DNA of 64,000 bases from a bacterium (GTDB lineage: Bacteria > Actinomycetota > Acidimicrobiia > Spongiisociales > Spongiisociaceae). The DNA lies in NCBI GenBank assembly GCA_028821235.1, contig JAPPGV010000128.1, positions 53,401-117,400 of the forward strand. Direction: 5' to 3'. The notes beneath the pieces were generated by a model. That model saw nothing but the letters and a program-made list of their open reading frames with translations, ran no database searches and had not been told where the DNA came from. The translations under genes were made by a program, and so were the position numbers. Positions 1 through 64,000 of this stretch are shown here, piece after piece (within the stretch, counting starts at the first letter, position 1; each line of letters opens with the position of its first letter).

Positions 1-300
1 GTTGGGTGCGCGCAGGGCCCGGCCCCCCACCGACGAGCAGAAGACCTCCCACTCGCCGCCGGGCGAGACCCTGACCACGGTGTTGTCCTGGCTGCACACG
101 TAGCAGTAGCCGTTGCGGTCGAAGGCCAGGCCCGCCGCCATCGCCTCGATCTGGCAGATCACGTCCGGTTGCCGGGATTCGGGGTCGATGACGTAGATCT
201 GGCCGGCCTCTCCACCGGCCCAGATCCGGCCGTCGGGAGCGACGGCCACACACTCCGGATGGTCCAGCCCGGCGCTGTAAACCTCAACCTGGTACCCCAT
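1..300 (-). CDS. SMP-30/gluconolactonase/LRE-family beta-propeller protein (runs off the window's left edge)
   Basis: Manual translation from ATG at 300: MGYQVEVYSAGLDHPECVAVAPDGRIWAGGEAGQIYVID...GLAFDRNGYCYVC...RALRAPN. LDHPECV, GLAFD and PN motifs are typical of the family. Not in the ORF track because it has no stop inside the window. Confidence 0.8.
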   Translation of the reverse strand, partial: MGYQVEVYSAGLDHPECVAVAPDGRIWAGGEAGQIYVIDPESRQPDVICQIEAMAAGLAFDRNGYCYVCSQDNTVVRVSPGGEWEVFCSSVGGRALRAPN

Positions 301-308
301 ACAGCGTC

Positions 309-1244
309 CTATCGGTCGTCCGACAGCGACACTACCAACCATCCCCGGCGAGACTCGCCGCCGGGGAGTACGGGCGCCTGACCCCTGTCCACCGCGGCGG
401 AGAGGCCGTCGGCCGGCCACACGTTGACCGGCTCCACCGCTATCGAGTTCAGCCTTCCGAACCAGGGAAACCGGGTGGCGCCCCGGTTGATCCAGACCCA
501 CGCGTACGGGAATGCATCGGCGCACCACTTCAGCGTGAGGCGGTCCCCTGTATCGGGTCGCAGGAGGTGAGCCTCGGTCTCCTCCGGCTCGGTGATGTAC
601 AGGACCCGCTCCGCGGGATGATCGGGCATCAGGCTCAGGTCGATGCGGGTTCCGTCCCGGCCCTCGGCCCACGGCCAGTCGCCTCCGCAGTCGGGCCCCA
701 GATCGGCCTCGGGAGTGGCGAGACCGGCCTCGCCCCGGTACCGGGCCGCTCCCAACTCCAGGCGGGTACCGGGCGGCGCCGCGAAGGCCGGGTGATGTCC
801 CCAGGCGTAGGCGAAGGCGAGATCCGACGGGTTGTGGATCACCTCTTCGATTTCGAGGCGTGGGCACTCCGGGTCCAGCCGCATCCTCCGTGTCAGCACC
901 AGAGGGGTGTGGGTGTGGCAACGCAGCGTCAGATCGTGTTCGCCGGCGCGATCGACGACCTGCCACGGGGCCACGGAGACCTCACCATGCACCGGATGGG
1001 GAATCCCGTCGAAGGTGCACCCGGCCCCGGCATTCGGGAACATCTCCTGCCATCCACCCCGGTGCTCTGACAGCCAGTCGAGGTCGGCTGAGTGGTAGGC
1101 GCCGCCGGCGCCGGCTCGCAGCGGCCAGTCCGAGTCGATCCATGCCAGGCGGTTGACGCCTCCGGGACGACCCAGCCGGACGATCTCCGCCCCCCTGCTC
1201 TCGTCCACTCCGACCTCGAGATGCTCGGTTCCCAGGCGGATCAC
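309..1244 (-). CDS. Aldose 1-epimerase/galactose mutarotase-like protein
   Basis: GGWQEMFPN, HGEVS..PW and WGHHPAF motifs. Start placed at GTG 1244, which overlaps the stop of the upstream ABC ATPase (GTGA). Confidence 0.7.
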   Translation of the reverse strand: MIRLGTEHLEVGVDESRGAEIVRLGRPGGVNRLAWIDSDWPLRAGAGGAYHSADLDWLSEHRGGWQEMFPNAGAGCTFDGIPHPVHGEVSVAPWQVVDRAGEHDLTLRCHTHTPLVLTRRMRLDPECPRLEIEEVIHNPSDLAFAYAWGHHPAFAAPPGTRLELGAARYRGEAGLATPEADLGPDCGGDWPWAEGRDGTRIDLSLMPDHPAERVLYITEPEETEAHLLRPDTGDRLTLKWCADAFPYAWVWINRGATRFPWFGRLNSIAVEPVNVWPADGLSAAVDRGQAPVLPGGESRRGWLVVSLSDDR

Positions 1245-2254
1245 TGCGCGGCGCCCGGAACGACGATCTGCTCGGGAAAGTGGCAGGCGGTGTGGCCGCT
1301 GCCGGCCAGCCGCTGCTCGAGGCGGGGTGTCTCGGTTGCACACAGGTCCTGCGCCTTCCAGCAACGGGTGCGGAAGCGGCAGGCCGAGGGTGGTTCTATC
1401 GGGCTCGGCACTTCTCCGGACAGCAGGATGCGGCTGCGCTCTTCGCGGGACACCGGTTCGGGCACCGGAACCGCCGACACGAGCGCCTGCGTGTAAGGAT
1501 GGGAGGGCCGGGAGAATACTTCGTCACGGTGCCCCCGCTCGACGATCCTCCCCAGGTACATGACCGCCACCCTCTCGCAGACATGTCTCACCACCGACAG
1601 GTCATGGGCGATGAACAGGTAAGCCAGTCCGAGTTCGTTCTTCAGTTCGATCAGCAGGTTGATTATCTGGGCCTGGATGGACATGTCCAGCGCCGAGACG
1701 GGCTCGTCGAGGACCAGCAGCTTGGGCCGCAGCGCCAGCGCCCGCGCGATGCTTATACGCTGCCGCTGACCCCCCGAGAACTCGTGCGGAAACTTCCTGA
1801 CGTCGCCGGGATCCAACCCCACCAAGTCGAGCAGTTCGACGACTCGCGCCGCGTCCGGTCGGCGCCCTTCGTGGATCAGCAGCGGCTCCGCCACTATGTC
1901 TCCCACCTTCATGCCCGGATTGAGGGAGGCGAACGGGTCTTGGAACACGATCTGCATGTTGCGCCGTAGCGGGCGCATCTCCCGGCGGCCCAGTTCTGTG
2001 ATGTCCCGGCCCATGAAGGCGATCCGTCCACTGGTCGGCGCGAGCAGGCGCAGGATCAGCTTGGCGATGGTCGACTTCCCGCAGCCGGACTCCCCCACCA
2101 GGCCCAAGGCCTCCCCCTCCGCTATGGAGAAGCTCACCCCGTCCACAGCCCGCAGCCACCGCCGACGGCCGAGCGCTCCCTCCATGCGGACGGGATAGTG
2201 CATGACCACATCCTCCACCCGCACCAGGGCATCAGGCACTCCGTTCGAACTCAT
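1241..2254 (-). CDS. Oligopeptide/dipeptide ABC transporter ATP-binding subunit (OppF/AppF type)
   Basis: Walker A GESGCGKST, signature FSGGQRQR, LVLDEP, H-loop IAHD, C-terminal HPYT...C.F..RC...C oligo_HPY domain. Start inferred at ATG 2254. Confidence 0.92.
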   Translation of the reverse strand: MSSNGVPDALVRVEDVVMHYPVRMEGALGRRRWLRAVDGVSFSIAEGEALGLVGESGCGKSTIAKLILRLLAPTSGRIAFMGRDITELGRREMRPLRRNMQIVFQDPFASLNPGMKVGDIVAEPLLIHEGRRPDAARVVELLDLVGLDPGDVRKFPHEFSGGQRQRISIARALALRPKLLVLDEPVSALDMSIQAQIINLLIELKNELGLAYLFIAHDLSVVRHVCERVAVMYLGRIVERGHRDEVFSRPSHPYTQALVSAVPVPEPVSREERSRILLSGEVPSPIEPPSACRFRTRCWKAQDLCATETPRLEQRLAGSGHTACHFPEQIVVPGAAQ

Positions 2255-2476
2255 CCGGCCGGAGCGTAGTGGGCTGCCTCCTTGCTGGTGGAGTGGAGCG
2301 TACGATCCCAGACGCGACTGTGCCGTACTATCAGTAGGCAACGCAGTAGAACACATCTGTAGCTTGCAAACATCCGTGCTTGGGCTCGGATCTCCTCGCT
2401 TCTACTTCGTGGGAGTCCCCCGTCGGCGCGACCGCGAAATCCGAACCGCACTACCGAGGCCGGACACTGCCTTGAT

Positions 2477-2525
2477 CTAACGCTAACCATCGATCACCAA
2501 CTACTGACTACCAACGACCGACTAG
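2477..2525. repeat. Degenerate 7-bp tandem repeat array (7 units)
   Basis: ctaacgc-taaccat-cgatcac-caactac-tgactac-caacgac-cgactag; intergenic. Confidence 0.6.
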
Positions 2526-2554
2526 GAACCAATCGTCTTCCGTTGATCCTCTGC

Positions 2555-4540
2555 CTAAAGAAATCCTTCGGGTAGGCAGAGCAGGAAGTCGAACAACAAC
2601 TCGCCGAAGTCCTCCGGTTCGGTCACCGAATCCGAGACAATCGCGGCGAGGAATTCGGCGCCTCCCTCGCCCGCGAACACCTCCCGCAGACAGGCGACGT
2701 GGTCGGCTTCGAATAGCACCTGTTCCTGGGCCGAACGGGCCACGATCGCGGCAATCATGAGTTCCATCGCAGTGTCATGGTGGAGGCACCGGAGAACACC
2801 GGGAATCTCTTCGTCGAAGCCTCCGCCGACCACCGTCGACGCTAGAAAACCCTCCAAGAGAGCGACATCGCCCAGTTCTTCCCTGGTGCAGTCCTGCTCG
2901 AGAGTCGTGAAGACCTCGAACACCTCCCGCCAGGTGGTTTCGCCATCCAGATCGAACTGCAGCCCGAGGGTGGGCTCGCCACCGACACGGGACCCGCCGA
3001 CCTCGCCTTCCGCCGCCGGTTCCGCGTAGTCAACTCCTAGAAAGTAGGCGCCGCCGTCGGCCACCGGATCATTCACCGCTACCAAGTACCGGCCGGTGGT
3101 CGGCGCCGTGAACACCAACTCGGCATTGGTGTGGTTTCCGAACAGGGGAGGCCCGCTGTCATCGTCCGCCACCATTTCTTGAAAGCTCCCGCCGGCCTGG
3201 CCCACATAGATGGCGGTATCGGTGGCTATCGCCTCGGTCCAGAACACCACGGTCTCACCCTCGAAGAGTTCGATCGAGTACCAGTCGGTGTCGGCATAGT
3301 GGTCGATGACTCCCGCCACCGACCCGCCCACGCTCAGGACCTGTCCGTCGTCGTAATCCATGAAGGGCGCCAGCGGGACGTTGCTCTCCAGCGTGAAACT
3401 GGACGCCTCGTCCAGGGTGTCCCCCAAGTTCTGGACCACTACGAAGTGAGGACCGTCCACCTCCAACTCCGCCGTCCCGTGCTCGAGGCCACCGTAAGTG
3501 TCGTCGACGTCCAAGACCAGACCGGAGGGACCCACCACCAGCAGAATGCCGTCGCTCGGCCCGTCGATCCGGATATCAAGGATCGAACCGGCCTCTCCTT
3601 CAAACACAAGGAACGCGCTATCCAGGGAGTTCTCCAACTCCAACACGAACTCGGTGGCTCCCGTCCCGCCTGGGATGACACCCCAGGGCCCGAACTCCTC
3701 GAGATCCTCGATCAGCCACAGCAAGATCTCGACGTCGTCGGCCGCCGACGTAGCCAGCGCGAACCCGGCGTCCCCGAAGTGCCATGTTGAGACGCCGACA
3801 ACCTCCCCTGAAGAGTTCACCAGCGCTCCACCACTCTGACCGCCGGCCATGTCCGCGTCCGTTTGCAGAAGCGTCAGGCCATACAGCTCCCATTCACGAA
3901 CGCGGGACAGGACGCCCCGGGTGATGGTGGGCTCGGGGAACAGGTCGGTCTCGGCGCGATAGCCGATCAGATGGACCTCGCTGCCAGGTGGCATTCCCTC
4001 ACCGTCCGACAGGTCAAGATAAGGGAGAGAAACGTCCACCGGACCGAGCAACGCCAGGTCGGCGAAGGCGTCCCAAGCCAGGACAGGCACATCCGCGAAC
4101 TCGGTCCCGTCGGGAAAGACCACCCGGACCCTCTCATATGGCCACACCACGTGATAGTTGGTCACCACCAGGCCCCCCTCGACCAGGATGCCGCTCCCGG
4201 TACCCACCGGCGTCTCCACCACCGGTATGGACGGCGCCACCAGGCCATAGATCTCCTCGGAAGACAACGCCGCCCTGACTGTCGCCGACGGGAGACTCTC
4301 GGGCTCGACCGTCGTCGGCGCGGCGGCCTCGGGCTCGATCCTTGTCGATAGAGAAGTCCCGGGCTCAGGGGAAGCAACCGTTTGGGAGACAGTCGTGGAT
4401 GTCCGCTCTGTAGGAACGCCGTGGGAATCGGACTGTCCGCCGCATCCGCCCAGCACCAGAACGGCGACCAGCCACACCGAGCCGACCAGCCCCGACGGAA
4501 CGGGAACGCAAACGCGGTCTCTCTCGGAACTTTCCACCAC
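2555..4540 (-). CDS. Lipoprotein trypsin-like (S1C) serine protease with PPC-like domains and acidic C-terminal region
   Basis: Lipobox-like LVLGGC; catalytic triad TNYHVV / ADLALL / GQSGGAL; PPC-like DTDWYSIEL and ADDDSG segments. Exact start uncertain. Confidence 0.8.
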   Translation of the reverse strand: MVESSERDRVCVPVPSGLVGSVWLVAVLVLGGCGGQSDSHGVPTERTSTTVSQTVASPEPGTSLSTRIEPEAAAPTTVEPESLPSATVRAALSSEEIYGLVAPSIPVVETPVGTGSGILVEGGLVVTNYHVVWPYERVRVVFPDGTEFADVPVLAWDAFADLALLGPVDVSLPYLDLSDGEGMPPGSEVHLIGYRAETDLFPEPTITRGVLSRVREWELYGLTLLQTDADMAGGQSGGALVNSSGEVVGVSTWHFGDAGFALATSAADDVEILLWLIEDLEEFGPWGVIPGGTGATEFVLELENSLDSAFLVFEGEAGSILDIRIDGPSDGILLVVGPSGLVLDVDDTYGGLEHGTAELEVDGPHFVVVQNLGDTLDEASSFTLESNVPLAPFMDYDDGQVLSVGGSVAGVIDHYADTDWYSIELFEGETVVFWTEAIATDTAIYVGQAGGSFQEMVADDDSGPPLFGNHTNAELVFTAPTTGRYLVAVNDPVADGGAYFLGVDYAEPAAEGEVGGSRVGGEPTLGLQFDLDGETTWREVFEVFTTLEQDCTREELGDVALLEGFLASTVVGGGFDEEIPGVLRCLHHDTAMELMIAAIVARSAQEQVLFEADHVACLREVFAGEGGAEFLAAIVSDSVTEPEDFGELLFDFLLCLPEGFL

Positions 4541-4878
4541 GAGCCCGCCTCCTCGAAAGTAACTAATGCATGCTCGAATTCCGGACGTGATGAGTGTACA
4601 GATCTATACAGTCATAGTCCCTGGCTCTACGCATAACTCACTTCGCCACGGACCTCGCCCCTCCCTCCGGCTAGCCCCTGGAGTTGCTGCTCGAAGACGG
4701 TCCTGCCGCGGTCGCCAAGCGGCTCGACACCGTGGACAAGGGGCTCGACACTCTCGAGGAAGATCAACGAGCGACCCTCGGGCAGGCTCACGCCGCCGTC
4801 GCAGGCCACCGCCTCCGAGACCCCCAGTCCGCGGATGGCAGGCGCACGTCGCACAAGCTCGCCCCACGTCCACAGGTG

Positions 4879-4910
4879 TACAATCGCCCCACCGACAGGA
4901 GGGGATCACG
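4879..4910 (+). promoter_or_regulatory. -10 element (TACAAT), Shine-Dalgarno (AGGAGG) and probable non-canonical ACG start
   Basis: TACAAT 4879-4884, AGGAGG 4897-4902, in-frame ACG 4908-4910. Confidence 0.45.
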
Positions 4911-6671
4911 GGCAACCCGAGCGAGATAACCGGCGCAGCCTCCCTCGTCCGCGCCCTGGAGCGGGTACGGATCGACACGGTCTTCGGGCTGGTGGGGCAC
5001 GGGAATCTGGCCTTCGTGGACGCCCTGCAGGACAGCGACACGATCGACTACGTCACCGTGTTCCACGAGCAGGTGGCCGCCCACGCCGCCGATGCGTACT
5101 TCCGGGCGAGCGGACGGATCGCGGTGGTGACCACCACGGTAGGACCGGGGTTCACCAACCTGATGACCGGACTCGGGGACGCCATGCTCGACTCCTCGGC
5201 CCTGGTCGTGATCGCCGGTGGGATGCCGAGCGCCTACGTGGGCAAGGAACCGCTCCAAGAACTCTCCTACTCCATCGACAACGCCCAACTCGACATCGCC
5301 CGACCGCTCACCAAGCGGATTATGCTCGCCACAGGCGCAGCCGAGTTGGCCAACCAGTTCCACCGAGCCGTCCGCTACGCCCTCACCGGGTGTCCGGGTC
5401 CGGTCGTGCTGCAGGTTCCGCTCGACTTCTTCTCGGATTGGGTGGACCCGTCGGTGGCCACGCTCCGGCCTACCCGACCCGGGCGGAGCGGGCCAGACTC
5501 CGCCGAGGTGGGGAGAGCCGCCGACCTGATCGCCCGGGCCGAGCGTCCCCTCGTATTCGCGGGCGGCGGTGCGATCATCTCGCGAGCCTCCACCGCCCTG
5601 ACCCGGCTCGCCGACGGGTTCGGCATGCCGGTGGCCACCACCATGAGCGGCCAGGGCGCCATCAGCGAGGATCATCCCCTTTCCATCGGGTACACAGGTG
5701 TGGTGGGAACCAGGCCGGGTAACAACGCCGCTAGGAGAGCCGACCTCCTGCTGGCGGTGGGTACCCGATTCCCGGAGATGGACTGCAACAACTGGCGCCC
5801 GGACTACTTCACCCCGATTCCACCGAGCCGGTTGATCCACATCGACATCGACCCGAACCAGATCGGAAAGATCTACCCCACCGACGTGGCTCTCGTCGGC
5901 GACGCCCGCCGGTCTCTCGAAGACCTGGCCGCCGCTCTGGAGAGCCGCCTCGACGGCGGGGACCGGTGGGGTGACTGGCACGCGGAACTCGCACACGAGA
6001 AGCAGACCTGGGCGGACGACCTCCACGATGTCCGAACCACACCCAGCTTCCCCTACGAACCCGCCTACCTCGGGACCGTGCTGCGGGGGCTGCTGCCGCC
6101 CGAGACGATCCTGATCACCGGCGTGGGCATCCGCCACGCGATCGGGCAGCATTACCCCTTCCTGAATGAGGGCACCCAGGTCGTCGCCAGCGGGTTCGGC
6201 ACGATGGGACAGGAGGTCGCCGCTCCGATCGGCGTACGGCTCGCCCGGCGCGATGTGCCGGTGGTCGGCCTCGTAGGTGATGGGGCGGTGATGGCTTGCT
6301 TGGCGGCGCTGCCCACCGCGGTGGCAGCGAACATCGACGTGGTCTGGTTGATCGCCAACAACACCGGATACGCCTCGATCGCCTTGTACCAGACCAAGCA
6401 CTACGGGCGGGACGCCGGCACCTACTTCAAGGACTCGGAAGGGGTCACCTACGACCTCGACTACGTGGCCTTCGCCCGCTCGTTCGGCGCACGAGCGGAG
6501 CGGGTAACCGATCCCGCCGACTTCCCGGGGCTGCTCGCCACGGCCCTGGAGGAGCGCGGCACTTGGGTTCTGGAACTCCCGGTCACGCCGTACCCGCGCA
6601 TAATCGGATCGGGCCATTGGGACGTCAACGACATACTTGCAGCCGGCACCGAAAGGGGTCGGAGAGCCTGA
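4908..6671 (+). CDS. Thiamine-diphosphate-dependent enzyme (acetolactate synthase-like family)
   Basis: FGLVGHGN, HEQVAAHAADAY, GFGTMG and GDG...NN ThDP motif. The ORF track's 5' extension from 4566 looks non-coding; start inferred at 4908. Confidence 0.88.
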   Translation, partial: TGNPSEITGAASLVRALERVRIDTVFGLVGHGNLAFVDALQDSDTIDYVTVFHEQVAAHAADAYFRASGRIAVVTTTVGPGFTNLMTGLGDAMLDSSALVVIAGGMPSAYVGKEPLQELSYSIDNAQLDIARPLTKRIMLATGAAELANQFHRAVRYALTGCPGPVVLQVPLDFFSDWVDPSVATLRPTRPGRSGPDSAEVGRAADLIARAERPLVFAGGGAIISRASTALTRLADGFGMPVATTMSGQGAISEDHPLSIGYTGVVGTRPGNNAARRADLLLAVGTRFPEMDCNNWRPDYFTPIPPSRLIHIDIDPNQIGKIYPTDVALVGDARRSLEDLAAALESRLDGGDRWGDWHAELAHEKQTWADDLHDVRTTPSFPYEPAYLGTVLRGLLPPETILITGVGIRHAIGQHYPFLNEGTQVVASGFGTMGQEVAAPIGVRLARRDVPVVGLVGDGAVMACLAALPTAVAANIDVVWLIANNTGYASIALYQTKHYGRDAGTYFKDSEGVTYDLDYVAFARSFGARAERVTDPADFPGLLATALEERGTWVLELPVTPYPRIIGSGHWDVNDILAAGTERGRRA

Positions 6672-6718
6672 GAACCTCCGCCGCCGGCGCGTTCGGACCT
6701 ATCAAGGAGGGTGTGTAA

Positions 6719-7684
6719 GTGAGCGGATCGGGCCTGATACGGACCGTTCGGGGCGACGTACCACGCGAACCGTGGGGGATCACCAACGCCCACGCCCACC
6801 TGGTTGGCGGTGCCGACACCTCCAAACCGCCGTTCGACACAACGGACGCCTCCGAACTGATCATGACCCTCGACGACAGCCTCCCCGAGTTGGAGCACTT
6901 CGCCCGTGCGGGAGGTTTCTGCCTTGTCGATCTGACCCCGGCGGGTATGGGCCGTGACCCGGCGGCTCTCGTTCGGGCCTCGGAGCAGGCCGGGATGCAC
7001 ATCGTGATGGGAACCGGCATCTATCACGAGGCCCACCATCCCGAGTCGATTGCCTCCCTGCGCGATACCGGTGTAGCCGAGATCCTCGTCCGGGAGATAA
7101 CCCAGGGCGTGGACGGCACGACGGTGCGGGCAGGGATAATCGGAGAGCAGGGAACCTTCACCGGCCCGATGACCGACCGTGAGAAGGTGGTGTTCCGGGC
7201 CTCGGCGATGGCGGCGATCGAGACCGGTGTAGCGGTTACCACACATACCCATCTCGGAGTCAACGCGTTGGACCAGATCGATGTCCTGACGTCCCAGGGA
7301 CTCTCCCCGGACCGGATCGTCATCGGTCATCTGGACGACGGCGAGCCCGACCTCGACCTGATACGTGAGATCATCAAGCGCGGTGCGTGGGCGCAGTTCG
7401 ACGACATCGGTTACGAGTACTACACCGAACGGCTCAAGATCCAGATGACAACCGACGTGGTCCGGGCGCGCAAGCTGCTCCAACTGGCGGAGGAAGGTCT
7501 GGCAGGCCAGGTGATCCTCGCCAGCGACTTCGGGATGCAGCGCCACCTCCAGACGAGGGGCGGACCCGGGCTCGTGGTACTCGCCGACGGGTTCCGCAGG
7601 ACGGCGCTGGAAGTGGGGGTCCCTGAGGAAGTGCTCGACCAGTGCATGATCACCAACCCGGCGACCATCCTGACCATGCAGTGA
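6719..7684 (+). CDS. Phosphotriesterase-family (PHP-like) amidohydrolase, copy 1
   Basis: HAH, IIGEQG, TTHT, IGHLD and ASD metal ligands; preceded by AAGGAGG. Confidence 0.88.
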   Translation: MSGSGLIRTVRGDVPREPWGITNAHAHLVGGADTSKPPFDTTDASELIMTLDDSLPELEHFARAGGFCLVDLTPAGMGRDPAALVRASEQAGMHIVMGTGIYHEAHHPESIASLRDTGVAEILVREITQGVDGTTVRAGIIGEQGTFTGPMTDREKVVFRASAMAAIETGVAVTTHTHLGVNALDQIDVLTSQGLSPDRIVIGHLDDGEPDLDLIREIIKRGAWAQFDDIGYEYYTERLKIQMTTDVVRARKLLQLAEEGLAGQVILASDFGMQRHLQTRGGPGLVVLADGFRRTALEVGVPEEVLDQCMITNPATILTMQ

Positions 7685-7794
7685 GGTGTCCCGCCCCTGA
7701 TCCGGCGCGGCGCCAAGTCCTGGCACCGCACACAGCCCATCGCATCACACGCCGGGCGCCGGGAGCCGCCTGCGGGGCTTGTCGCACAAGGGGG

Positions 7795-7823
7795 TTGAAC
7801 CTGTCACACCACTACCCCATACT
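7795..7823 (+). promoter_or_regulatory. Sigma70-type promoter TTGAAC-N17-CATACT
   Basis: Near-consensus hexamers with 17-nt spacing in the 436-bp gap before PTE copy 2. Confidence 0.55.
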
Positions 7824-8120
7824 TGACGGGTACCAAGCACCCAAGCGGTCGGGACAACGGTACCGCCCGGACCGCCGGAGGGAACAGGACATCGGAGCCA
7901 CAGCCCGCTCAGGGACCGGCGAGACACGCTCCGAACCCAGGAACGGTGGTGGCGGGGGTGGGCCCTGTGGGCGACACCGAAGCGACATTTTTCGCGACTT
8001 TTCGACGCCCCTGGTCGGTAGCCCGGGTTTGGCTGATCGAGCAGGCATGTATGGCGGGTCTGGCAGGAGCCGGGTCCGGCGCTCGGCTGGGGCGTCCGTC
8101 CCCGGGGGAGGACCGGGGCC

Positions 8121-9095
8121 GTGAGCGCGAAGGGTCTTGTCCGAACAGTGCGGGGGGACGTCCCGGCCTCCGGATGGGGCTTGACCAACGCTCACGCCCA
8201 TCTCTCCCTGGGCATGGAGGAGCAGGGACATCCGGCCTGGAGCGAGACCGCCGATCGTTACGAGGACCACACGCTGTCCATCGAGGACACATTGCCGGAA
8301 TTGGAGGCCTACGCCCGGGCCGGAGGTACCTGCCTGGTCGAGTTGACCCCCATGGGTATGGGGCGCAACCCCACCGCCCTGGCCCACGCCTCCGAGGAGA
8401 CCGGCGTACACATCGTGATGGGAACCGGCGTCTACCACGAGCCGTTCCATCCTGACCGGATCGCCGGCATGGCCGACACGCAGATCGCCGAAGTCATGAT
8501 CCGGGAGATCCGCGAAGGAGTGGACGGCACTGGGATCAGGGCGGGGATCATCGGCGAGCAGGGAACCTACCAGGGACCGATGACCGAGCGCGAGGCGACC
8601 GTCTTCCGGGCATCCGCCATGGCGGCTCTCGAAACCGGTGTGGCGGTGTCCACGCACACCTACCTCGGACGCAACGCCCTCGACCAGATCGACGTGCTCA
8701 CCTCCGTCGGGTTGGATCCCGAGCGCATCGTCATCGGCCATCTCGACGACACGGAACCGGACCCGACCCTGTTCCGCGAGATCATCCAACGCGGCGCCTA
8801 CGCTCAGTTCGACACCATCGGTTACGAGTACTACACCGAGACGCTGGGCGTGCAGATGACCACCGACCGGGTGCGTGCCAGAACGCTGCGAGAACTGGCG
8901 GAGGAAGGACTCGCCCACAGGATCATCGTTGCTAGCGACCTCTGCCGGAAACGCCACCTCACGGTTAACGGAGGTCCGGGGCTCGCCCATCTGGTAACCG
9001 GATTCCGGACCCTGGCGCGCGAGGAGGGTGTTCCCGACGGCGTGCTCGACCTGTGCATGATCACCAACCCGGCCCAGATCCTGGCGATGGTCTGA
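8121..9095 (+). CDS. Phosphotriesterase-family (PHP-like) amidohydrolase, copy 2
   Basis: HAH, IIGEQG, STHT, IGHLD, ASD; visibly paralogous to copy 1. Confidence 0.88.
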   Translation: MSAKGLVRTVRGDVPASGWGLTNAHAHLSLGMEEQGHPAWSETADRYEDHTLSIEDTLPELEAYARAGGTCLVELTPMGMGRNPTALAHASEETGVHIVMGTGVYHEPFHPDRIAGMADTQIAEVMIREIREGVDGTGIRAGIIGEQGTYQGPMTEREATVFRASAMAALETGVAVSTHTYLGRNALDQIDVLTSVGLDPERIVIGHLDDTEPDPTLFREIIQRGAYAQFDTIGYEYYTETLGVQMTTDRVRARTLRELAEEGLAHRIIVASDLCRKRHLTVNGGPGLAHLVTGFRTLAREEGVPDGVLDLCMITNPAQILAMV

Positions 9096-10696
9096 TGGCG
9101 GTACCGAACGGCGGGGACGCGGTGGTCAGGGCGCTGCGCGACAACGGCGTCGAGACCGTCTTCGGAATACCCGCCAGCTACACGGTCGAGATCTACGACG
9201 CCATCCTCCGGCAGGGCGGCATCAGGTCCATCGTGGCCCGCAACGAGCAGGCGGCCGCTTTCATGGCCGACGGGTACGCCCGGCGATCCGGCCGACCCGG
9301 AGTGGTGGTCGTGACCGGCGGTCCCGGGCTCGGGAACACGGTGACGGGGCTTCAGACCGCATACGCGGACTCCTCGCCGGTGGTCGTGATCGCCAGCGAC
9401 CACAACCCGTCCCAGCGGATGGCCCAGCCACTGGGACTGCCCCACGAGGCGTTCGACCAGGCTGCTCTGGCCGAGGCGACCGGAGCGGTTGTGGTGCGGG
9501 CGGACGACGGCGGATCCATCGCCGCGGCCGTCGACGAGACTCTGCAGGCCTGCCGGTCGGGACGACCCGGGCCCGGTGTGGTGCTCATAAGCCGCGCCGC
9601 TCTCGAGGCTCCGGCGAGCAACCCGGTTTCTCGTGAGGCGAAACCCCCGGCGTCGACGCCCGGGGTCCCCGACAAGCAACTCGATCAGGTCGTCCGGCTC
9701 CTGTCAGCCGCCACCAACCCGGTTCTCCTGGTGGGCGCCGGTGTGGTCCGGGCAGGGGCCCAGGCCGAACTGGCCGATCTGGCTCGCACGACGGGGCTGC
9801 CGGTCGTAACCACGGTCCCGGCCCGCCACACGGTGGATCCGGCGAGCGGTTGGGCGGGTGTGATGAACAACGACACAACCCGGGCGCTCCTGGAACACGC
9901 CGACCTGGTGATCGCCGTCGGAACCAGCTTCGGGATCGCATCCACCAAACACTGGACCCTGCGGATCGGCGGCTCGCTGGTCCATGTCGATATCGATCCG
10001 ACCAGTCTCGGGCAGCATTACCAAGCCGATCTGGCCATCGTGGCCGATGCCGCCTCTTTCCTTGCCTCGCTCACCGATTCGTTGAACCGCAAGGGGACCG
10101 CCTCGGGCCGCGTCCCGAGCGCGGACGCGGCCACCTCGTCGCATCCCTGGACCGATCCGATCGGCAGCGCTCTCCCCTCCCAGGGCGCCACCATATGCGG
10201 AGATGTCACGATGGCTCTCCGTTGGATCCCGGGCGACCCGTCGCTGGGACCCGAGCGCCGGCTGATGACCCCCTGGAACTTCATGACCCTCGGATGGGCC
10301 TACGCAGCCGCATTGGGCGTCCAGGCCGCCGCACCCGATGACACCGTGCTGGCGGTGATGGGCGACGGCGGGGCCCTGTTCACGCTCGGCGAACTGGCCA
10401 CGGCCGTCGAACACGACCTGCCGGTCTGCTTGCTCGTATACAACAACCGGTCCTACGGGATCATCGCCGAAGTCCAGGACCAACTCTGCGAGGGACGCCG
10501 GTTCGGGATCGATCTGGAGCAGCCCGACTTCGCGGCCGTGGCGCGGGCATTCGGGATGAGTTCATCGCGAGCCGACACCCCTGACGAGTTGGAGGCCGCT
10601 CTCAGGAAGCATCTCGGAACCGGCGAGCCGAGCCTCATCGAAGCGCGGCTGGGCATTGCCGACCTGGGCATCGATTCGGTCGAAGGCGGGCGGTGA
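9095..10696 (+). CDS. Thiamine-diphosphate-dependent enzyme (2-oxoacid decarboxylase/ALS-like)
   Basis: RNEQAAAFMADGYAR and GDGGALF...YNNRSYG. ATG 9095 overlaps the PTE2 stop (TGATG). Confidence 0.88.
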   Translation: MAVPNGGDAVVRALRDNGVETVFGIPASYTVEIYDAILRQGGIRSIVARNEQAAAFMADGYARRSGRPGVVVVTGGPGLGNTVTGLQTAYADSSPVVVIASDHNPSQRMAQPLGLPHEAFDQAALAEATGAVVVRADDGGSIAAAVDETLQACRSGRPGPGVVLISRAALEAPASNPVSREAKPPASTPGVPDKQLDQVVRLLSAATNPVLLVGAGVVRAGAQAELADLARTTGLPVVTTVPARHTVDPASGWAGVMNNDTTRALLEHADLVIAVGTSFGIASTKHWTLRIGGSLVHVDIDPTSLGQHYQADLAIVADAASFLASLTDSLNRKGTASGRVPSADAATSSHPWTDPIGSALPSQGATICGDVTMALRWIPGDPSLGPERRLMTPWNFMTLGWAYAAALGVQAAAPDDTVLAVMGDGGALFTLGELATAVEHDLPVCLLVYNNRSYGIIAEVQDQLCEGRRFGIDLEQPDFAAVARAFGMSSSRADTPDELEAALRKHLGTGEPSLIEARLGIADLGIDSVEGGR

Positions 10697-10748
10697 GTGA
10701 GGATACTGCGACAGCGATGATCGCAGCAGGCAAGTCCGGAGTGACACG

Positions 10749-12107
10749 ATGAACCACACAGGCAACCCATCCAGCACCCCCGAGCTTCCCAGGCTCATCA
10801 CGGAGGTGCCCGGCCCCAGGTCCAGGGCCATATTCGGGAGGGATCAGAGCCTGCTGGCGGCCGGCAACTCCGCCGGTTCGCTGTGGTCCCAACTGGCCGT
10901 CGTGGAAGGGCGCGGCGCCATGATCCGCGACGCCGACGGCAACTGGCTTCTAGACGCGTGCGCGGGCACCGTGGTCATGAACCTGGGCCACGGTCACCCG
11001 GCCGTGGCGGAGGCGCTGGCCGGACAGGCGCGGCTGCTGACCCACTTCTACGATTTCGCCACCGAAGTACGGGTCCGTTTCGTCGAACTGCTCAAGAGCA
11101 CGCTGCCGGAGCGCTTCGACGCTTTCCACCTCGCCAACTCGGGGAGCGAGGCCGTGGAGGCGGCTCTGAGGACGGTCCGCTCGGCTACCGGCCGCCACGA
11201 GGTCATCGCGTTCCACAACGGCTACCACGGACGGACGCTGGGCGCGCTGTCCCTGACATCTGGAGCCGGACGGGAGGGACTGGGACCGTTCCTGCCGGGT
11301 GTCGTGCATGCGGTGGCCCCCGATCCGATGGATACTCCTCACCAGACCGAAGCCGAGCGGGTCGAGGCATGCGCCCGACACCTCGACCGGGTGGCTTCGC
11401 AGGTACTGGCCGGCCCTCCGGCCGCGGTGATCATCGAGCCGATGCAGGGGGCCGGAGGCATGATCCCCGTTCCGGCCGGGTTCCTGGAGTCGGTCCGAGC
11501 GTTCTGCGACCGCACCGGGGCTCTTCTCATGTTCGACGAGATCCTGACCGGAGGCGGCCGTACCGGTCGACTATGGGCCTACCAGCACTCCGGCGTGGTG
11601 CCCGACATCCTCCTGCTCGGCAAGGGCATCGGCGGAGGCTTCCCGCTGGGGATCGTGGCAGGAGCCCGGCACGTGATGGACGCCGGCCCCGGAGCGCAGC
11701 CCACCCACAACAGCAGCACCTTCGGAGGCAACCCCCTGGCATGTGCCGCCGGTCTGGCCACGCTGAGCGCTCTGCTCGACGAGGCACTGGTCGACAACGC
11801 CGGCCACGTCGGTGATCACCTCATCAACGCCCTGCAGGAGAGCTTGGAACCCCGCCGCAACGTGGCGGACGTCCGCGGACTTGGCCTTGCCATCGGCATC
11901 GAGATGGTCACCGACCGGGCGACTCGCACCCCGGTATCCGGAGACCTCATCCGTGGCGCGTTACGCGGTCTCCTCCGCCGAGGGGTGGCGATATCCAGCA
12001 CCGGCCACGTGATGAGGATCACACCTCCCCTATGCCTGACGATCCCCCAGGCCGACTACATCTCAGATGCCGTCGGGAGCACACTGGCCGAACTCGAGCC
12101 GGACTGA
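10749..12107 (+). CDS. Class III PLP-dependent aminotransferase (GABA-AT/ArgD-like)
   Basis: NSGSEAVE, FHNGYHGRT, DEILTGGGR, PLP lysine in LLGKGIGGG, STFGGNP. Confidence 0.9.
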   Translation: MNHTGNPSSTPELPRLITEVPGPRSRAIFGRDQSLLAAGNSAGSLWSQLAVVEGRGAMIRDADGNWLLDACAGTVVMNLGHGHPAVAEALAGQARLLTHFYDFATEVRVRFVELLKSTLPERFDAFHLANSGSEAVEAALRTVRSATGRHEVIAFHNGYHGRTLGALSLTSGAGREGLGPFLPGVVHAVAPDPMDTPHQTEAERVEACARHLDRVASQVLAGPPAAVIIEPMQGAGGMIPVPAGFLESVRAFCDRTGALLMFDEILTGGGRTGRLWAYQHSGVVPDILLLGKGIGGGFPLGIVAGARHVMDAGPGAQPTHNSSTFGGNPLACAAGLATLSALLDEALVDNAGHVGDHLINALQESLEPRRNVADVRGLGLAIGIEMVTDRATRTPVSGDLIRGALRGLLRRGVAISSTGHVMRITPPLCLTIPQADYISDAVGSTLAELEPD

Positions 12108-12155
12108 GCCGATCCACCGATTCGCCCAGCCCGGCCTGGACCGCCTCTCGTAGGG

Positions 12156-12926
12156 TCAGACCGCCGAGTACCCGCCGTCGACCACCAGGTCGGAGCCGGT
12201 GACATAGGATCTGTCGTCCGAAGCCAGGAACAGGACAGCCTGGGCGATCTCGTCCGGTTCCGCCCAGCGTTGCATGGGTATGTGGGGGAGGAACAGGGAG
12301 CGGCGTTCCGGATCCTCCCACGACGGGCGACCCATCTCGGTCATCGTGAATCCTGGCACCACCGTGTTGACCCGGATCCCGTACCTGGCGTACTGGGCGG
12401 CGGCGGTCCTGGTAAGTAGGCGGACGGCCGCCTTCGAAGCCGCGTACGCGGGGGCTTGGGCTTCCGACAGGTCGGGGTAGATGGCGCCAAGCAGACCCAT
12501 GACGGACGACACGTTGACGATCGACCCGCCGCGCTGCTCCTTCATAACCGGAAGGACGGCGCGGATACCCAGGAAGGTCCCGGTCAGGTTGACATCGTTG
12601 ACCCGGTTCCACTCCTCGAGGGGTGTGTCCTCGAACGAGGACCTGTAGCCCGTCCCGGCGTTGTTGACCAGCACGTCCAGACGGCCGTAGCGGTCGACCG
12701 TCTCCTCCACGGCCCCCCTCCAACTCTCCTCCCGGGTCACGTCGAGTGCGATGAATGATGCGGTACCCCCATTCTGCGAGATGGCGGTCGCCACCTTCTC
12801 CCCCATCTCCGCCGCGATGTCCCCGACTACAACCGCGGCCCCTTCCTCGGCGAACAGGGCGGCCTCGGTGGCGCCCATGCCCCGGGCTGCGCCGGACACC
12901 AGCGCTACCTTGCCTTCGAGTCTCAC
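12156..12926 (-). CDS. Short-chain dehydrogenase/reductase (SDR)
   Basis: SGAARGMG, NNAG, YAASK. GTG 12926 follows an AGGAG SD. Confidence 0.9.
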   Translation of the reverse strand: MRLEGKVALVSGAARGMGATEAALFAEEGAAVVVGDIAAEMGEKVATAISQNGGTASFIALDVTREESWRGAVEETVDRYGRLDVLVNNAGTGYRSSFEDTPLEEWNRVNDVNLTGTFLGIRAVLPVMKEQRGGSIVNVSSVMGLLGAIYPDLSEAQAPAYAASKAAVRLLTRTAAAQYARYGIRVNTVVPGFTMTEMGRPSWEDPERRSLFLPHIPMQRWAEPDEIAQAVLFLASDDRSYVTGSDLVVDGGYSAV

Positions 12927-13008
12927 CTGTTCTCCTCGCCTCCGGTCCCGGACCGCGGCTACCCACTCCGGTTCGCCACCCTGGCCCTTCGAGGCTAGAA
13001 ACCTCAGT

Positions 13009-13605
13009 GTGAAGACCAAGGCCCTCTGTGCTCTAGCCGTCGTGGTTGCCTGCTTGGTCGGGGGGTGCCGCGCCTCGTCTTCGTCCACCACCGCCGTGAC
13101 CACGGACACGTTCGCGACGACCACCGTAGCGACCACAGCCCCCATCCCGTCAGCCACCACGGCCACCACCTCCAGGGCGACCAGCACCCGGACCCCTGCC
13201 GCGCCGGTGGTGAACGAAGCCTCGGAGGAGTGCGACAGCTTCACCACCGCACTCGACCGGCTTGTCTTCGTCCGGCTGCAGCCCGTCGTCGAGGAGGCCA
13301 CCGACCTTCTCCACTCGGCCCCGGAGGGCGTGGACCCCACCGCGGTGGCGACCGGTCTGACCGAAGCGAGCCGCCAACTCCTCCGACTGGTCGACGAACT
13401 CGATCTGATGGGGGTTCCACCAAGAGAGATCGTGGATCTGCTGCTCTCCATCAGGGACGGCATCCTGCGCTACGCCACCGGCTTCGACGAGGGAGCTCGA
13501 GGGTGGACATCGGGCGACTCGGAGTTGATCGCGGAGGCGAAGGCCGGCGTCCTCGAAGCGTCGGCGGTCCTGACCGAATTCTTCGGATGGCAACTGTGCC
13601 CTTGA
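13009..13605 (+). CDS. Hypothetical lipoprotein with Thr-rich linker and helical domain
   Basis: GTG-KTKALCALAVVVACLVGGC lipobox-like signal followed by SSSTTAVTT... Confidence 0.6.
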   Translation: MKTKALCALAVVVACLVGGCRASSSSTTAVTTDTFATTTVATTAPIPSATTATTSRATSTRTPAAPVVNEASEECDSFTTALDRLVFVRLQPVVEEATDLLHSAPEGVDPTAVATGLTEASRQLLRLVDELDLMGVPPREIVDLLLSIRDGILRYATGFDEGARGWTSGDSELIAEAKAGVLEASAVLTEFFGWQLCP

Positions 13606-13694
13606 GCGGGTAGTCCGGGGGCAACACAGCCCATCCGGCGCCCGGTTCGGGTAGGGTCGCACCAGCGACGGGACCCACCTACCAGGGAGACGAC

Positions 13695-14618
13695 ATGGCG
13701 CTGCAGGTAATGACCGTGCGAGGGCCGGTCTCGCCCGACGACCTGGGCCACACCCAGATGCACGACCACCTCTTCGCCGACCTCTCGTGGGCGCGCCACC
13801 GCTGGGTGGCGATGCCGATGACCGACGAGCTCCAGATGACGGAAGAAGTCGGTTTCTACAAGGACGCGGGCGGGGGCACCCTCGTGGACCCCATCCTGGA
13901 ACATATCGGCCGCAAACCGGAGGCGACGCGTCGCGTTTCGGAGAACACCGGTGTGCATATCGTGATGGGCACCGGCTTCTACCGGGAGCCCTACTACCCC
14001 GAGTTCGTCAACAAGTGGACGACCCGCCGCCTCACCGAGTACATCGTCGAAGAGATCGAGAACGGTTGCGCCGACACGGGTATACGCCCGGGCATAATCG
14101 GCGAGATCGGCATCGACAAGCGCTGGGTGCAAGGTGTCGAGGAACGGGTGATCCGGGCCGCGGCGCGGGCTCACCACGCCACCGGGCTGGCGATCACCAC
14201 CCACACTCCCCCGCACACCGCGCTCCTCTTCCACGAGATCCTCCAGGAAGAGGAGGTTCCGCCCGACCGTGTCATCTTCGGCCACCTCGACAACACGCTG
14301 GAGATGGACGAGTTGGAGCGCGTCGCCCAGACCGGCGCCTACCTGCAGTTCGACTTGATCGGCATCGAGTGGATCAACGCCGACCACCGCAGGGCCAAGT
14401 TCCTAGCCGAACTGGTCCGGCGCGGCCACGGGGACCGCCTGCTGGTGGCCCAGGACATGCCAGCCCGGCCGCGCCTCATCACCAACGGCGGTCACGGCTA
14501 CCGGCACCTGATCGACAGCTTCCTGCCGATGCTGCGCGACGAGGCAATGGACGAGAACACCATCCACCACATCACCCACACCAACCCGGCCCGCGTCCTC
14601 GCGGTGGAAACGGACTGA
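13695..14618 (+). CDS. Phosphotriesterase-family (PHP-like) amidohydrolase, copy 3
   Basis: MHDH, IIGEIG, TTHT, FGHLD, AQD; SD AGGGAG. Confidence 0.88.
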   Translation: MALQVMTVRGPVSPDDLGHTQMHDHLFADLSWARHRWVAMPMTDELQMTEEVGFYKDAGGGTLVDPILEHIGRKPEATRRVSENTGVHIVMGTGFYREPYYPEFVNKWTTRRLTEYIVEEIENGCADTGIRPGIIGEIGIDKRWVQGVEERVIRAAARAHHATGLAITTHTPPHTALLFHEILQEEEVPPDRVIFGHLDNTLEMDELERVAQTGAYLQFDLIGIEWINADHRRAKFLAELVRRGHGDRLLVAQDMPARPRLITNGGHGYRHLIDSFLPMLRDEAMDENTIHHITHTNPARVLAVETD

Positions 14619-14667
14619 GAGGGCTACCTACTCCGGTCGATACACTAGTATCGAAGATGTATTAGAG

Positions 14668-14695
14668 TTGTCGATGTCGGACAGCACCGTATAAT
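14668..14695 (+). promoter_or_regulatory. Sigma70-type promoter TTGTCG-N16-TATAAT
   Basis: Perfect -10, followed by GGAGAGG and ATG 14720. Confidence 0.55.
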
Positions 14696-14719
14696 TCGGG
14701 AGGAGAGGGAGCAGAACCG

Positions 14720-14884
14720 ATGGACTGGACCGAGTTCAGCAACGTCTTCGGAACGGTTGGGCCGACCGTCGTCGCCCTGGCAGTCGTGGTTCTCAACCGG
14801 CGAGACAGGCTCGCGGACAAAGTGAACGAACTCTCTGAACGGGTCGCCCGAATCGAGGGGATCCTGCTCAAAGAAAACGCATGA
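14720..14884 (+). CDS. 54-aa small protein: one hydrophobic segment plus short coiled coil
   Basis: MDWTEFSNVFGTVGPTVVALAVVVLNRRDRLADKVNELSERVARIEGILLKENA; has its own promoter and SD; below the ORF-track length cutoff. Confidence 0.6.
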   Translation: MDWTEFSNVFGTVGPTVVALAVVVLNRRDRLADKVNELSERVARIEGILLKENA

Positions 14885-14918
14885 CGAGTGCCAAGTACAC
14901 GGTTCTCTGCGGATCCTG

Positions 14919-15443
14919 CTAGTCGGGTACGGAACAGACGCCGAACGCGCCCATCGTGTAACCCAAGAGGGTGTAGTAACCCACCAGGACACAGAGTTCC
15001 GCTACCCCGCCGCTGCCGAGTTCGGATTCGACCCGGCTGAAGGTCAAATCCGAGAGGGAAGAGGACTCGCACAGTTCACGGACAGCACCAAAGATGGCTG
15101 CCTCACGCTCGGACAGGTCTGTCGGCGTTCCGTCCAGGTGGGCGAGCGCCTCGGGACGTACGCCTTCCCGACTGGCTATGCCCACATGCGTGTCCCAGAC
15201 GTACTGGCAACCGTGAGCACTGCCGGTCGCCAGGATTGCCAGTTCCCGGTCTGCGCCGGAAAGTCCCGATTCGAACCGGACCACGTGGCCCAGCCGGGCG
15301 AGGTGCTCGGCTGGGCGGGGAGCGTGCAGGAGCACTTGGAAGGGTCTGACGAGGGTGCCCCGGCTTTCGATGATCCAGTCGTAGAGTTCAGCCTGTTCCG
15401 GGGCGAGCCCGTCCTTGCCGTCGATCAGGTCTATCCGCGCCAT
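14919..15443 (-). CDS. Carboxymuconolactone decarboxylase (CMD/AhpD-like) family protein
   Basis: RPFQVLLHAP...RELAILATG...YVWDTH...ELCVLVGYY; ATG 15443 follows a GGAG SD. Confidence 0.8.
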   Translation of the reverse strand: MARIDLIDGKDGLAPEQAELYDWIIESRGTLVRPFQVLLHAPRPAEHLARLGHVVRFESGLSGADRELAILATGSAHGCQYVWDTHVGIASREGVRPEALAHLDGTPTDLSEREAAIFGAVRELCESSSLSDLTFSRVESELGSGGVAELCVLVGYYTLLGYTMGAFGVCSVPD

Positions 15444-15568
15444 AGTCTCCTCGCCTCCCCCGCCACGGCTTGTCCGGTCCGGGGCACCCGACCGTAGCGC
15501 GTCGGGATGGCCGTTCGGCCCCCGGGAGGATGGCACGGTAGAATCGCCGCCGATGACCAGACCCGGCT

Positions 15569-16399
15569 TTGTCCATGGCTGCTGAGCCCGACCGGATCCG
15601 CATCCTCCACGACGACGAGAACTGCCCGGATCTCCCCATCGTCGAGCGGGGCGGGAGAGCCTGGGCAGTGGTCTGGCCCGATCTGGGCGCGCACCTTCGT
15701 TCGATCCACCACATCTCGCTCCGACCGCACGGACGGACGACCGTGCTCGAGCATCCGATGGAGGCCGTCTACTACCTGATGGACGGGAGCGGGGCGGCGG
15801 TCGACACCGCTCTCGGGAGCCGCAACGACCTGACGCTCGGCGCGATGGCTCACATAGGCCCGGGCACGCCGTACGTGCTGGAGGCGGGACCCGAGGGAGC
15901 CGAGATTGTGGGAGGCCCCTGTCCCGCCGACTTCCGCATGTACGCCCACCTTGGTGTGGAGGAGTTCCCTATCCCCGAGCCGAGCGTCATCAGGAAACCG
16001 GCAGCAGGAGTCCGCTCGTTCCACCGCGACCAGCCGACCGCCATGGTTCCGATGATCGCCAGGGACGCACGCCTCATCGTGTGGGCCGGCGTCGAGGCGT
16101 ACACCGCCAACATGAACTACGTGGACATGCAGCCGGGCGAACGCAACGTCGAGCACGTCCATGTCGAGTCGGAGGACACCATCTACATCCTCGACGGCAA
16201 GGGAAGCATCGACGACCTCACCAACGACCTACGTCTCGAGTTCGAGGCAGGGGACGTGGTGCACGTGCCGGTCGGTGTGTGGCACGCGGTTTCTGGGGAC
16301 AGGAACGACCACATCGAGAGCGTCGGAGGGCCGTGCCCGGCTGATTGGAACATGCTGCGCGTCGCGGGCCTGATGGCCGACGAACCGAACAAGGAGTAG
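15569..16399 (+). CDS. Bicupin protein
   Basis: Two cupin repeats, each ending GGPCPAD. The C-terminal repeat has HVH..E...H metal ligands. Confidence 0.8.
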   Translation: MSMAAEPDRIRILHDDENCPDLPIVERGGRAWAVVWPDLGAHLRSIHHISLRPHGRTTVLEHPMEAVYYLMDGSGAAVDTALGSRNDLTLGAMAHIGPGTPYVLEAGPEGAEIVGGPCPADFRMYAHLGVEEFPIPEPSVIRKPAAGVRSFHRDQPTAMVPMIARDARLIVWAGVEAYTANMNYVDMQPGERNVEHVHVESEDTIYILDGKGSIDDLTNDLRLEFEAGDVVHVPVGVWHAVSGDRNDHIESVGGPCPADWNMLRVAGLMADEPNKE

Positions 16400-16404
16400 T
16401 AACC

Positions 16405-17259
16405 ATGGCCAACACCGTTTCCATAGGTCTCGTGCAGATCGGCGGCGAGCCCTTCCAGGTGGAGGAGAACCGCGAACTCTGTTACCGCTCGGCCGACACC
16501 GCCTTCGAACAGGGCGCCGACATCGTCATCCTGCCCGAGATGATCATCCACGGTTACACGGCGGACTGGCGCGCGCTCTCGGAGGTTGCGGAACCCGTGG
16601 ACGGCCCCACCGTCAAGCAGTGGGTTTCCCTGGCGGCCGACGCCAACGGCTACGTGGTGGGCGGGTTCTGCGAGCGGGACGGCGAGGCGCTCTACAACAC
16701 GGCCGTGGCGGTCGGACCGGACGGGATCATCCTGCACTACCGCAAGACGCATCTCTTCGCGGAGGAGAAGGTGGTGTTCCGCGACGGCGACCTCGGGTTC
16801 CCGGTGGCGCACACCAGGTTCGGGACCATCGGACTGTGTGTCTGCTACGACCTGCGGTTCATCGAGGTGGTCAGGTTGCTGGCCCTGAAGGGCGCCGACC
16901 TGATCTGCGTGCCCACCGCATGGCTGCCCGGGTTCGACCAGGAGCGCTGGGACAAGGACGGGATGTGCCCCCAGGGACGGGGAGCGGTCCTGCAGGCCAA
17001 CCTCAACCAGGTGTTCATCGCCTGCGCATCGCAGGCGGGCCGGCACGGGGAACTCGACTTCCTCGGGTCGTCGATCCTGGTGGATCCGTACGGCAAGCTG
17101 CTGTCCGGACCATTGCCCGGGTCCACCGACAAGATCACCGTTACGGAAGTAGACATCGGTGCCGCCAAGCGAGCCCAGGTCCGGGGCGAGTTGATCGCCC
17201 CGCGGGCCGACCGCCGCACGGATCTCTACGGTATCTGGGAGAACGGGCAGCGGTACTGA
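16405..17259 (+). CDS. Nitrilase-superfamily carbon-nitrogen hydrolase
   Basis: Catalytic triad E (LPEM), K (YRKTHL), C (VCYD); AAGGAG SD. Confidence 0.9.
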   Translation: MANTVSIGLVQIGGEPFQVEENRELCYRSADTAFEQGADIVILPEMIIHGYTADWRALSEVAEPVDGPTVKQWVSLAADANGYVVGGFCERDGEALYNTAVAVGPDGIILHYRKTHLFAEEKVVFRDGDLGFPVAHTRFGTIGLCVCYDLRFIEVVRLLALKGADLICVPTAWLPGFDQERWDKDGMCPQGRGAVLQANLNQVFIACASQAGRHGELDFLGSSILVDPYGKLLSGPLPGSTDKITVTEVDIGAAKRAQVRGELIAPRADRRTDLYGIWENGQRY

Positions 17260-17326
17260 GCCGGTCTGACAGCCCGGACCCAGCCCTCTACCATCCCCTC
17301 GTCCATCAGCATCGGAGGCACCCCGG

Positions 17327-18157
17327 ATGAAGCTCGTCGACCTTTCCCACCCGATCAACCTACACACGCCCGGCTGGGTCGGATATCCCGGATCCAAGAT
17401 GTACTACACCCAGACATTGCAGACCAACCGGGTGGTGTCACAGCGCTTCGAGACCTCGCTGCATGTCGGAACCCACCTCGACGGCCCCATGCACATGGCG
17501 GACGGAGCCGGCGACATGGCCTCCCTCCCGTTGGACAAGCTGGTGCACGAGGGTGTGATCGTCGACGTGTCCGACGAGGTCAGCGACTGGAGCATCATCA
17601 CCCCCGAGCACATCACCTCCAAGGTCGAGGTCAAGAAGGGTGACATCCTCATCATCCACACCGGTTACCACCGCTACTACGAAGGCCAGCCGGAGCAGGA
17701 TCTGACCCGCTACTTCTGCATGCATCCGGGGGGCACGCAGGAACTGGCCTACTGGATGCTCGACATGGAGATCCGGTGGTGGGGCGTCGACGCGGGATCC
17801 GGCGACCATCCCATGAACACCAGCATCCGTCACATGCGACCCGATCTCACCAAGCGTTTCGAGGAGCAGGTGGGCATGTCCGCCCTGGAGTACTTCGGCG
17901 AGTACACCTACACCCACCATAAGAGCGGGCGGGTGATCACCGAAGACCTGTTCCCCCTGCACTACCTGGCGTTTCCCGATGGGTGCATCCACGCCGAGAA
18001 CGTCGGGGGAGACATCGAGAAGGTACTCAACCAGCGCTGCATCATCGGCGCCTTCCCGTGGAAGTTCGAGGGCGGCGAGGCGTGCCCGTGCCGGATCATC
18101 GCCTTCTTCGACGTTGGCGACGACCTGTCCGTCGAGGAGATCGCGGAAGCCCTGTAG
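17327..18157 (+). CDS. Cyclase family metal hydrolase (kynurenine formamidase/KynB-like)
   Basis: HVGTHLDGPMH matches HxGTHxDxPxH; C-terminal HAEN and GGEACPCR. Confidence 0.88.
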   Translation: MKLVDLSHPINLHTPGWVGYPGSKMYYTQTLQTNRVVSQRFETSLHVGTHLDGPMHMADGAGDMASLPLDKLVHEGVIVDVSDEVSDWSIITPEHITSKVEVKKGDILIIHTGYHRYYEGQPEQDLTRYFCMHPGGTQELAYWMLDMEIRWWGVDAGSGDHPMNTSIRHMRPDLTKRFEEQVGMSALEYFGEYTYTHHKSGRVITEDLFPLHYLAFPDGCIHAENVGGDIEKVLNQRCIIGAFPWKFEGGEACPCRIIAFFDVGDDLSVEEIAEAL

Positions 18158-18281
18158 TGTCCTGAGTCCTTGCTTTCCTTGACCTAACGCGGTCGTGGGT
18201 CGCCCAACGAGGGCTGGATCTGTCACAGGCCCGCCGCATACTGGAACGTAGCTGCAGAGCGCCACGAGGCGTTTTCTAACC

Positions 18282-20419
18282 GTGCGGTGGTGAGAGGCCG
18301 CCGCTTCGTGTACGTCGCAGCGTTACACGTTGAAGCTGAGGGCAGCCCGAGCCTCGGGAACGAGGGGCGAGGGTGGTAAGCAGCCCTGACAACGACGGGA
18401 CGGATCAGTACTGCCAGATGGTCCGGGCCCGGCTAGCGAGACAGAAAGGCGTACGTGAGGAACCAGCGACCGAAAGCTTCTCAAGCTTATCCAGCGGCTC
18501 GAACCTGGCGGATCGGGGCCGCGCAGCAACGCGTACCCGCACATCGAATGGTTGTGTGTGGTAACTCTTTAGTCGGTTTGCAGTGTCGACTCGGGAGGCC
18601 ACGGTGAAGGTCTGCGGCGTAGCCGTGGCGAGGTTGCAGGGGCATAGTTGGGCGCCGACCCTGTCGAACGGTTGGAGAGTGAACGTGGGAACCATCCCCC
18701 CGGTTCCCTTACCGGCTGGCGTTTTGCTGGTCGGTGGGAAGGTCCGTTGCCGGCTGATCCCGGTGGGATGGGGCGGAGGACCCGTAGTAGTCCGAGGCCG
18801 GGAAAGCCGGTCACATGGCGAAGGGCATCTAGTGTGTTCGCAGCAGACGTGTTGATCACGGAGGTCGCTGGTGAATACCGGCGCACCGTGGCCCGACCTG
18901 GTAGAGGCTGGGCGGCGGGTACGTGTGATCCAGTAGTCGAAGCTGCACCGTTGGGCGACGGCCGGTGCGGGTCGTCGCTTCGAAGGTTCTATACAACCTT
19001 GTCTATGACCCGGCGTTCCTCGTTCTGGCGTGGCGTCGGGTGCGAACCAACAAGGGGGCACGAACGGCAGGAGTCGACGGGGTGGCACCCCGTCAGCTTC
19101 CTCCTAGTGCTGAGAAACTGTTGTCCGGGCTACGGGATGATCTCAAGGCCCGACAGTTCGTTCCCCAGCGGGTGCGGCAACAGACGATCCCCAAAGGGGA
19201 GGGCAAGGTCCGCTCGTTGGGTATCCCAACTGTTGCCGACCGGGTTGTGCAGGCTTCTTTGAAGCTGGTGTTGGAGCCGATCTTCGAGGCGGACTTCAAG
19301 CCATGCTCCTATGGTTTCCGTCCGAAACGGCGAGCGCAGGACGCCATTGCTGAGATTCACTACCTTGGGTCACCGACCCGTAACTACGAGTGGGTATTCG
19401 AGGGAGATATCGAGGCTTGCTTCGACGAGATCGACCATACGGCTCTCATGGGTCGGGTGCGGGACCCGTATCGGGGACAAACGCGTTCTGCGGTTGGTGA
19501 AAGCGTTCCTCAGAGCTGGTGTCCTCTGCGAGGACGGCAGCCGACATCGGACGATCACCGGCACCCCCCAGGGAGGGATCCTGTCGCCGCTGTTGGCCAA
19601 CATTGCCCTGTCCGTGTTGGATGAGCACTTCACCCAGAAGTGGGAAGCGCTCGGACCGTCATGGACCCGTGCTAAGCGTCACAGGGCCGGGGAGCCGCTC
19701 ATGAGGCTTGTCCGATATGCGGATGACTTCGTGGTCATGGTCCGCGGTGACCGTAACGACGCTGAAGCGCTCCGGGAAGAGATAGCGGCGGTGCTCGCGC
19801 CGATGGGCTTGCGCCTATCAGCAGCCAAGACAAGGGTCCGCCACATAGACGAAGGGTTCGACTTTCTGGGTTGGCGTATCCAACGCCGGGCCCGGCGGAG
19901 CCGAACCAACAAGAAAGCCGTCTACACCTACCCGTCGAAAAAGTCTCTGGCTTCGATCATGGGCAAGGTCCGACGGCTCACACGTCGCAGACATCATCGA
20001 ACGCTCTCAGACCTGCTACGCCGCCTGAACCCGGTGCTGCGGGGCTGGTGCAACTATTTCCGTCACGGAGTATCGAAACGGACCTTCGGCTATCTGGACC
20101 ACTACGCCTTCTGGCGGGTGGTCAACTGGTTGAAGAAACGACACCTCGGACTGAACATGCACACCCTGGTCCGCCGCTACCTCCCCGGATGGGAGATCAG
20201 CGCAGGAAGGATCGAAATGTTCCGACCCAACCGGTTCGCCGTAGTGCGATACCGCTACCGGGGCACCCGAATCCCCACACCATGGCAGAGCACAACCACA
20301 ACAGCGGCATGAACACATGGAGAGCCGGATGCAGTGGAAGTTGCACGTCCGGTTCGGAGGGCGGGCCGGGGAAACCCACCAACCGAGAGGCTGACAGGGC
20401 GCCCCGGTCCGACCCCTAC
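18282..20419 (+). mobile_element. Group II intron (5' boundary uncertain)
   Basis: 34-nt domain V GAGCCGGATGCAGTGGAAGTTGCACGTCCGGTTC at 20322-20355, domain VI ending ...CGACCCCTAC at 20419, GTGCG at 18282 as candidate 5' end, and an internal RT gene. Confidence 0.85.
18871..20312 (+). pseudogene. ltrA: Group II intron reverse transcriptase/maturase, inactivated
   Basis: N-terminus NTGAPWPDL...KLHRWA, GTPQGGILSPLLAN, RYADDF and domain X present; no endonuclease domain. In-frame TAG at 18934-18936 and +1 frameshifts near 18985 and 19462. Confidence 0.88.
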
Positions 20420-20647
20420 AACACCAACAGTCCGTGTGCCCGGTACCGGCCGGACCAAGGCCGGGATCATCGTGTCCTTCGACCCTCGGACAGGGGACGG
20501 CGGGACGCGCTCAGGCGCCTAGGAGGCGGCGGCCGGGGGTGGGACCCACCGGAGGCGACCCGTTCGGCGATTTTCGCGGTCTTGCCCCAGGAGGCGGTGC
20601 GGCCGACTGTCGATGGACTCTTCGACGGATCCAGGAGTCAGGCCACC

Positions 20648-20749
20648 AGGAGGGTGCAGGAATAGACAAGGGATTCATGCGAAGACCGGGCCTGTTCAGT
20701 TCACACAACAAGCCACACCCCCAAAACCCCGATTGCTCTGCACCCTCCT
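20648..20749. mobile_element. Putative IS5-like MITE or IS end remnant (102 bp)
   Basis: Perfect 12-bp inverted repeat AGGAGGGTGCAG (20648-20659) / CTGCACCCTCCT (20738-20749); the right end abuts a CTAG. Confidence 0.4.
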
Positions 20750-23033
20750 AGGCGCGGTCTCCTCCGGCGAGACGCGCAACAATCTGGCGGACCCGGTCCG
20801 GGCTCAGTGGCAGACGGCGGACTTCGAGTTGGCAGCCCAGCGCGTCGGCCACGGCGTTGCCGATCGCCGCTCCGACCGCGGTGATGCCGCCTTCACCGGC
20901 CCCCTTCACCCCCAGCGGGTTGATCGGGCTGGGAGCATCTTCGGTGATCAGCACATCTACCGCCGGCATCTCATCGGCCGTCGGCATCAGGTAGTCCATG
21001 AAGCTGGCTGCCAGCGGCTGGGCAGCCTCGTCGTACTTGAACTCCTCGAGGAGCGCTCCGCCTAGTCCCTGCGCGGCGCCACCGTGGATCTGCCCGTCAA
21101 CCAGTGCAGGGTTCACCACCCGACCGGCGTCGTAGGCTACGACCAGCCGTTCGGGCTTGACCTCGCCGGTGTCCCGGTCAACCCCCACGACCGCGACGTG
21201 GATCCCGTACGGGTACACCATGTGGTCTACCTCGAACCACCCCTCGGCCGCCAGACCGGGTTCACCGTCGGCCAGACCGGGGCGGAGCCGGAGGGCCACC
21301 TCACCCAGCGTTATCCCCGGGCCATCCGGGGAACCGCGCACGAATACCCGGCCGTCCTCGATGGTGAGATCCTCGAGGCGGGCTTCGAGAACCCGGGCGG
21401 CCACATCGAGTGCCTTGTCCCGTACCCGACCGGCAGCGATGAGCGTCGCGGAACCCGACATCACCGTCACCCGGCTGGCGAAGGCGCCCATCCCCCATAC
21501 GAGGTCGTCCGTCTGGCCGTGCCGGACCTGCACGGCATCGATCCCGACTCCGAGAGTGTCAGCGCAGATCTGGGCGAGGCAGGTCTCCACCCCCTGACCG
21601 ATGGAGGCCGCTCCCGTCACCACGACCACGTATCCGGCCTCATCGACGGTGATCCTCACGCCGTCGTACGGTCCCAGACCGCTCTTCTCGATGAAGAAGC
21701 CCATCCCGATGCCCACGGTCTCTCCCCGAGCCCGCCGCGCCTCGATCTCGGTGATCAGGATTTCGTAGTCGAGGTGGTCGAGAAGGCGATCCAGGAGCAA
21801 TCCGTAGTCTCCCGAGTCGTATACCACATCGGTTCCCAGAGCGCTGATGCCCCTGCGGAACGGCATCGCATCACGGGGTATCAGGTTGCGGCGCCGTACC
21901 TGCGCCGGGTCGAGCTCGAGCCGGCGGGCGATCACATCCATCAGGCGCTCGCGAACGAAGCTGCTCTCGTAGCGTCCGGGAGCCCGGTACGTACCGCACG
22001 GGGTCTTGTTGCTCAACCTCACATGCCCGGTGCATCGAAAGGCCGGCCAGACGTAGGGCCCCGGCAGCATGGAGGAGGTGAGTTCGCTCACCGTGGTCTC
22101 GTGGGTTCTCAGGTAGGCGCCCTGGTCGACCCAGAACTCGGCTTCGACGCCCCTCACCCAGCCGTCCTCGTCGACGGCGGCGCGGATGCGGTGGACCTGA
22201 TCGCGGGAGTGGTTGGCCGCCAGCATATGTTCCCTCCGGTCCTCCACCCACCGGACCGGCCGGCCTGTGCGGCGGGCCGCCCAGCAGACCAGCACGTCTT
22301 CGGGATAGAGTTCGCCGCGTACGCCGAAGCCACCACCGACGTGCACCTCCCGCAGCACCACCGCCGCGGTGGGGAGGCCGAGCATGCGGGCTATCGCCTC
22401 CCTGTTGTAGTGGGGCACCTTGGCCGCACCGAACATCTCCAGGGTGGAACTCGTAGCGTCGTAGCGAGCCAGCGCGCCACGGGTTTCCATGGGTATGGCG
22501 GAGTGGCGACCCACCGTGAACTCCATCTCGACCACGCCCGGAGCACCGGCAAAGGCCGCGACCAGATCGCCATAGGCCTTCTCCACCACCCCGATCTCGG
22601 TGGCCCGGGCACCGTCCCTGTACGGATCGACCACCGGTCTCAGCTCGTCGATCTCCACGAACACCTGCTCAGCCGCGTCCTCCGCCAGATAGGGATCCTC
22701 CGCCAGCACCACCGCCACCGGCTCACCGACGTAGCGGACGCGGCCGTCGGCGAGCACCGGCTGGCGGTACCGTTCCACTCCGGAGATCATCGGCATCCTG
22801 AAATCGATGACCGGGATGTCCCGGGTATCAGCCGCGGTCCACACGGCCTCGACGCCTGGGAGGGACAGCGCCTCCGAAGCGTCGACGCCGACGATCCTGC
22901 CGTGGGCCACGGGCGAGCGGACCACCCGCAGATGGAGTTGATGGGGTAGCGAGAGGTCGGCAGCGAACCGGGCCGATCCGGTGAGGAGTGGTCGGTCTTC
23001 TACTCTCCTGACCGGGCTCCCGACGTAGGTCAT
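20748..23033 (-). CDS. Xanthine dehydrogenase-family molybdopterin-binding large subunit (L1)
   Basis: VGGGFGVRG, GTYRAPGR loop, KGAGEGG catalytic Glu motif. Confidence 0.9.
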   Translation of the reverse strand: MTYVGSPVRRVEDRPLLTGSARFAADLSLPHQLHLRVVRSPVAHGRIVGVDASEALSLPGVEAVWTAADTRDIPVIDFRMPMISGVERYRQPVLADGRVRYVGEPVAVVLAEDPYLAEDAAEQVFVEIDELRPVVDPYRDGARATEIGVVEKAYGDLVAAFAGAPGVVEMEFTVGRHSAIPMETRGALARYDATSSTLEMFGAAKVPHYNREAIARMLGLPTAAVVLREVHVGGGFGVRGELYPEDVLVCWAARRTGRPVRWVEDRREHMLAANHSRDQVHRIRAAVDEDGWVRGVEAEFWVDQGAYLRTHETTVSELTSSMLPGPYVWPAFRCTGHVRLSNKTPCGTYRAPGRYESSFVRERLMDVIARRLELDPAQVRRRNLIPRDAMPFRRGISALGTDVVYDSGDYGLLLDRLLDHLDYEILITEIEARRARGETVGIGMGFFIEKSGLGPYDGVRITVDEAGYVVVVTGAASIGQGVETCLAQICADTLGVGIDAVQVRHGQTDDLVWGMGAFASRVTVMSGSATLIAAGRVRDKALDVAARVLEARLEDLTIEDGRVFVRGSPDGPGITLGEVALRLRPGLADGEPGLAAEGWFEVDHMVYPYGIHVAVVGVDRDTGEVKPERLVVAYDAGRVVNPALVDGQIHGGAAQGLGGALLEEFKYDEAAQPLAASFMDYLMPTADEMPAVDVLITEDAPSPINPLGVKGAGEGGITAVGAAIGNAVADALGCQLEVRRLPLSPDRVRQIVARLAGGDRA

Positions 23034-23512
23034 CGCCTCATTGCGATGGCGGCCTGGCGGACCGCCTTGACGATGTTCTGGTACCCGGTGCAGCGGCAGA
23101 GGTTCGACGAGAGCACCGCCCGCAACTCGCCGTCATTGGGATCCGGGTTCTCCTCCAGGAACCCGACAGCAAGCATGAGGAAACCGGGGGTGCAGAATCC
23201 GCACTGCAGCCCGTGGTTCTCCCAGAAGGCCTGCTGGATGGGATGCAGTTGCTCACCGTCGGCCAGACCCTCGACCGTCCGGAGTTCCATACCCTCGCAC
23301 TGCACCGCGAACATCAGGCAGGACCGCACCGGTTGGCCGTCCACGAGTATCGTGCATGCGCCGCACACGCCGTGCTCGCAGCCGAGGTGCGTTCCCGTAA
23401 GGCCACAGTCGTCACGCAGGGTGTCGGCCAGCGTACGTCGGGGCTCCACCCGGACCCGGTAGGAGCGTCCGTTCACATTGAGGGTCACGTCGACCATGGT
23501 GCGCTCCGTCAT
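23030..23512 (-). CDS. (2Fe-2S)-binding small subunit (CoxS/CutS-like)
   Basis: GCEHGVCGACT, QCGFCTPG, NLCRCTGY; start ATG 23512. Confidence 0.93.
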   Translation of the reverse strand: MTERTMVDVTLNVNGRSYRVRVEPRRTLADTLRDDCGLTGTHLGCEHGVCGACTILVDGQPVRSCLMFAVQCEGMELRTVEGLADGEQLHPIQQAFWENHGLQCGFCTPGFLMLAVGFLEENPDPNDGELRAVLSSNLCRCTGYQNIVKAVRQAAIAMRR

Positions 23513-25833
23513 GCGGGGATCCTTTCCTGCTCCTTCTGACTTATCAGCCGCCTCAGACGGGCCGGCGTAGCCGGGGTCTCGTTCACTTCGACCCCCAGAG
23601 GACGGAGAGCGTCGGAGATGGCGTTGATGATCGCCGCCGGCGCTCCGATGGTGCCACCCTCGCCCAGACCCTTGGCGCCGGTGAGGCTGGCGTCCGACAC
23701 CGTCACCAGGTGGTGGATCTCGATCTCCGGTACTTCTGCCGCCGTGGGCGGGAGGTAGTCCATCAGCGAGGTCGTCAGGATGTTGCCCTCCCCGTCGTAG
23801 ACGATCTCCTCGTAGAGGGCCCCTGCGATCCCCTGTGTGACCCCCCCGTGAAGCTGGCCGTCCACGATCATGGGATTGATCAGGATGCCGGCGTCCTCCA
23901 CCACGACGAACCGGTCGACCGCAACCCCTCCGGTCTCGGGATCCACCTCCACCTGGGCAGCGTGGCAGGCGTTGGAGAACGTTCCTGCGGGGTCGTAGGT
24001 TGCCGCCGCGGCGAGCCCGGGGGTCATGCCGGACTCGAGGCGATGGCTGGAGTGATAGGCCAGACGAGCCAGGTCCGGGATCGGGACGCCGGCATCGGTC
24101 CCCGACACCCGGGCCACCCCCCCTTCGAGCACGATGTCCTCCGGCGCGGCCTCCAGTTCGTTGGCAGCGATGGCAGCGATCTTCGACCGGAGCATCCCGG
24201 CGGCCAGCTTGGCCGCGCCCCCGGCAATGACCAGCGACCGGCTGGCGAAGGTCCCCCAACCGTACGGCGTCCGGTCGGTGTCGCCGTGCACGATCCGCAC
24301 CGTGGCCGGGTCAACACCCAGTTCGTCCCCGATGAGCTGCGCGAGGCTGGTTCCGAGACCCTGCCCGTGCGGTGAGGCGCCCAACCGTGCTTCGACGTAT
24401 CCCGACGGGTCCATGCTCAGGTCCACCGTCTCGTATCCCGGGGTTACGTCCATGCTCCTGGCTGCGAAGGCGGCCGTCCCGTAGCCGGTCCGTTCCGAGA
24501 AGACCGAGAACCCTACCCCCAGGTAGCGGCCGTCCCGCAACGCGGCCGCCTGGCGCTCTCGGAACGCCGTCAGGCCAATGGCGTCGGCGGCCCGCTCCAG
24601 AGACTCCACGTAGGAACCCTCGTCGTAGACCAGGCCTGTCGCGGACGAGTAGGGGAAACTGCTAATCAGGTTCCTGCGGCGGATCTCGGCTGCCTCGATC
24701 CCGAACCTGGCCGCTCCCAGGTCCATCAGCCTCTCCATGGCCAGGGTGATCACCGGACGGGAAACGCCCCGGTAGGGGGACATCGGGCAGGTGTTGGTGG
24801 CCACGCCCCTCGACCTGACCCGGTACACGCGGAAATCGTAGGGACCCGGGAACTCCACCATCGCCATGAGAGGCTCCACCCCGCAGGTCACGGGGTAGCA
24901 CGAGTAAGCGCCTATGTTGCACAGCAGGTCGGCGTCCACGGCCAGCAACCGCCCACCTTCGCCGAAGGCTCCCCTCACGCGGTAGCGATGGTCCCGGCTG
25001 TGGAAGGAGGAAACCAGGTTCTCCCGACGGTCCTCGATCCATGCGACCGTCGTACGGAGACGCCGGGCGACCCAGACCGCGACCACGTCCTCGACCGCCA
25101 GGCAGAACTTCTGGCCGAATCCTCCCCCGACGTCGGGCGCCACCACCCGCAGATCCGACTCGGGCATGCGGAGCAGGTCTGCGATGACGGTACGCACCAC
25201 GTGGGGTGACTGGACGGACGACGTGAGGGTGATCCGGCCGGACCGGGCGTCGAACGAAGCCACGGACCCTCGTGCCTCCAGGGGCATGGCGCTCTCCCGT
25301 CGGGAACGAAGCTCGAACTCGATCACCTCCTCGGCGATGCCGAAAGCCTCGTCAACCCCGGGGGTGGCGAGACGGGCGTCCACCACCACGTTGCCGGGAA
25401 CATGGTCGTGGACGGCGGGTGCTCCTTGCCGAACCGCCTCGGTGGCAGCCACCACATGATCCATCGGGTCGATGTCCACGAACACCTGCTCGGCGAGATC
25501 CTCCGCCTCCTCCGGCGTGGCGGCAACCGCCACCGCCACCGGTTCCCCCACGAACCGGACCGTGTCCCGGGCCAGCACGGGCTGGTCGACCGGCCGGTAG
25601 TCCTCGCGATGCAGCAGCGGCCGGACCGGACGGACCCCGGCCAGGTCCTCTCCCGTGAACAGGGTCACGCCGCGGGGTGCCTCGATCGAGGTGATCCGCC
25701 CGTGGGCTACGGGACTCCTTACGAACCGGAGAAACGCCGCTCGATCAGCCAGGTCCGCGACGAACCTTCCCTCCCCCGTCAGGAGCGGTGGATCCTCGAA
25801 ACGCAGCAGCGACCGCCCGACCCATCGGGTCAC
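23509..25833 (-). CDS. Xanthine dehydrogenase-family molybdopterin-binding large subunit (L2)
   Basis: VGGGFGQK, SPYRGVSR loop, KGLGEGG; GTG 25833 overlaps the stop of the FAD subunit. Confidence 0.9.
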   Translation of the reverse strand: MTRWVGRSLLRFEDPPLLTGEGRFVADLADRAAFLRFVRSPVAHGRITSIEAPRGVTLFTGEDLAGVRPVRPLLHREDYRPVDQPVLARDTVRFVGEPVAVAVAATPEEAEDLAEQVFVDIDPMDHVVAATEAVRQGAPAVHDHVPGNVVVDARLATPGVDEAFGIAEEVIEFELRSRRESAMPLEARGSVASFDARSGRITLTSSVQSPHVVRTVIADLLRMPESDLRVVAPDVGGGFGQKFCLAVEDVVAVWVARRLRTTVAWIEDRRENLVSSFHSRDHRYRVRGAFGEGGRLLAVDADLLCNIGAYSCYPVTCGVEPLMAMVEFPGPYDFRVYRVRSRGVATNTCPMSPYRGVSRPVITLAMERLMDLGAARFGIEAAEIRRRNLISSFPYSSATGLVYDEGSYVESLERAADAIGLTAFRERQAAALRDGRYLGVGFSVFSERTGYGTAAFAARSMDVTPGYETVDLSMDPSGYVEARLGASPHGQGLGTSLAQLIGDELGVDPATVRIVHGDTDRTPYGWGTFASRSLVIAGGAAKLAAGMLRSKIAAIAANELEAAPEDIVLEGGVARVSGTDAGVPIPDLARLAYHSSHRLESGMTPGLAAAATYDPAGTFSNACHAAQVEVDPETGGVAVDRFVVVEDAGILINPMIVDGQLHGGVTQGIAGALYEEIVYDGEGNILTTSLMDYLPPTAAEVPEIEIHHLVTVSDASLTGAKGLGEGGTIGAPAAIINAISDALRPLGVEVNETPATPARLRRLISQKEQERIPA

Positions 25834-26687
25834 GACGCGGTCGCCTGCTCGAGGGCTCGTCTGGTCAGTGCCCTCACCAGGTCTCTGCGGTACTCGGCGG
25901 AACCGTGAATGTCGCCCACCGCGTCGAACCCGCGGGCCGCCAGGTCGGCAGCCTCCGAGAAGACGGACCGACCGGGGGGGCGGCCCCGGAGGCACTCCTC
26001 GGCCTCGTCGGCCCTGACCGGGCGGTCGCTCACACCACCCATTGCTATCCGTGCCTCCACTACTTGGGCGTCGCGGATCTCGAGCGCCACCGCAACCATC
26101 GCAAGGGCGAAGTCGCCCGCCCTGCGGCTGAACTGCTGGAAGCCGACCTTGGTGGTCGCGCTCAGCTTGCCCAGACGGGTCTCGACGAGCAGCTCGTCCG
26201 GCTCGAGTTCGGTCGTGAACACCGTTTGGAAGAACTGCCGGGCCGGGATGCTACGCGCACCGCCGGCGGTACGGGCCACCATCTCCGCGTCGGCCAGCAG
26301 GGCGATCACACACCACTCGGCTGCGGGATCCGCATGGGCCAGGCTGCCACCGAAGGTTCCCCTCACGCGGATGGGGAGATGGCCGACATGGTGGGCGGCA
26401 AGGGTCAGGAGCCGCCCGAGAGGACCGTCCACGACCGGCTTCTCGAACGCTACGTGGCGGACCAGCGATCCGATCCTGACCGCCGTCCCGCCGTCGGTGA
26501 TGTGATCCAGTTCGGCCACGTGGTTGATGTCGACCAGCACCGCCGGCCTGGCCAGGCGGAAGTTCATGGCCGGGACCAGGCTCTGGCCACCCGCCAGGAT
26601 CTTGGCGTCGTACCCGTACCGACCCAGAGCCGCCACAGCCTCGTCGACTGAACGCGCCTGGAGGTAGTCGAATCGGGCCGGCTTCAT
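25830..26687 (-). CDS. FAD-binding medium subunit (CoxM/CutM-like)
   Basis: LAGGQSLVP, IRVRGTFGGSLAHADP, DIHGSAEYR. Confidence 0.93.
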   Translation of the reverse strand: MKPARFDYLQARSVDEAVAALGRYGYDAKILAGGQSLVPAMNFRLARPAVLVDINHVAELDHITDGGTAVRIGSLVRHVAFEKPVVDGPLGRLLTLAAHHVGHLPIRVRGTFGGSLAHADPAAEWCVIALLADAEMVARTAGGARSIPARQFFQTVFTTELEPDELLVETRLGKLSATTKVGFQQFSRRAGDFALAMVAVALEIRDAQVVEARIAMGGVSDRPVRADEAEECLRGRPPGRSVFSEAADLAARGFDAVGDIHGSAEYRRDLVRALTRRALEQATAS

Positions 26688-26849
26688 GCGGACCGCAGTG
26701 TACTACCGGCGCCCGTGCCGGCCCACGGACCCGGCTGTGACATCTCACCCGCCACGGTTGGTCGAGGTAACGGATACGACCGACCGGCACTCGGACCGGA
26801 CGGACAGGCCGTATCATCCCGCGGACAGACCGCTACTCCGGACCGATCC

Positions 26850-29261
26850 ATGACGACAGATCGGCGCGCCCCCGTCCGGGGCGGCATCGGGGCTTCCGTG
26901 CTGAGGCACGAGGACCCCCCCTTGCTGCGTGGCCGGGCCCGCTACATCGCCGACATAAGCCTGCCCGGCCAACTCGCCATGGTCGTGGTCCGGTCTCCGG
27001 TAGCCCACGGAACCCTGAAGGCGGTGGATACCTCCGAGGCGGTCGCCCTCCCGGGGGTCGAGGCTGCGTTCACGGCACAGGATCTGGTCGGCTCGCTGGG
27101 CCATGTGCCCCGCATCCCGCCGAGGGTGTCGTTCGACGAGACCGTACTCCCCTACCTGCAGCCGCTCCTGGCCGTCGACCGGGTCCGCTACACCGGCGAA
27201 CCCCTGGCAGTCGTGGTGGCGGAGGACCGCTACCTGGCCGAGGACGCGGCCGAACTGGTCTTCGCAGACATCGACCCGCATCCGGCAGTCGTCGACGCGG
27301 GTCCGCAAGCCGAGCAGGGAGAGCAGCTGTTCGAGACCGGGAACCTGGTGACGACCCTGCATGCCGAGTTCGGCGACATAGAGGCCGCCTTGCGCGATGC
27401 CGAGCGGGTGATCGAACTCGAGTTAAGCATCGGCCGGCACAGCGGCGTCCCGATGGAAACCAGAGGCCTGGCGGTGGAGTTCGACCCGGGCACGGGACGT
27501 CTGACCGTCTATGGAGCCACCAAGGTACCGCACTGGAATCTGAGCACGACGGCCGAGCTCCTCGGCATGCCGCCCAGCCGTATCCGGATGCGCGAGACCG
27601 CCGTCGGGGGAGGCTTCGGTGTTCGTGGAGAGCTGTACCCCGAGGATGTGCTAGCAGTGTGGGTGGCGAATCGGCTCCGGCGGTCGGTCTCCTGGATCGA
27701 AGACCGCCGCGAGCACCTGGTAGCGGCCAACCACTCACGCCAGCAGAGGCACCGGGCCAGGATCGCGGGAGGCGCGGACGGCCGGATCGCCGCCATCACC
27801 TCGGACTTCGACATGGACGTTGGCGCCTACACCCGTACCCACAGCATCCGAGTGGCCGACCTGACACTGTCGATGATCCCGGGTCCCTACGACCTGGACG
27901 CCTACCGGGGCTCGGCCCGGTGCGTGGTCACCAACAAGACGCCCACCGGCACCTACCGGGCACCCGGACGTTTCGAGTCCAGCTTCGTCCGCGAGCGCCT
28001 GATCGATCTGTTCGCCGCCGAGATCGGCATGGATCCGGTGGAGGTACGCCTACGCAACCTGATCCGGCCCAGCCAGATTCCGTATCCTCGACCGCTGTCC
28101 TCCACCGGGGAACCGATGCTGTTCAGTGACGGCGACTTCCCTTCGATCCTGACGCGGCTGGTGGAGTCCTTCGACTGGAAGGGGGTCGAACGGCGGCGAT
28201 CCGACGGAGAGCTTGTCGGGGTGGGCCTGGCGATGTTCCTGGAGAAGTCCGGGCTTGGACCCTGGGAGACGGGTGCGGTGGAGGTCGATCCGGACGGTCT
28301 GGTGCGGGTCCGCTCCGGGTGCTCCTCGGTCGGCCAGGGAATACGGACCGTGCTTGCGCAGATCGTGGCTGACCGGCTGCAGGTCGATTACGGCGCGGTC
28401 CGGGTCGAGCTGCTGGACACCGATCGCACCGCCTACGGGACCGGTAGCTACGCAAGCCGGTCGACGGTCACCGCGGGAAGCGCCCTGGTACAGGCTGCAG
28501 ACGAGATCATCGACCTGACCAAGCAGGTGGCATCCGTCGAGTTCGAAGTGGCCAAGGAGGATCTGGAGTACATCGACGGTGGGGTCCGAGTGCAGGGCTC
28601 GCCCGGCTTCGGGATGTCGATCTTCGAGGCCGCTACCCGTCTCCACCCGATCACAGCCCCTCGCTACGGGCGCGAGCGCCCGGGCCTTGTGGCCGAGTCG
28701 GTGTTCGATGTCGAACGGGTCGTCTACCCGTGCGGCGCCAACCTGGCGGTGGTCCGGGTGAGCCCCGACACCGGTGAGGTCACGGTCGAGTACCTGCTGC
28801 TCCTGTACGACATAGGGCGGGCGATCAATCCGATGCTGGTGGCCGGCCAGATGGAGGGCGGGGCGATTCAGGCGATCGGCGGGACCCTCTACGAGCAGTT
28901 CGCCTACGACGACGACGGCAACCCGCAGTCGGCTTCCTTCATGGATTACCTCCTCCCAACCCTGTCAGAAACCCCCGTGATGGAGACCATCATCGGGGAG
29001 ACGGCTCCAACCGCTACCAACCCGCTCGGCACCAAGGGAGCCGGAGAAGGCGGAGTCCCCGGCGTGGCCGCGGCGATCGCAACCGCCATAGAACAAGCCT
29101 TGGGACAACCCGGCCTGGTGACCGCGGTGCCCATTCTTCCCGAGAACCTGGTTGTCAGGGATCTCGAGGATGACCACGTAGATGCTTTACAGGAGCGGAT
29201 CGATAGTCGCGAGGCGGATATCTGGGAGTCGGTAGTGGGGGACGGCCTTATACCCAAGTGA
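26850..29261 (+). CDS. Xanthine dehydrogenase-family molybdopterin-binding large subunit (L3), divergently transcribed
   Basis: VGGGFGVRG, GTYRAPGR, KGAGEGG; start inferred at ATG 26850. Confidence 0.9.
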   Translation: MTTDRRAPVRGGIGASVLRHEDPPLLRGRARYIADISLPGQLAMVVVRSPVAHGTLKAVDTSEAVALPGVEAAFTAQDLVGSLGHVPRIPPRVSFDETVLPYLQPLLAVDRVRYTGEPLAVVVAEDRYLAEDAAELVFADIDPHPAVVDAGPQAEQGEQLFETGNLVTTLHAEFGDIEAALRDAERVIELELSIGRHSGVPMETRGLAVEFDPGTGRLTVYGATKVPHWNLSTTAELLGMPPSRIRMRETAVGGGFGVRGELYPEDVLAVWVANRLRRSVSWIEDRREHLVAANHSRQQRHRARIAGGADGRIAAITSDFDMDVGAYTRTHSIRVADLTLSMIPGPYDLDAYRGSARCVVTNKTPTGTYRAPGRFESSFVRERLIDLFAAEIGMDPVEVRLRNLIRPSQIPYPRPLSSTGEPMLFSDGDFPSILTRLVESFDWKGVERRRSDGELVGVGLAMFLEKSGLGPWETGAVEVDPDGLVRVRSGCSSVGQGIRTVLAQIVADRLQVDYGAVRVELLDTDRTAYGTGSYASRSTVTAGSALVQAADEIIDLTKQVASVEFEVAKEDLEYIDGGVRVQGSPGFGMSIFEAATRLHPITAPRYGRERPGLVAESVFDVERVVYPCGANLAVVRVSPDTGEVTVEYLLLLYDIGRAINPMLVAGQMEGGAIQAIGGTLYEQFAYDDDGNPQSASFMDYLLPTLSETPVMETIIGETAPTATNPLGTKGAGEGGVPGVAAAIATAIEQALGQPGLVTAVPILPENLVVRDLEDDHVDALQERIDSREADIWESVVGDGLIPK

Positions 29262-29413
29262 GGCGCGGCCAGATTACATATCGCCAACCCCGGCCGGTAA
29301 CGCACTTCAGAATCTGCCTGACCCGGTGGTAGCGGTGGAGTTTGTCAATTATATAAGGTTACAAATGGTAAGTTTCGCCAGAGAGATCTGTCAATTAGAA
29401 CTAGGATCAAGGT

Positions 29414-30669
29414 ATGGGCCTGTTCGCTCGCCATATCCGAACCCAGATAGAAGAAGCGATGGATTGGGCCCGGGTAATCATGATCCACGGCACCCGCCAG
29501 AGCGGCAAGACCACCCTCGCCAAGATGATCGCAGAGGACGCGGGGGTACGTACGCGTCGATGGAGGACGACGGCCTACGAGAGAGCGTTCTCGACGATCC
29601 GGTGACTTTCCTCGCACATCAACGCTATCCCCTGGTAATCGACGAGGTTCAGCGTGGCGGCGACAGGCTCGTGTTCGCCGTGAAACGGCTCGTCGACGAA
29701 GAGAGGACGCCCGGTAGGTTCATACTCACCGGCTCGACCAATTTCCTGACCGTGCCGAACATCAGCGAGTCCCTGGCCGGACGGGTCCAGATCTTCCGCC
29801 TGTGGCCGCTGTCGGAGGCGGAACTCGTCGGAACTCATCCGACAGAGATCGACCTCTGGTTCGAAGGCGGCCCCGATCCGATCCCGGCATCAGAGCTTGA
29901 CCGCGCCGACTACCTGGCGCGGGTGTGTCGGGGAGGCTACCCGGAAGCCGTCAGCCTCGACCCCGGCCGGCGGCGCCGCTGGTTCGAGGGATATGTCGAG
30001 ACCGTCGTCCAGCGTGACATCGCCGCTCTTGCCGACATCCGCAGGGCCTCCGCCCTGCCACCGTTGCTCAGATGGACCGCCGCACTAACCGGCAGGCAGG
30101 TCAACCTTTCCGACGCTTCTCGACGATTGGGGATAAGCCGGCCGACAGTCGCCGGGTACATCGAGTGGCTCCAGACCGTCTTCCTCGTTCACGAGCTCCC
30201 GGCGTGGTCCCGCGGCCTGGCGCCGGGGGCCGGACGGCGACCCAAGTTCTATCTCTCCGACTCCGGCCTGGCCGCCGCCCTGCTCGATGCTGACGCCGAT
30301 TCCTTGATCTCGCCCACTGCTCCCGCGACAGGGCCGCTTCTGGAAACCTTCGTCGTAGGCGAGATCGCCCGGCAGCTCTCCGCGTTACCGCGGGCTGCCA
30401 CGCTCTCCCACTACCGCGACTACAAGGGCCGCGAGATCGACCTCATCCTCGGCGCAAGCAACGCCGATGTCGTAGCCGTGGAAATCAAGGCCACCACCTC
30501 CCCCCGCTCGAAGCACTTGGATCATCTTCGCTGGCTTCGCGACAGGCTCGACGCGGTTTCCCCGGGCGCCTTCCAAACCGGCATCCTCTTGCACACCGGC
30601 CCCTACGCCCTCTCCATGGGTGACCGAATCCATATGCGCCCGATCGACTGCTTGTGGTCCCGCTCCTAA
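29414..30669 (+). pseudogene. AAA_14 ATPase + DUF4143 protein, frameshifted
   Basis: Walker A GTRQSGKT lies in ORF 29414-29605. Walker B IDEVQ, TGS and the C-terminal EIDL..VEIK are in another frame. One base is missing in the G5 run at 29542-29546. Confidence 0.75.
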
Positions 30670-30855
30670 GGCGCCGCGGGCCACCGCTGGGGAACCCACC
30701 GCGTCCACAAGTGGGGAACCACGGTTGGCCAGACGGCGTATCCCCCACCGACTCCGTCCGAGACATCCGTGATCGAGCCGTCCCGGTCGAGCAGCGCCGA
30801 CCCGGACCGACCGCCGGGAATCAAGGTGCCGGAGAAGGTGGCCTACCCGGCGTCC

Positions 30856-31830
30856 TCAACCGGAGAGGAGTTCTTCGGCGGTCCCGCGCAGGATCCTCAG
30901 ACGGCTATCCGACCCTAAACCGGCCTGGCGGCAGGCCCGCTCTATGAACGGGAGGGGTGAGTCGAGGCTCATCGGGAACGGCGCGTCGGTCCCGGCCGCG
31001 ATCCGGTCCGGACCGACCGACTCGATCATGAAGGCCAGAGCCCGCGGATCGTGGAGCAGGGTGTCGTAATAGAAACACTGCAGGATCGAATCCGGATGTT
31101 CGACCGCCCAGTCGAAACCGGGTGCGTGACGGGACGCGTGCACGGCCCGGCCCGCCAGGTAGGGCAACGTCCCGCCTCCGTGGGCCAGCAGGATCCTCAG
31201 CCCGGGCCACCTGGTGACGACCCCGCTGAAGTAGAGGCGCATGGCCGCCAGGGTGGTCTCGAACGGGTTGCCGCAGACGTTTCCCAGGAAGTGGACCTTC
31301 ATGCGGTCGCCGCCCATCACCCGATGGGGATGGATGAAGATCAGCACCCCCAGGGATTCTGCTGCCTCCCACAGGGGTTCCAGGCCGACCTCATCTAGGT
31401 CCCTACCGTCGATCTGGGTCGGGATGGCGCCCCCGACGAATCCGAGTCGCTCGACGCACCGGCGCAGTTCCGCGGCTGCCAGGTCGCCGTCGGTCACCGG
31501 TAGGGCCGCCAGCGCCCGGAAGCGGGATCGACCATCGAGGTCGAGGGCGGTGGCGTCGTTCATGGCTGTACACCATCTCCGAGCGTCGCTACCGGGGAGA
31601 TCGTCACCGGCGACGTCCATCCAGGGCGACAGCACTTGGAGGTCGATTTCGCGTTCCGCCATCCACCGGGTCCGGTCGGGCAGGTCCATGAGAGGTGGCG
31701 GAACCGGCCGCGAGGGACCTGATGGGAACTCGAGAATACGGCCATCGCGGCGGAGGCGGGCCGGCAGATGACCCTCTTCCGCCCAAGTGAGCAGCGTCGG
31801 CGGCAGGTAGTGAGCGTGAAGGTCGATCAC
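30856..31830 (-). CDS. Amidohydrolase_2 family (ACMSD-like decarboxylase/hydratase)
   Basis: IDLHAHY, FIHP, AHGGG, GTDAPF; start uncertain. Confidence 0.85.
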   Translation of the reverse strand: MIDLHAHYLPPTLLTWAEEGHLPARLRRDGRILEFPSGPSRPVPPPLMDLPDRTRWMAEREIDLQVLSPWMDVAGDDLPGSDARRWCTAMNDATALDLDGRSRFRALAALPVTDGDLAAAELRRCVERLGFVGGAIPTQIDGRDLDEVGLEPLWEAAESLGVLIFIHPHRVMGGDRMKVHFLGNVCGNPFETTLAAMRLYFSGVVTRWPGLRILLAHGGGTLPYLAGRAVHASRHAPGFDWAVEHPDSILQCFYYDTLLHDPRALAFMIESVGPDRIAAGTDAPFPMSLDSPLPFIERACRQAGLGSDSRLRILRGTAEELLSG

Positions 31831-31846
31831 GGAGTCATGCCAACGG

Positions 31847-33448
31847 TTAGTCGACCGACCCATCCCGCCAGGCGACATCGCCGCCCACGATGGTCATCGA
31901 TGGAAACGTCGCCGCCAACTCGTCGGGAGGTAGCGGGCGGGGATCGCGGGGCAGGACCGTGAAGTCCGCCAGGTAGCCGGGAGCGATCCGGCCCCGTTCG
32001 TGACCGAGTCCGTCGGCTTCGGCCGCCCAGCGGGTCATCATCGTTATCGCCTCGTCGAAGTCGATCCCTTCCTCCGGTCCCCACACGTTTCCTTCCGCGT
32101 CCACACGGGCGGTCGCGGTCGCCACCGCGGCCATGGGGGAGGCGTCGGGTATCACGGGGGTGTCGGAACTGTGGACCGGCTTGAGACCGGCGTCCAGCCA
32201 GCTCCGCAGCGGGTACAGCTGCCCGACCCTCCGCTCCCCCAGCGCGGCCAGAAAGTCGGCCGAGCGCAACCTGAGGAAGGCCAACTGCGGTACCGGAATG
32301 ATCCCGGCCCGGCGCATGGTGTGAATCGTGCCTGGCGACGTGAGGCAGCAGTGCTCTATCCGGTGCGACCGGGTCCCGCCCACCGGTGGATACGCGGCGA
32401 GCACGTCCGCCACGGTTTCGGCGGCGGCATCGCCAATGGCGTGGACGCACATCTGCCATCCGACACGTGACCCCTTGCGGACTGTGGACTCGAGATGGCG
32501 CTCATCGAGGTGCATCGAACCGCATGACGACGAGTCCTCATAAGGCGCCGACAGGAGAGCCGTACGCGGTCCGAAGGCACCATCCACGAATACCTTGGCC
32601 CCTCCGATCCGGAAGCCGGTCTCACCTACTCCAGGACGCAGCCCCAGATCACCTGCGGCATCGAGAAGTTCAGCCCTGATCATCGACGTGAACCGGAGCC
32701 GTAGAGCATCACGTTCACTCATCCGTAGGAATGCCGCCACTTCTTCACCGAGCCGGGACATGGTCAAGGGGGCGGCGTTGGTCACGTAGGTGAAGCCCAG
32801 CGACAGGAAGTAGTCTGTGGCCAGGTCGATCGCCTGCTCGTCCTCGGTGTCCGACCACGGAGGTATCACGGGATCGAGCAGGCTCCGGGCACCGTCGAGG
32901 AACTCGCCCGTCGGCTCGCCGTGTTCGTCGCGGACGATCTCGCCGTCGGGCGGGTCCGGTGTGTCGGCACAGATCCCCGCCGCTTCCAGAACGGCGTGGT
33001 TGACGACCCGGCGGTGGAAGTCGAAGCTGTCCAGAACGACGCAGCGCCCGGCTTCGACATCGAGTTCGGTGGCGGTGGGCGCCCTCCGCTCGGCCAGCCG
33101 GGCCGGGTCGTATCCGCGGCCCTTTATCCAGCGGCCCGGCGCCAGGCTCCGGTGGGCCTCCCGCACTCGCCCGACGATCTCGGTCACCGACGCCACGTCG
33201 GAAGGCCAGCACGGGACCCCCATCCGGGATCGGCCGTAGTTGACCGCATGGACGTGGCTGTCGGCGAATCCGGGGAAGGCAACTCCGCCACCGAGGTCGA
33301 CGACCTCGGCACTGCCGGCCACCGCGTCCCTTACTTCGTCGAGATCGCCCAGCCAACGGATCCTCTGACCGCTGACGGCGACCGCCCCGATAGGACGGTC
33401 GCCGTCAGCGAAGAAAGATGCGTTTGTCAGTATCCGATCAGGAGCCAA
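31847..33448 (-). CDS. Amidohydrolase_3 family (YtcJ-like)
   Basis: PGFADSHVH, HAIGD, RIEH, SSDTP, GRIAPGYLADF. Confidence 0.88.
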   Translation of the reverse strand: MAPDRILTNASFFADGDRPIGAVAVSGQRIRWLGDLDEVRDAVAGSAEVVDLGGGVAFPGFADSHVHAVNYGRSRMGVPCWPSDVASVTEIVGRVREAHRSLAPGRWIKGRGYDPARLAERRAPTATELDVEAGRCVVLDSFDFHRRVVNHAVLEAAGICADTPDPPDGEIVRDEHGEPTGEFLDGARSLLDPVIPPWSDTEDEQAIDLATDYFLSLGFTYVTNAAPLTMSRLGEEVAAFLRMSERDALRLRFTSMIRAELLDAAGDLGLRPGVGETGFRIGGAKVFVDGAFGPRTALLSAPYEDSSSCGSMHLDERHLESTVRKGSRVGWQMCVHAIGDAAAETVADVLAAYPPVGGTRSHRIEHCCLTSPGTIHTMRRAGIIPVPQLAFLRLRSADFLAALGERRVGQLYPLRSWLDAGLKPVHSSDTPVIPDASPMAAVATATARVDAEGNVWGPEEGIDFDEAITMMTRWAAEADGLGHERGRIAPGYLADFTVLPRDPRPLPPDELAATFPSMTIVGGDVAWRDGSVD

Positions 33449-34522
33449 TCAGCAGTCGGTTTCCAGGTCGTTGGCCTCGTCGATGATCGCTTGCTGGTCG
33501 AAGTCATTGATCTCGTCGAGCAGGTCGTCGATGACGTACTGGCCCATGTCGATCTGCTGGGAGATCAGGCCACCCTGGATGAAGATGTTCACATACGTAT
33601 TCCACCCGGCCGCGTCGAGGAAACCGAACACGTAGTCCCCACCCTCTTGAGGGGCAGTGGTGATCTCGATGACGGCAGCCAAACCGGCCCGCCCTTCGGC
33701 ATCGTCGGTGAACTCCTCGGGAATGAGTTCCTTGAGAACGCACACCGCGCCGTCGATGTTGGCGTAGGCCACCAACTGGCCCTTAGCCGTGGCACGGCCA
33801 AGACCTATCAGCAGTTCGTCGTCGTCCTTGAAGTCCTCGGCCGCCAGCAGGCCCTCAGCCGGGAGGGTATTGAGCGAGGCAGGCGCGATCGACACCGTGT
33901 CGAGGCCCGCCGCGTTCATCGAAGCTATGTCCGACTTGGCGGACGAGTAGGCGTCGATCCGGCCGTCGTCCAGAGACGCCTTGACGCTCGGAGCATTGGT
34001 GCCCACCTCGATGATCTCGACATCGGAGTCGGGGTCCAGTCCTGCTTCAACCAGCAATGCCCGCACCAGTGGAACCTCTCCACCGGCCAACTCCGAGATA
34101 CCGATCTTCAGTCCGGCCAGACCACCGATGTTCGTGATCGACGATCCGGCTGGGACGACCACGTCGAATACCTCACCGTAGGCGTAGGTGAAGAACGGGT
34201 AGAGGCCCGCACCGGCCTCGATCGCGGGCAGCATCGCTCCCGGAACACCCATTCCCGCCTCGGCGTTGTTGGCGGCCAGGATCTGCGCGACATCGGATGA
34301 TCCGCCCGTACCCTGGAGGCTCACGTTGAGACCCTCGTCCTCGTAGTATCCGAGGCCTACGGCGATCCAGTAGCCGTAACCGAACCCACTCGTCGTCGAC
34401 AGGGCAAGGTTCACGTCCCGGAGTTCCTCGTCCTCCGCGCACGCGGCTCCGATCATCGCCAGTACGACGGCAAGCGCCAGCATGACCGACCAGGGTCGTG
34501 CCCAGCGGGTAGTTGGTTTCAT
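33449..34522 (-). CDS. ABC transporter substrate-binding lipoprotein (NMT1/THI5/SsuA-like)
   Basis: Signal ending IGAAC; GYYEDEGLNV; acidic protein; AAGGAGG SD. Confidence 0.85.
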   Translation of the reverse strand: MKPTTRWARPWSVMLALAVVLAMIGAACAEDEELRDVNLALSTTSGFGYGYWIAVGLGYYEDEGLNVSLQGTGGSSDVAQILAANNAEAGMGVPGAMLPAIEAGAGLYPFFTYAYGEVFDVVVPAGSSITNIGGLAGLKIGISELAGGEVPLVRALLVEAGLDPDSDVEIIEVGTNAPSVKASLDDGRIDAYSSAKSDIASMNAAGLDTVSIAPASLNTLPAEGLLAAEDFKDDDELLIGLGRATAKGQLVAYANIDGAVCVLKELIPEEFTDDAEGRAGLAAVIEITTAPQEGGDYVFGFLDAAGWNTYVNIFIQGGLISQQIDMGQYVIDDLLDEINDFDQQAIIDEANDLETDC

Positions 34523-34577
34523 ACGTTCCTCCTTGTCTCGGTGAGCGCCGTGCTCACAACGATTCTATCTAGGTGGT

Positions 34578-35423
34578 CTAGTCGACATCCACGTGCCAGA
34601 AGAGCAGGTTCCGCTCCAACCGGGCAGCCAGCAGGAACAGCGCCAGACCTATGAGAGCCAGCATCAAAAGGTATGCGAACACATCGTCGCTGCGAAACTG
34701 GAAAGCCGCCGTCTCGATCAAGTGGCCGGCCCCCTCGTTGGTGGCGGTCAACTCGCCCACAATGGCGCCAATCAGTGCGAAGGTTAGAGCCGCCTTGAGC
34801 CCGGCGAAGACGGTAGGGACGGAACTAGGAAGCCGCAGATGGCGGAAGGTCTGCCACCGGGTGGCCCTCAGCGACCTCATGAGCAGTCCAGCGTTCTCGT
34901 CGATGACGGTCAACCCGGTGATGGTGTTGATCAGGACCGGGAAGAAGCAGATGGTCGCCGCCAGCGCGATCTTCGAGGCGATCCCGAACGCGAACCAGGC
35001 GATGAATACGGGTGCCAGGGCCACCCGGGGGGTCGACTGGAACAGGATGATCACCGGGTAGAAGGCTTTTCTGAACGTCGGCACCAGGGCTACGTAGGTT
35101 CCCAGGAGGAACCCTCCGCCGGCTCCCAGGACGAAGCCGATCGCTGTCTCCTGGAAGGTCACCCAGAAGTGCCATAGGACGAAGGGGGTAGTGATGGCCT
35201 CGAAGAACGCCGGGATAATCTCGGATGGCTTGGACAGGACGATCTCCGGCCAGAAGGATGGATCGAGCCAGCTGAGAAACTCCCAGATAAGGCAGAAACC
35301 GACCACAACCGCGCCCGTGAGCAGGATCTGGGTACTCATCCTGCGGAATCGGGAATCGGGACTGGACTCGGGCAGAGAGTCCACTCCGATAGCACCGGCG
35401 TCGGACATGGTGTCGGTGTCCAT
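34578..35423 (-). CDS. ABC transporter permease (SsuC/TauC-like)
   Basis: PRVALAP, FFPVLINTITGL, and EAA-like LRATRWQTFRHLRLP...GAIVGE. Confidence 0.9.
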   Translation of the reverse strand: MDTDTMSDAGAIGVDSLPESSPDSRFRRMSTQILLTGAVVVGFCLIWEFLSWLDPSFWPEIVLSKPSEIIPAFFEAITTPFVLWHFWVTFQETAIGFVLGAGGGFLLGTYVALVPTFRKAFYPVIILFQSTPRVALAPVFIAWFAFGIASKIALAATICFFPVLINTITGLTVIDENAGLLMRSLRATRWQTFRHLRLPSSVPTVFAGLKAALTFALIGAIVGELTATNEGAGHLIETAAFQFRSDDVFAYLLMLALIGLALFLLAARLERNLLFWHVDVD

Positions 35424-35441
35424 TCGGAACTCCTTCCCTCC

Positions 35442-36233
35442 CTAGAAGAGACCCAGCACTTCGCGGATGTAGTTGACGGTCTCGGTGAACTCCGGCAGCC
35501 GCCGGGACCCCGGGACTCGCGGCCTGGGAAGCTCGACTTCGACCACATCCAGGATGCGGCCCGGTTTCGTTCCCATGACCGCCACCCGGTCCGACAGGAA
35601 CACGGCCTCCCTGATGTTGTGGGTCACGAACACCATGGTCTTGTGCTCATGCTCCGCGATCCTTGCCAACTCGCTGTTCAGGTGTTCCCTGGTGAACTCG
35701 TCCAAGGCGCCGAACGGCTCGTCTAACAACATAAGGTCCGGTTCCGAGACCAGCAGCCTGCACAGGGCCACGCGTTGCTGCATTCCGCCGGACAACTCGC
35801 GGGGGTAGTGCTGTTCGAAGCCTTCGAGGCGGACCAACTCGATCACGTCCGCGATCCGTTGTTCTCCGTCCAGCCCCATCGTGCCGGTGATCTCGAGCGG
35901 CAGGGAGATGTTACGGATCACGTTGCGCCATGGGAAGAGTGTCGAGGTCTGGAACATCAGACCGATCTCCTCCCGAGGCTCGACAATGGCGTTTCTCCCG
36001 AGATACACGCTTCCCGACGTGGGGCTCAGGAGACCGGCGATGATCTTGAGAAGTGTCGACTTGCCGCACCCCGAGGGCCCGACCAGGGTGAGGAACTCAC
36101 CCTTCCTCACCTTCAGCGAAACGTTCTGCAACGCCACCAAGGGCTGCCCGTTCTTCTCGAATACCTGGGTTATGCGGTCGATCGTAAGCGACGATCCACT
36201 ACCTGGAGTCCGGGAGGCGGAACCTGCAGACAC
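35442..36233 (-). CDS. ABC transporter ATP-binding protein (SsuB/TauB-like)
   Basis: GPSGCGKST, LSGGMQQR, LLDEPF, VTH; start inferred at GTG 36233 after GGGAG. Confidence 0.92.
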   Translation of the reverse strand: MSAGSASRTPGSGSSLTIDRITQVFEKNGQPLVALQNVSLKVRKGEFLTLVGPSGCGKSTLLKIIAGLLSPTSGSVYLGRNAIVEPREEIGLMFQTSTLFPWRNVIRNISLPLEITGTMGLDGEQRIADVIELVRLEGFEQHYPRELSGGMQQRVALCRLLVSEPDLMLLDEPFGALDEFTREHLNSELARIAEHEHKTMVFVTHNIREAVFLSDRVAVMGTKPGRILDVVEVELPRPRVPGSRRLPEFTETVNYIREVLGLF

Positions 36234-36448
36234 TGTCTCCCGAACCTCCCTGTCGCTCCGCTGGCGTTGCGGGCTGATCGTAGACGCAACTCTGGCAGCC
36301 GAAAAAACGCTCTCGTTCCTGGAGGTTTGCTGCCATGTGAGGGAGGATGGTCGGGTTCGGGATGTCGTGACCGTCATCGGCGGGGCATCGAGCGGGCACT
36401 ACTCTCCCGTGGATGGCGGACACCTCTCTGCGGCAGCCTCCCAGGACG

Positions 36449-37468
36449 ATGACGGCTGCGGAACTTAGCCGCGATCGAACCCTGCGGCTGGCGCGCCGGT
36501 CACTGCCCGAGCCGCCGAGCGGTTGGGTTGTCGTCCGGGTCGCCGCCGCCGGTGTCTGCGGGACGGAACTCCACTTCCTCGAAGGCCTCCTCGACCCGGG
36601 AGGCCAACCGCGAGTACTCGGACACGAAGTAGCGGGAACCGTGTGCGATCCGGCGACCGATGCCGGGGTTCGGGGCCAGCGGGCGGCCATATACAACGTG
36701 GTCAACTGCCGAGCCTGCCGCTACTGCCGTTCGAACCGGGATCGCCTGTGCGAACGCTCGAACGGCATGATCGGCTTCACCGTCGATGGAGGCTTTGCCG
36801 AATACGTGGCCGTCCCGGAGGCTAACCTCGTTCCTCTGCCCGAGACTGTCACCTTCGAGGCGGGGGCGGTGCTCGCCTGCAGTGGGATGACCGCGGTTCA
36901 CGCCGTCCGCCTGGCCGGAATCGGGATCGGAGATCCCGTGGTGGTGAACGGCGTCGGAGGGGTCGGTCTGATGCTCATCCAGGTGGCGGCGCTAGCCGGC
37001 GCCGCCGTCCTTGCGGTGGCGGACGACCCCGCCAAGCTGGATCTGGCACGGAGCCTCGGTGCGCGGGCAGGGATCCTGATCGACCATCCGCAAGGTTACG
37101 AGGATCTGGACCGGCAAGCCCGCCGGCTACTGGGCCGTGCACCGGACGCGTTCTTCGAGACAGTCGGGACGAGAGAAACGATGCACGCCGGGTTCAGCTG
37201 CCTGGCCCCCGCCGGCGCCTTCATCCAGATCGGATACACGAGCCAGCCCCTGGATATCCACCCGGGAGCCCTGATCAGGAACGAACTCCGTATCCTGACC
37301 TCGGCCGCCGGCTCCAAGAACGACCTAGAGACTGCCATCGCGCTGGCCGCACAAGGCCAACTGAAGACCGTAATCGCCAACCGAACCGGCCTCGACGGGC
37401 TCGAGGCCGCCATCCTCAGCCTGAAAGACCGCCGCGTCCTGGGCAGGAACGTGGTGACGCTGGCGTGA
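36449..37468 (+). CDS. Zinc-dependent alcohol dehydrogenase (MDR family)
   Basis: CGTELH, GHEVAG, CxxCxxCx7C structural Zn site, GVGGVG; start 36413 or 36449. Confidence 0.88.
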   Translation: MTAAELSRDRTLRLARRSLPEPPSGWVVVRVAAAGVCGTELHFLEGLLDPGGQPRVLGHEVAGTVCDPATDAGVRGQRAAIYNVVNCRACRYCRSNRDRLCERSNGMIGFTVDGGFAEYVAVPEANLVPLPETVTFEAGAVLACSGMTAVHAVRLAGIGIGDPVVVNGVGGVGLMLIQVAALAGAAVLAVADDPAKLDLARSLGARAGILIDHPQGYEDLDRQARRLLGRAPDAFFETVGTRETMHAGFSCLAPAGAFIQIGYTSQPLDIHPGALIRNELRILTSAAGSKNDLETAIALAAQGQLKTVIANRTGLDGLEAAILSLKDRRVLGRNVVTLA

Positions 37469-37494
37469 TCGGTTCCCGCATCCGCCATCGTCCC

Positions 37495-38700
37495 TCAACC
37501 ATCGGAATCCCCAGGTAACGGAGGCGAGAGCCGGGCCGGTGCCTGGCGCATGGACTCGAGCATGGAGGTGGCTGTCTGCTCGTTGATCAACCGGGGCACC
37601 GGCTGGGGACCCGGTCGGAACTCGCTACCGGAAGTGGCCAGGGCGGCAAGCGACCGGGCCTGCAGGGTGAGCCCGAGATCCATGGCCTCGATGGGGTTGC
37701 CAATTCCCCCGGCGGCCGCAAGATTGACGATGCGGCCCTGGGCCAGCAGGAACACGGTTCGACCGCCGGGCAACTCGTGAGCGTCCAGCGACGGGGCCAC
37801 CACCTGGCTAGGAGCCTCTCGCTCCAGGCGGAGCACGTCGATCTCGGCATCGGTGTGGCCGGCGTTGGCCAGAAGGGCACCATCGCGCATCGTCTCCATC
37901 AGTTCGTAGCTCACCACCCGCTCGCGCCCAGTAGCAGTGATGACCACGTCGGCGGTTCTGACCGCTTCGTCCGCACCGGCCACGTCGAAGCCGTCCATGG
38001 CAGCCTCCAGCGCCTTGACCGGGTCGGTCTCCACCGCGGTTACATCGGCGCCCCGGCGGCGGGCATAGAGGGCGATTCCCCGGCCACACCATCCGTAGCC
38101 GAACACCACCACCCGCTTCTTGTGCAGCGACATGTTCGTGGCCCGCACGATGGCGTCCACCACCGACTCACCCACCCCGTGCTTGTTCTCCACGATCGCC
38201 TTCAACGGGCTGTCGTTGATCACGATGACAGGGAACGTCACAGCCCCGGACAACCTCTCGCGCAGCCGGAAAGCCCCCGAAGTGGTCTCTTCGGTGGCCC
38301 CCTCCGGTAACCGGCCGGAGCGAATGCATGCCTCGATCAACTCGGTGCCGTTGTCCAACACCAGATCGGGGCCTGCTGCGGCAATCCGGCCGAGATGACC
38401 TCGGACCGCGTCCTCACCATCGCCAGGCCGGTCAAGCACCGTACAACCCCGATCGGCAAGAGCCTCGGCAGTGCCGAACTGGGTGGTGCCCTCGTTGCCC
38501 ATGGCCACCACCCTGGCACCGGCGGCCAGCAACCCCTCGACCAGCACCGCCGTCTTGGGCTCCAGATGAAGCCGGAACCCGATCGTCAGCCCGTCGAACA
38601 CCTGATCCTGCGCCAGCTCGGCCAGAGCCTTCCCCAGCACCGGCATCCGCCTCCTGGCCCAGGCGATCCGCCCTTCGGCGGCCGCCCGCTCACTCACCAC
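37495..38700 (-). CDS. ahcY: Adenosylhomocysteinase-like protein (short, archaeal-type architecture; divergent)
   Basis: LHL..KTAVL, EETTSG, INDS, GYGWCGRG, NAGH, GRIVNLA. Confidence 0.75.
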   Translation of the reverse strand: MVSERAAAEGRIAWARRRMPVLGKALAELAQDQVFDGLTIGFRLHLEPKTAVLVEGLLAAGARVVAMGNEGTTQFGTAEALADRGCTVLDRPGDGEDAVRGHLGRIAAAGPDLVLDNGTELIEACIRSGRLPEGATEETTSGAFRLRERLSGAVTFPVIVINDSPLKAIVENKHGVGESVVDAIVRATNMSLHKKRVVVFGYGWCGRGIALYARRRGADVTAVETDPVKALEAAMDGFDVAGADEAVRTADVVITATGRERVVSYELMETMRDGALLANAGHTDAEIDVLRLEREAPSQVVAPSLDAHELPGGRTVFLLAQGRIVNLAAAGGIGNPIEAMDLGLTLQARSLAALATSGSEFRPGPQPVPRLINEQTATSMLESMRQAPARLSPPLPGDSDG

Positions 38701-38722
38701 TCACACCACTCCTCCTAGTTCA

Positions 38723-39934
38723 TCAAGCAGCGTGGTGACGCGAGGCGCGGAGACGCATAGAGCGGACCGTGTCCGCGACCTTGGAGACCTCGGCGAGGAT
38801 CTCGTCGGGAGGGCCGGAGAGTTCCACGGCCACGACCTCCAACCGCTTGCCGACGTGCTTGATCGTGTGGCTGATCGGGTTCTCTTCGCCCTGGGCGTAG
38901 ATCAGGAGCCCGCTGGGAAGGTCGGCCGCGATCGTGTAGGCGAGCAACTGGTACAGGTCGGCGTTCGGGATGCCGTAGTCCGTCTTCTTGTACTTGATGT
39001 CACCGACGAATACGCAGCGGCTTCCCTCCCACCACGAGATGTCCGGCTTGAGCCGTATCCGGTCGCCGGCCAGCCACATCCGACGACCCGATGCGCCCTG
39101 CGGGAAGTCTCGCCCGGTAACTCGCAGGGCTTCGTGAAGAGCCGTGACCATGAAGTCCTCGAACACCTTGTTCATGTCCACCAGGAAGGACGAGGACCGC
39201 ACGCCGCCGCGGCTGAACTCGATGGAGGTTGAACGGAGTATCAGTTGCGCGAGCCGGATCGCCGGTTCGTAGTGGCGATTCAGGCGGTTGAACGAGAAGT
39301 CGGGGATCGCGCCTCTCTGGTATTCGATGTCTGTGACCTGCCCCAGGACCCGGTCGAATGCCCGCAACCTCGTCCGAGCATCCCGCGACCTGATCCGCAT
39401 CCGTCCGAGACGCACGATGGCGGCCTTGATGAGCCGGTTCATCTCGGTGTCCTCGGTGAAGTCGTCGTAGCTGACCTCGACCGGCGGAAAGATGCCGAAG
39501 CGATCCCGGATCTGGTCGTTGAAACGAATGCGGCCGCGCACGCCGTGCAACGCCTCCTCCTCGACCCGGTAGCCGCGGAGCAGGCCTCTGCGGAAGGCGC
39601 GGCGGACCTGCGCCACGAAGCCCGGAATCATCGCCTCGAACAGATCTGGTGCGTCACCGAACCGGAAGTCCTCCGGTCCAAACTTCTTGATGTCGAGTGC
39701 ATAGGAGATAAGGAAGAGCACGCGGTCGATGGGCAGCTTGGGACGTATCTCCAACGACAGCGTGCCTGTCTGGAGTACGCCCACCGTGGAGCCCGGAGTG
39801 AGGTCGTAGGCACCCTCCCTACCCAAGGAAGGTACGACGGTGACGGACGCACGATCAGCGAGCACGTCACGGTCCGAAGCGGATAGTTCGACAGCTTCCC
39901 GCTTCCTGTACTCCGAGAGGGTGAGTTCAAGCAT
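38723..39934 (-). CDS. mcrC: McrC-family restriction nuclease subunit
   Basis: DMNKVFEDF and PD-(D/E)xK motif KPDI...GDIKYK...DLYQLLAY. Confidence 0.9.
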   Translation of the reverse strand: MLELTLSEYRKREAVELSASDRDVLADRASVTVVPSLGREGAYDLTPGSTVGVLQTGTLSLEIRPKLPIDRVLFLISYALDIKKFGPEDFRFGDAPDLFEAMIPGFVAQVRRAFRRGLLRGYRVEEEALHGVRGRIRFNDQIRDRFGIFPPVEVSYDDFTEDTEMNRLIKAAIVRLGRMRIRSRDARTRLRAFDRVLGQVTDIEYQRGAIPDFSFNRLNRHYEPAIRLAQLILRSTSIEFSRGGVRSSSFLVDMNKVFEDFMVTALHEALRVTGRDFPQGASGRRMWLAGDRIRLKPDISWWEGSRCVFVGDIKYKKTDYGIPNADLYQLLAYTIAADLPSGLLIYAQGEENPISHTIKHVGKRLEVVAVELSGPPDEILAEVSKVADTVRSMRLRASRHHAA

Positions 39935-41615
39935 CTAGCGAATCCTGCTCCCCCACGTCTGCGGCATCTCCTCCGTCGGCGGTGGGGGTAGCTTCGCGCC
40001 GCAGCTTGTCCAAGTGGAAGTCCGGTAGCCGGTCCTCTTCGCCGAAGAACTGCTCAGCGATGTACGGAAGAACCGAGTGCTCCCAGATCAACTCGACCCA
40101 CTCTTTGTCGAGGTCCTCATCCATGAAGTGGCTCGGACCGATAGCGGTGTGACGCCGGCCCAGCTTCTGGTTAGCCAGATCCACCACCTCGGCCACCCAG
40201 GTCATCTCGGGCTTCTTCGCCTTCAGCCACCGCTCCACCAGACCTTCGATGGGTGGTTCATCAGGAAAGAACGGAGAGAAGTGGAAGCGCCTACGGAGAG
40301 CCGAGTCGACCAGCGCGATCGAACGGTCGGCAGTGTTCATCGTGCCGATGATCCGCAGGTTGTCCGGTAACGAGAACGGATCATTCGAATACTGCAAGCT
40401 GATCTTCTCATCCCGGTACTCCAACAGGAAGTAGAGCTCACCGAGCACCTTGCTCAGGTTCCCCCGGTTGATCTCGTCGATAATCAACACGAACGTCCGG
40501 TCCGGTGCATTCTTGGCCGCACGGGCGATCCGCTTGAGCGGGCCCTCTCGAAGTTCGAACCCGCCCATCCCGCCTTCGACCGGAGCGGGACGGTATCCCT
40601 CTACGAAGTCCTCGTATGCGTAGGAGGGGTGGAACTGCACCAAATCAACTCGCTCCTTGTCACCGGCGAGGTGGACAGCCAGCTTGCGGGCCACATACGT
40701 CTTTCCTGTCCCCGGGGGTCCGTAGAAGATGACCTGGCGGCGATGTTCCAGAAGAAGCACGATACGGTTCAGATACTCCACTCCTATGAACAGACTCTCT
40801 GCCAAGTCAGGCAGGGTCGTAGGCGCCCGGGGCTCGGGAGGCTCTGGAGGCGATTCTGACTGCTCTAGGATTCTCCAGATGTCGAATTCCGGTCCGTACT
40901 CCGGGGAGAGAGCGGCCCGTATCTGCACGAGTTGCCGGTCGACATCGTCGTTGGGTGCCGAGACATATTTGCTGAAGGATTTGGCGACTCTTCTTTTCGC
41001 CTGGTCCATCGAGATCGGCTCGAAGGTGTCGGGATGGACCAAGTGGAGAAGCGCGTTGCGCTGCATGTAGGCGGAATCCACCGGGACCCCCCACAGCATC
41101 TCCTTGAACTGCCAGGGGTCTCGGAGCAGGTTCTGACGCTGCCCGGAGTTCTGTGTCTTCCAACGTTCAGCGAACCGGATTAGAAACCGGATGGCCCGAA
41201 ACTGTTGGCGAGTGCTGAGGTACCAGTCGAAGCCATGCAGCGCCGCCTCCAGTTGATGGGGCAGTTGCACCGGTCGCGACGACCAGGTCAATACCTGCTC
41301 GATTCGACTTCTCTTGGTGGTGCTCCGCATCCCCCGCTCGCCGACTGCCAGAAAGTGGACATAAAGCATCTCGGCCATTAGTTCGACCACCGCGTCGTCA
41401 GCGCCCTCGAGTTGTCTTTGCAGCTTGGTCTGGAAGGAGTCGCTACCCTCATCCGCTCCCTCAACGAATCGACGACGGATCTCGTCGATCCGACGTCGTG
41501 ACCAGATCTCGGTCCCTGACGTGAACAGCGAACCGTCGCCCTCAAGAGCGGCCTCGACCCAAGCTTGCGCTGCGGCATACAACGGTTCGTACCGGCTACC
41601 TTTGAGTTTGGGCAT
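39927..41615 (-). CDS. mcrB: McrB-family AAA+ GTPase
   Basis: GPPGTGKT, VQFHPSYAYEDFVEG, IDEINR, MNTADRS (NxxD), LRRRF; overlaps mcrC by 8 bp. Confidence 0.9.
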   Translation of the reverse strand: MPKLKGSRYEPLYAAAQAWVEAALEGDGSLFTSGTEIWSRRRIDEIRRRFVEGADEGSDSFQTKLQRQLEGADDAVVELMAEMLYVHFLAVGERGMRSTTKRSRIEQVLTWSSRPVQLPHQLEAALHGFDWYLSTRQQFRAIRFLIRFAERWKTQNSGQRQNLLRDPWQFKEMLWGVPVDSAYMQRNALLHLVHPDTFEPISMDQAKRRVAKSFSKYVSAPNDDVDRQLVQIRAALSPEYGPEFDIWRILEQSESPPEPPEPRAPTTLPDLAESLFIGVEYLNRIVLLLEHRRQVIFYGPPGTGKTYVARKLAVHLAGDKERVDLVQFHPSYAYEDFVEGYRPAPVEGGMGGFELREGPLKRIARAAKNAPDRTFVLIIDEINRGNLSKVLGELYFLLEYRDEKISLQYSNDPFSLPDNLRIIGTMNTADRSIALVDSALRRRFHFSPFFPDEPPIEGLVERWLKAKKPEMTWVAEVVDLANQKLGRRHTAIGPSHFMDEDLDKEWVELIWEHSVLPYIAEQFFGEEDRLPDFHLDKLRREATPTADGGDAADVGEQDSLDA

Positions 41616-41728
41616 CCGCTCTCCCTTTATTGAACCCAGGTCAGTCGTCGACGGGCTCGGTGGAACACCGTCTGCATCGATTGTACGGAGCGCCTGTGAC
41701 AGTGACTTCTATGTCGAGCGGCGGGTAC

Positions 41729-43012
41729 TCAGGGGCCTAGGCATGCCAAAGGCACGACCGCCACCCCGTCAGGACGTTGATAGCAGTACCGGCCGCCGGT
41801 GACGACCATCAACCGGGCTAGCGTCGCCGCTCGTTCCTTAGATACGCGGTCTCTTAGCTTCAGCAACGCCGCGGACGCGCTATCGATGGAGGAGATACCC
41901 CCGAGCTTGACCTCGACGGCGATCCACCGGCCGTCTCCGGTCTCGATGATGGCGTCGGCCTCCAATCCGTAGGTGTCCCGGTAGTGGTAGACGTCGGCAT
42001 CGTGAGCCTGGGCGTAGATGCGTAGGTCACGGACGACCATGGACTCGAAGAGGAAACCGAAGGCGCCCAGGTCACTTAAGTACCGTTCCGGGCCGACTCC
42101 GAGCGCCGCCGCCGCCAGGGACGGATCGACGAAGTGGCGTTTCGGGGAGCGGATCAGGATCGTCCTAGACCTGAGATGCGTGTTCCAGGCCGGTAGGTCC
42201 TCGACGACGAACAAGCGGCTCAACGCATCCAGATAGGTCTTGACGGTGGTGCGGTCCACCGGAGTGTCGCCGCCTGTCTCCGAAGCCAGCTTCCGGCACC
42301 CCGCGGTAGTGGCCACGTTCCGAGCGAGTGACCGCAACAGGCGCATGACTCGCGTGGGACTGCGGCGGATTCCGTCCACCGCGGAGATGTCGACGCGGCA
42401 GATATCACCCAGGTAATCGCGAGTGAAGCGGCGGGCTTCGGTGATCGGCGCGCCGACCAGTCGAGGCCAGCCACCCCTGCATGCGACCTCCACGAGGGTG
42501 GTGACGCTGACGGGCGACTCCGCGGCGGGAGGTGTCCGACCCTCCAGCAACCCACCCAGGGACACGACCGGTTCGGATAGTCCGCTTTCGGTGAGCGACA
42601 TAGGGCGCATGCGGACACGACTCACCCGTCCGGCGCCCGAGTGGCGGGTGAGTTCGTCAGCCGGAACTGCGGACCCGGTGAGAATGAATTGGCCAGGCCG
42701 ACCGCGCCGGTCACACGAAGCGCGCATCAGGTGCCACAGCTCCGGGACACGCTGCCACTCGTCGAGCAGGCGGGGCGTTGCGCCATCGAGCAGGAGGTCC
42801 GGCACCTGGGAAGCGATGTCCCAGAGATCGGGGCGTTCCTCCAGCATGATCTCGCTCCGGGCGAAGCGCTGACCGGTCCAAGTCTTGCCGCACCCCTTCG
42901 GACCTTCGATCAGCACTGCCCCCGCGGAGCCCAACGCCACCGGAACCTCGGCGTCTACGATTCGATCCAGATACACCCGCTCTGGAGTGGCGTAGCCTGG
43001 ATCTGCGAGCAC
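41729..43012 (-). CDS. AAA_14 ATPase + DUF4143 protein
   Basis: GPKGCGKT, LDEWQ, ILTGS, C-terminal EAD..IAVEVK. Confidence 0.85.
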   Translation of the reverse strand: MLADPGYATPERVYLDRIVDAEVPVALGSAGAVLIEGPKGCGKTWTGQRFARSEIMLEERPDLWDIASQVPDLLLDGATPRLLDEWQRVPELWHLMRASCDRRGRPGQFILTGSAVPADELTRHSGAGRVSRVRMRPMSLTESGLSEPVVSLGGLLEGRTPPAAESPVSVTTLVEVACRGGWPRLVGAPITEARRFTRDYLGDICRVDISAVDGIRRSPTRVMRLLRSLARNVATTAGCRKLASETGGDTPVDRTTVKTYLDALSRLFVVEDLPAWNTHLRSRTILIRSPKRHFVDPSLAAAALGVGPERYLSDLGAFGFLFESMVVRDLRIYAQAHDADVYHYRDTYGLEADAIIETGDGRWIAVEVKLGGISSIDSASAALLKLRDRVSKERAATLARLMVVTGGRYCYQRPDGVAVVPLACLGP

Positions 43013-43140
43013 TCGTCACCTCACACGAGGGTTCTCCCCGTATCCTACATTAATCAGTGGTTCTATCCCACAATTATTCGGATATCTATGCCACACACGT
43101 AAGGGACTTCAATCCACACAAGTCTGCCCGACTGTGCAGC

Positions 43141-43515
43141 CTAGGGGACGACGGCTACCAGGTCGATCTCGACCATGATGCCGAGCAGGTCGCTGCCGAC
43201 GGTGGTGCGGACCGGCTTGGGGTCTCCGAACCGTCGCTCGTAGACGCGGTTGAAGGCCGCGAAGTCGCCGAGATCCTGCAGGTGCACCGTTGCCTTGACG
43301 GCGTGGTCGAGGCTGGTGCCGGCCGCTTCGAGAACCGCGCTCAGGTTGTCGATGGTTAGTTCGGTCTGCTCTTCGATGGTGTCGCCGACCACCTTGCCGG
43401 TCTCCGGGTCGAGAGGGCCCATCCCTGCCGTGAATACGAGGTTGCCAACCCGCATACCCTGCGAGTAGGGGCCGGCCGGCGCCGCCGCGCCATCGCTGCG
43501 GATTTCTTGTTTCAT
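43141..43515 (-). CDS. ridA: RidA/YjgF/YER057c/UK114 family enamine-imine deaminase
   Basis: GPYSQG, FAAFNRVY, PVRTTV, VEIDLVA. Confidence 0.88.
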   Translation of the reverse strand: MKQEIRSDGAAAPAGPYSQGMRVGNLVFTAGMGPLDPETGKVVGDTIEEQTELTIDNLSAVLEAAGTSLDHAVKATVHLQDLGDFAAFNRVYERRFGDPKPVRTTVGSDLLGIMVEIDLVAVVP

Positions 43516-43559
43516 TTCAGTTCCGTCACTCCAGGAGGCTGTTACCTATATCCGCCGGC

Positions 43560-43780
43560 CCTGCACAGGTACTTACCCCCGTATGAAGGCACCAGCTTCA
43601 GTCGGCGTCGAGCCTAATCCCTACGTCGGCGAGACAGTGAGGTCAGTACCGCTCGCTCTCACGCATCTACCAGGGCCTCCTCCCTGAGAGGTTTCGGCTG
43701 TGCCGAGTTGGAAGCTCTACGGATGCACCTTCGCCCGCCGGAAGGCCAACCTGCTGGGGTGCAGCACGCCTCTTCCCTTT
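43560..43780 (-). ncRNA. Possible structured leader with glycine-riboswitch-like motifs upstream of ridA
   Basis: Minus strand reads GCGAAGGTGCA (43734-43724), AAACCTCTCAGG (ending 43683), then GAGAG-CGAG..CTCG-CCGACG (43660-43624). Partial match only. Confidence 0.25.
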
Positions 43781-43807
43781 ATCTCACAATCACGATATGA
43801 TGTCCCT

Positions 43808-44167
43808 ATGACAACTAAGATACGGTATTACAACGTCACCGGACGGGAATACCTCACCAAAGTACACACCTACCTGGCCGAAGACGACCTGTTACAGGCT
43901 TCGGAGAAGGGCTGGGGTGCTGCTGCCCAGATGGTCAAAAGCGTCGCCGAGGCCGGGGGTTGGCCCCACAATGGCCATCACGAGCTCTGGCGCGCTGTCA
44001 ACCTAATTGTCGACCAGACCGGGGATCGCGACATACGAACCGCCTTCGCAGCGGCCGCAGCCCTGCACACCAACTTCTACGAAGGCTGGCTGCCGCGCGA
44101 GACCGTCGAGCACTACCTCGCCCAGGTCGACGAACTGGTGTCGAAGTTGGAGGGCCTTTCGTCCTAG
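43808..44167 (+). CDS. PaREP1-family (HEPN-like) protein
   Basis: QASEKGWGAA and LHTNFYE motifs; start ATG 43808. Confidence 0.8.
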   Translation: MTTKIRYYNVTGREYLTKVHTYLAEDDLLQASEKGWGAAAQMVKSVAEAGGWPHNGHHELWRAVNLIVDQTGDRDIRTAFAAAAALHTNFYEGWLPRETVEHYLAQVDELVSKLEGLSS

Positions 44168-44243
44168 CGGCGGCGCCCGTTCACTCCAGGATCCCGCTCG
44201 TGACACTGCCAACCCGTGTGACCGGAATCGGAACGCAGCACGG

Positions 44244-45770
44244 TCAAGCGACCGGGCCTACCACGGCCTCGACCGCATCCACCAGGGCCTCCCGCTTGAG
44301 AAGTTCCTCAGCTGCGGCGAGTTCCGGTGACAGGATGCGATCCGGGCCTGGTCCTGGCACGCAGCTTCGCAACAGCCTGACGGCCGCGGCGGTGCCGGCC
44401 GCCGGCTCCAGGGGTGCGCGGAGTTCCACGGCCCTTGCGGCGGTGACCCACTCGATTGCCAGGATACGGCGTACGTTCTCGATCACCAGGCGGAGCTTGC
44501 GGGCCGCGGACCAGCCCATCGAGACGTGATCCTCCTGCATGGCGGAGGTGGGGTAGGAGTCGACCGAGGCGGGGGCGGCCAGGCGCCGGTTCTCGGCGCA
44601 CATGGCGGCCGCGGTGTACTGGCCGATCATGAGACCGCTGTCGACGCCGGGATCGTCCGCGAGGAAGGGTGCCAGGCCATGCGAGCGGTTGTGATCGAGC
44701 AGGCGGTCCAGGCGCCGCTCGGCGATCGCCCCCACCTCGGCCAGGGCGATCGCCAGGTAGTCGGCGGCCAGAGCGACCGGGGCCCCGTGGAAGTTGCCGC
44801 ACGACTCGACCCGTCCGTCCGGCAGGACCATCGGATTGTCGATGGCAGACTCGAGTTCCCTCCAGGCGACCTCCGTCACGAAACCGAGCGTGTCACGAGC
44901 CGCGCCGTGAACCTGCGGCGTGCAGCGCACCGAGTACGCGTCCTGAACCCGGAGGTCGCCACTGCGGTGACTGGCGACGATCGGGGATCCGGCCAGGATG
45001 TTGCGCAGGTTGGCAGCGCTCGTCGCCTGTCCCGGATGTGGCCTCAGTGCCTGAAGGTCGGCTGCGAATGCCCGGTCGGTGGCCAGGAGACCCTCGACGG
45101 TGAGCGCCGCCACGATGTCGGCGTCGGCGAGCAGGAACTCGGCATCGTATATCGCAAGGCAGAGCATTCCCAGGATGCCGTCGGTGCCGTTGGTGAGCGC
45201 CAAGCCCTCTTTCTCGGCCAGCACCACCGGCGCGATCCCCTCTCGCGCCAGGACATCGGCGGCGCGGGTGGATCCGCCGCCGGTAACCACCTCACCCTCA
45301 CCCATGAGGACCAAGCCGACGTGGGCCAGCGGGGCCAGGTCCCCGCTCGCCCCGAGGGAGCCATACTCCGGCACCCTGGGGACGATCCCGGCATTCAGCA
45401 GGCGGACGAGACCCTCGGCGACTACCGGCCGTGCGCCCGAGTACCCGAGCGCCAAGGTACGAGCCCGCAGGAACATCATGGCCCTGACCACTTCGGTTTC
45501 CACAGGAGGCCCCATCCCCGCTGCGTGGGAACGGATCAGCGAACGCTGCAGGTCGGCCCTTCGTTCAGCGGGAATCGTGGTGGTCGCCAGAGCACCGAAC
45601 CCGGTCGTGACTCCGTATGCCGGGTCACCCTCCGCCAGGTGTTCGACGATGGAGCGAGCGCTGCTCATGCGCTTCAACGCTGCATTCGTAAGGCGTACTT
45701 CCACCCCTCGGCGGGCAACATCGACCACATCCGAAAGGGTCACTCCAGGGCCATCAAGACTCAACGTCAT
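44244..45770 (-). CDS. hutH: Histidine ammonia-lyase
   Basis: YGVTTGFG, RSHAAG, MIO-forming GASGD, QDAYSVRC, QEDHVSMG. Confidence 0.95.
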   Translation of the reverse strand: MTLSLDGPGVTLSDVVDVARRGVEVRLTNAALKRMSSARSIVEHLAEGDPAYGVTTGFGALATTTIPAERRADLQRSLIRSHAAGMGPPVETEVVRAMMFLRARTLALGYSGARPVVAEGLVRLLNAGIVPRVPEYGSLGASGDLAPLAHVGLVLMGEGEVVTGGGSTRAADVLAREGIAPVVLAEKEGLALTNGTDGILGMLCLAIYDAEFLLADADIVAALTVEGLLATDRAFAADLQALRPHPGQATSAANLRNILAGSPIVASHRSGDLRVQDAYSVRCTPQVHGAARDTLGFVTEVAWRELESAIDNPMVLPDGRVESCGNFHGAPVALAADYLAIALAEVGAIAERRLDRLLDHNRSHGLAPFLADDPGVDSGLMIGQYTAAAMCAENRRLAAPASVDSYPTSAMQEDHVSMGWSAARKLRLVIENVRRILAIEWVTAARAVELRAPLEPAAGTAAAVRLLRSCVPGPGPDRILSPELAAAEELLKREALVDAVEAVVGPVA

Positions 45771-45780
45771 CCAAACACCC

Positions 45781-46488
45781 TTACCGTGGCAGGAGGGCGA
45801 GCGAGGTCTCCACAGCGGCTTCTACTACGGCCTCGGTGATGAGATCGAGGCGATCTCCGACCATCCGCTCGGCGGGGCCCAGCACCGAGAAGGCGCCTGC
45901 GATCCCCATCGACCACTGGATGGGTGCGACCACCGCGGTCACGTCCGGTTCGATAGCGCCGGTATTGAAGAAGGGCGCAGGGCGCTTGCCGAACCGGATG
46001 TCCTTGCTCGTCAGAGCCTCCCCCACCGCCGTACCTTCGATGGGCACCGACTTGCCCACCCATCCGACATGGCGGATGGCTCGCCGGCTCTCGACCGTAG
46101 CGATGTAGACGGCCTCGGTCCCGTCCCTGACCGCCAGGTAGGCGGACTCTTCGGTCACCTCCGCCAAGTGCTGAAGGGCCGGCTGGGCCGCCGCGGTCAG
46201 TCGGGCGTACGGACCCGACTGGAAGGCGGCGAGCGCTATCCGCACGAAACTCGGCCCGACCGAATACCTACCCAGGTCATTTCGCACCAGATAACCATGG
46301 CCGGTCAGGACCCGAAGGTGGCGAAGGGCGGTGCTGATCGGTATGCCGGTCTCCGCGGCAGCGTCGGTCAAGGCGACCGATCCCCCGGTCACCACCGTGT
46401 CGAGCAGGCGAAGGACCCTCCCCGCGGACCGCGATGCATGCAGCGTCGACCCGCCTCGGCTTGTGGATTCTGTTCGTGTGACGGTCAC
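45781..46488 (-). CDS. IclR-family transcriptional regulator (probable Hut regulator)
   Basis: N-terminal HTH (SAGRVLRLLD...PISTALRHL) and IclR C-terminal domain (GTAVGEAL); sits between hutH and hutU. Confidence 0.88.
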   Translation of the reverse strand: MTVTRTESTSRGGSTLHASRSAGRVLRLLDTVVTGGSVALTDAAAETGIPISTALRHLRVLTGHGYLVRNDLGRYSVGPSFVRIALAAFQSGPYARLTAAAQPALQHLAEVTEESAYLAVRDGTEAVYIATVESRRAIRHVGWVGKSVPIEGTAVGEALTSKDIRFGKRPAPFFNTGAIEPDVTAVVAPIQWSMGIAGAFSVLGPAERMVGDRLDLITEAVVEAAVETSLALLPR

Positions 46489-46526
46489 TCTTGCTCAACC
46501 ATTCCTCTGACCGTGTGGTCAGCTTG

Positions 46527-46586
46527 ATTTCAGTATCTGAAATAGACTTCTAGTTATTGACAGAATAGACCCGGGCTCTCTAATAT
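46527..46586 (+). promoter_or_regulatory. Palindromic operator plus hutU promoter
   Basis: ATTTCAG-TAT-CTGAAAT perfect inverted repeat at 46527-46543; TTGACA (46557-46562)-N18-TAATAT (46581-46586). Confidence 0.6.
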
Positions 46587-46640
46587 TCAAGAAGTACTTT
46601 CACCTTTCGAGAACCCATCCGTGCAGATCCGAGGCCTGCA

Positions 46641-48332
46641 ATGACGGCAAACAGGAAACCCAGCACAGGCGCGCCGACCGGAGGTGTCCGCGCTCCCACC
46701 GGCACCGGTCTGACCTGTCGCGGCTGGCCGCAGGAAGCCGCCTTCCGCATGCTGCAGAACAACCTCGATCCCGAGGTCGCCGAACGTCCTGACGACCTCG
46801 TGGTCTACGGCGGTACCGGCCGCGCGGCCAGATCGTGGGACGCGTACCGCGCCATGATCCGGACCCTCACTTCCCTCGCCGGCGACGAGACGATGCTCGT
46901 CCAGTCCGGGAAACCCGTGGGAGTCCTCCGCACCCACGAATGGGCACCGCGAGTGTTGATCGCAAACTCCAACCTCGTCCCCGACTGGGCCCACTGGGAC
47001 GAGTTCCGGCGCCTAGAACACCTCGGACTGACGATGTACGGGCAGATGACGGCCGGGTCGTGGATATACATCGGCACCCAGGGGATCCTGCAGGGCACCT
47101 ACGAGTGCTTCGCCGCCATCGCGCGGAAGCGATTCGGCGGTTCCCTGGCCGGAACCCTCACCGTCACCGCCGGGCTGGGAGGGATGGGTGGCGCCCAACC
47201 CCTGGCCATCACGATGAACGACGGGGTGGCCCTGTGCATCGAGGTCGACCCCGACCGGGCGGAACGCCGCGTCGAGACCCGGTACCTCGACGTCGTGGCC
47301 CACAGCTACGCGGACGCCCTGCGCCTCTGTACGGAGGCAGTTGCAGCCCGCCGGCCCCTTTCGGTGGGGTTGGTCGGGAACGCGGCGGATCTGGTGCCAC
47401 AACTCCTGGCCGACGGAGTCGCCGCCGACATAGTGACCGATCAGACCTCCGCTCACGATCCGCTGACCTACGTCCCCAATGGCCTGTCTCTCGACGAGGC
47501 CACCGAACTCCGGGACGCCAAACCCGACGAGTACGTCGGGCGCTCCCGCGCCGCCATGGCTGCCCACGTCGAGGCCATGGTCGGCTTCCTCGACGCGGGG
47601 GCGGAGGTGTTCGACTACGGAAACAGCCTGCGGGCCGAGGCCGAACTCGGCGGATACGACCGGGCGTTCGCCTATCCGGGTTTCCTGCCCGCCTACATAC
47701 GGCCCCTCTTCTGCGAGGGCAAGGGACCATTCCGCTGGGTGGCGCTCTCGGGTGACCCGGCAGACATCGAGGCAACCGACCGGGCTGTACTCGAGGAGTT
47801 CCCCGACGACGAGGGCCTCGCACGTTGGATCAGGCTGGCCGGGGAAAGGGTTGCTTTCCAGGGGCTTCCCGCCCGGATCTGCTGGCTGGGCTACGGCGAG
47901 CGCCACCGGCTGGGGTTGCGGTTCAACGACATGGTCCGCTCCGGCGAGTTGAAGGCCCCGATTGTGATCGGGCGCGATCACCTCGACTCCGGATCGGTCG
48001 CCTCGCCCTACCGCGAAACCGAGGACATGGCGGACGGCAGCGATGCCATCGCAGACTGGCCGCTTCTCAACGCGCTGGTCAACACGGCCTCGGGCGCAGC
48101 ATGGGTCAGCATCCACCACGGTGGAGGGGTCGGGATCGGCCGGTCGATACATGCCGGACAGGTGTGCCTCGCCGACGGCACCGACCTGGGAGCCGAGAAA
48201 CTGGAGCGGGTGCTTCTCAACGATCCAGCGACCGGAGTCATGCGCCACGTGGACGCCGGTTACGAGTTGGCCGCGCGGGTGGCCTCCGACCGGGGAGTAC
48301 GCGTACCGATGGCGGAGACGAGACCTCGATAG
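46641..48332 (+). CDS. hutU: Urocanate hydratase
   Basis: [39 protein letters not shown]. Confidence 0.96.
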
Positions 48333-49873
48333 TGGCCGCACGGCGTCGACGCGGAGGACGGCGAGCCCGGGTAGCGAAGCGCGGACCCTCGAACCCGCAG
48401 CGGGCCTTCCGCCAGCCCCGCCTCCCCTGGGAGCCGGTAAGGGCGGTTTCCGCCGACGAACTCGAAGCCATCCACGAGGCGTCCCTGAAGGTGCTCCGCG
48501 ATGTCGGGATGGACATCCTGCACCACGACGCCAGGGCGATGCTCCGTCGGGAGGGCGCCGAAGTCGATCCCGACTCCGCTCGGGTGCGGTTCGATCCCGG
48601 CATGATCACCGAACTGGTCGGCTGCGCGCCGGGCGGGTTCACGCTGCACGCCCGCAACCCTTCCCACCACGTCCACCTCGGAGGACGCTCGGTGGCGTTC
48701 ACAGCTGTGGCCAGCCCACCCAACGTCTCCGGCCTCGGCCGTGACCGGCGCGCCGGCAACCGGGAGGACTTCAGACAACTCATCCGCCTTAGCCAGCATC
48801 TGAACGTCGTCCACCTCCACGGTGGCTACCCGGTCGAGCCCACCGACGTCCATCCATCCGTCCGACACCTGCACGCCACCTTCGACCTGCTTACCCTCAG
48901 CGACAAGGCCATCCACACCTACAGCCTCGGACGGCAGCGGACCCTGGACACCATCGAGATGGCCCGCATCGCCCGCGGGATACACGAGGACGACCTCGAC
49001 ACCCAGCCGTCGATCTACACGATCGTCAACACGTCGTCCCCACTCCGCCTGGACACCCCCATGATCGAGGGGATCCTCGAGTTGTCGATCCGGAACCAGC
49101 CGGTGGTGATCACCCCGTTCACGCTGGCCGGGGCGATGGCGCCGGTGACCATCGCCGGGGCTCTCGTACAGCAGAACGCGGAGGCCCTGGCAGGAATCGC
49201 GCTCACCCAGGCCGTTCGCAGGGGAGCACCGGTGGCATACGGGGGGTTCACATCCAACGTCGATATGCAATCCGGGGCGCCCGCCTTCGGCACCCCCGAG
49301 TACCTTCAGGCCGCTCTCATAGGCGGCCAACTGGCGCGACGCTACCGCCTCCCCTACCGATCCTCGAATGCCAACGCCTCCAACGCGGTCGACCTCCAAG
49401 CCACCTACGAGAGCATGTTCTCGCTCTGGGGCGCGGTCATGGGGGGAGCCAACCTGATACTGCACGCGGCCGGATGGCTCGAAGGCGGGCTCAGAGCGTC
49501 GTTCGAGAAGATGGTGCTGGACGCCGATCTGCTGCAGATGATCTGCGCGGCATTGGAGCCGCCAGTTACCGACGAGGGCGCGCTGGCGCTCGAGGCGATC
49601 GCAGATGTGGGCCCGGGAGGTCACTTCTTCGGGACCGCCCACACCCAAGCCCGTTACCGGGAGGCCTTCCATGCTCCGCTGCTGTCGGATTGGAGCAACT
49701 TCGAGTCCTGGGAGGAGGCCGGCCGGCCCGACCCCGCCCAGCGAACGGTTTCGCTAGCTCGCAAGTTCCTCGACGATTACGAGCAACCACCTATGGAGCC
49801 GGCCGTCCGTGAGGAACTGGAGGAGTTCGTGGGCCGCCGCGTCGCCGAGGGCGGCGTAGCGACCGACTATTGA
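48332..49873 (+). CDS. mttB: Trimethylamine methyltransferase (MttB) superfamily protein, non-pyrrolysine
   Basis: NTSSPLRLD, YGGFTSNVDM, HAAGWLEGGL, SFEKMVLD; no in-frame TAG; GTG overlaps the hutU stop. Confidence 0.88.
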   Translation: MAARRRRGGRRARVAKRGPSNPQRAFRQPRLPWEPVRAVSADELEAIHEASLKVLRDVGMDILHHDARAMLRREGAEVDPDSARVRFDPGMITELVGCAPGGFTLHARNPSHHVHLGGRSVAFTAVASPPNVSGLGRDRRAGNREDFRQLIRLSQHLNVVHLHGGYPVEPTDVHPSVRHLHATFDLLTLSDKAIHTYSLGRQRTLDTIEMARIARGIHEDDLDTQPSIYTIVNTSSPLRLDTPMIEGILELSIRNQPVVITPFTLAGAMAPVTIAGALVQQNAEALAGIALTQAVRRGAPVAYGGFTSNVDMQSGAPAFGTPEYLQAALIGGQLARRYRLPYRSSNANASNAVDLQATYESMFSLWGAVMGGANLILHAAGWLEGGLRASFEKMVLDADLLQMICAALEPPVTDEGALALEAIADVGPGGHFFGTAHTQARYREAFHAPLLSDWSNFESWEEAGRPDPAQRTVSLARKFLDDYEQPPMEPAVREELEEFVGRRVAEGGVATDY

Positions 49874-49883
49874 AAGGAGTCGA

Positions 49884-50561
49884 GTGCAACCTGTCCGTTA
49901 CAGCCCTGTGCGTCTGCGTACCGACCTGAACCCCGCCGGCCATCCCTGCGCCGAGGTCCGGCATTACGAGGCGGATCTTGCCGTCCTCAATCGCCTGCTG
50001 GCAGACCTGCGCGTCCTACTTCTGCAGACCAAGACCGGCGAAGCGACTCTCCGTCCCTACCAGCTCATCAACTGGCACGAGGACGGACTGAGACGCAGGG
50101 TCGTGATGTGCGATCCGGCAACCCTCTTGACGGGTGCGGATGTGCTGATCGTCGGCTTCATCGGGAACCGGCGTTCGACCGAAGAGGCCAACCAGATCGA
50201 CGAGTTCGACTTCGACGTGATCTCCGAGTTCCGCCAGTACCCCGGGATACTCAGCTACAGCTCCATGGAGCTGATCCCGAACCAGTGGGCGAACCTGGTG
50301 GTTCACCAGGAGGTCGGGGACCGGGAAGCCTGGCGACACAGCGCCATTCACATAGAAGCAGCCGAGGATCTGTCTCCCCGGGTGTTCCACAGCGTCCGCA
50401 TCCACAACGGGCGGGTACGCGGAGGCCCGGTCGGAGACGGCAGCGTGATCGTTGAGGTCTCCAAGTATTGGGACTACGACTCGGACCCGATGTGGCATGC
50501 CGTCCGGACGATCCCGGGGGGAGTCACGACTGCGGACCACCCTCGGTGGAACCCGCGATGA
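49884..50561 (+). CDS. Hypothetical protein (possible dimeric alpha/beta-barrel-like C-terminal half)
   Basis: AAGGAG SD; stop overlaps the def start (ATGA). No family motif recognised with certainty. Confidence 0.7.
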   Translation: MQPVRYSPVRLRTDLNPAGHPCAEVRHYEADLAVLNRLLADLRVLLLQTKTGEATLRPYQLINWHEDGLRRRVVMCDPATLLTGADVLIVGFIGNRRSTEEANQIDEFDFDVISEFRQYPGILSYSSMELIPNQWANLVVHQEVGDREAWRHSAIHIEAAEDLSPRVFHSVRIHNGRVRGGPVGDGSVIVEVSKYWDYDSDPMWHAVRTIPGGVTTADHPRWNPR

Positions 50562-51127
50562 CAGTTCGCCGGATCCTCTCGGTGGGCCACCCGACGTTGC
50601 GAGTACGGGCGGCGGAGGTAGCGAACGAGGACATCCCGACCCCGGCCATCCAGGAACTGATCGACGATCTCATCGACACGATGCGCCACGCCAACGGCTC
50701 GGGGATCGCCGCCAACCAGATTGGAGAGACGGTCCGGATCATGGTGATGGAGGTCGACGAGAACCCACGCTACCCCTACAAGCCACCCATCCCCCTTACG
50801 GTGGCCATCAATCCACGGTTCGAGCCACTCGACGACGAGACGGTCGTGATCAACGAGGGGTGCCTGTCCGTGCCATTACGGGGCGAACTGAAACGGTCGG
50901 TGAACCTGCGGGTTCGTTATGCCGACCGCGATGGGCTCCACCACCGACAGGTACTCCGGGGCCTGACAGCCGGGACCTGGCAGCACGAGTGCGACCACTT
51001 GGACGGGGTGCTGGTAGTCGACCGGATCGATCCGAAGACCCTCAGCACCTGGGAGGAGTTCGACCGGCATCACCGCGACGCTTTCGTAGAACGTATCAAC
51101 CGGTTCGTGGCCGAGGTCGGGTCATGA
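50558..51127 (+). CDS. def: Peptide deformylase-fold metallohydrolase
   Basis: GSGIAANQ, EGCLS and QHECDH motifs; start ATG 50558. Confidence 0.9.
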   Translation: MTVRRILSVGHPTLRVRAAEVANEDIPTPAIQELIDDLIDTMRHANGSGIAANQIGETVRIMVMEVDENPRYPYKPPIPLTVAINPRFEPLDDETVVINEGCLSVPLRGELKRSVNLRVRYADRDGLHHRQVLRGLTAGTWQHECDHLDGVLVVDRIDPKTLSTWEEFDRHHRDAFVERINRFVAEVGS

Positions 51128-52491
51128 CCAGCCGCTACTGGTGCGAACTGGCCTGGCTCGGAGGTGCCCAAGCCACCCCGGGGGTCGTGATCGAAGTGGC
51201 AGGGGGTCGGATAGTCTCGGTCGCGTCCGGCCGGGCCACTGCGCCCCGCAGCGCCGTCGAGCTGCCCGGACTGACCATCCCGGCCCTGGCCAACGTCCAT
51301 AGCCACGCGTTCCACCGGGCGCTGCGGGGCCGGACGCATGGCGGGAGCGGAACCTTCTGGACCTGGCGCGACCTGATGTACGGGGTGGCGGCCAACCTGG
51401 ATCCCGACAACTACTACCACCTCGCCCGGGCCACCTTCGCCGAGATGGCCCTGGCAGGCATCGGGGTGGTCGGCGAATTCCACTACATCCACCACAGGCC
51501 CGGCGGGGGCCGCTACGACGACCCCAACGCGATGGGGCTCAGCCTGGTAGCCGCGGCGCGGGACGCCGGGATCCGCCTGACCCTGCTCGACACGCTCTAC
51601 CTTCACGGAGGCTTCTCCTCCAAGTCGGGGTCGGGGTATGCGCCTCCCGGTCCGGAACAGGCCAGGTTCAGCGACGGATCCGTGCGTGCCTGGACGGAGC
51701 GGGTGGCGCGGTTGACGGCCGGTGTCTCCGGGTCGCTCGCGAAGGTAGGGGCGGCGGTCCACTCGGTGCGCGCCGTCGACCCATCCTCGATCGAAACAGC
51801 GGCCCAATGGGCGGGCGAGAACGGCCTGCCACTCCACGTTCACGTGTCCGAACAGCCGGACGAGAACCGGGCGTGCCTGGATGTGCACGATCGGACCCCC
51901 ACCGCGGTGCTGTCCGATGCGGGCGCGCTAGGGCCCGACACCACCCTTGTCCATGCCACCCACCTTTCCGACCACGACATCGCCCTGATCGGCGAGGCCA
52001 GGGCAACCTGCTGCATCTGCCCCACGACCGAGCGCGACCTGGCAGATGGGATCGGTCCCAGCCGGAGTCTCCTCGATGCCGGGGCCACGCTGTGCGTCGG
52101 ATCCGACTCCCACGCGGTGATAGACATCCTGGAGGAGGCTCGCGCGGTGGAGCTGGGCCAGCGAGTCCTGACCAACCGCCGCGGGCTCCACTCGAGCCCG
52201 GCCCTCGCCTCGATCGCCACCGCCAACGGATACAGGGCGCTCGGATGGCGGGACGGAGGAGTCATCGGACCGGGCCGCCTCGCCGATTTCACCACCGTGG
52301 GGCTGGACTCGGTCCGCCTCGCAGGTATCGACGCCTGCAACGCCCTGGACGCGGTGATGTTCGCCGCCTCCAGCGCCGACGTGAACCACCTCGTCATCGG
52401 CGGTCGGCGGGTCGTAACCGGAGGCGCCCATGTATCGATCGACGTTCCGGCCGAACTGGAATCTTCGATCGCCAAGGTGGTGGCGACGTGA
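51124..52491 (+). CDS. hutF: Formimidoylglutamate deiminase
   Basis: [49 protein letters not shown]; ATG 51124 overlaps the def stop. Confidence 0.92.
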
Positions 52492-53687
52492 CTGTGGTGA
52501 TCGACAACATCGGGGAGTTGGTCACCAATGATCCTGCAGCCGGGACGGGACCTCTCGGGATCATCGAGAACGCGTCGGTGGTGACCGACGGTGATTACGT
52601 CTTGGCGGTCGGGCCTGCGGGCGCGGTAGCGGACGAGCGCCTCGACGTAGGGGGTAGGTGCGTTCTGCCCGGCTTCGTCGACTCCCACACCCACCTGGTC
52701 TTCGCAGGAGACCGGGCGGAGGAGTTCACGCGGCGGATGGCGGGTGAGGACTACGACGGGGGTGGGATCCGGGTCACTACCGAGGCCACCAGGACAGCAG
52801 GCCGGCCGGCGCTCCGGGCGGGTTTGGCCCAGCACCTGGAGGAACTCAGGCGGGCCGGTACCACCACCGTGGAGATCAAGTCCGGCTACGGATTGTCGGT
52901 CGAGTCAGAGGTCACGACCACGTCGTTGGCGGGAGAAGTGACCTCCGAGACCACCTTCATGGGCGCTCATGTCGTCCCGACCGAGTACCTGGGGCGGACC
53001 GACGACTACGTCGACCTGGTGTGCGGACCGATGCTGCAAGCTGTTCGACCCCATGTCCGCTGGATCGACGCCTTCTGCGAGGAAGGCGCCTTCGACGTGG
53101 ACCAATCCAGGGCGGTTCTAGAAGCGGGCCGGGCTGCCGGCCTCGGTCTGCGCCTTCATGCCAACCAACTGGATTACGGCCCCGGCGTGCAACTCGGCGT
53201 TGAGATGGGCTGCGCGTCCGTCGATCACTGCACCTACCTCTCGAATGGAGACATCGAGGTCCTCGCCGCGGGCGACACCGTGGCCACCTTCCTTCCTGCC
53301 GCGGACTTCTCCACCCGCCAGCCGTACCCCGACGCACGTCGGGTCATCGACGCCGGAGCGACCGTGGCGATCGCCTCCAACTGCAATCCCGGATCGAGCT
53401 ACACGACCTCCATGTCCTTCTGCATCGCTCTGGCGGTACGCGACATGAACATGACAATCGACGAAGCGATCGCCGCCGCCACCACCGGCGGGGCAGCAGC
53501 CCTGCAACGGCGCGACATCGGGAGGCTCGCTCCCGGTGGCCCGGCCCACCTCACCATCCTCGACGCACCGAGCCGCCACCACCTCGCCTACCGCCCTGGC
53601 GTGCCGCTGATCTGGCGGACCCTCGGCTCCGACTACGTCCAACCGTCCACCGAACACGAATCCCGAAGCAGAAAGGCAAGCCCATGA
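52488..53687 (+). CDS. hutI: Imidazolonepropionase
   Basis: [37 protein letters not shown]; GTG 52488. Confidence 0.93.
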
Positions 53688-55141
53688 ACCTCCCCAACCC
53701 CACCGGACACAATCAGTGGTACCCGTTCGCCAACCGTCCCCTACCTCCCGAGGTCGACGGTTGCCTGGTCAACCCGCCGGCGATACCGGTCTTCGACCCT
53801 ATGCCCCTGCCGGGGAGCGCCCGGTTCGTGGTGGTCGGCGCCGGTGTCCACGGGCTGTCGAGCGCTTACCACCTGGCCATGTATCTTGAGCGATCCGGCA
53901 AGGGCAAGGGCAGCGACGTCGTCCTGATCGACAAGCAAGGTCCCGGAGCCGGAGCCACGGGCCTGGCCTGCGGATGCGTCCGCAACCTCTACATGACCAA
54001 CCAGCTGCACGCCATCCTGCGGGCCAGCGTGGAGGTCTGGGAGTCCGACCCAGTGAACTTCGGCTTCCAGCAGGTCGGTTACGTGTCGGTCGGCGAAGCG
54101 AACCAGTATGAGGACTACATCGAGCTCCACGCCTCACAGGCGGCCAGCGGCTACCCATCGGACCTCTACACGGGATCGGACGCCCATGCCTTCCTGACCA
54201 AGCTGTGGCCTGACTTCAAGACCGAGAACTGTGACGTCGTGCTCCACGAGCACCGCTCTGGATACGCCGGGACGCACATCGCGGTGTGGGGCCTCGACCA
54301 GAAGTGCCGCCAGTGGGGCGTGCAGCGTGTCTACGGGACCACGGTCACCGGCTACCGCCGGGACGCATCCGGGTCCGTGACGGCGGTCGAGACGGACCAG
54401 GGATCGATCTCGTGCGAGCAGGTCGTGGTCGGTGCGGGCGCGTGGACACCCACGCACTGGGAGTGGCTCGGCGGCCCGTCACACCTCGACGTCGTGTATC
54501 CCGACGGTCACACCGAGGAACAGATGGACATGTGGACCTACTGGCGCCTCCTGGAAGGTGAAGTACTCCTCCCCGAGGGCGTGGACTTCCGTACCGCCCA
54601 GTACCGGGACTCACCGGTCCTGCACGTGGAACTGCTGGACACGCCCGTCTACGGCGAGGACGGGACGATGATCAAGGACCACACCTACGTGTACACCCGC
54701 TACGCGGCCGAGCGAGTCGGTGCTCCGGGCCTCCAGGGAGGGACGATCCCCATCAAGATCGGTCCTCGGGCGGAGGTCGAGCCCTACGGGCACCTCAACG
54801 ACCTCTACCAGGCGGAAGACTGGTTCGCCGACTACTACTGCTCCGCCCTCGGCATGCTCTTCAAGCGGCTCGAGAACCTGAGGCCCTACTTCAAGGAGCG
54901 GCGGAACGGAGGAATCGGAGCCTTCACACCGGACAACGTGCCGGTGTTCGATCATGTCGCCGACAACGCGTGGGTGATCGCCGACTCCAACCATGGGTTC
55001 AAGATGATCGGGGTGGGCAAGCTCACGGCTCAGATGCTGGTCTACGGCGACAAGCCCGACGAACTGAAACCGTTCACCCTGGACCGGTACCGGACCGGCG
55101 GGACCTTCGGAGACAGGAACTCGAACAGCCCGTGGGTCTAG
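53684..55141 (+). CDS. FAD-dependent oxidoreductase (DAO / sarcosine oxidase beta-like)
   Basis: GAGVHG Rossmann motif, [23 protein letters not shown]; ATGA overlap with hutI. Confidence 0.85.
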
Positions 55142-55226
55142 GGTGCTGACCAGATCACCGGTAGCAGCAGGTCCCTCGATGAGGTAGGCCAGGGCTCGCC
55201 GGGCCGCGGCACGAGGACGGTATTCG

Positions 55227-56042
55227 TTGAACACACCCGTAGAGGCGCCTCTCCGAGCCGCAACCTACCTGGGCGACAACACGGTCGCGATCATGGCCGA
55301 TCTGGTCCGGTACCTGTCGGAGGCGACAGGCATCGAGGTAGTGATCGATCGCACGGTTGGGCGAAGTACCGCGGCGGCGCGTCAAGAAGCTCCCAATCTG
55401 GACCTAGTGTGGATGTGCGGGTACATGACCGAGTCGCTCATCTCGGCGGGTCGGATGTCCCATACCATCGTGGCCGTGCCGGTCTTCGCCGGACACGGAG
55501 GACCGGTCTACCACTCGGTGATCGTCACCCGGCCAGACGGCCCCCGGACGCTGCTTGCTGCACTGGACACCAGGCTGGCCGTGAACGAGATCGAGTCGTG
55601 GTCCGGCTTCCTAGGACTCAAGGCCCATGTCGAGCACTGCCGTCCCGGTTCCTGGTTCACCGATCAGACGGTCACCGGGTCGCATCGGGCCTCGATCCGG
55701 GCGGTGGCTGAACGGGAATGTGACGTGGCAAGCATCGACGTCACGATCTGGGACCACGTCGTCGCCACCGAACCCGAAGCGGCCGCCGACCTCCGCACCA
55801 TCGACCGCACTGTGGACTGGCCGGCCCCACCGTTCAGCTTGACGGCCAACCTGGAACTCGAACAGCGCGACATCGTGACTGCGGCTCTACTCGCGATCAG
55901 ACCCTCGGACATTGCCTCCTTGGACGGCGTCGCCCCGGCCAACTCCTGTCTCTACCGGGACGTGATGCCTGTCCGGCCACCTGGGATTCCGGTTCGTCGA
56001 TCCTCGAAGCGCGAGACCCATAACGGAAGTGATCGCAACTGA
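55227..56042 (+). CDS. PhnD/SsuA/transferrin-like solute-binding protein
   Basis: WMCGY, VYHSVIV, SWSG and TGSHRASIRAV...DVASID resemble PhnD-like proteins. Confidence 0.7.
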   Translation: MNTPVEAPLRAATYLGDNTVAIMADLVRYLSEATGIEVVIDRTVGRSTAAARQEAPNLDLVWMCGYMTESLISAGRMSHTIVAVPVFAGHGGPVYHSVIVTRPDGPRTLLAALDTRLAVNEIESWSGFLGLKAHVEHCRPGSWFTDQTVTGSHRASIRAVAERECDVASIDVTIWDHVVATEPEAAADLRTIDRTVDWPAPPFSLTANLELEQRDIVTAALLAIRPSDIASLDGVAPANSCLYRDVMPVRPPGIPVRRSSKRETHNGSDRN

Positions 56043-56088
56043 AGCAACTCCGGGGCGGGTCGGTACCGGCGCCGACGGCCCAGGTTCG

Positions 56089-57723
56089 CTACGGGTCCAC
56101 CGCCGGCTCGATGCGGGCGGAAGGGCGGACCTTCTTGCCGTTCAACATCGTTCCGATCGGGGTGTATCTGACCAGGAACTGATAGCTCAACAGAAGGACC
56201 GCTGTAACCAGCGCCGAGATCATCAGGAACTTGACCTCTGCCGGAAGGTCCCAGTCGCGTACGACCGCTTGGGCGACCACCACCACCGGAAGGTGGGCGA
56301 GGTACAGCCAGTACGAGGAGTCGGAGAGGTAACGGACTCCCCGGCGTTCCCTTGGCAGCAACGCTCGAAATAGCCCGATCAGGCCGAAGCACACCCCCCA
56401 CGCGTAGGCAACCTGCAGCACCGACGCCACCAGCCAGGAGAACGCCACCTCGCCGAAGGTGACAAACAGTCCGGCGTTCACGCCCGCTGCCTGGCCTTCC
56501 CACGCGAAGTGGAGTGCCACCTCGCCGAAGGTGAAAACCAGTCCGGCAGGGAACGCGACCAGGAACGAGATCGGCAGATAAAGCCACCATCGTCCCCCGA
56601 TCGTGTCGACCAGCAACCTGCCCCTACGTCCCCGGCGCCGGTACATCAGCGCCCCGAAGGTGAAGAAGGTGGCGTAGTAGGCCAGGACGTGGGGAAGCGG
56701 AACGAAGCCGTCCGAGGTGTCGGGCCCGAAGACGGGATAGGCGCCACCCCCGCCCATGGACAGCTGCGGCACAATAGTGAGGGGGATCATCGACCACATG
56801 ACCCACCGGGGCCAGTTTTCTTGCCGAGCGCTTTGGCGGTCCCGGCGGTCCAGCGCCCAGGCGATGATCGCAAACCCTGCCACCAGCCAGAGGAGGAACC
56901 AGAGGAACCACAGGTGATAGAAACGTTGGATGGAGGATAGGTCCAGCCCGTCGGCCGAGCCGTTGCCGTCGTCCTGCTCGGCAGCGCCTGCTTCCCAACC
57001 CGGGATCTCCGACCACTCCATCCCATCGGGCAGCGGATCCCCGCCTCCGTAGGAAACCAGCAGGTCGGCCGCCTCCGCGTGGCCGAAGTGGAAGGCAACC
57101 CCGAGGGGTGTCTCCCCCTCCGAGGCGGTGGCGACGGGCGCTGGCTCCGCTCCGCGAGACAGGAGCAGGTCCAGCATCTCGGTATCGCCACCGAAGGCAG
57201 CGGCGTGGAGAAGTGTCCACCCACCCGGCTCCCCCCGGAGGTCGACATCGAAGCCTCTGTCCAGCAGTTGCTCCACCCCGGAAACATCACCGGCGAAGAC
57301 CTTGCCCCAGATGTCATCGTCCTCCACCAGCGCCGCGGGTGCGGACCCGGCCGCCCAGTCACCGACGAACGTGGTCAGCGGGACGATCGTCAACAGGCCG
57401 AGCAAGAGCGGGAGCGCCACCCGACGAAGCCGGTGGTTCAGGAGGGCGCCGAGCCCCCGGCGCTGCCACAGCAGGGCGGTGAAGAACCCGCTCATCAGGA
57501 AGAACACGGGCATCCGGAACCCATGGACGGCCCACAGGAACTCGTCGAACAGCCCGTCGAACGCCGACCTGCGGTCCTGGACCCACCACGGCGCGGGGAA
57601 GAAGGCCAGCGAAGCGTGGAGGCAGATGCCCAGCAGCATGGCGAAACCCCGCAGCGCGTCGAGGTCGTACCGGCGACGCTCCCCGGAAGGCAATGGCGAC
57701 GAAGGACGTTCCACTGGGGTCAA
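56089..57723 (-). CDS. Acyltransferase family 3 (OpgC/MdoC-like) membrane protein with inserted ankyrin repeats
   Basis: RYDLDALR, FRMPVFFLMSG, YHLWFL, SYWLYLAH; internal WTLLHAAAFGG and ETPLGVAFHFGH ankyrin-type motifs. Confidence 0.82.
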   Translation of the reverse strand: MTPVERPSSPLPSGERRRYDLDALRGFAMLLGICLHASLAFFPAPWWVQDRRSAFDGLFDEFLWAVHGFRMPVFFLMSGFFTALLWQRRGLGALLNHRLRRVALPLLLGLLTIVPLTTFVGDWAAGSAPAALVEDDDIWGKVFAGDVSGVEQLLDRGFDVDLRGEPGGWTLLHAAAFGGDTEMLDLLLSRGAEPAPVATASEGETPLGVAFHFGHAEAADLLVSYGGGDPLPDGMEWSEIPGWEAGAAEQDDGNGSADGLDLSSIQRFYHLWFLWFLLWLVAGFAIIAWALDRRDRQSARQENWPRWVMWSMIPLTIVPQLSMGGGGAYPVFGPDTSDGFVPLPHVLAYYATFFTFGALMYRRRGRRGRLLVDTIGGRWWLYLPISFLVAFPAGLVFTFGEVALHFAWEGQAAGVNAGLFVTFGEVAFSWLVASVLQVAYAWGVCFGLIGLFRALLPRERRGVRYLSDSSYWLYLAHLPVVVVAQAVVRDWDLPAEVKFLMISALVTAVLLLSYQFLVRYTPIGTMLNGKKVRPSARIEPAVDP

Positions 57724-57996
57724 AGAGTCAACCCGAAGGGTCGGGGCGCCCGAGGATAGGCGGTAGTGGAACTCCCCGTGAGTTCCTCCCCCGGATCATG
57801 GTAAACGCCGCTACCAATCGCCCCATCGGGTCCCGATGGTTCTCGTCGGTGGATCCTGCTCGTCGGCACTGGGGAACGGAACGTAATCGGTCTGTCCGGC
57901 CGACGCCCTGTGTGTCTGGACAAAAGGCATGTAACGGCTGCAGCATCCGAGAGCCACGATCACCGGAAGAGTCGAAGAGTCGCGCGAACCTCTTCC

Positions 57997-58800
57997 TCAG
58001 ACGATCCCCTCATCGCCCGCCAGGCGCTCGACAACGGCTCGCTGGTCGCCATCCAGGTACGGAGGGCTCCCCGCAATTGTGTTGAGGCGGGCGTGGTCTC
58101 GCTTGGTTGTGGCGGGTATGACTACATGGACGCGGCTGTCGGACAGCACCCATTTGAGTAGCGCCTCCGACCAGGAACGGACTCCCAGCCGTTCGATCTC
58201 GGATGGATCGGGTGGGTGGAGAAGCGCCCCTTCCGCGAAGGGCCGCATGACGATGACGCCGAGGCCGAGTTCTTCTGCGAGCGGGAGGACTCTCTGTTCA
58301 ACAACCCGCTCCCATGGATTGTATGGGATCTGGATAGCGTCGATGCGGCCGGTATTCATGACCACCTCGAGTTCATCGAATGCTCCCTGATCCAGATGGG
58401 TCGCTCCTATCAGCCCGATCCGACCCCGGTCTCGTTCCTCCTCGAGAAACGAGAGGTGGGCTCTCCACGCGACGAGGTTGTGCACCTGCTCCAAGTCGAT
58501 CCGCCCGAACAGTTCGACCTGGCGAGCGAACTGCCGGCGTCCCTCGGTCTGGGATGGTGTCCATATCTTGGTGGCGACGATGCTCTCGCTCCGGTAGTCG
58601 GCCAGCGCTCTCGACAGGACCGCTTCCGAGCGCCCGTACATCGGAGAGGTGTCGAAGAGGCGGGTTCCTCCGCCGAAGGTCTCCGCCACGACGTCGGAGG
58701 CAGTGGCCTGGCGAGAGGCCGGAAGATCGAAGGTTGACCATGTACCCAGACCTACGACGGGGACCTCCAGGCCGGTGGAACCGAAGGCTCGTATCTCCAT
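57997..58800 (-). CDS. Aldo/keto reductase
   Basis: GLGTW, FDTSPMYG, ATK, QVHN, VIPATT. Confidence 0.88.
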   Translation of the reverse strand: MEIRAFGSTGLEVPVVGLGTWSTFDLPASRQATASDVVAETFGGGTRLFDTSPMYGRSEAVLSRALADYRSESIVATKIWTPSQTEGRRQFARQVELFGRIDLEQVHNLVAWRAHLSFLEEERDRGRIGLIGATHLDQGAFDELEVVMNTGRIDAIQIPYNPWERVVEQRVLPLAEELGLGVIVMRPFAEGALLHPPDPSEIERLGVRSWSEALLKWVLSDSRVHVVIPATTKRDHARLNTIAGSPPYLDGDQRAVVERLAGDEGIV

Positions 58801-58802
58801 GG

Positions 58803-59855
58803 CTAGCAACCGGGGAAGGCCACGTTGAACTCACGCCCGAGGGCCTCGAGCAGGGCGAGGTCGCCAGATGCGATCGGGATTTCCATGCGACGCCGGGAGG
58901 CCACCCGTGCCTCACGTTCTCCGGGGACCAGAAACGGCGACACGTTCTCCGCTCTCGCCGCTGTATGCACCGTATCCGTCAGTTCCTCGACACGAGAAAC
59001 GAAACCCGCCGTGCTTGCCACTGCCCCGACGCTGATCGCCAGGATGAACTGACCAAGATGCTGGGGCTCCCGGCCGGATGGATCGGCACTTATCGATGGG
59101 CTTGTTCGTGCCCCTGCTAAACATCCGGCCAACGTGTCGATCATGAAGGCAAGCCCGAATCCCTTGTGTTCTGCGAAGGGCAGCAGACTGCCGGCAAGAG
59201 CGCGTTCGGGATCATCGGTCGGCTCTCCATCGGGTCCTATCGCCCATCCCAGCGGGAGGCGGTTTCCTGCTCTGCCAGCGGCTCGAACCCGACCGAGCGC
59301 GACCACACTCGTGGCGATATCGAGTGAGGGGGCGACATCTTCAGGGCCCGCCGGGACGGCGATCGCCAATGGATTGGTACCGAGAATCGGGCCTAGAGCT
59401 CCCCGTGGCGCCAGACCGGGGTCGCTGTTCGAGAACACGATGGCCGCGCAGCCTCGACGAACGGCCTGCTCCGAATACACGGACGCGGCGCCGAAGTGGT
59501 TCGATCGTCGAACCAGGACGACGGCGGCACCGCTGCTCTCTGCCTTCTCACAGCAAAGGTCGGTTGCGATCGTGGCCGCGTATGGTCCGAGTGCGTTTCG
59601 AGCGTTGACTACCAACGCACCCGGAAGGTTCTCGATGATCTCGGGTTTCGCCTGCCCATCGATTGCCCCGCTTCTCAGCCGGGGCAGATACAACCTGAGC
59701 AGGACTAGACCGTGCGTATCCAGGCCGCGTAGGTTGGCGTCAACCAGCGCGGTTGCCGTTGCCTCTGCTGCCGGAAGGGAGGCTCCCGCAGAGCGTAAGA
59801 CCTCATTCGCCCATCTGTGCAACACCGACGGTGGAAGCCGTCGAACCTCAGTCAT
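58803..59855 (-). CDS. Ldh_2 family oxidoreductase (malate/L-lactate/ureidoglycolate dehydrogenase-like)
   Basis: RGLDTHG, SNHFGAA, GTNPLA, DIATS, HKGFGL, VPGERE. Confidence 0.88.
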   Translation of the reverse strand: MTEVRRLPPSVLHRWANEVLRSAGASLPAAEATATALVDANLRGLDTHGLVLLRLYLPRLRSGAIDGQAKPEIIENLPGALVVNARNALGPYAATIATDLCCEKAESSGAAVVLVRRSNHFGAASVYSEQAVRRGCAAIVFSNSDPGLAPRGALGPILGTNPLAIAVPAGPEDVAPSLDIATSVVALGRVRAAGRAGNRLPLGWAIGPDGEPTDDPERALAGSLLPFAEHKGFGLAFMIDTLAGCLAGARTSPSISADPSGREPQHLGQFILAISVGAVASTAGFVSRVEELTDTVHTAARAENVSPFLVPGEREARVASRRRMEIPIASGDLALLEALGREFNVAFPGC

Positions 59856-60194
59856 CGAGAACAGCTTCTGTCGCCTCTGAATTGTTCCGCCGACGGCCAC
59901 AGGCAGTCCGCGGAACGAACTCCGGGGATACCCACCTTCTCGTAGGATTCCCGCCGAGCCCCTGTCTGTGACTCACGCGATGACGTGACGGGATACACAG
60001 CTTCAGGCAGGGGATTCCAACTGCGTTGATCGAAATCTGTATCCGAGCGATTGAAGAACGTTTATCGCCCCTGCCGGATGGCCTATACTTGACACTATCC
60101 TCATCTGTGGTGGTTGGAGCTAGGAGACGTTCACCCGGGCCGCGCCGAGGGACATGGTCAGCTAGTATGTCAAGATAACCAACTCTTGTCGGGC

Positions 60195-61043
60195 TCATCC
60201 TCCGTACTCATTCACGTACAATCCTGCTCTCAAGAGAGCTTCACATACCAACGCTGCACGCCGGACTTTCTCGCGGGTTACCCTCCGGGCGATAGGCTCG
60301 AGATGGGCTCCGTATGGATACAAGTTCGGAGCGTTTAGTAGTCCGAACTTGAGATGCACAGGAGCAGCCGCCTCCACGAGAGCAGCAGCATCTCGATAGC
60401 GGAGTCCTCCCGATAAGTCAGAAGAGATCTCCATGTAAATGTCGAGAGTAGTTGAGCTTGAGAGCAGGGAGCGCATCGCCGCCAGATCATCGATGGTCGA
60501 CGAACCGGACACATTGATACTTGTAGCCCCAAGTCTCTCATATAGCGCGGCCGCGGCAGCATTCATTGGAGCTATGGCTACGGATGTCTTGAAGGCGAGT
60601 CCGCACAGATCGCCGCTCGTACGCAATGTGTTCGCAGCATCGAGAAGACCTAGATCAGCTAGGAGAACTCCATCAACTCCCCATTCAGAGCATCGATGGA
60701 GTTCTTCTATAGCATCGTGGAACGCTACTTCACCTCGCAACTGCTCACCGGCACCCTGGTCAACAAGAGTCTCGAACGAATTGCGCGACGATATGAACGA
60801 GTAGACGTCAATGCCGTGCCCATGCGCTTGGCCTAGCATCTCATTGCGTTCACTATCCGTCAGCATACGGGTTCCACCACCCATCGATACGCGGTGGATA
60901 GGAACAGTCCGTCGTTTCGCCTCTTCGAGAAGTTCTTGAAGCAACGCGGGATGTTCAATCGACGGGAACTCGAATGAAACTTCGCGTAAATCCCTCATGT
61001 CATCAATCTGTGCGGGGATAGGGGCCGTTCGTGGACCGACCAT
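60195..61043 (-). CDS. U32-peptidase-like TIM-barrel protein of unknown function
   Basis: FEFPSIE...VPIHRVSMGGG...LLADLGLL...LDIYME resembles proteins annotated as U32-family; recognition from memory only. Confidence 0.55.
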   Translation of the reverse strand: MVGPRTAPIPAQIDDMRDLREVSFEFPSIEHPALLQELLEEAKRRTVPIHRVSMGGGTRMLTDSERNEMLGQAHGHGIDVYSFISSRNSFETLVDQGAGEQLRGEVAFHDAIEELHRCSEWGVDGVLLADLGLLDAANTLRTSGDLCGLAFKTSVAIAPMNAAAAALYERLGATSINVSGSSTIDDLAAMRSLLSSSTTLDIYMEISSDLSGGLRYRDAAALVEAAAPVHLKFGLLNAPNLYPYGAHLEPIARRVTREKVRRAALVCEALLRAGLYVNEYGG

Positions 61044-61082
61044 CCAGGGCGGGCGTTGTCGACATGCTACTCCTCATAGGAC

Positions 61083-61138
61083 TCGTTGACCGTTGACGGA
61101 TACAAGCCACCAGCCACCAGCCACAAGCCACTAGCTAG
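61083..61138. repeat. Degenerate 7-bp tandem repeat array (8 units)
   Basis: tcgttga-ccgttga-cggatac-aagccac-cagccac-cagccac-aagccac-tagctag. Confidence 0.65.
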
Positions 61139-62028
61139 GTTCCTTGAACAAACGACTTGGAAACCTTCGCGGCGACACCTCCTCCCCAGTAGTAGCCGAC
61201 GCTGACCTCGCCCACCTGGGAGAGCAGGCTCAATGCCTCCCAGCTCACCCAGCCGTAGCTTTTCTCCAGCCACACGGCGAGCCGGCTGAACGCTAGGCCC
61301 ACCGCTTCATCGAGCGGTCTCCCACATGCTATAGCCATCAACTCGCGATCCGTCTCGATCCGCGGCCACCGCAGTTCGATGGCCTTCTCCAGATCGATGA
61401 CGATCCGGCTTCGTGCGGGCATCTCCAGTGCGATACCGCTCACCTCGCCGGCACCCTGTGCGGCGTGACAATCCCCCAGGTATAGGAATCCACCGGGAAC
61501 GAACACAGGCAGCATGACGGTCGCCCCCGGTGCTACCTCGCGGATGTCCATGTTGCCCCCGTAGTCGCCTGCTTGAACTGTCGTCGGGGCCCCCATCGCC
61601 GGAGCACAGGCGATCAGTCCGATCATCGGGCGGTACGGGATGGTCAAGTCCTTGCTCCAGCGGATCACGCCATCCACGATCTGGCAGATTCGCGTCATAT
61701 CCGGGATTGGCGACGGGAGTGAGGTCACAACAGGCGGAGCGGGAAGTACATAAGTAGCGCACTGGCCGATAAGCGGCTCGATATCGACGATCCGCACGCG
61801 TAGCGAGTCCCCCGGTTCAGCCCCGTTCACAGCGATCGGCCCGGCCACGGGATCACTGAGCGGCAACGCCACACGGTCCCGGACGTCGCCGGGTACCCGA
61901 ACCTGCCCGGAGAACGCGTCTTCGGTCTCCACCACCACGCTGTCCCCCGGATCGATAGTCACGACAGGCTCCCGGAGTCGGCTTATCTCATAGATCAGCG
62001 GGCCCAGGCGTATGACGTGCTCGGCCAC
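61135..62028 (-). CDS. Acetamidase/formamidase family protein
   Basis: VETEDAF, DPVAGPI, GGNMD, GDCHAAQGAGEV. Confidence 0.88.
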   Translation of the reverse strand: MAEHVIRLGPLIYEISRLREPVVTIDPGDSVVVETEDAFSGQVRVPGDVRDRVALPLSDPVAGPIAVNGAEPGDSLRVRIVDIEPLIGQCATYVLPAPPVVTSLPSPIPDMTRICQIVDGVIRWSKDLTIPYRPMIGLIACAPAMGAPTTVQAGDYGGNMDIREVAPGATVMLPVFVPGGFLYLGDCHAAQGAGEVSGIALEMPARSRIVIDLEKAIELRWPRIETDRELMAIACGRPLDEAVGLAFSRLAVWLEKSYGWVSWEALSLLSQVGEVSVGYYWGGGVAAKVSKSFVQGT

Positions 62029-62030
62029 GC

Positions 62031-62258
62031 TCAGGGCTCCGGACTCAGGGAGGCAAACTGCCTTTCGTCACTTCGATAGCTATCCCGTAACTCAGCCACA
62101 CGAGCCTCGAGTTGCTCGCACTCCGGTCCGCACAAGAGGCGCTCCTCCGGTGCGCCAGTCCTCCAACCGCGCCCGGCCACCATCGCACCGCACGCCGAGC
62201 AAGCCAGTATCTCTGTCTCGTAAAGAGGCCGACCGAGGGTGACCCAGTTTCCACTCAC
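62031..62258 (-). CDS. Small putative Zn-binding protein (CxxC...CxxxC)
   Basis: ACSACG...LCGPEC; GTG overlaps the hydantoinase B stop and its own stop is 2 nt before the next start. Confidence 0.65.
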   Translation of the reverse strand: MSGNWVTLGRPLYETEILACSACGAMVAGRGWRTGAPEERLLCGPECEQLEARVAELRDSYRSDERQFASLSPEP

Positions 62259-63991
62259 GGTGCTGGTACCGACTGGTGATCGGGGGCAATCCGGACGCCG
62301 TAGTAACGGAGGGCCGCCTCAGGAGTTACGAATCCGTCGGCAACGTCCGCTTCGACAAGCGCGGGACTTCGACTCATCGGCGGACCGTATCCTCCCCCAC
62401 CCGCAGTCCGCAGCAAGACGCAATCACCTTCCTTGAGCTTGATTCCGGAGTACTTGCTGTTCGAGACCGTACCGAACAGGTCTTGCACCGTTGCCCACTC
62501 ATCAGTTCCGCGCAGTCGCATGAAGGTGGCGGTGCTCGAGCCGGGTGATCCTCCAAAGAGACCCCATGCCTGCGTCGTCATCCGATCGGTGAATTCGGCT
62601 ACGGTCAGTTCGGGGGATAGAACCTCGAACATGCGCTCACACGCGAGGCCGCCCCGCGTCTGGCCGGCGCCTCCGGAGTCAGGGATGAGCCGGAGCCATC
62701 CAATTCGAATTGGAAACCGTGTCTCGAAGATCTCGATCGGTGTGTTGCGGCAATTGCCGTTGATCACGTTCTGCGAGTTGTTGCCGTTTCCCACTGCGGT
62801 CCCACCCCAGCCGATCCCTTCGATGTGGTAGTTGGTGAAGTACTCGCCCGTCTTGGGATGCCAGCCGCCGAAGAGGAAGCTACAGCTGTTGCCGCCGGAA
62901 CTCGCCGCCACGCGGTCAGGTATAGCGGGCGCCAGAGCCGCGAGGATCAGATCGACCACGCGGGGATGTATCTCGGAGTTGCCACCGACCGACGGCCCCG
63001 GAGGCTGGACGTTGACGATGCTGCCGGGACGGGTGAGGACGTGGATCGGCCGGTAGCAGCCGGCGTTCTTGGGAATCGTGGGATCGGTCACTTGGAGCAT
63101 CGCGTTGTAGGCTGCTGACATCGTGGAACCGAAGGTCATGTTGCACGGTCCCTGAGCCTGATCGTCGCTCTCTCGAAAGTCGAAGATGATGTCGCTTCCG
63201 TCGACGAAGGCCCTGACACGGATCCAATAGGGCTTGTCCGGCACCACGCCGTCGTCCTCAACCACGTCTTCCCACAGATACTCGCCGTCGGGAATCGCCC
63301 CGATCTCCTCTCGCATCCGCCTTTCCGAATAATCGAACAGAGCATCATTGATCGAGGCGATACGCTCGGTTCCGTAGCGCTCGAATAGGGACTGGAGTCG
63401 TTGCTCACCGACATTCAGAGCACCGACCATCGCATGCAGATCGCCCCACGTGCTCCGCGGCGTCCGGTGGTTCATGAGGATCAGCTTCCACACGTCCTCA
63501 TTCCGCTCGCCGCGCTCCATCAACTTGACGGGCGGCAGCCGTAGGCCTTCCTGGTACACGTCCATTGCATCGGCTGCGAACCCTCCAGGTGCTTTCCCGC
63601 CGACTTCGGCCATGTGCGCGATGGTCGCTGCAAATGCGACGAGTTCGCCTTTGAAGAAGACAGGCTTCATCACCATGTGCTCAGGTATGTGGCAGCCCCC
63701 ACGATAGGGATCGTTGTGGATCACCACGTCTCCCTCGCTGAAGGCCACGATGCCCAATTCTTCGATGCAACTGGACACGACGAAGTTGATGGCGCCGATC
63801 TGTGCCGGGCAGAACTCCCCGGTTCCTATTGCTCGCCCCTCGGCATCGAAGACGACGCAGGAAAAGTCGAGTCCTTCATTGAAGATCGTGGAGAAAGAGG
63901 TTCTCATCATGGCTACGCCCATCTCTTGACAGACGTTGCGGAGATAGTTGCTCACGACCGTCATGGTCACCGTGTCCACTCGTTCGGTCAT
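62255..63991 (-). CDS. Hydantoinase B/oxoprolinase family protein (ATP-dependent cyclic amide hydrolase subunit)
   Basis: EGLDFSC, HNDPYRGGCHIPE, HMAEVGG, QEGLRLPP, TPIEIFE, GGAGQTRGG, TAGGGGYG. Confidence 0.92.
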   Translation of the reverse strand: MTERVDTVTMTVVSNYLRNVCQEMGVAMMRTSFSTIFNEGLDFSCVVFDAEGRAIGTGEFCPAQIGAINFVVSSCIEELGIVAFSEGDVVIHNDPYRGGCHIPEHMVMKPVFFKGELVAFAATIAHMAEVGGKAPGGFAADAMDVYQEGLRLPPVKLMERGERNEDVWKLILMNHRTPRSTWGDLHAMVGALNVGEQRLQSLFERYGTERIASINDALFDYSERRMREEIGAIPDGEYLWEDVVEDDGVVPDKPYWIRVRAFVDGSDIIFDFRESDDQAQGPCNMTFGSTMSAAYNAMLQVTDPTIPKNAGCYRPIHVLTRPGSIVNVQPPGPSVGGNSEIHPRVVDLILAALAPAIPDRVAASSGGNSCSFLFGGWHPKTGEYFTNYHIEGIGWGGTAVGNGNNSQNVINGNCRNTPIEIFETRFPIRIGWLRLIPDSGGAGQTRGGLACERMFEVLSPELTVAEFTDRMTTQAWGLFGGSPGSSTATFMRLRGTDEWATVQDLFGTVSNSKYSGIKLKEGDCVLLRTAGGGGYGPPMSRSPALVEADVADGFVTPEAALRYYGVRIAPDHQSVPAP

Positions 63992-64000
63992 GGTTACCCC

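What the first reader, a model, noticed from the sequence alone, without database searches (positions are those of the whole stretch)
46641..56042. hut operon extended with a quaternary-amine methyltransferase and an N-methyl-amino-acid oxidase-like flavoprotein: candidate demethylative pathway for methylated histidines (hercynine)
Seen: hutU-mttB-hyp-def-hutF-hutI-FAD oxidoreductase form a chain with overlapping stop/start codons (TAGTG at 48330, ATGA at 50558, 51124 and 53684, GTGA at 52488). The only gap is 10 nt containing an SD (mttB-hyp), so the extra genes appear to be true operon members. Established: non-pyrrolysine MttB proteins demethylate quaternary amines such as glycine betaine, proline betaine and carnitine; DAO/sarcosine-oxidase-like flavoproteins oxidatively demethylate N-methyl amino acids; known ergothioneine breakdown uses a trimethylammonia lyase that lacks MIO. 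HutH here keeps its ASG (MIO) motif, so it should act on unmethylated His. Inference: trimethyl-His is demethylated by MttB, the di-/mono-methyl-His by the flavoprotein, and His then enters HutH-U-I-F. I do not know of this route having been described.
Basis: partly seen in the sequence, partly recalled or inferred. Interest (0 to 1): 0.85.

Follow-up and report, generated by a model that had tools for sequence, protein, structure and literature searches.

The report
Histidine operon with demethylation genes
A sponge-associated actinobacterium keeps its histidine-breakdown genes in one operon with a betaine methyltransferase, a sarcosine-oxidase-like flavoprotein and two uncharacterised partner proteins, which suggests, without proving, an undescribed route that strips methyl groups from methylated histidines such as hercynine.

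Summary
A single promoter and a palindromic operator lie upstream, divergent from IclR-hutH. At least 12 Acidimicrobiia MAGs or contigs (Ca. Spongiisociaceae/Poriferisodalis relatives) keep the same order, and every gene is under purifying selection.

The unit most consistently tied to hut is not MttB. It is a trio of hyp225 (tandem ABM-type fold), DAO485 (SoxB-like) and the PhnD-like protein. That trio sits with hut genes even where mttB and def are absent. It also occurs alone behind the same IclR and operator, and in other lineages beside different MttB clades or a BHMT-like methyltransferase. PhnD-like/hyp225 fusion proteins exist. One distant hyp225 homologue sits next to a MIO-less HAL homologue.

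Against a hercynine-specific MttB: its nearest relatives (60-67% identity, same substrate-site residues) lie in choline/glycine-betaine-type clusters, and the window encodes no corrinoid protein.

The def-like gene is a plausible replacement for the missing HutG.

Best reading (confidence about 0.4): a demethylation module feeding N-alpha-methylated histidines into Hut. No such route was found in the literature searched. The known hercynine route is a trimethylamine lyase.

The parts
44244..45770 (-). hutH, histidine ammonia-lyase with an intact Ala-Ser-Gly (MIO) motif; lies downstream of the IclR gene on the minus strand
   Evidence: TIGR01225 658 bits (cut-off 539); GSLGASGDLAPL motif
45781..46488 (-). 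IclR-family regulator, divergent from the operon. Orthologues (52-60% identity) sit in the same position before hyp225-DAO-PhnD operons that lack hut genes
   Evidence: PF09339 + PF01614; orthologues in L090, L091, L101, L107
46528..46542 (.). Candidate IclR operator, the palindrome TTTCAGTATCTGAAA (TTTCA-N5-TGAAA). It is conserved upstream of hutU in relatives and upstream of hyp225 in hut-less relatives
   Evidence: Unique in the window, 0.02 expected by chance; conserved in L004, L007, L009, L093, L095, L090, L091, L101, L107
46557..46586 (+). Sigma-70-like promoter TTGACA-18 nt-TAATAT. It is the only + strand promoter-like site found in the scanned region 44000-58000; one weaker site lies on the minus strand
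   Evidence: TTGACA or TTGCAA conserved about 14 nt after the palindrome in relatives
46641..48332 (+). hutU, urocanate hydratase (not a thiourocanate hydratase)
   Evidence: TIGR01228 891 bits; thiourocanate and S-methyl-thiourocanate models below cut-off
48332..49873 (+). Non-pyrrolysine MttB-superfamily methyltransferase (513 aa). Candidate quaternary-amine (betaine):corrinoid methyltransferase; substrate unknown
   Evidence: PF06253 630 bits; PDB hits 4yyc, 2qne/9yce MtgB; Arg343 and His378 conserved, Ala127 and Gly386 in place of MtgB Tyr97 and Phe356
49884..50561 (+). hyp225, an uncharacterised protein with a tandem ferredoxin-like (ABM/Dabb-type) alpha+beta fold. Conserved partner of the PhnD-like protein and DAO485
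   Evidence: No Pfam, NCBIfam or PDB sequence hit; AF2 pLDDT 90; Foldseek; 50 invariant residues; family of 488 clusters; fusions with PhnD-like
50558..51127 (+). Peptide-deformylase-family metallohydrolase (189 aa). Proposed surrogate for the missing HutG (N-formyl-L-glutamate deformylase); inferred
   Evidence: PF01327 140 bits; NF001159 135.8 (cut-off 125); GIAANQ, EGCLS and HECDH motifs present; start and stop overlap both neighbouring genes (hyp225, hutF); no FGase-type HutG among the window genes scanned
51124..52491 (+). hutF, formimidoylglutamate deiminase
   Evidence: NF006681 594 bits (cut-off 362); TIGR02022 446 bits
52488..53687 (+). hutI, imidazolonepropionase
   Evidence: TIGR01224 341 bits (cut-off 298)
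53684..55141 (+). DAO485, an FAD-dependent amine oxidase or dehydrogenase of the SoxB / DMG oxidase / MSOX / MTOX structural group. The most conserved protein of the operon (93-97% identity among sponge-clade relatives)
   Evidence: PF01266; below all NCBIfam cut-offs; AF2 pLDDT 87; Foldseek 3ada_B E 8e-27, TM 0.84; conservation
55227..56042 (+). PhnD-like periplasmic-binding-protein fold without a signal peptide and without ABC partner genes. Probable cytoplasmic partner of hyp225 and DAO485
   Evidence: PF12974 91 bits, PhnD equivalog far below cut-off; no room for a leader in the ORF; adjacent to hyp225 or DAO in many loci; fused to hyp225 in P0434 and P0471

Best explanation
The locus is a composite catabolic operon under one IclR-controlled promoter.

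Part 1 is a canonical five-step histidine pathway. HutH converts His to urocanate, HutU makes imidazolone-propionate, HutI makes formimino-Glu, and HutF makes N-formyl-Glu. The peptide-deformylase-like protein probably does the HutG step (N-formyl-Glu to Glu and formate).

Part 2 is an N-demethylation toolkit interleaved with part 1:
- MttB removes the first methyl from a quaternary amine, passing it to a corrinoid protein encoded elsewhere (as in the unlinked MtgB/MtgC/MtgD system of aerobic marine bacteria).
- The SoxB-like flavoprotein DAO485 then oxidatively removes the remaining N-methyl group(s) as formaldehyde. It probably works in a complex with the cytoplasmic PhnD-like protein and the tandem-ABM protein hyp225.

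The substrate most consistent with the gene context is the N-alpha-methylated histidine series: hercynine to N,N-dimethyl-His to N-methyl-His to His. MttB extends the range to the betaine. The trio handles the tertiary and secondary amines. The MIO-containing HutH takes the resulting free histidine.

What is shown: gene identities, operon structure, conservation, the shared operator, the fold of DAO485 and hyp225, and the recurrent linkage of hyp225/DAO/PhnD-like with hut genes and with methyltransferases.

What is inferred: the substrate, the complex, the direction of flux, the role of the PDF-like protein, and the corrinoid partner.
For: - Operon anatomy and family assignments.
- The full order is conserved in at least 12 MAGs or contigs, with hyp225 down to 51% and hutF down to 56% identity. 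All genes are under purifying selection.
- Collinear variants keep hyp225, DAO or PhnD-like with hut genes when mttB and/or def are missing: L104 hutU-hyp-hutF-hutI-DAO-PhnD, L095 hutU-hyp, L098 hutU-hyp-def, L096 hutU-mttB-hyp-hutF, L131 hyp-hutF-hutI.
- In a neighbour-joining tree of DAO, hut-containing arrangements bracket hut-less ones. That suggests an old linkage followed by losses.
- The same operator and promoter (TTTCA-N5-TGAAA then TTGACA) and an orthologous IclR precede hutU here and hyp225 in hut-less relatives. The Hut enzymes are therefore expressed under the regulator of the module, as expected if they act downstream of it.
- Independent links of the hyp225/DAO module to first-step methyl-removing enzymes: other MttB clades divergent from hyp225 (L116, L118, L133), an MttB near DAO (L087), and a BHMT-like gene (NF005718, 400 bits, above cut-off) next to hyp225-MR_MLE-DAO in at least 8 contigs.
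- A second link of hyp225 to histidine-betaine chemistry: in L166 a hyp225 homologue directly precedes a HAL homologue that lacks Ala-Ser-Gly but keeps the imidazole and carboxylate-binding residues, as ergothionase and histidine-betaine TMA-lyase do (bioRxiv 10.1101/2025.08.13.670108).
- DAO485 resembles SoxB, DMGO, DMGDH, MSOX and MTOX.
- MttB keeps the carboxylate-binding Arg and His of MtgB, so an amino-acid betaine is plausible (PMC13080624).
- A missing linked corrinoid protein is normal in aerobes (PMC12478193).
Against: - No biochemical data exist for any of the four extra proteins.
- The nearest MttB outgroup (60-67% identity; the same Ala/Gly, Arg, His, Gly at the MtgB contact positions; only 10 clade-specific substitutions) sits in clusters with OpuAC-type transporters, aldehyde and alcohol dehydrogenases, a DMGDH-like gene and SoxA/B-like genes. 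These are glycine-betaine-type contexts.
- DAO485 orthologues of 76-84% identity work in loci without hut or mttB (L089-L091, L107, L084). The family is 64-80% conserved in Proteobacteria that show no hut linkage.
- L002 deleted the hut genes but kept mttB and DAO intact.
- No corrinoid-binding or pterin-binding methyltransferase lies in the 64-kb window.
- Hercynine needs three demethylations, but only two demethylating enzymes are present.
- def is absent from some variants (L096, L104), so its HutG role is not general.
Confidence: 0.4

Rival explanations
1. The extra genes are a generic betaine or osmolyte demethylation module that merely shares a promoter with hut. MttB converts glycine betaine (or another small amino-acid betaine such as proline betaine) to the tertiary amine. 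DAO485 oxidises that product (dimethylglycine/sarcosine or N-methylproline). The only connection to histidine catabolism is co-regulation of nitrogen-rich, host-derived nutrients. No intermediate is shared.
For: - The closest MttB relatives outside the clade (60-67% identity) have identical residues at the four MtgB glycine-betaine-contact positions. They lie next to a DMGDH-like gene (37 loci), aldehyde dehydrogenase, OpuAC-type binding protein and SoxA/B-like genes.
- DAO485 takes the position that the DMGDH-like gene has there.
- The trio works without hut in L089-L091 and L107, and mttB+DAO survive deletion of hut in L002.
- The DAO family is widespread in marine Proteobacteria without hut linkage.
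- A two-enzyme system fits a dimethyl betaine such as proline betaine better than the trimethyl hercynine.
- MtgB-type glycine betaine demethylation is common in aerobic marine bacteria (PMC12478193).
Against: - The hut linkage is to hyp225/DAO/PhnD-like even where mttB is absent (L104, L095, L098). It looks old on the DAO tree.
- Genes are interleaved with overlapping stop and start codons rather than juxtaposed.
- Ten MttB positions distinguish the hut-linked clade from the betaine-cluster clade, several of them around the 378-388 active-site loop, plus F407A.
- A hyp225 homologue sits beside a MIO-less HAL homologue.
- The outgroup's context genes match only at family level; none reaches an NCBIfam equivalog cut-off.
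Confidence: 0.3
2. hyp225, DAO485 and the PhnD-like protein act on some other histidine-related compound, or inside the Hut pathway itself. Candidates include D-histidine or another imidazole amine oxidised to the keto acid, ergothioneine-derived products, or handling of the unstable imidazolone-propionate. MttB is then an unrelated passenger acquired in one lineage.
For: - hyp225 lies directly after hutU or before hutF in several variants without mttB (L095, L098, L104, L131).
- ABM-fold proteins are often cofactor-free oxygenases or isomerases.
- The DAO superfamily also contains D-arginine dehydrogenase, glycine oxidase and L-amino-acid deaminase among the structural neighbours.
- mttB and def are each present or absent independently of the rest.
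Against: - The best structural and sequence neighbours of DAO485 are N-methyl or imino-acid oxidases, not primary-amine enzymes.
- The module recruits a methyl-removing enzyme (MttB of three clades, or a BHMT-like protein) repeatedly in unrelated arrangements.
- The trio is common without any hut gene nearby.
Confidence: 0.15
3. Sub-claim on the def-like gene: it is simply a second housekeeping peptide deformylase that rides in the operon, and N-formylglutamate is handled by an enzyme encoded elsewhere.
For: - All three PDF motifs are intact, and the protein passes the NCBIfam PDF subfamily cut-off.
- def is missing from the otherwise equivalent operons L096 and L104.
Against: - Its stop and start codons overlap both neighbours, and it lies immediately before hutF, whose product is an N-formyl amino acid.
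- It is conserved at 62-86% identity in 14 of the hut-linked loci.
- It is not next to fmt, and no FGase-type HutG was found among the window genes scanned.
- It falls just under the TIGR00079 equivalog cut-off (102.1 against 103.95).
Confidence: 0.35

Closest known systems
Five-step histidine utilisation pathway (HutH, HutU, HutI, HutF, HutG), as in Pseudomonas and Streptomyces; IclR-type HutR regulators are, from my own knowledge, known in Corynebacterium
   Same: HutH with MIO, HutU, HutI and HutF all pass curated equivalog cut-offs. The regulator gene is divergent from the operon.
   Different: No HutG (FGase) is present, and a peptide-deformylase paralogue sits in its place. Four non-hut genes are interleaved. 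The same regulator and operator control a hut-less operon in relatives.
MtgB/MtgC/MtgD cobalamin-dependent glycine betaine demethylation (D. hafniense; aerobic Ruegeria pomeroyi), and MtpB, MtcB, MtyB of Eubacterium limosum (PMC13080624, PMC12478193, PMC8604678)
   Same: MttB-superfamily TIM-barrel protein without pyrrolysine. The carboxylate-binding Arg and His are conserved. The corrinoid partner is not necessarily linked, as in R. pomeroyi.
   Different: The aromatic pair Tyr97/Phe356 of MtgB is replaced by Ala/Gly. No MtgC, MtgD or RamA homologue lies in 64 kb. The next step is a 485-aa SoxB-like flavoprotein rather than a DMGDH-type fusion. The gene sits inside a hut operon.
Sarcosine oxidase beta subunit, dimethylglycine oxidase/dehydrogenase, monomeric sarcosine oxidase and N-methyltryptophan oxidase
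   Same: Fold and FAD-binding domain (Foldseek E 1e-18 to 8e-27). The expected chemistry is oxidation of a secondary or tertiary N-methyl amine.
   Different: Only 17-21% identity. Below every curated cut-off. No SoxA/D/G partners and no folate-binding GcvT domain. Instead it has conserved PhnD-like and tandem-ABM partners.
Ergothionase and histidine betaine trimethylammonia-lyase (HBTL), the known lyase routes for ergothioneine and hercynine (bioRxiv 10.1101/2025.08.13.670108)
   Same: They deal with the same class of compound and end in urocanate or thiourocanate, which enters Hut-like steps.
   Different: Those routes eliminate trimethylamine with a MIO-less HAL homologue. The window has only a MIO-containing HutH and no such lyase. 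The proposed route would instead demethylate to free histidine. MIO-less homologues do occur in related loci (L166, L031 and others).

Membership tests
Hut pathway (HutH-U-I-F-G type) | HutH with the Ala-Ser-Gly MIO motif, plus HutU, HutI and HutF passing equivalog models | tested here: met
   (TIGR01225 658, TIGR01228 891, TIGR01224 341, NF006681 594 bits); ASG motif
Hut pathway (HutH-U-I-F-G type) | HutG, N-formylglutamate amidohydrolase (FGase family) | tested here: not met
   No such protein among the window genes scanned. A PDF-family gene occupies the slot next to hutF.
MttB superfamily, non-pyrrolysine quaternary-amine methyltransferase | Full-length PF06253 domain with no in-frame UAG | tested here: met
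   (630 bits, profile positions 1-500 of 500)
MttB superfamily, non-pyrrolysine quaternary-amine methyltransferase | Carboxylate-binding Arg and His (MtgB R312, H348) | tested here: met
   R343 and H378, invariant in all 81 aligned homologues
MttB superfamily, non-pyrrolysine quaternary-amine methyltransferase | Cognate corrinoid protein, methylcorrinoid:THF methyltransferase and activase encoded nearby | tested here: not met
   No B12-binding or pterin-binding protein in the window. This is not disqualifying, because they are unlinked in R. pomeroyi (PMC12478193).
MttB superfamily, non-pyrrolysine quaternary-amine methyltransferase | [quoted passage not shown] | not testable with these tools
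   Needs an enzyme assay
MtgB (glycine-betaine-specific) | Aromatic cation-pi pair Tyr97 / Phe356 | tested here: not met
   Ala127 and Gly386. The same holds in the betaine-cluster outgroup, so this does not discriminate between substrates.
Sarcosine oxidase / N-methyl amino acid oxidase group (DAO, PF01266) | FAD-binding Rossmann domain and the overall two-domain fold | tested here: met
   PF01266 108 bits; Foldseek SoxB E 8e-27, TM 0.84
Sarcosine oxidase / N-methyl amino acid oxidase group (DAO, PF01266) | Score above the curated cut-off of soxB, MTOX or soxA_mon models; SoxA/D/G partners or a GcvT domain | tested here: not met
   66, 58 and 42 bits against cut-offs of 529, 257 and 480. No such partner genes in the operon.
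Peptide deformylase | Motifs G-x-G-x-A-A-x-Q, EGCLS and HExxH; family model above cut-off | tested here: met
   GSGIAANQ, EGCLS and HECDH present; NF001159 135.8 against 125; TIGR00079 102.1 against 103.95, just below
PhnD phosphonate ABC-transporter binding protein | Signal peptide or lipobox, adjacent phnC/phnE, and a score above the PhnD equivalog cut-off | tested here: not met
   No leader is possible in the ORF. No ABC genes in the operon. TIGR03431 42.5 against 261. Only the PF12974 fold family is met.
ABM / dimeric alpha+beta barrel (Dabb) fold | Ferredoxin-like beta-alpha-beta repeat forming a barrel; Pfam ABM match | tested here: inconclusive
   AF2 pLDDT 90 with two beta-alpha-beta-beta units. 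The Foldseek hits are consistent with each other but weak (E 5e-4, TM on target 0.75). No Pfam hit.
Ergothionase / HBTL lyase route | HAL homologue lacking Ala-Ser-Gly | tested here: not met
   The window HutH has ASG. MIO-less homologues occur only in other loci.

The most novel reading that the evidence does not exclude
Marine and sponge Acidimicrobiia have a previously undescribed demethylative salvage route that turns hercynine (including hercynine left over from ergothioneine oxidation) into free histidine. A corrinoid-dependent MttB takes the first methyl. A new heteromeric flavoenzyme takes the others: the SoxB-like DAO485 with a cytoplasmic PhnD-fold subunit and a tandem-ABM subunit. 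A recruited peptide deformylase replaces HutG. This would give a first function to the hyp225 family and to the PhnD-like/ABM pair.
Probability: 0.3. Interest if true: 0.8.

Novelty: new variant of a known kind. Interest (0 to 1): 0.6.

Why it matters
Hercynine and ergothioneine are widespread histidine betaines. The only catabolic entries described so far are trimethylamine-releasing lyases. A demethylative route would recover intact histidine and feed methyl groups to C1 metabolism without making trimethylamine, which would change how these compounds are counted in marine and host-associated nitrogen and TMA budgets.

Whatever the substrate, three results stand.
- The work defines a conserved three-protein module: a SoxB-like flavoprotein, a cytoplasmic PhnD-fold protein and an uncharacterised tandem-ABM protein (488 sequence clusters, no Pfam family). 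The module repeatedly pairs with MttB- or BHMT-type methyltransferases.
- It gives a candidate non-orthologous replacement of HutG by a peptide deformylase paralogue.
- It gives a defined operator/regulator pair that can be tested in vitro even though the organisms are uncultured.

Tried and rejected
1. HutU as a thiourocanate hydratase, i.e. an ergothioneine pathway. Rejected: it passes the urocanase equivalog and fails both thiourocanate models.

2. A corrinoid protein or MtgD-like gene in the window. None was found among about 45 genes scanned.

3. Using the four experimentally defined glycine-betaine-contact residues of MtgB to tell a hercynine enzyme from a glycine betaine enzyme. Uninformative: the hut-linked clade and the betaine-cluster clade have the same residues.

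4. DAO485 as a truncated DMGDH. Rejected: no tblastn match to the DMGDH-like neighbours of outgroup MttBs, and only 18-21% identity to solved DMGDH and DMGO structures.

5. Sequence search of hyp225 against Pfam, NCBIfam and PDB. Nothing found. Only the fold search gave a lead.

6. The amidohydrolase next to MttB/PhnD-like/hyp225 in L116 as a HutI. Rejected: 26% identity.

7. Classifying the MIO-less HAL homologues with NCBIfam. The scan returned no ergothionase or HBTL family; they simply fall below the hutH cut-off.

8. Literature searches for MttB plus hercynine, for N-methylhistidine demethylase, and for the candidate genera. No relevant paper.

9. NCBIfam naming of the outgroup cluster genes. 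Only family-level matches; none reaches an equivalog cut-off.

Full report
**1. What is there**

The window is high-GC DNA (about 65%). Its closest public relatives are Acidimicrobiia MAGs named Ca. Spongiisociaceae, Spongiisocius and Poriferisodalis, with MttB up to 90% identical. The organism assignment is an inference from those hits.

On the plus strand, eight genes follow one another:

| Gene | Coordinates |
|---|---|
| hutU | 46641-48332 |
| mttB | 48332-49873 |
| hyp225 | 49884-50561 |
| def-like | 50558-51127 |
| hutF | 51124-52491 |
| hutI | 52488-53687 |
| DAO-family flavoprotein (DAO485) | 53684-55141 |
| PhnD-like | 55227-56042 |

An IclR regulator (45781-46488) and hutH (44244-45770) are divergent from the operon.

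The 152-bp intergenic region holds three features:
- the palindrome TTTCAGTATCTGAAA (46528-46542), unique in the window with 0.02 expected by chance;
- a TTGACA-18-TAATAT promoter (46557-46586);
- no other promoter-like site on the + strand anywhere in the scanned region 44000-58000.

Pfam and NCBIfam confirm the names. hutH, hutU, hutI and hutF all exceed curated equivalog cut-offs. hutU is a urocanase, not a thiourocanate hydratase. MttB is a full-length PF06253 protein without an internal stop. The def-like protein has all three deformylase motifs. The flavoprotein matches DAO, with sub-threshold similarity to soxB and N-methyl-Trp oxidase. hyp225 matches nothing. HutH keeps GASGDL.

**2. 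Conservation**

I scanned one genome per species with MttB and a metagenome collection with a hyp225 alignment. I then ran tblastn with all window proteins against the retrieved loci.

The complete order hutH/IclR | hutU-mttB-hyp225-def-hutF-hutI-DAO-PhnD appears in L004-L009, L036 and L092-L094. It also appears, as far as the contigs reach, in L010 and L012. In those two, hyp225 and hutF are only 51-57% identical to the window, so the arrangement is not just recent common descent.

Against L007, dN/dS is 0.05-0.29 for all ten genes. DAO485 is the most conserved protein, at 93-97% identity within the sponge clade.

**3. The arrangement is modular and collinear**

Variants found:

| Locus | Arrangement |
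|---|---|
| L104 | hutH \| hutU-hyp225-hutF-hutI-DAO-PhnD (no mttB, no def) |
| L095 | IclR \| hutU-hyp225 |
| L098 | hutU-hyp225-def |
| L096 | hutU-mttB-hyp225-hutF (no def) |
| L097 | mttB-hyp225-DAO |
| L131 | hyp225-hutF-hutI |
| L089-L091, L101, L107 | (IclR \|) hyp225-DAO-PhnD, with no hut or mttB within 10 kb |
| L002/L011 | a 49-residue remnant of the hutU N-terminus, then mttB, then DAO: a deletion derivative |

DAO in the hut-less L091 is 84% identical to the window protein, and its IclR is 60% identical.

The intergenic regions share the same TTTCA-N5-TGAAA palindrome, followed about 14 nt later by TTGACA or TTGCAA. This holds whether the first gene is hutU (window, L004, L007, L009, L093, L095) or hyp225 (L090, L091, L101, L107).

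In a neighbour-joining tree of DAO (no support values), hut-containing arrangements (L010, L104) bracket hut-less ones. Together with the strict collinearity and the L002 remnant, this favours an old hut linkage with repeated block loss.

**4. The conserved core is hyp225 + PhnD-like, usually with DAO485**

- In more distant loci the PhnD-like gene lies directly next to hyp225 (L105, L108, L112, L115-L117, L119, L125, L136, L138, L143, L158, L163-L165, L170).
- Two proteins in the 1.84-billion-sequence library are fusions, with PhnD-like at the N-terminus and hyp225 at the C-terminus (P0434, P0471).
- DAO-PhnD-like pairs occur without hyp225 (L084).
- The window's PhnD-like protein has no room for a signal peptide and no ABC partner genes. 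It is probably a cytoplasmic binding subunit.
- hyp225 has 50 invariant residues, among them several His, Arg, Tyr and Trp and one Cys. Its AF2 model is confident (pLDDT 90) and shows two ferredoxin-like units. The Foldseek hits are ABM/Dabb proteins with weak E-values.
- DAO485 also models confidently (pLDDT 87). Its best structural neighbours are SoxB, P. horikoshii L-proline dehydrogenase beta subunit, DMG oxidase/dehydrogenase, MSOX and MTOX. The protein is not a member of any curated family.

**5. Recurrent pairing with methyl-removing enzymes**

Besides the window clade:
- hyp225 sits divergently next to MttBs of another clade (51-57% identity to the window protein; L116, L118, L133);
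- a DAO487 lies 7 kb from a 47%-identical MttB (L087);
- in at least eight contigs a betaine-homocysteine-methyltransferase-like gene (NF005718, 400 bits, above cut-off) is divergent from hyp225-MR_MLE-DAO (L139-L141, L146-L150, L155).

This supports the general idea of a two-stage N-demethylation toolkit. A methyltransferase handles the quaternary amine, and a flavoprotein handles the tertiary and secondary amines.

**6. What argues for histidine derivatives**

- (a) The old, interleaved, translationally coupled linkage of the trio with hutU, hutF and hutI, even where mttB is absent.
- (b) Expression of the Hut enzymes from the module's own IclR-controlled promoter.
- (c) In L166, a hyp225 homologue (35% identity) directly precedes a HAL homologue in which Ala-Ser-Gly is replaced by Thr-Ser plus a one-residue deletion. 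The catalytic Tyr and the imidazole and carboxylate-binding residues are kept. This is the signature of ergothionase and of the recently described histidine betaine trimethylammonia-lyase (bioRxiv 10.1101/2025.08.13.670108).
- (d) MttB keeps the carboxylate-binding Arg and His (PMC13080624).
- (e) HutH here needs a free alpha-amino group, so a methylated histidine can only enter the pathway after complete demethylation.

**7. What argues against**

- The 70 non-hut MttB loci (60-67% identity; Chloroflexota and Actinomycetota) carry a DMGDH-like gene directly downstream in 37 cases. They also carry aldehyde and Fe-alcohol dehydrogenases, OpuAC-type binding proteins, SoxA/SoxB-like genes and IclR regulators. 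These are family-level matches only.
- At the four MtgB glycine-betaine-contact positions these proteins and the window protein are alike: Ala/Gly, Arg, His, Gly.
- Only ten positions separate the two clades: 136, 204, 245, 297, 325, 355, 362, 383, 388 and 407.
- For scale, MtcB and MtyB, which have overlapping substrates, are 53% identical (PMC8604678).
- The trio functions without hut genes nearby, and L002 kept mttB and DAO after losing hut.
- The window has no corrinoid or pterin-binding protein. In aerobic marine bacteria, however, MtgC and MtgD are unlinked to mtgB (PMC12478193).
- Hercynine needs three demethylations.

**8. The def-like gene**

HutF produces N-formyl-L-glutamate, and no FGase-type HutG is in the window. 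The deformylase paralogue overlaps hyp225 and hutF at both ends, is conserved at 62-86% identity in 14 of the hut-linked loci, and is not next to fmt. I infer that it is a HutG surrogate. Because def is absent from L096 and L104, this is not general, and I give the housekeeping alternative 0.35.

**9. Comparison with what is known, and verdict**

The known routes for histidine betaines are lyases: ergothionase and HBTL. I found no paper that links MttB to hercynine or describes an N-alpha-methylhistidine demethylase.

The locus is therefore a new variant of known kinds: a hut operon fused with a betaine-type demethylation toolkit that includes two uncharacterised partner proteins. The hercynine/methyl-histidine reading is the best single explanation (about 0.4). 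A generic betaine module sharing a promoter with hut remains a serious rival (about 0.3). Interest is 0.6.

Noticed in passing
L166:975-2483 (+); L031:1840-3300 (-); also L013, L026, L032, L047, L054: These HAL homologues lack the Ala-Ser-Gly MIO triad (GTS-D, GSA-D or GQA-D with a one-residue deletion) but keep the catalytic Tyr and the His, Gln, Arg and Glu substrate-binding residues. In L166 one directly follows a hyp225 homologue. In the Chloroflexota loci they lie 6-7 kb from MttB, beside an IclR gene and an OsmF-like binding protein. They are candidate betaine (hercynine or ergothioneine) trimethylammonia-lyases.
   Followed up: partly
P0434, P0471 (proteins from the representative library): Natural fusion proteins with a PhnD-like domain at the N-terminus and a hyp225 domain at the C-terminus (453-456 aa). 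This argues that the two proteins work as one unit.
   Followed up: partly
L002:9801-13191 (same as L011, OZ241390.1): A relative with a 2.8-Mb genome has a 49-residue remnant of the hutU N-terminus fused in front of an intact mttB, followed by an intact DAO485. hyp225, def, hutF, hutI and the PhnD-like gene are gone. This is a caught-in-the-act deletion of the hut part.
   Followed up: yes
L139-L141, L146-L150, L155: A different recurring arrangement: a BHMT-like methyltransferase, divergent or upstream, then a hyp225 homologue, an enolase-superfamily (MR_MLE) gene, and a 55-58%-identical DAO on the opposite strand.
   Followed up: partly
window 56089-57723 (-): A membrane acyltransferase (Acyl_transf_3) with ankyrin repeats inserted in its middle. 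It converges on the operon end and is conserved in the sponge-clade relatives. To my knowledge, ankyrin-repeat proteins are typical of sponge symbionts.
   Followed up: no
window 43141-43515 (-); L001:4702-5079; L002:9222-9605: A RidA (imine/enamine deaminase) gene lies close to the locus in the window and in two relatives, directly upstream of the hutU remnant in L002. It could mop up imines made by the flavoprotein.
   Followed up: no
window 19311-20312 (+): A group II intron reverse transcriptase/maturase ORF (RVT_1 + GIIM). The RT match starts at profile position 100, so it is possibly truncated.
   Followed up: no
window 38723-41615 (-): A McrBC-type restriction system: an AAA_5 GTPase-like McrB (39927-41615) and McrC (38723-39934). 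Two DUF4143 AAA ATPases lie at 29326-30669 and 41729-43012.
   Followed up: no
window 6719-7684, 8121-9095, 13695-14618 (+): Three paralogous phosphotriesterase-family (PTE) genes lie within 8 kb. They are interspersed with two TPP enzymes, a class-III aminotransferase and an SDR.
   Followed up: no
window 20748-23033 (-), 23509-25995 (-), 26715-29261 (+): Three large subunits of molybdenum hydroxylases (xanthine dehydrogenase / CO dehydrogenase family) lie side by side. Similar Mo-hydroxylase genes flank hyp225-DAO-PhnD in L089 and L090.
   Followed up: no
window 43700-44167 (+): A small ORF matching the archaeal PaREP1/PaREP8 family (PF05942, E 1e-18) in a bacterial genome, just downstream of hutH.
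   Followed up: no
window 61135-63991 (-): A hydantoinase B/oxoprolinase gene (62255-63991) and an acetamidase/formamidase-family gene (61135-62028) lie 5-8 kb downstream of the operon. The hydantoinase A partner would lie beyond the window end.
   Followed up: no

Follow-up and report, generated by a model that had tools for sequence, protein, structure and literature searches.

A peptide deformylase-fold protein encoded in an acidimicrobial hut operon is a candidate N-formyl-L-glutamate deformylase

The DNA analysed here, a stretch of 64,000 nt referred to throughout as the window, contains a histidine utilisation (hut) operon in which a gene for a peptide deformylase (PDF)-fold protein immediately precedes hutF. 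Judging from its sequence and genomic context, this protein is probably an N-formyl-L-glutamate deformylase, i.e. an analogue of HutG recruited as the fifth enzyme of five-step histidine utilisation. In the proposed scheme, HutH, HutU and HutI would convert histidine to N-formimidoyl-L-glutamate, which HutF would deiminate to N-formyl-L-glutamate; the PDF-fold protein would then hydrolyse the latter to formate and L-glutamate, a reaction that in other organisms is catalysed by FGase-type HutG, an unrelated enzyme. The absence of a known N-formylglutamate deformylase in Actinobacteria is an acknowledged gap (PMC3223725), and no paper retrieved in a literature search connects a PDF with formylglutamate or with hut operons.

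The hut operon of the window

All four of hutH, hutU, hutI and hutF are present in the window, with profile scores at the equivalog level. The translationally coupled operon has the gene order hutU, mttB-like gene, 225-aa gene, PDF gene, hutF, hutI, FAD oxidoreductase gene. The features of the region are as follows.

44244..45770, reverse strand: hutH, histidine ammonia-lyase (step 1); PF00221, E=9e-184; TIGR01225, 658 bits against a cutoff of 539
45781..46488, reverse strand: IclR-family regulator, oriented divergently to the hutU operon; below cutoff in every NCBIfam IclR/PcaR-type match
46641..48332, forward strand: hutU, urocanate hydratase (step 2); Urocanase N, Rossmann and C domains; TIGR01228, 891 bits against a cutoff of 375
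48332..49873, forward strand: MttB-superfamily methyltransferase homologue, without in-frame stop; PF06253, E=3e-189; below the TIGR02369 cutoff
49884..50561, forward strand: 225-aa protein, no family match; stop codon and PDF start overlapping in ATGA
50558..51127, forward strand: PDF-fold metallohydrolase, candidate N-formyl-L-glutamate deformylase (step 5, HutG analogue); PF01327, fold, context and fusions
51124..52491, forward strand: hutF, formimidoylglutamate deiminase (step 4); NF006681, 594 bits against a cutoff of 362; TIGR02022, 446 against 413
52488..53687, forward strand: hutI, imidazolonepropionase (step 3); TIGR01224, 341.5 bits against a cutoff of 298; GTGA overlap with hutF
53684..55141, forward strand: DAO-family FAD-dependent oxidoreductase, translationally coupled to hutI (ATGA); PF01266, E=7e-31

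Overlaps of the ATGA or GTGA type occur at four junctions (225-aa gene/PDF, PDF/hutF, hutF/hutI and hutI/DAO-family gene). The first-pass annotation had placed a PDF-fold gene in the hut operon, overlapping the start of hutF; the ATGA at 51124-51127 is read directly from the sequence and the profile scores agree that this hutF is bona fide. The MttB-like gene starts with GTG at 48332, overlapping the hutU stop. Together with the 225-aa gene, it occurs in only two of the GTDB loci described below (L002 and L003), and it is a lineage-specific insertion outside the conserved core. The 225-aa protein (49884..50561) gave no matches in Pfam, NCBIfam or the PDB sequences. The DAO-family gene, with weak SoxB/MTOX-like NCBIfam matches, is found in part of the clade only (L001-L003, L008, L011, L013-L018, L020 and L027), and the IclR-family gene is kept at the same position in most related loci, its orthologue in L001 being recognised by Pfam as HTH_IclR/IclR_C.

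Histidine can also be degraded by a four-step pathway, in which the arginase-family HutG (formimidoylglutamase, EC 3.5.3.8) converts formiminoglutamate to glutamate and formamide. That pathway has no need of HutF, whereas hutF is present in the window, and no arginase-family protein was matched by Pfam among the window ORFs scanned.

A peptide deformylase fold with intact catalytic residues

The ORF at 50558-51127 encodes a protein of 189 aa, whose sole Pfam match is PF01327 (Pep_deformylase; E=5e-41, 140.3 bits against a cutoff of 22.8); it does not belong to PF05013. The protein passes NF001159 (135.8 against a cutoff of 125) and misses the equivalog TIGR00079 by a narrow margin (102.1 bits against a cutoff of 103.95), so that its failure there is marginal. 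Among its relatives, one fusion protein (P0173) scores 95.2 with TIGR00079 and the divergent P0124, P0126 and P0127 pass. As far as scores go, the wording 'normal PDF' still fits the window protein, NF001159 being above cutoff.

The three metal-binding and catalytic motifs, reported as intact at first pass, are found in the translation as G47-S-G-I-A-A-N-Q54, E100-G-C-L-S104 and Q142-H-E-C-D-H147. Catalytic and metal-binding residues are invariant in all 137 clade sequences, which argues for a working enzyme. An AF2 model of the protein (pLDDT 87.5, pTM 0.85) was compared with the PDB using Foldseek: the top 50 matches are all PDFs, the best being the Leptospira interrogans enzyme LiPDF (1SV2; TM 0.83/0.91, 42% identity). 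Sequence and predicted model alike mark the 189-aa product as a formyl-amide hydrolase that depends on a metal and has the peptide deformylase fold.

Search for hutG, fmt and a second def

A Pfam scan of 48 window ORFs gave no match to FGase or Formyl_trans and revealed no second PDF. Searches of the window with tblastn, seeded with Paracoccus HutG (PF05013, 246 bits), E. coli Fmt, the window PDF and E. coli Def, likewise returned no FGase, Fmt or PDF besides the hut-linked copy, in agreement with the earlier reading that the window lacks a hutG-like gene and fmt. The same held for 81 Acidimicrobiia loci, searched by tblastn up to 10 kb on either side, in which no FGase, Fmt or second PDF was detected; the PDF gene adjoins fmt in none of the 81. 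No Acidimicrobiia sequence was present among the high-GC non-clade PDF representatives, nor was a second def or fmt found in the supplement of a Microthrix omics paper. A plasmid collection yielded no clade member, every match being below 60% identity. One contig from outside the Acidimicrobiia (L135) encodes both a signature PDF (see below) and a separate canonical def directly upstream of fmt, which shows that a signature PDF can be present as an additional copy.

Two candidates were discarded. A gene of ~275 aa between hutU and PDF in some Ilumatobacteraceae, suspected to be an FGase, is a PhyH dioxygenase, and an Azospirillum plasmid match (H4), considered as a source of HutG, belongs to an atypical hut operon with agmatinase, HutF-like and ArgE genes.

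Conservation of the linkage to hut genes

A relative of the window PDF is present in 580 or more GTDB species representatives, and the gene occurs on complete chromosomes of Acidimicrobiia (OZ246890.1, NZ_OZ241968.1, OY762464.1, OZ252146.1 and OZ242187.1). The loci of the best 80 GTDB species, whose label is Acidimicrobiia except for relatives that were probably mis-binned, were compared. Each of the 80 loci with the PDF contains hut genes and, in 71 of 76, hutF starts no more than ~300 nt downstream of the PDF gene; part of this synteny is due to shared ancestry, since the 80 loci all come from one class. Several other arrangements were encountered: hutH-hutF-hutI-hutU-PDF (L072, L074), hutF-hutI-PDF-hutH (L088, L089), hutU-hutF-PDF-hutI (L138, L150, L152, L180, L182) and hutF-hutH-PDF-hutU (L178). 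Metagenomes and other lineages contribute further gene orders with the PDF kept among the hut genes.

Relatives with the same signature in metagenomes are linked to hut genes at 31 of 80 loci and unlinked at 49; for 27 of the latter, the sequence extends over 4 kb or more. Neighbours that recur at the unlinked loci are housekeeping genes (PS decarboxylase, TopA, GreA), and some of the unlinked relatives are Myxococcota-like. The divergent P0126 and P0127 are also without hut linkage, on short contigs. The signature is thus not exclusive to hut operons. Being co-directional with and overlapping its neighbours and conserved across species and orders, the PDF gene is a component of the hut operon, with a linkage that is not universal outside the Acidimicrobiia.

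Signature residues of the clade

The window PDF was aligned to E. coli Def from NC_000913.3 (mature numbering). Ser48 corresponds to Ile44, Gly139 to Ile128 and Thr140 to Cys129, exactly as given in the first-pass annotation, and the three positions of the hydrophobic S1' Met pocket are accordingly small or polar in the window protein. In ordinary PDFs, closure and catalysis are driven by the hydrophobic P1':S1' interaction, in which the equivalent of Ile44 takes part (PMC3101196).

Clade specificity of these residues was judged on 137 clade sequences against 46 neighbouring (outgroup) PDFs. Gly139/Thr140, which form part of the S1' pocket wall, are present in every clade member and in 0-1 of the 46 outgroup sequences, and the pair Tyr74/Lys75 in the CD loop is clade-specific as well. 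The Ile44 part of the argument made earlier from the pocket carries less weight: position 48 is mostly Ala in the clade, and Ala also occupies it in 15 of the 46 neighbouring, ordinary-looking PDFs. The Ile44-to-Ser/Ala change is not clade-specific and is a weak argument for re-tuning. The Tyr74/Lys75 pair had been overlooked at first pass.

Catalysis would follow PDF-like chemistry, with a metal on Cys102, His143 and His147 activating water, Glu144 acting as general base, and Gln54 together with the backbone of Leu103 polarising the formyl group. The Met-binding S1' pocket would be remodelled by Gly139/Thr140 in place of Ile128/Cys129 and by Ala/Ser48 in place of Ile44, and the invariant Tyr74-Lys75 of the CD loop may bind a carboxylate of the free amino acid.

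Fusions to HutF and the M20 partner

A PDF+HutF fusion of 659 aa was found in 19 contigs that stem from independent samples (ENA, JGI and Logan), and its HutF half passes NF006681. True fusions of this kind form about 17 clusters at 90% identity, several of them from EukProt/MMETSP protist transcriptomes, and NPRYPYKP and [AS]GTxQHE are present in all of the clusters. In oomycetes, HutF is fused to an M20 hydrolase (Phytophthora P0379: Amidohydro_1 at 91-476 and M20 at 588-851). In Nonomuraea (L099), an M20 gene (7805-8998) ends 3 nt upstream of hutF, i.e. in the slot of the PDF. The oomycete fusions and the Nonomuraea gene suggest that different amidohydrolases fill the HutF partner slot, depending on the lineage. 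The 'alternative form' listed by SEED is COG0624, for which the S. avermitilis protein gave no activity (PMC3223725).

On balance, albeit by a modest preponderance of the sequence evidence, we favour the view that PDFs whose CD loop reads N-P-R-Y-P-Y-K-P and whose HExxH motif is preceded by A-G-T represent a widespread unrecognised family, encoded in the GTDB species counted above and in several lineages of protists. Its members would be the first with a PDF fold to act on a free N-formyl amino acid, and would provide the missing N-formylglutamate deformylase of HutF-type catabolism in Acidimicrobiia and further bacteria, while stramenopile-type protists would have it in the form of PDF-HutF fusions. 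The family would be a third independent solution beside the FGase HutG and the M20 partner. At present, its genes all bear the plain annotation 'peptide deformylase'.

Alternative explanations

Recruitment of a PDF in place of HutG, put forward already at first pass, is the best explanation of the hut linkage and its persistence through rearrangements, the fusions, the M20 gene in the same slot and the lack of an FGase in the 81 loci; it is weakened by the limited force of the Ile44 argument and by the signature being shared with the unlinked metagenome relatives. That the gene encodes an ordinary peptide deformylase (the housekeeping enzyme or a second, redundant one) and lies in the hut operon by chance appears unlikely. 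Such an enzyme would have the full PDF motifs and fold, pass NF001159 and nearly pass TIGR00079, as the window protein does; LiPDF, its nearest relative of known structure, shares the CD-loop insertion and is a genuine PDF, same-signature relatives reside in housekeeping neighbourhoods without hut genes, and no second def was found in the window or the 81 Acidimicrobiia loci. However, an essential translation enzyme would not be expected in a substrate-specific catabolic operon beside an IclR-type regulator, and the linkage to hut genes has outlasted several independent operon rearrangements. The protist HutF fusions are hard to square with a ribosome-associated role, the gene never adjoins fmt in the 81 loci, Gly and Thr replace two hydrophobic residues of the Met pocket in every clade member, and L135 possesses a separate canonical def-fmt pair.

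We also regard it as rather unlikely that the clade is a broader family of enzymes that deformylate short formyl peptides or N-formyl amino acids in free form (e.g. N-formylmethionine or N-formylaspartate), with N-formylglutamate as one of several substrates or a minor one and the hut operon as one use of a generalist scavenger. The wide occurrence of the signature (49 of 80 metagenome loci unlinked) and one member adjoining an ACC-deaminase-like PALP gene are in keeping with this, as is a crude NJ tree, in which the signature-bearing PDFs of bacterial and protist groups were recovered as one clade in 0 of 40 resamplings. Yet the non-hut contexts offer no alternative conserved metabolic partner, and HutF is the only recurrent functional partner anywhere, fusions included. 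Furthermore, hut genes need not cluster in every genome, so that an unlinked gene need not imply another substrate. It is highly improbable that the true N-formylglutamate deformylase is encoded by another gene, whether elsewhere in the genome or as the DAO-family or 225-aa protein, and that the PDF-like protein is accessory, regulatory or non-catalytic. The 64,000 nt of the window are a part of the genome, and the window encodes three further amidases:

16345-17259: CN hydrolase
17327-18157: cyclase/formamidase-like gene
61135-62028: FmdA/AmdA family amidase

None of the three is conserved near hut genes in relatives, and all were rejected as deformylase candidates. The DAO-family gene and the 225-aa protein are missing from most hut loci, and the invariance of the PDF catalytic and metal residues across the 137 clade sequences also speaks against a non-catalytic role.

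Comparison with known systems

The closest solved structure, LiPDF (1SV2/1Y6H), has the fold, the three motifs and the metal ligands in common with the window PDF, and in both proteins the CD loop is enlarged and contains N-x-R-Y-P. LiPDF differs in having Ile/Val at the Ile128/Cys129 equivalents, where the window protein has Gly139/Thr140, and Gly/Thr in the CD loop in place of Tyr74/Lys75. Compared with Def in general (EC 3.5.1.88, PF01327), the chemistry predicted for the window PDF is alike, namely N-formyl amide hydrolysis on the alpha-nitrogen of an L-amino acid. However, the substrate of Def is a peptide, whereas a free N-formyl amino acid is predicted here, and def typically, though not obligatorily, lies beside fmt, whereas the genes of the window PDF clade lie in, or are fused to, histidine catabolism genes.

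The FGase HutG (PF05013, EC 3.5.1.68; e.g. Paracoccus seriniphilus WP_089344273.1) acts at the pathway position, and catalyses the reaction, predicted for the window PDF, and its genes likewise reside inside hut operons, adjoining hutU, hutH or hutI, but the two proteins are unrelated in sequence family and fold.

Should the proposed function be correct, a recognised hole in a textbook pathway would be closed, the fifth step of histidine utilisation being without a known enzyme in many Actinobacteria. The peptide deformylase fold would extend from co-translational protein processing to small-molecule catabolism, and the family would illustrate cleanly how an S1' pocket has been re-tuned in nature. 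The annotation 'def' or 'peptide deformylase' would then probably be wrong in hundreds of genomes, and the family would need to be removed from counts of def paralogues and from target inferences for PDF inhibitors such as actinonin.

The M20 partner of HutF, which occupies the same slot directly upstream of hutF in Nonomuraea and is fused to HutF in eukaryotes, is backed by genomic evidence of the same kind as that for the PDF. It belongs to a different metallohydrolase family, and the S. avermitilis protein was negative in the only reported test (PMC3223725). The PDF-HutF and HutF-M20 fusions would be ready constructs for the coupled reaction.

A peptide deformylase-like gene within the hut cluster

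A histidine-utilisation (hut) cluster is located at 44.2–55.1 kb of the window, the G+C content of which is 65%.

Genes of the hut cluster (window coordinates)
44244–45770 (−): hutH, exceeding the NCBIfam equivalog cutoff
45781–46488 (−): IclR-type regulator
46641–48332 (+): hutU, exceeding the NCBIfam equivalog cutoff
~48332–49873 (+): MttB-superfamily gene (PF06253, E=3e-189)
49884–50561 (+): 225-aa ORF, no family assigned
50558–51127 (+): peptide deformylase (PDF)-like ORF (PF01327, 140 bits)
51124–52491 (+): hutF, exceeding the NCBIfam equivalog cutoff
52488–53687 (+): hutI, exceeding the NCBIfam equivalog cutoff
53684–55141 (+): DAO-family FAD oxidoreductase, weakly similar to SoxB/N-methyl-tryptophan oxidase

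Four-nucleotide overlaps (ATGA or GTGA) are found at the 225-aa ORF/PDF, PDF/hutF, hutF/hutI and hutI/DAO junctions, and the genes are therefore translationally coupled. The overlap of def with the hutF start, reported in the first-pass annotation, is the tetranucleotide ATGA. Pfam scans of the 48 window ORFs detected no FGase (PF05013), formyltransferase or second PDF, and tblastn searches of the window, with queries for HutG (verified, from Paracoccus), Fmt (from E. coli) and PDF (two sequences), likewise retrieved no HutG, Fmt or second PDF, as that annotation had stated for hutG and fmt. The presence of a PDF-like gene within a hut operon, with hutG missing from the window, is thus confirmed.

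The insertion that separates hutU from the PDF gene (48332–50561) consists of the MttB homologue, which is of the non-pyrrolysine type, and the 225-aa ORF, which has no match in Pfam, NCBIfam or PDB. Only the two nearest relatives in GTDB (L002, 7829–10001; L003, 7829–9968) share it with the window; a connection with methylated derivatives of histidine is conceivable. The DAO-family gene (13134–14612 in L001) is kept in loci L001–L003, L008, L011, L013–L018, L020 and L027, labelled Poriferisodalis, Aldehydirespirator, Spongiisociaceae or unclassified Acidimicrobiia; hut loci of Ilumatobacteraceae lack it.

Fold and sequence signature of the PDF-like protein

All three catalytic motifs are present in the PDF-like protein, as originally claimed. 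It scores above the cutoff of the NCBIfam subfamily model NF001159 and slightly under that of the equivalog model TIGR00079 (102.1 versus 103.95). Its AlphaFold model is confident (pLDDT 87.5), and the top 50 Foldseek matches of this model in PDB are all peptide deformylases, the best match being Leptospira interrogans PDF (TM 0.83/0.91, 42% identity).

For the clade, 137 sequences were compared with 46 neighbouring PDFs, including those of Leptospira and E. coli (Def from NC_000913.3). No catalytic residue varies in either set, and five residues, Tyr74, Lys75, Gly139, Thr140 and Thr164, hardly vary within the clade and are seldom present in other PDFs. The earlier mapping of Ser48, Gly139 and Thr140 onto Ile44, Ile128 and Cys129 (mature E. 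coli numbering) was reproduced by alignment. The associated proposal of an altered S1' pocket held only in part: Gly139 and Thr140 are rare outside the clade, but the Ile44-to-Ser argument is weak, because position 48, where clade members have Ala or Ser, is also Ala in 15 of the 46 outgroup proteins. In ordinary PDFs the S1' pocket is hydrophobic; closure of the active site and catalysis are driven by a change in its shape in which the Ile44 equivalent and an Ile immediately preceding motif 3 take part (PMC3101196). Gly and Thr at two pocket-wall positions are consistent with an altered P1' side chain. The Ile before motif 3 described in that study presumably aligns with Thr140. Tyr74 and Lys75 are located in the enlarged CD loop and may bind a carboxylate of a free amino acid.

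Linkage to hut genes in Acidimicrobiia and beyond

Searches with the PDF-like protein yielded thousands of relatives; the best 120 are at least 69% identical to it, and the named ones belong to Acidimicrobiia, including Candidatus Poriferisodalis. A clade-motif scan identified at least 580 encoding loci among GTDB species representatives. Nearly all of the best 80 are labelled Acidimicrobiia (Ilumatobacteraceae, Microthrix, Poriferisodalis, Aldehydirespirator and Spongiisociaceae among them), and tblastn with the window hut proteins found hut genes in all 80. Seventy-six loci extend far enough to place hutF, and in 71 of them it begins downstream of PDF at a distance of no more than about 300 nt. 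The commonest order is hutU-PDF-hutF-hutI; hutH-hutF-hutI-hutU-PDF occurs in L072 and L074, an unrelated gene separates PDF and hutF in L045 and L069, and in L060 PDF adjoins an apparently broken hutF. Five contigs with the typical hutU-PDF-hutF locus (L033, L036, L037, L064 and L077) are labelled Poribacteria, Verrucomicrobiales or Solirubrobacterales and are probably mis-binned or mis-labelled. In many Ilumatobacteraceae-type operons a PhyH-family Fe(II)/2-oxoglutarate dioxygenase gene (PF05721) is positioned between hutU and PDF (9177–10004 in L029; also L026, L031, L042, L057, L058, L061, L065, L069 and L070).

More distantly, a 53%-identical member occurs in the order hutF-hutI-PDF-hutH, and metagenome contigs display hutU-hutF-PDF-hutI(-hutH) in five loci and hutF-hutH-PDF-hutU in one. 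Since the PDF gene stays among hut genes despite such shuffling, the association reflects more than inherited synteny.

Protein fusions and the partners of HutF

Further association comes from fusions. P0173/P0299 is a clean 659-aa protein that recurs on 19 contigs, derived from independent samples (ENA, JGI and Logan); Pfam recognizes PDF and Amidohydro_1 domains in it, and its C-terminal half scores above the HutF model NF006681 (377 versus 362). The adjoining gene encodes a Josephin domain, which suggests a eukaryote. Searches with this protein retrieved PDF+HutF fusions, with confirmed domain coordinates, forming about 17 clusters at 90% identity; they include EukProt/MMETSP transcriptome proteins, one labelled Paraph..., taxon 36769. 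NPRYPYKP and [AS]GTxQHE are present in every fusion. A crude NJ analysis did not distinguish between one and several origins of the bacterial and protist signature groups. Several other long representatives from the exhaustive search, considered as fusions, are frameshifted def-to-hutF read-throughs and were rejected as assembly artefacts, although they still show adjacency.

In oomycetes (Phytophthora, Pythium, Lagenidium and Globisporangium) HutF is fused to an M20 peptidase (830–860 aa; P0379 among them), and an M20 gene of the actinomycete Nonomuraea (L099, 7805–8998) lies between hutU and hutF, ending 3 nt before the latter. Fusions and neighbours together therefore indicate that the partner of HutF differs among lineages: FGase holds this slot in Proteobacteria, an M20 protein in Actinomycetes and oomycetes, and PDF in Acidimicrobiia and other protists. 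FGase and M20 are amidohydrolases, as is PDF; since the HutF product, N-formyl-L-glutamate, needs a formyl-amide hydrolase, this is the strongest argument for a PDF retuned to that substrate. The M20 fusions and adjacency also revive M20 as an 'alternative N-formylglutamate deformylase', despite the negative assay noted in PMC3223725.

Possible functions

The enzyme for the N-formylglutamate step in Actinobacteria is an acknowledged gap, and full-text literature searches found no paper linking PDFs to N-formylglutamate or hut operons. Judged on sequence and gene context, recruitment of a PDF-fold enzyme as a HutG analogue is the best available interpretation and is somewhat favoured; three alternatives share the remaining probability: a PDF that is ordinary or redundant, a deformylase acting more broadly on N-formyl amino acids, and a deformylase whose gene lies elsewhere. 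In one genome, which is outside Acidimicrobiia, a housekeeping role is opposed by the metagenome contig L135 (74% G+C). Its signature PDF (8001–8576, +) is separated by about 5 kb from a canonical def and fmt (13287–13802, − and 12309–13253, −; def directly upstream of fmt, apaG adjacent) and is thus an extra copy there, so that both PDF types coexist in at least this genome. The HutG reading is weakened by a metagenome scan that used the most divergent bacterial members as seeds. It returned 80 loci, all with the signature, of which only 31 are hut-linked and 49 are not, 27 of the latter having at least 4 kb of sequence. Neighbours in the unlinked loci, whose genomes are probably Myxococcota-like, are heterogeneous, the recurrent ones being housekeeping genes (phosphatidylserine decarboxylase, TopA, GreA). 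Either hut genes are dispersed in those genomes or the role of the signature family is wider. If HutG replacement is correct, the window protein would represent a new functional form within a known enzyme family, not a separate system type.

Other features of the window

Three phosphotriesterase-family (PF02126) paralogues (6719–7684, 8121–9095 and 13695–14618) are found among TPP-enzyme genes. An ORF at 19311–20312 carries group II intron reverse transcriptase and maturase domains (RVT_1, GIIM), and 20748–29261 encodes three molybdopterin xanthine-dehydrogenase/CO-dehydrogenase-type large subunits with FAD and 2Fe-2S subunits. A McrBC-type restriction system (38723–41615, −), consisting of a McrC-like component (PF10117) and an AAA_5 GTPase/ATPase, is flanked by DUF4143/AAA_14 ATPase genes (29326–30669 and 41729–43012). 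A PaREP1-family protein, of a family described from archaea, is encoded at 43700–44167 (+), and an acyltransferase_3 membrane domain is fused to ankyrin repeats at 56089–57723 (−). Both are unusual for Actinobacteria, and the ankyrin repeats fit a host-associated (sponge symbiont) lifestyle.
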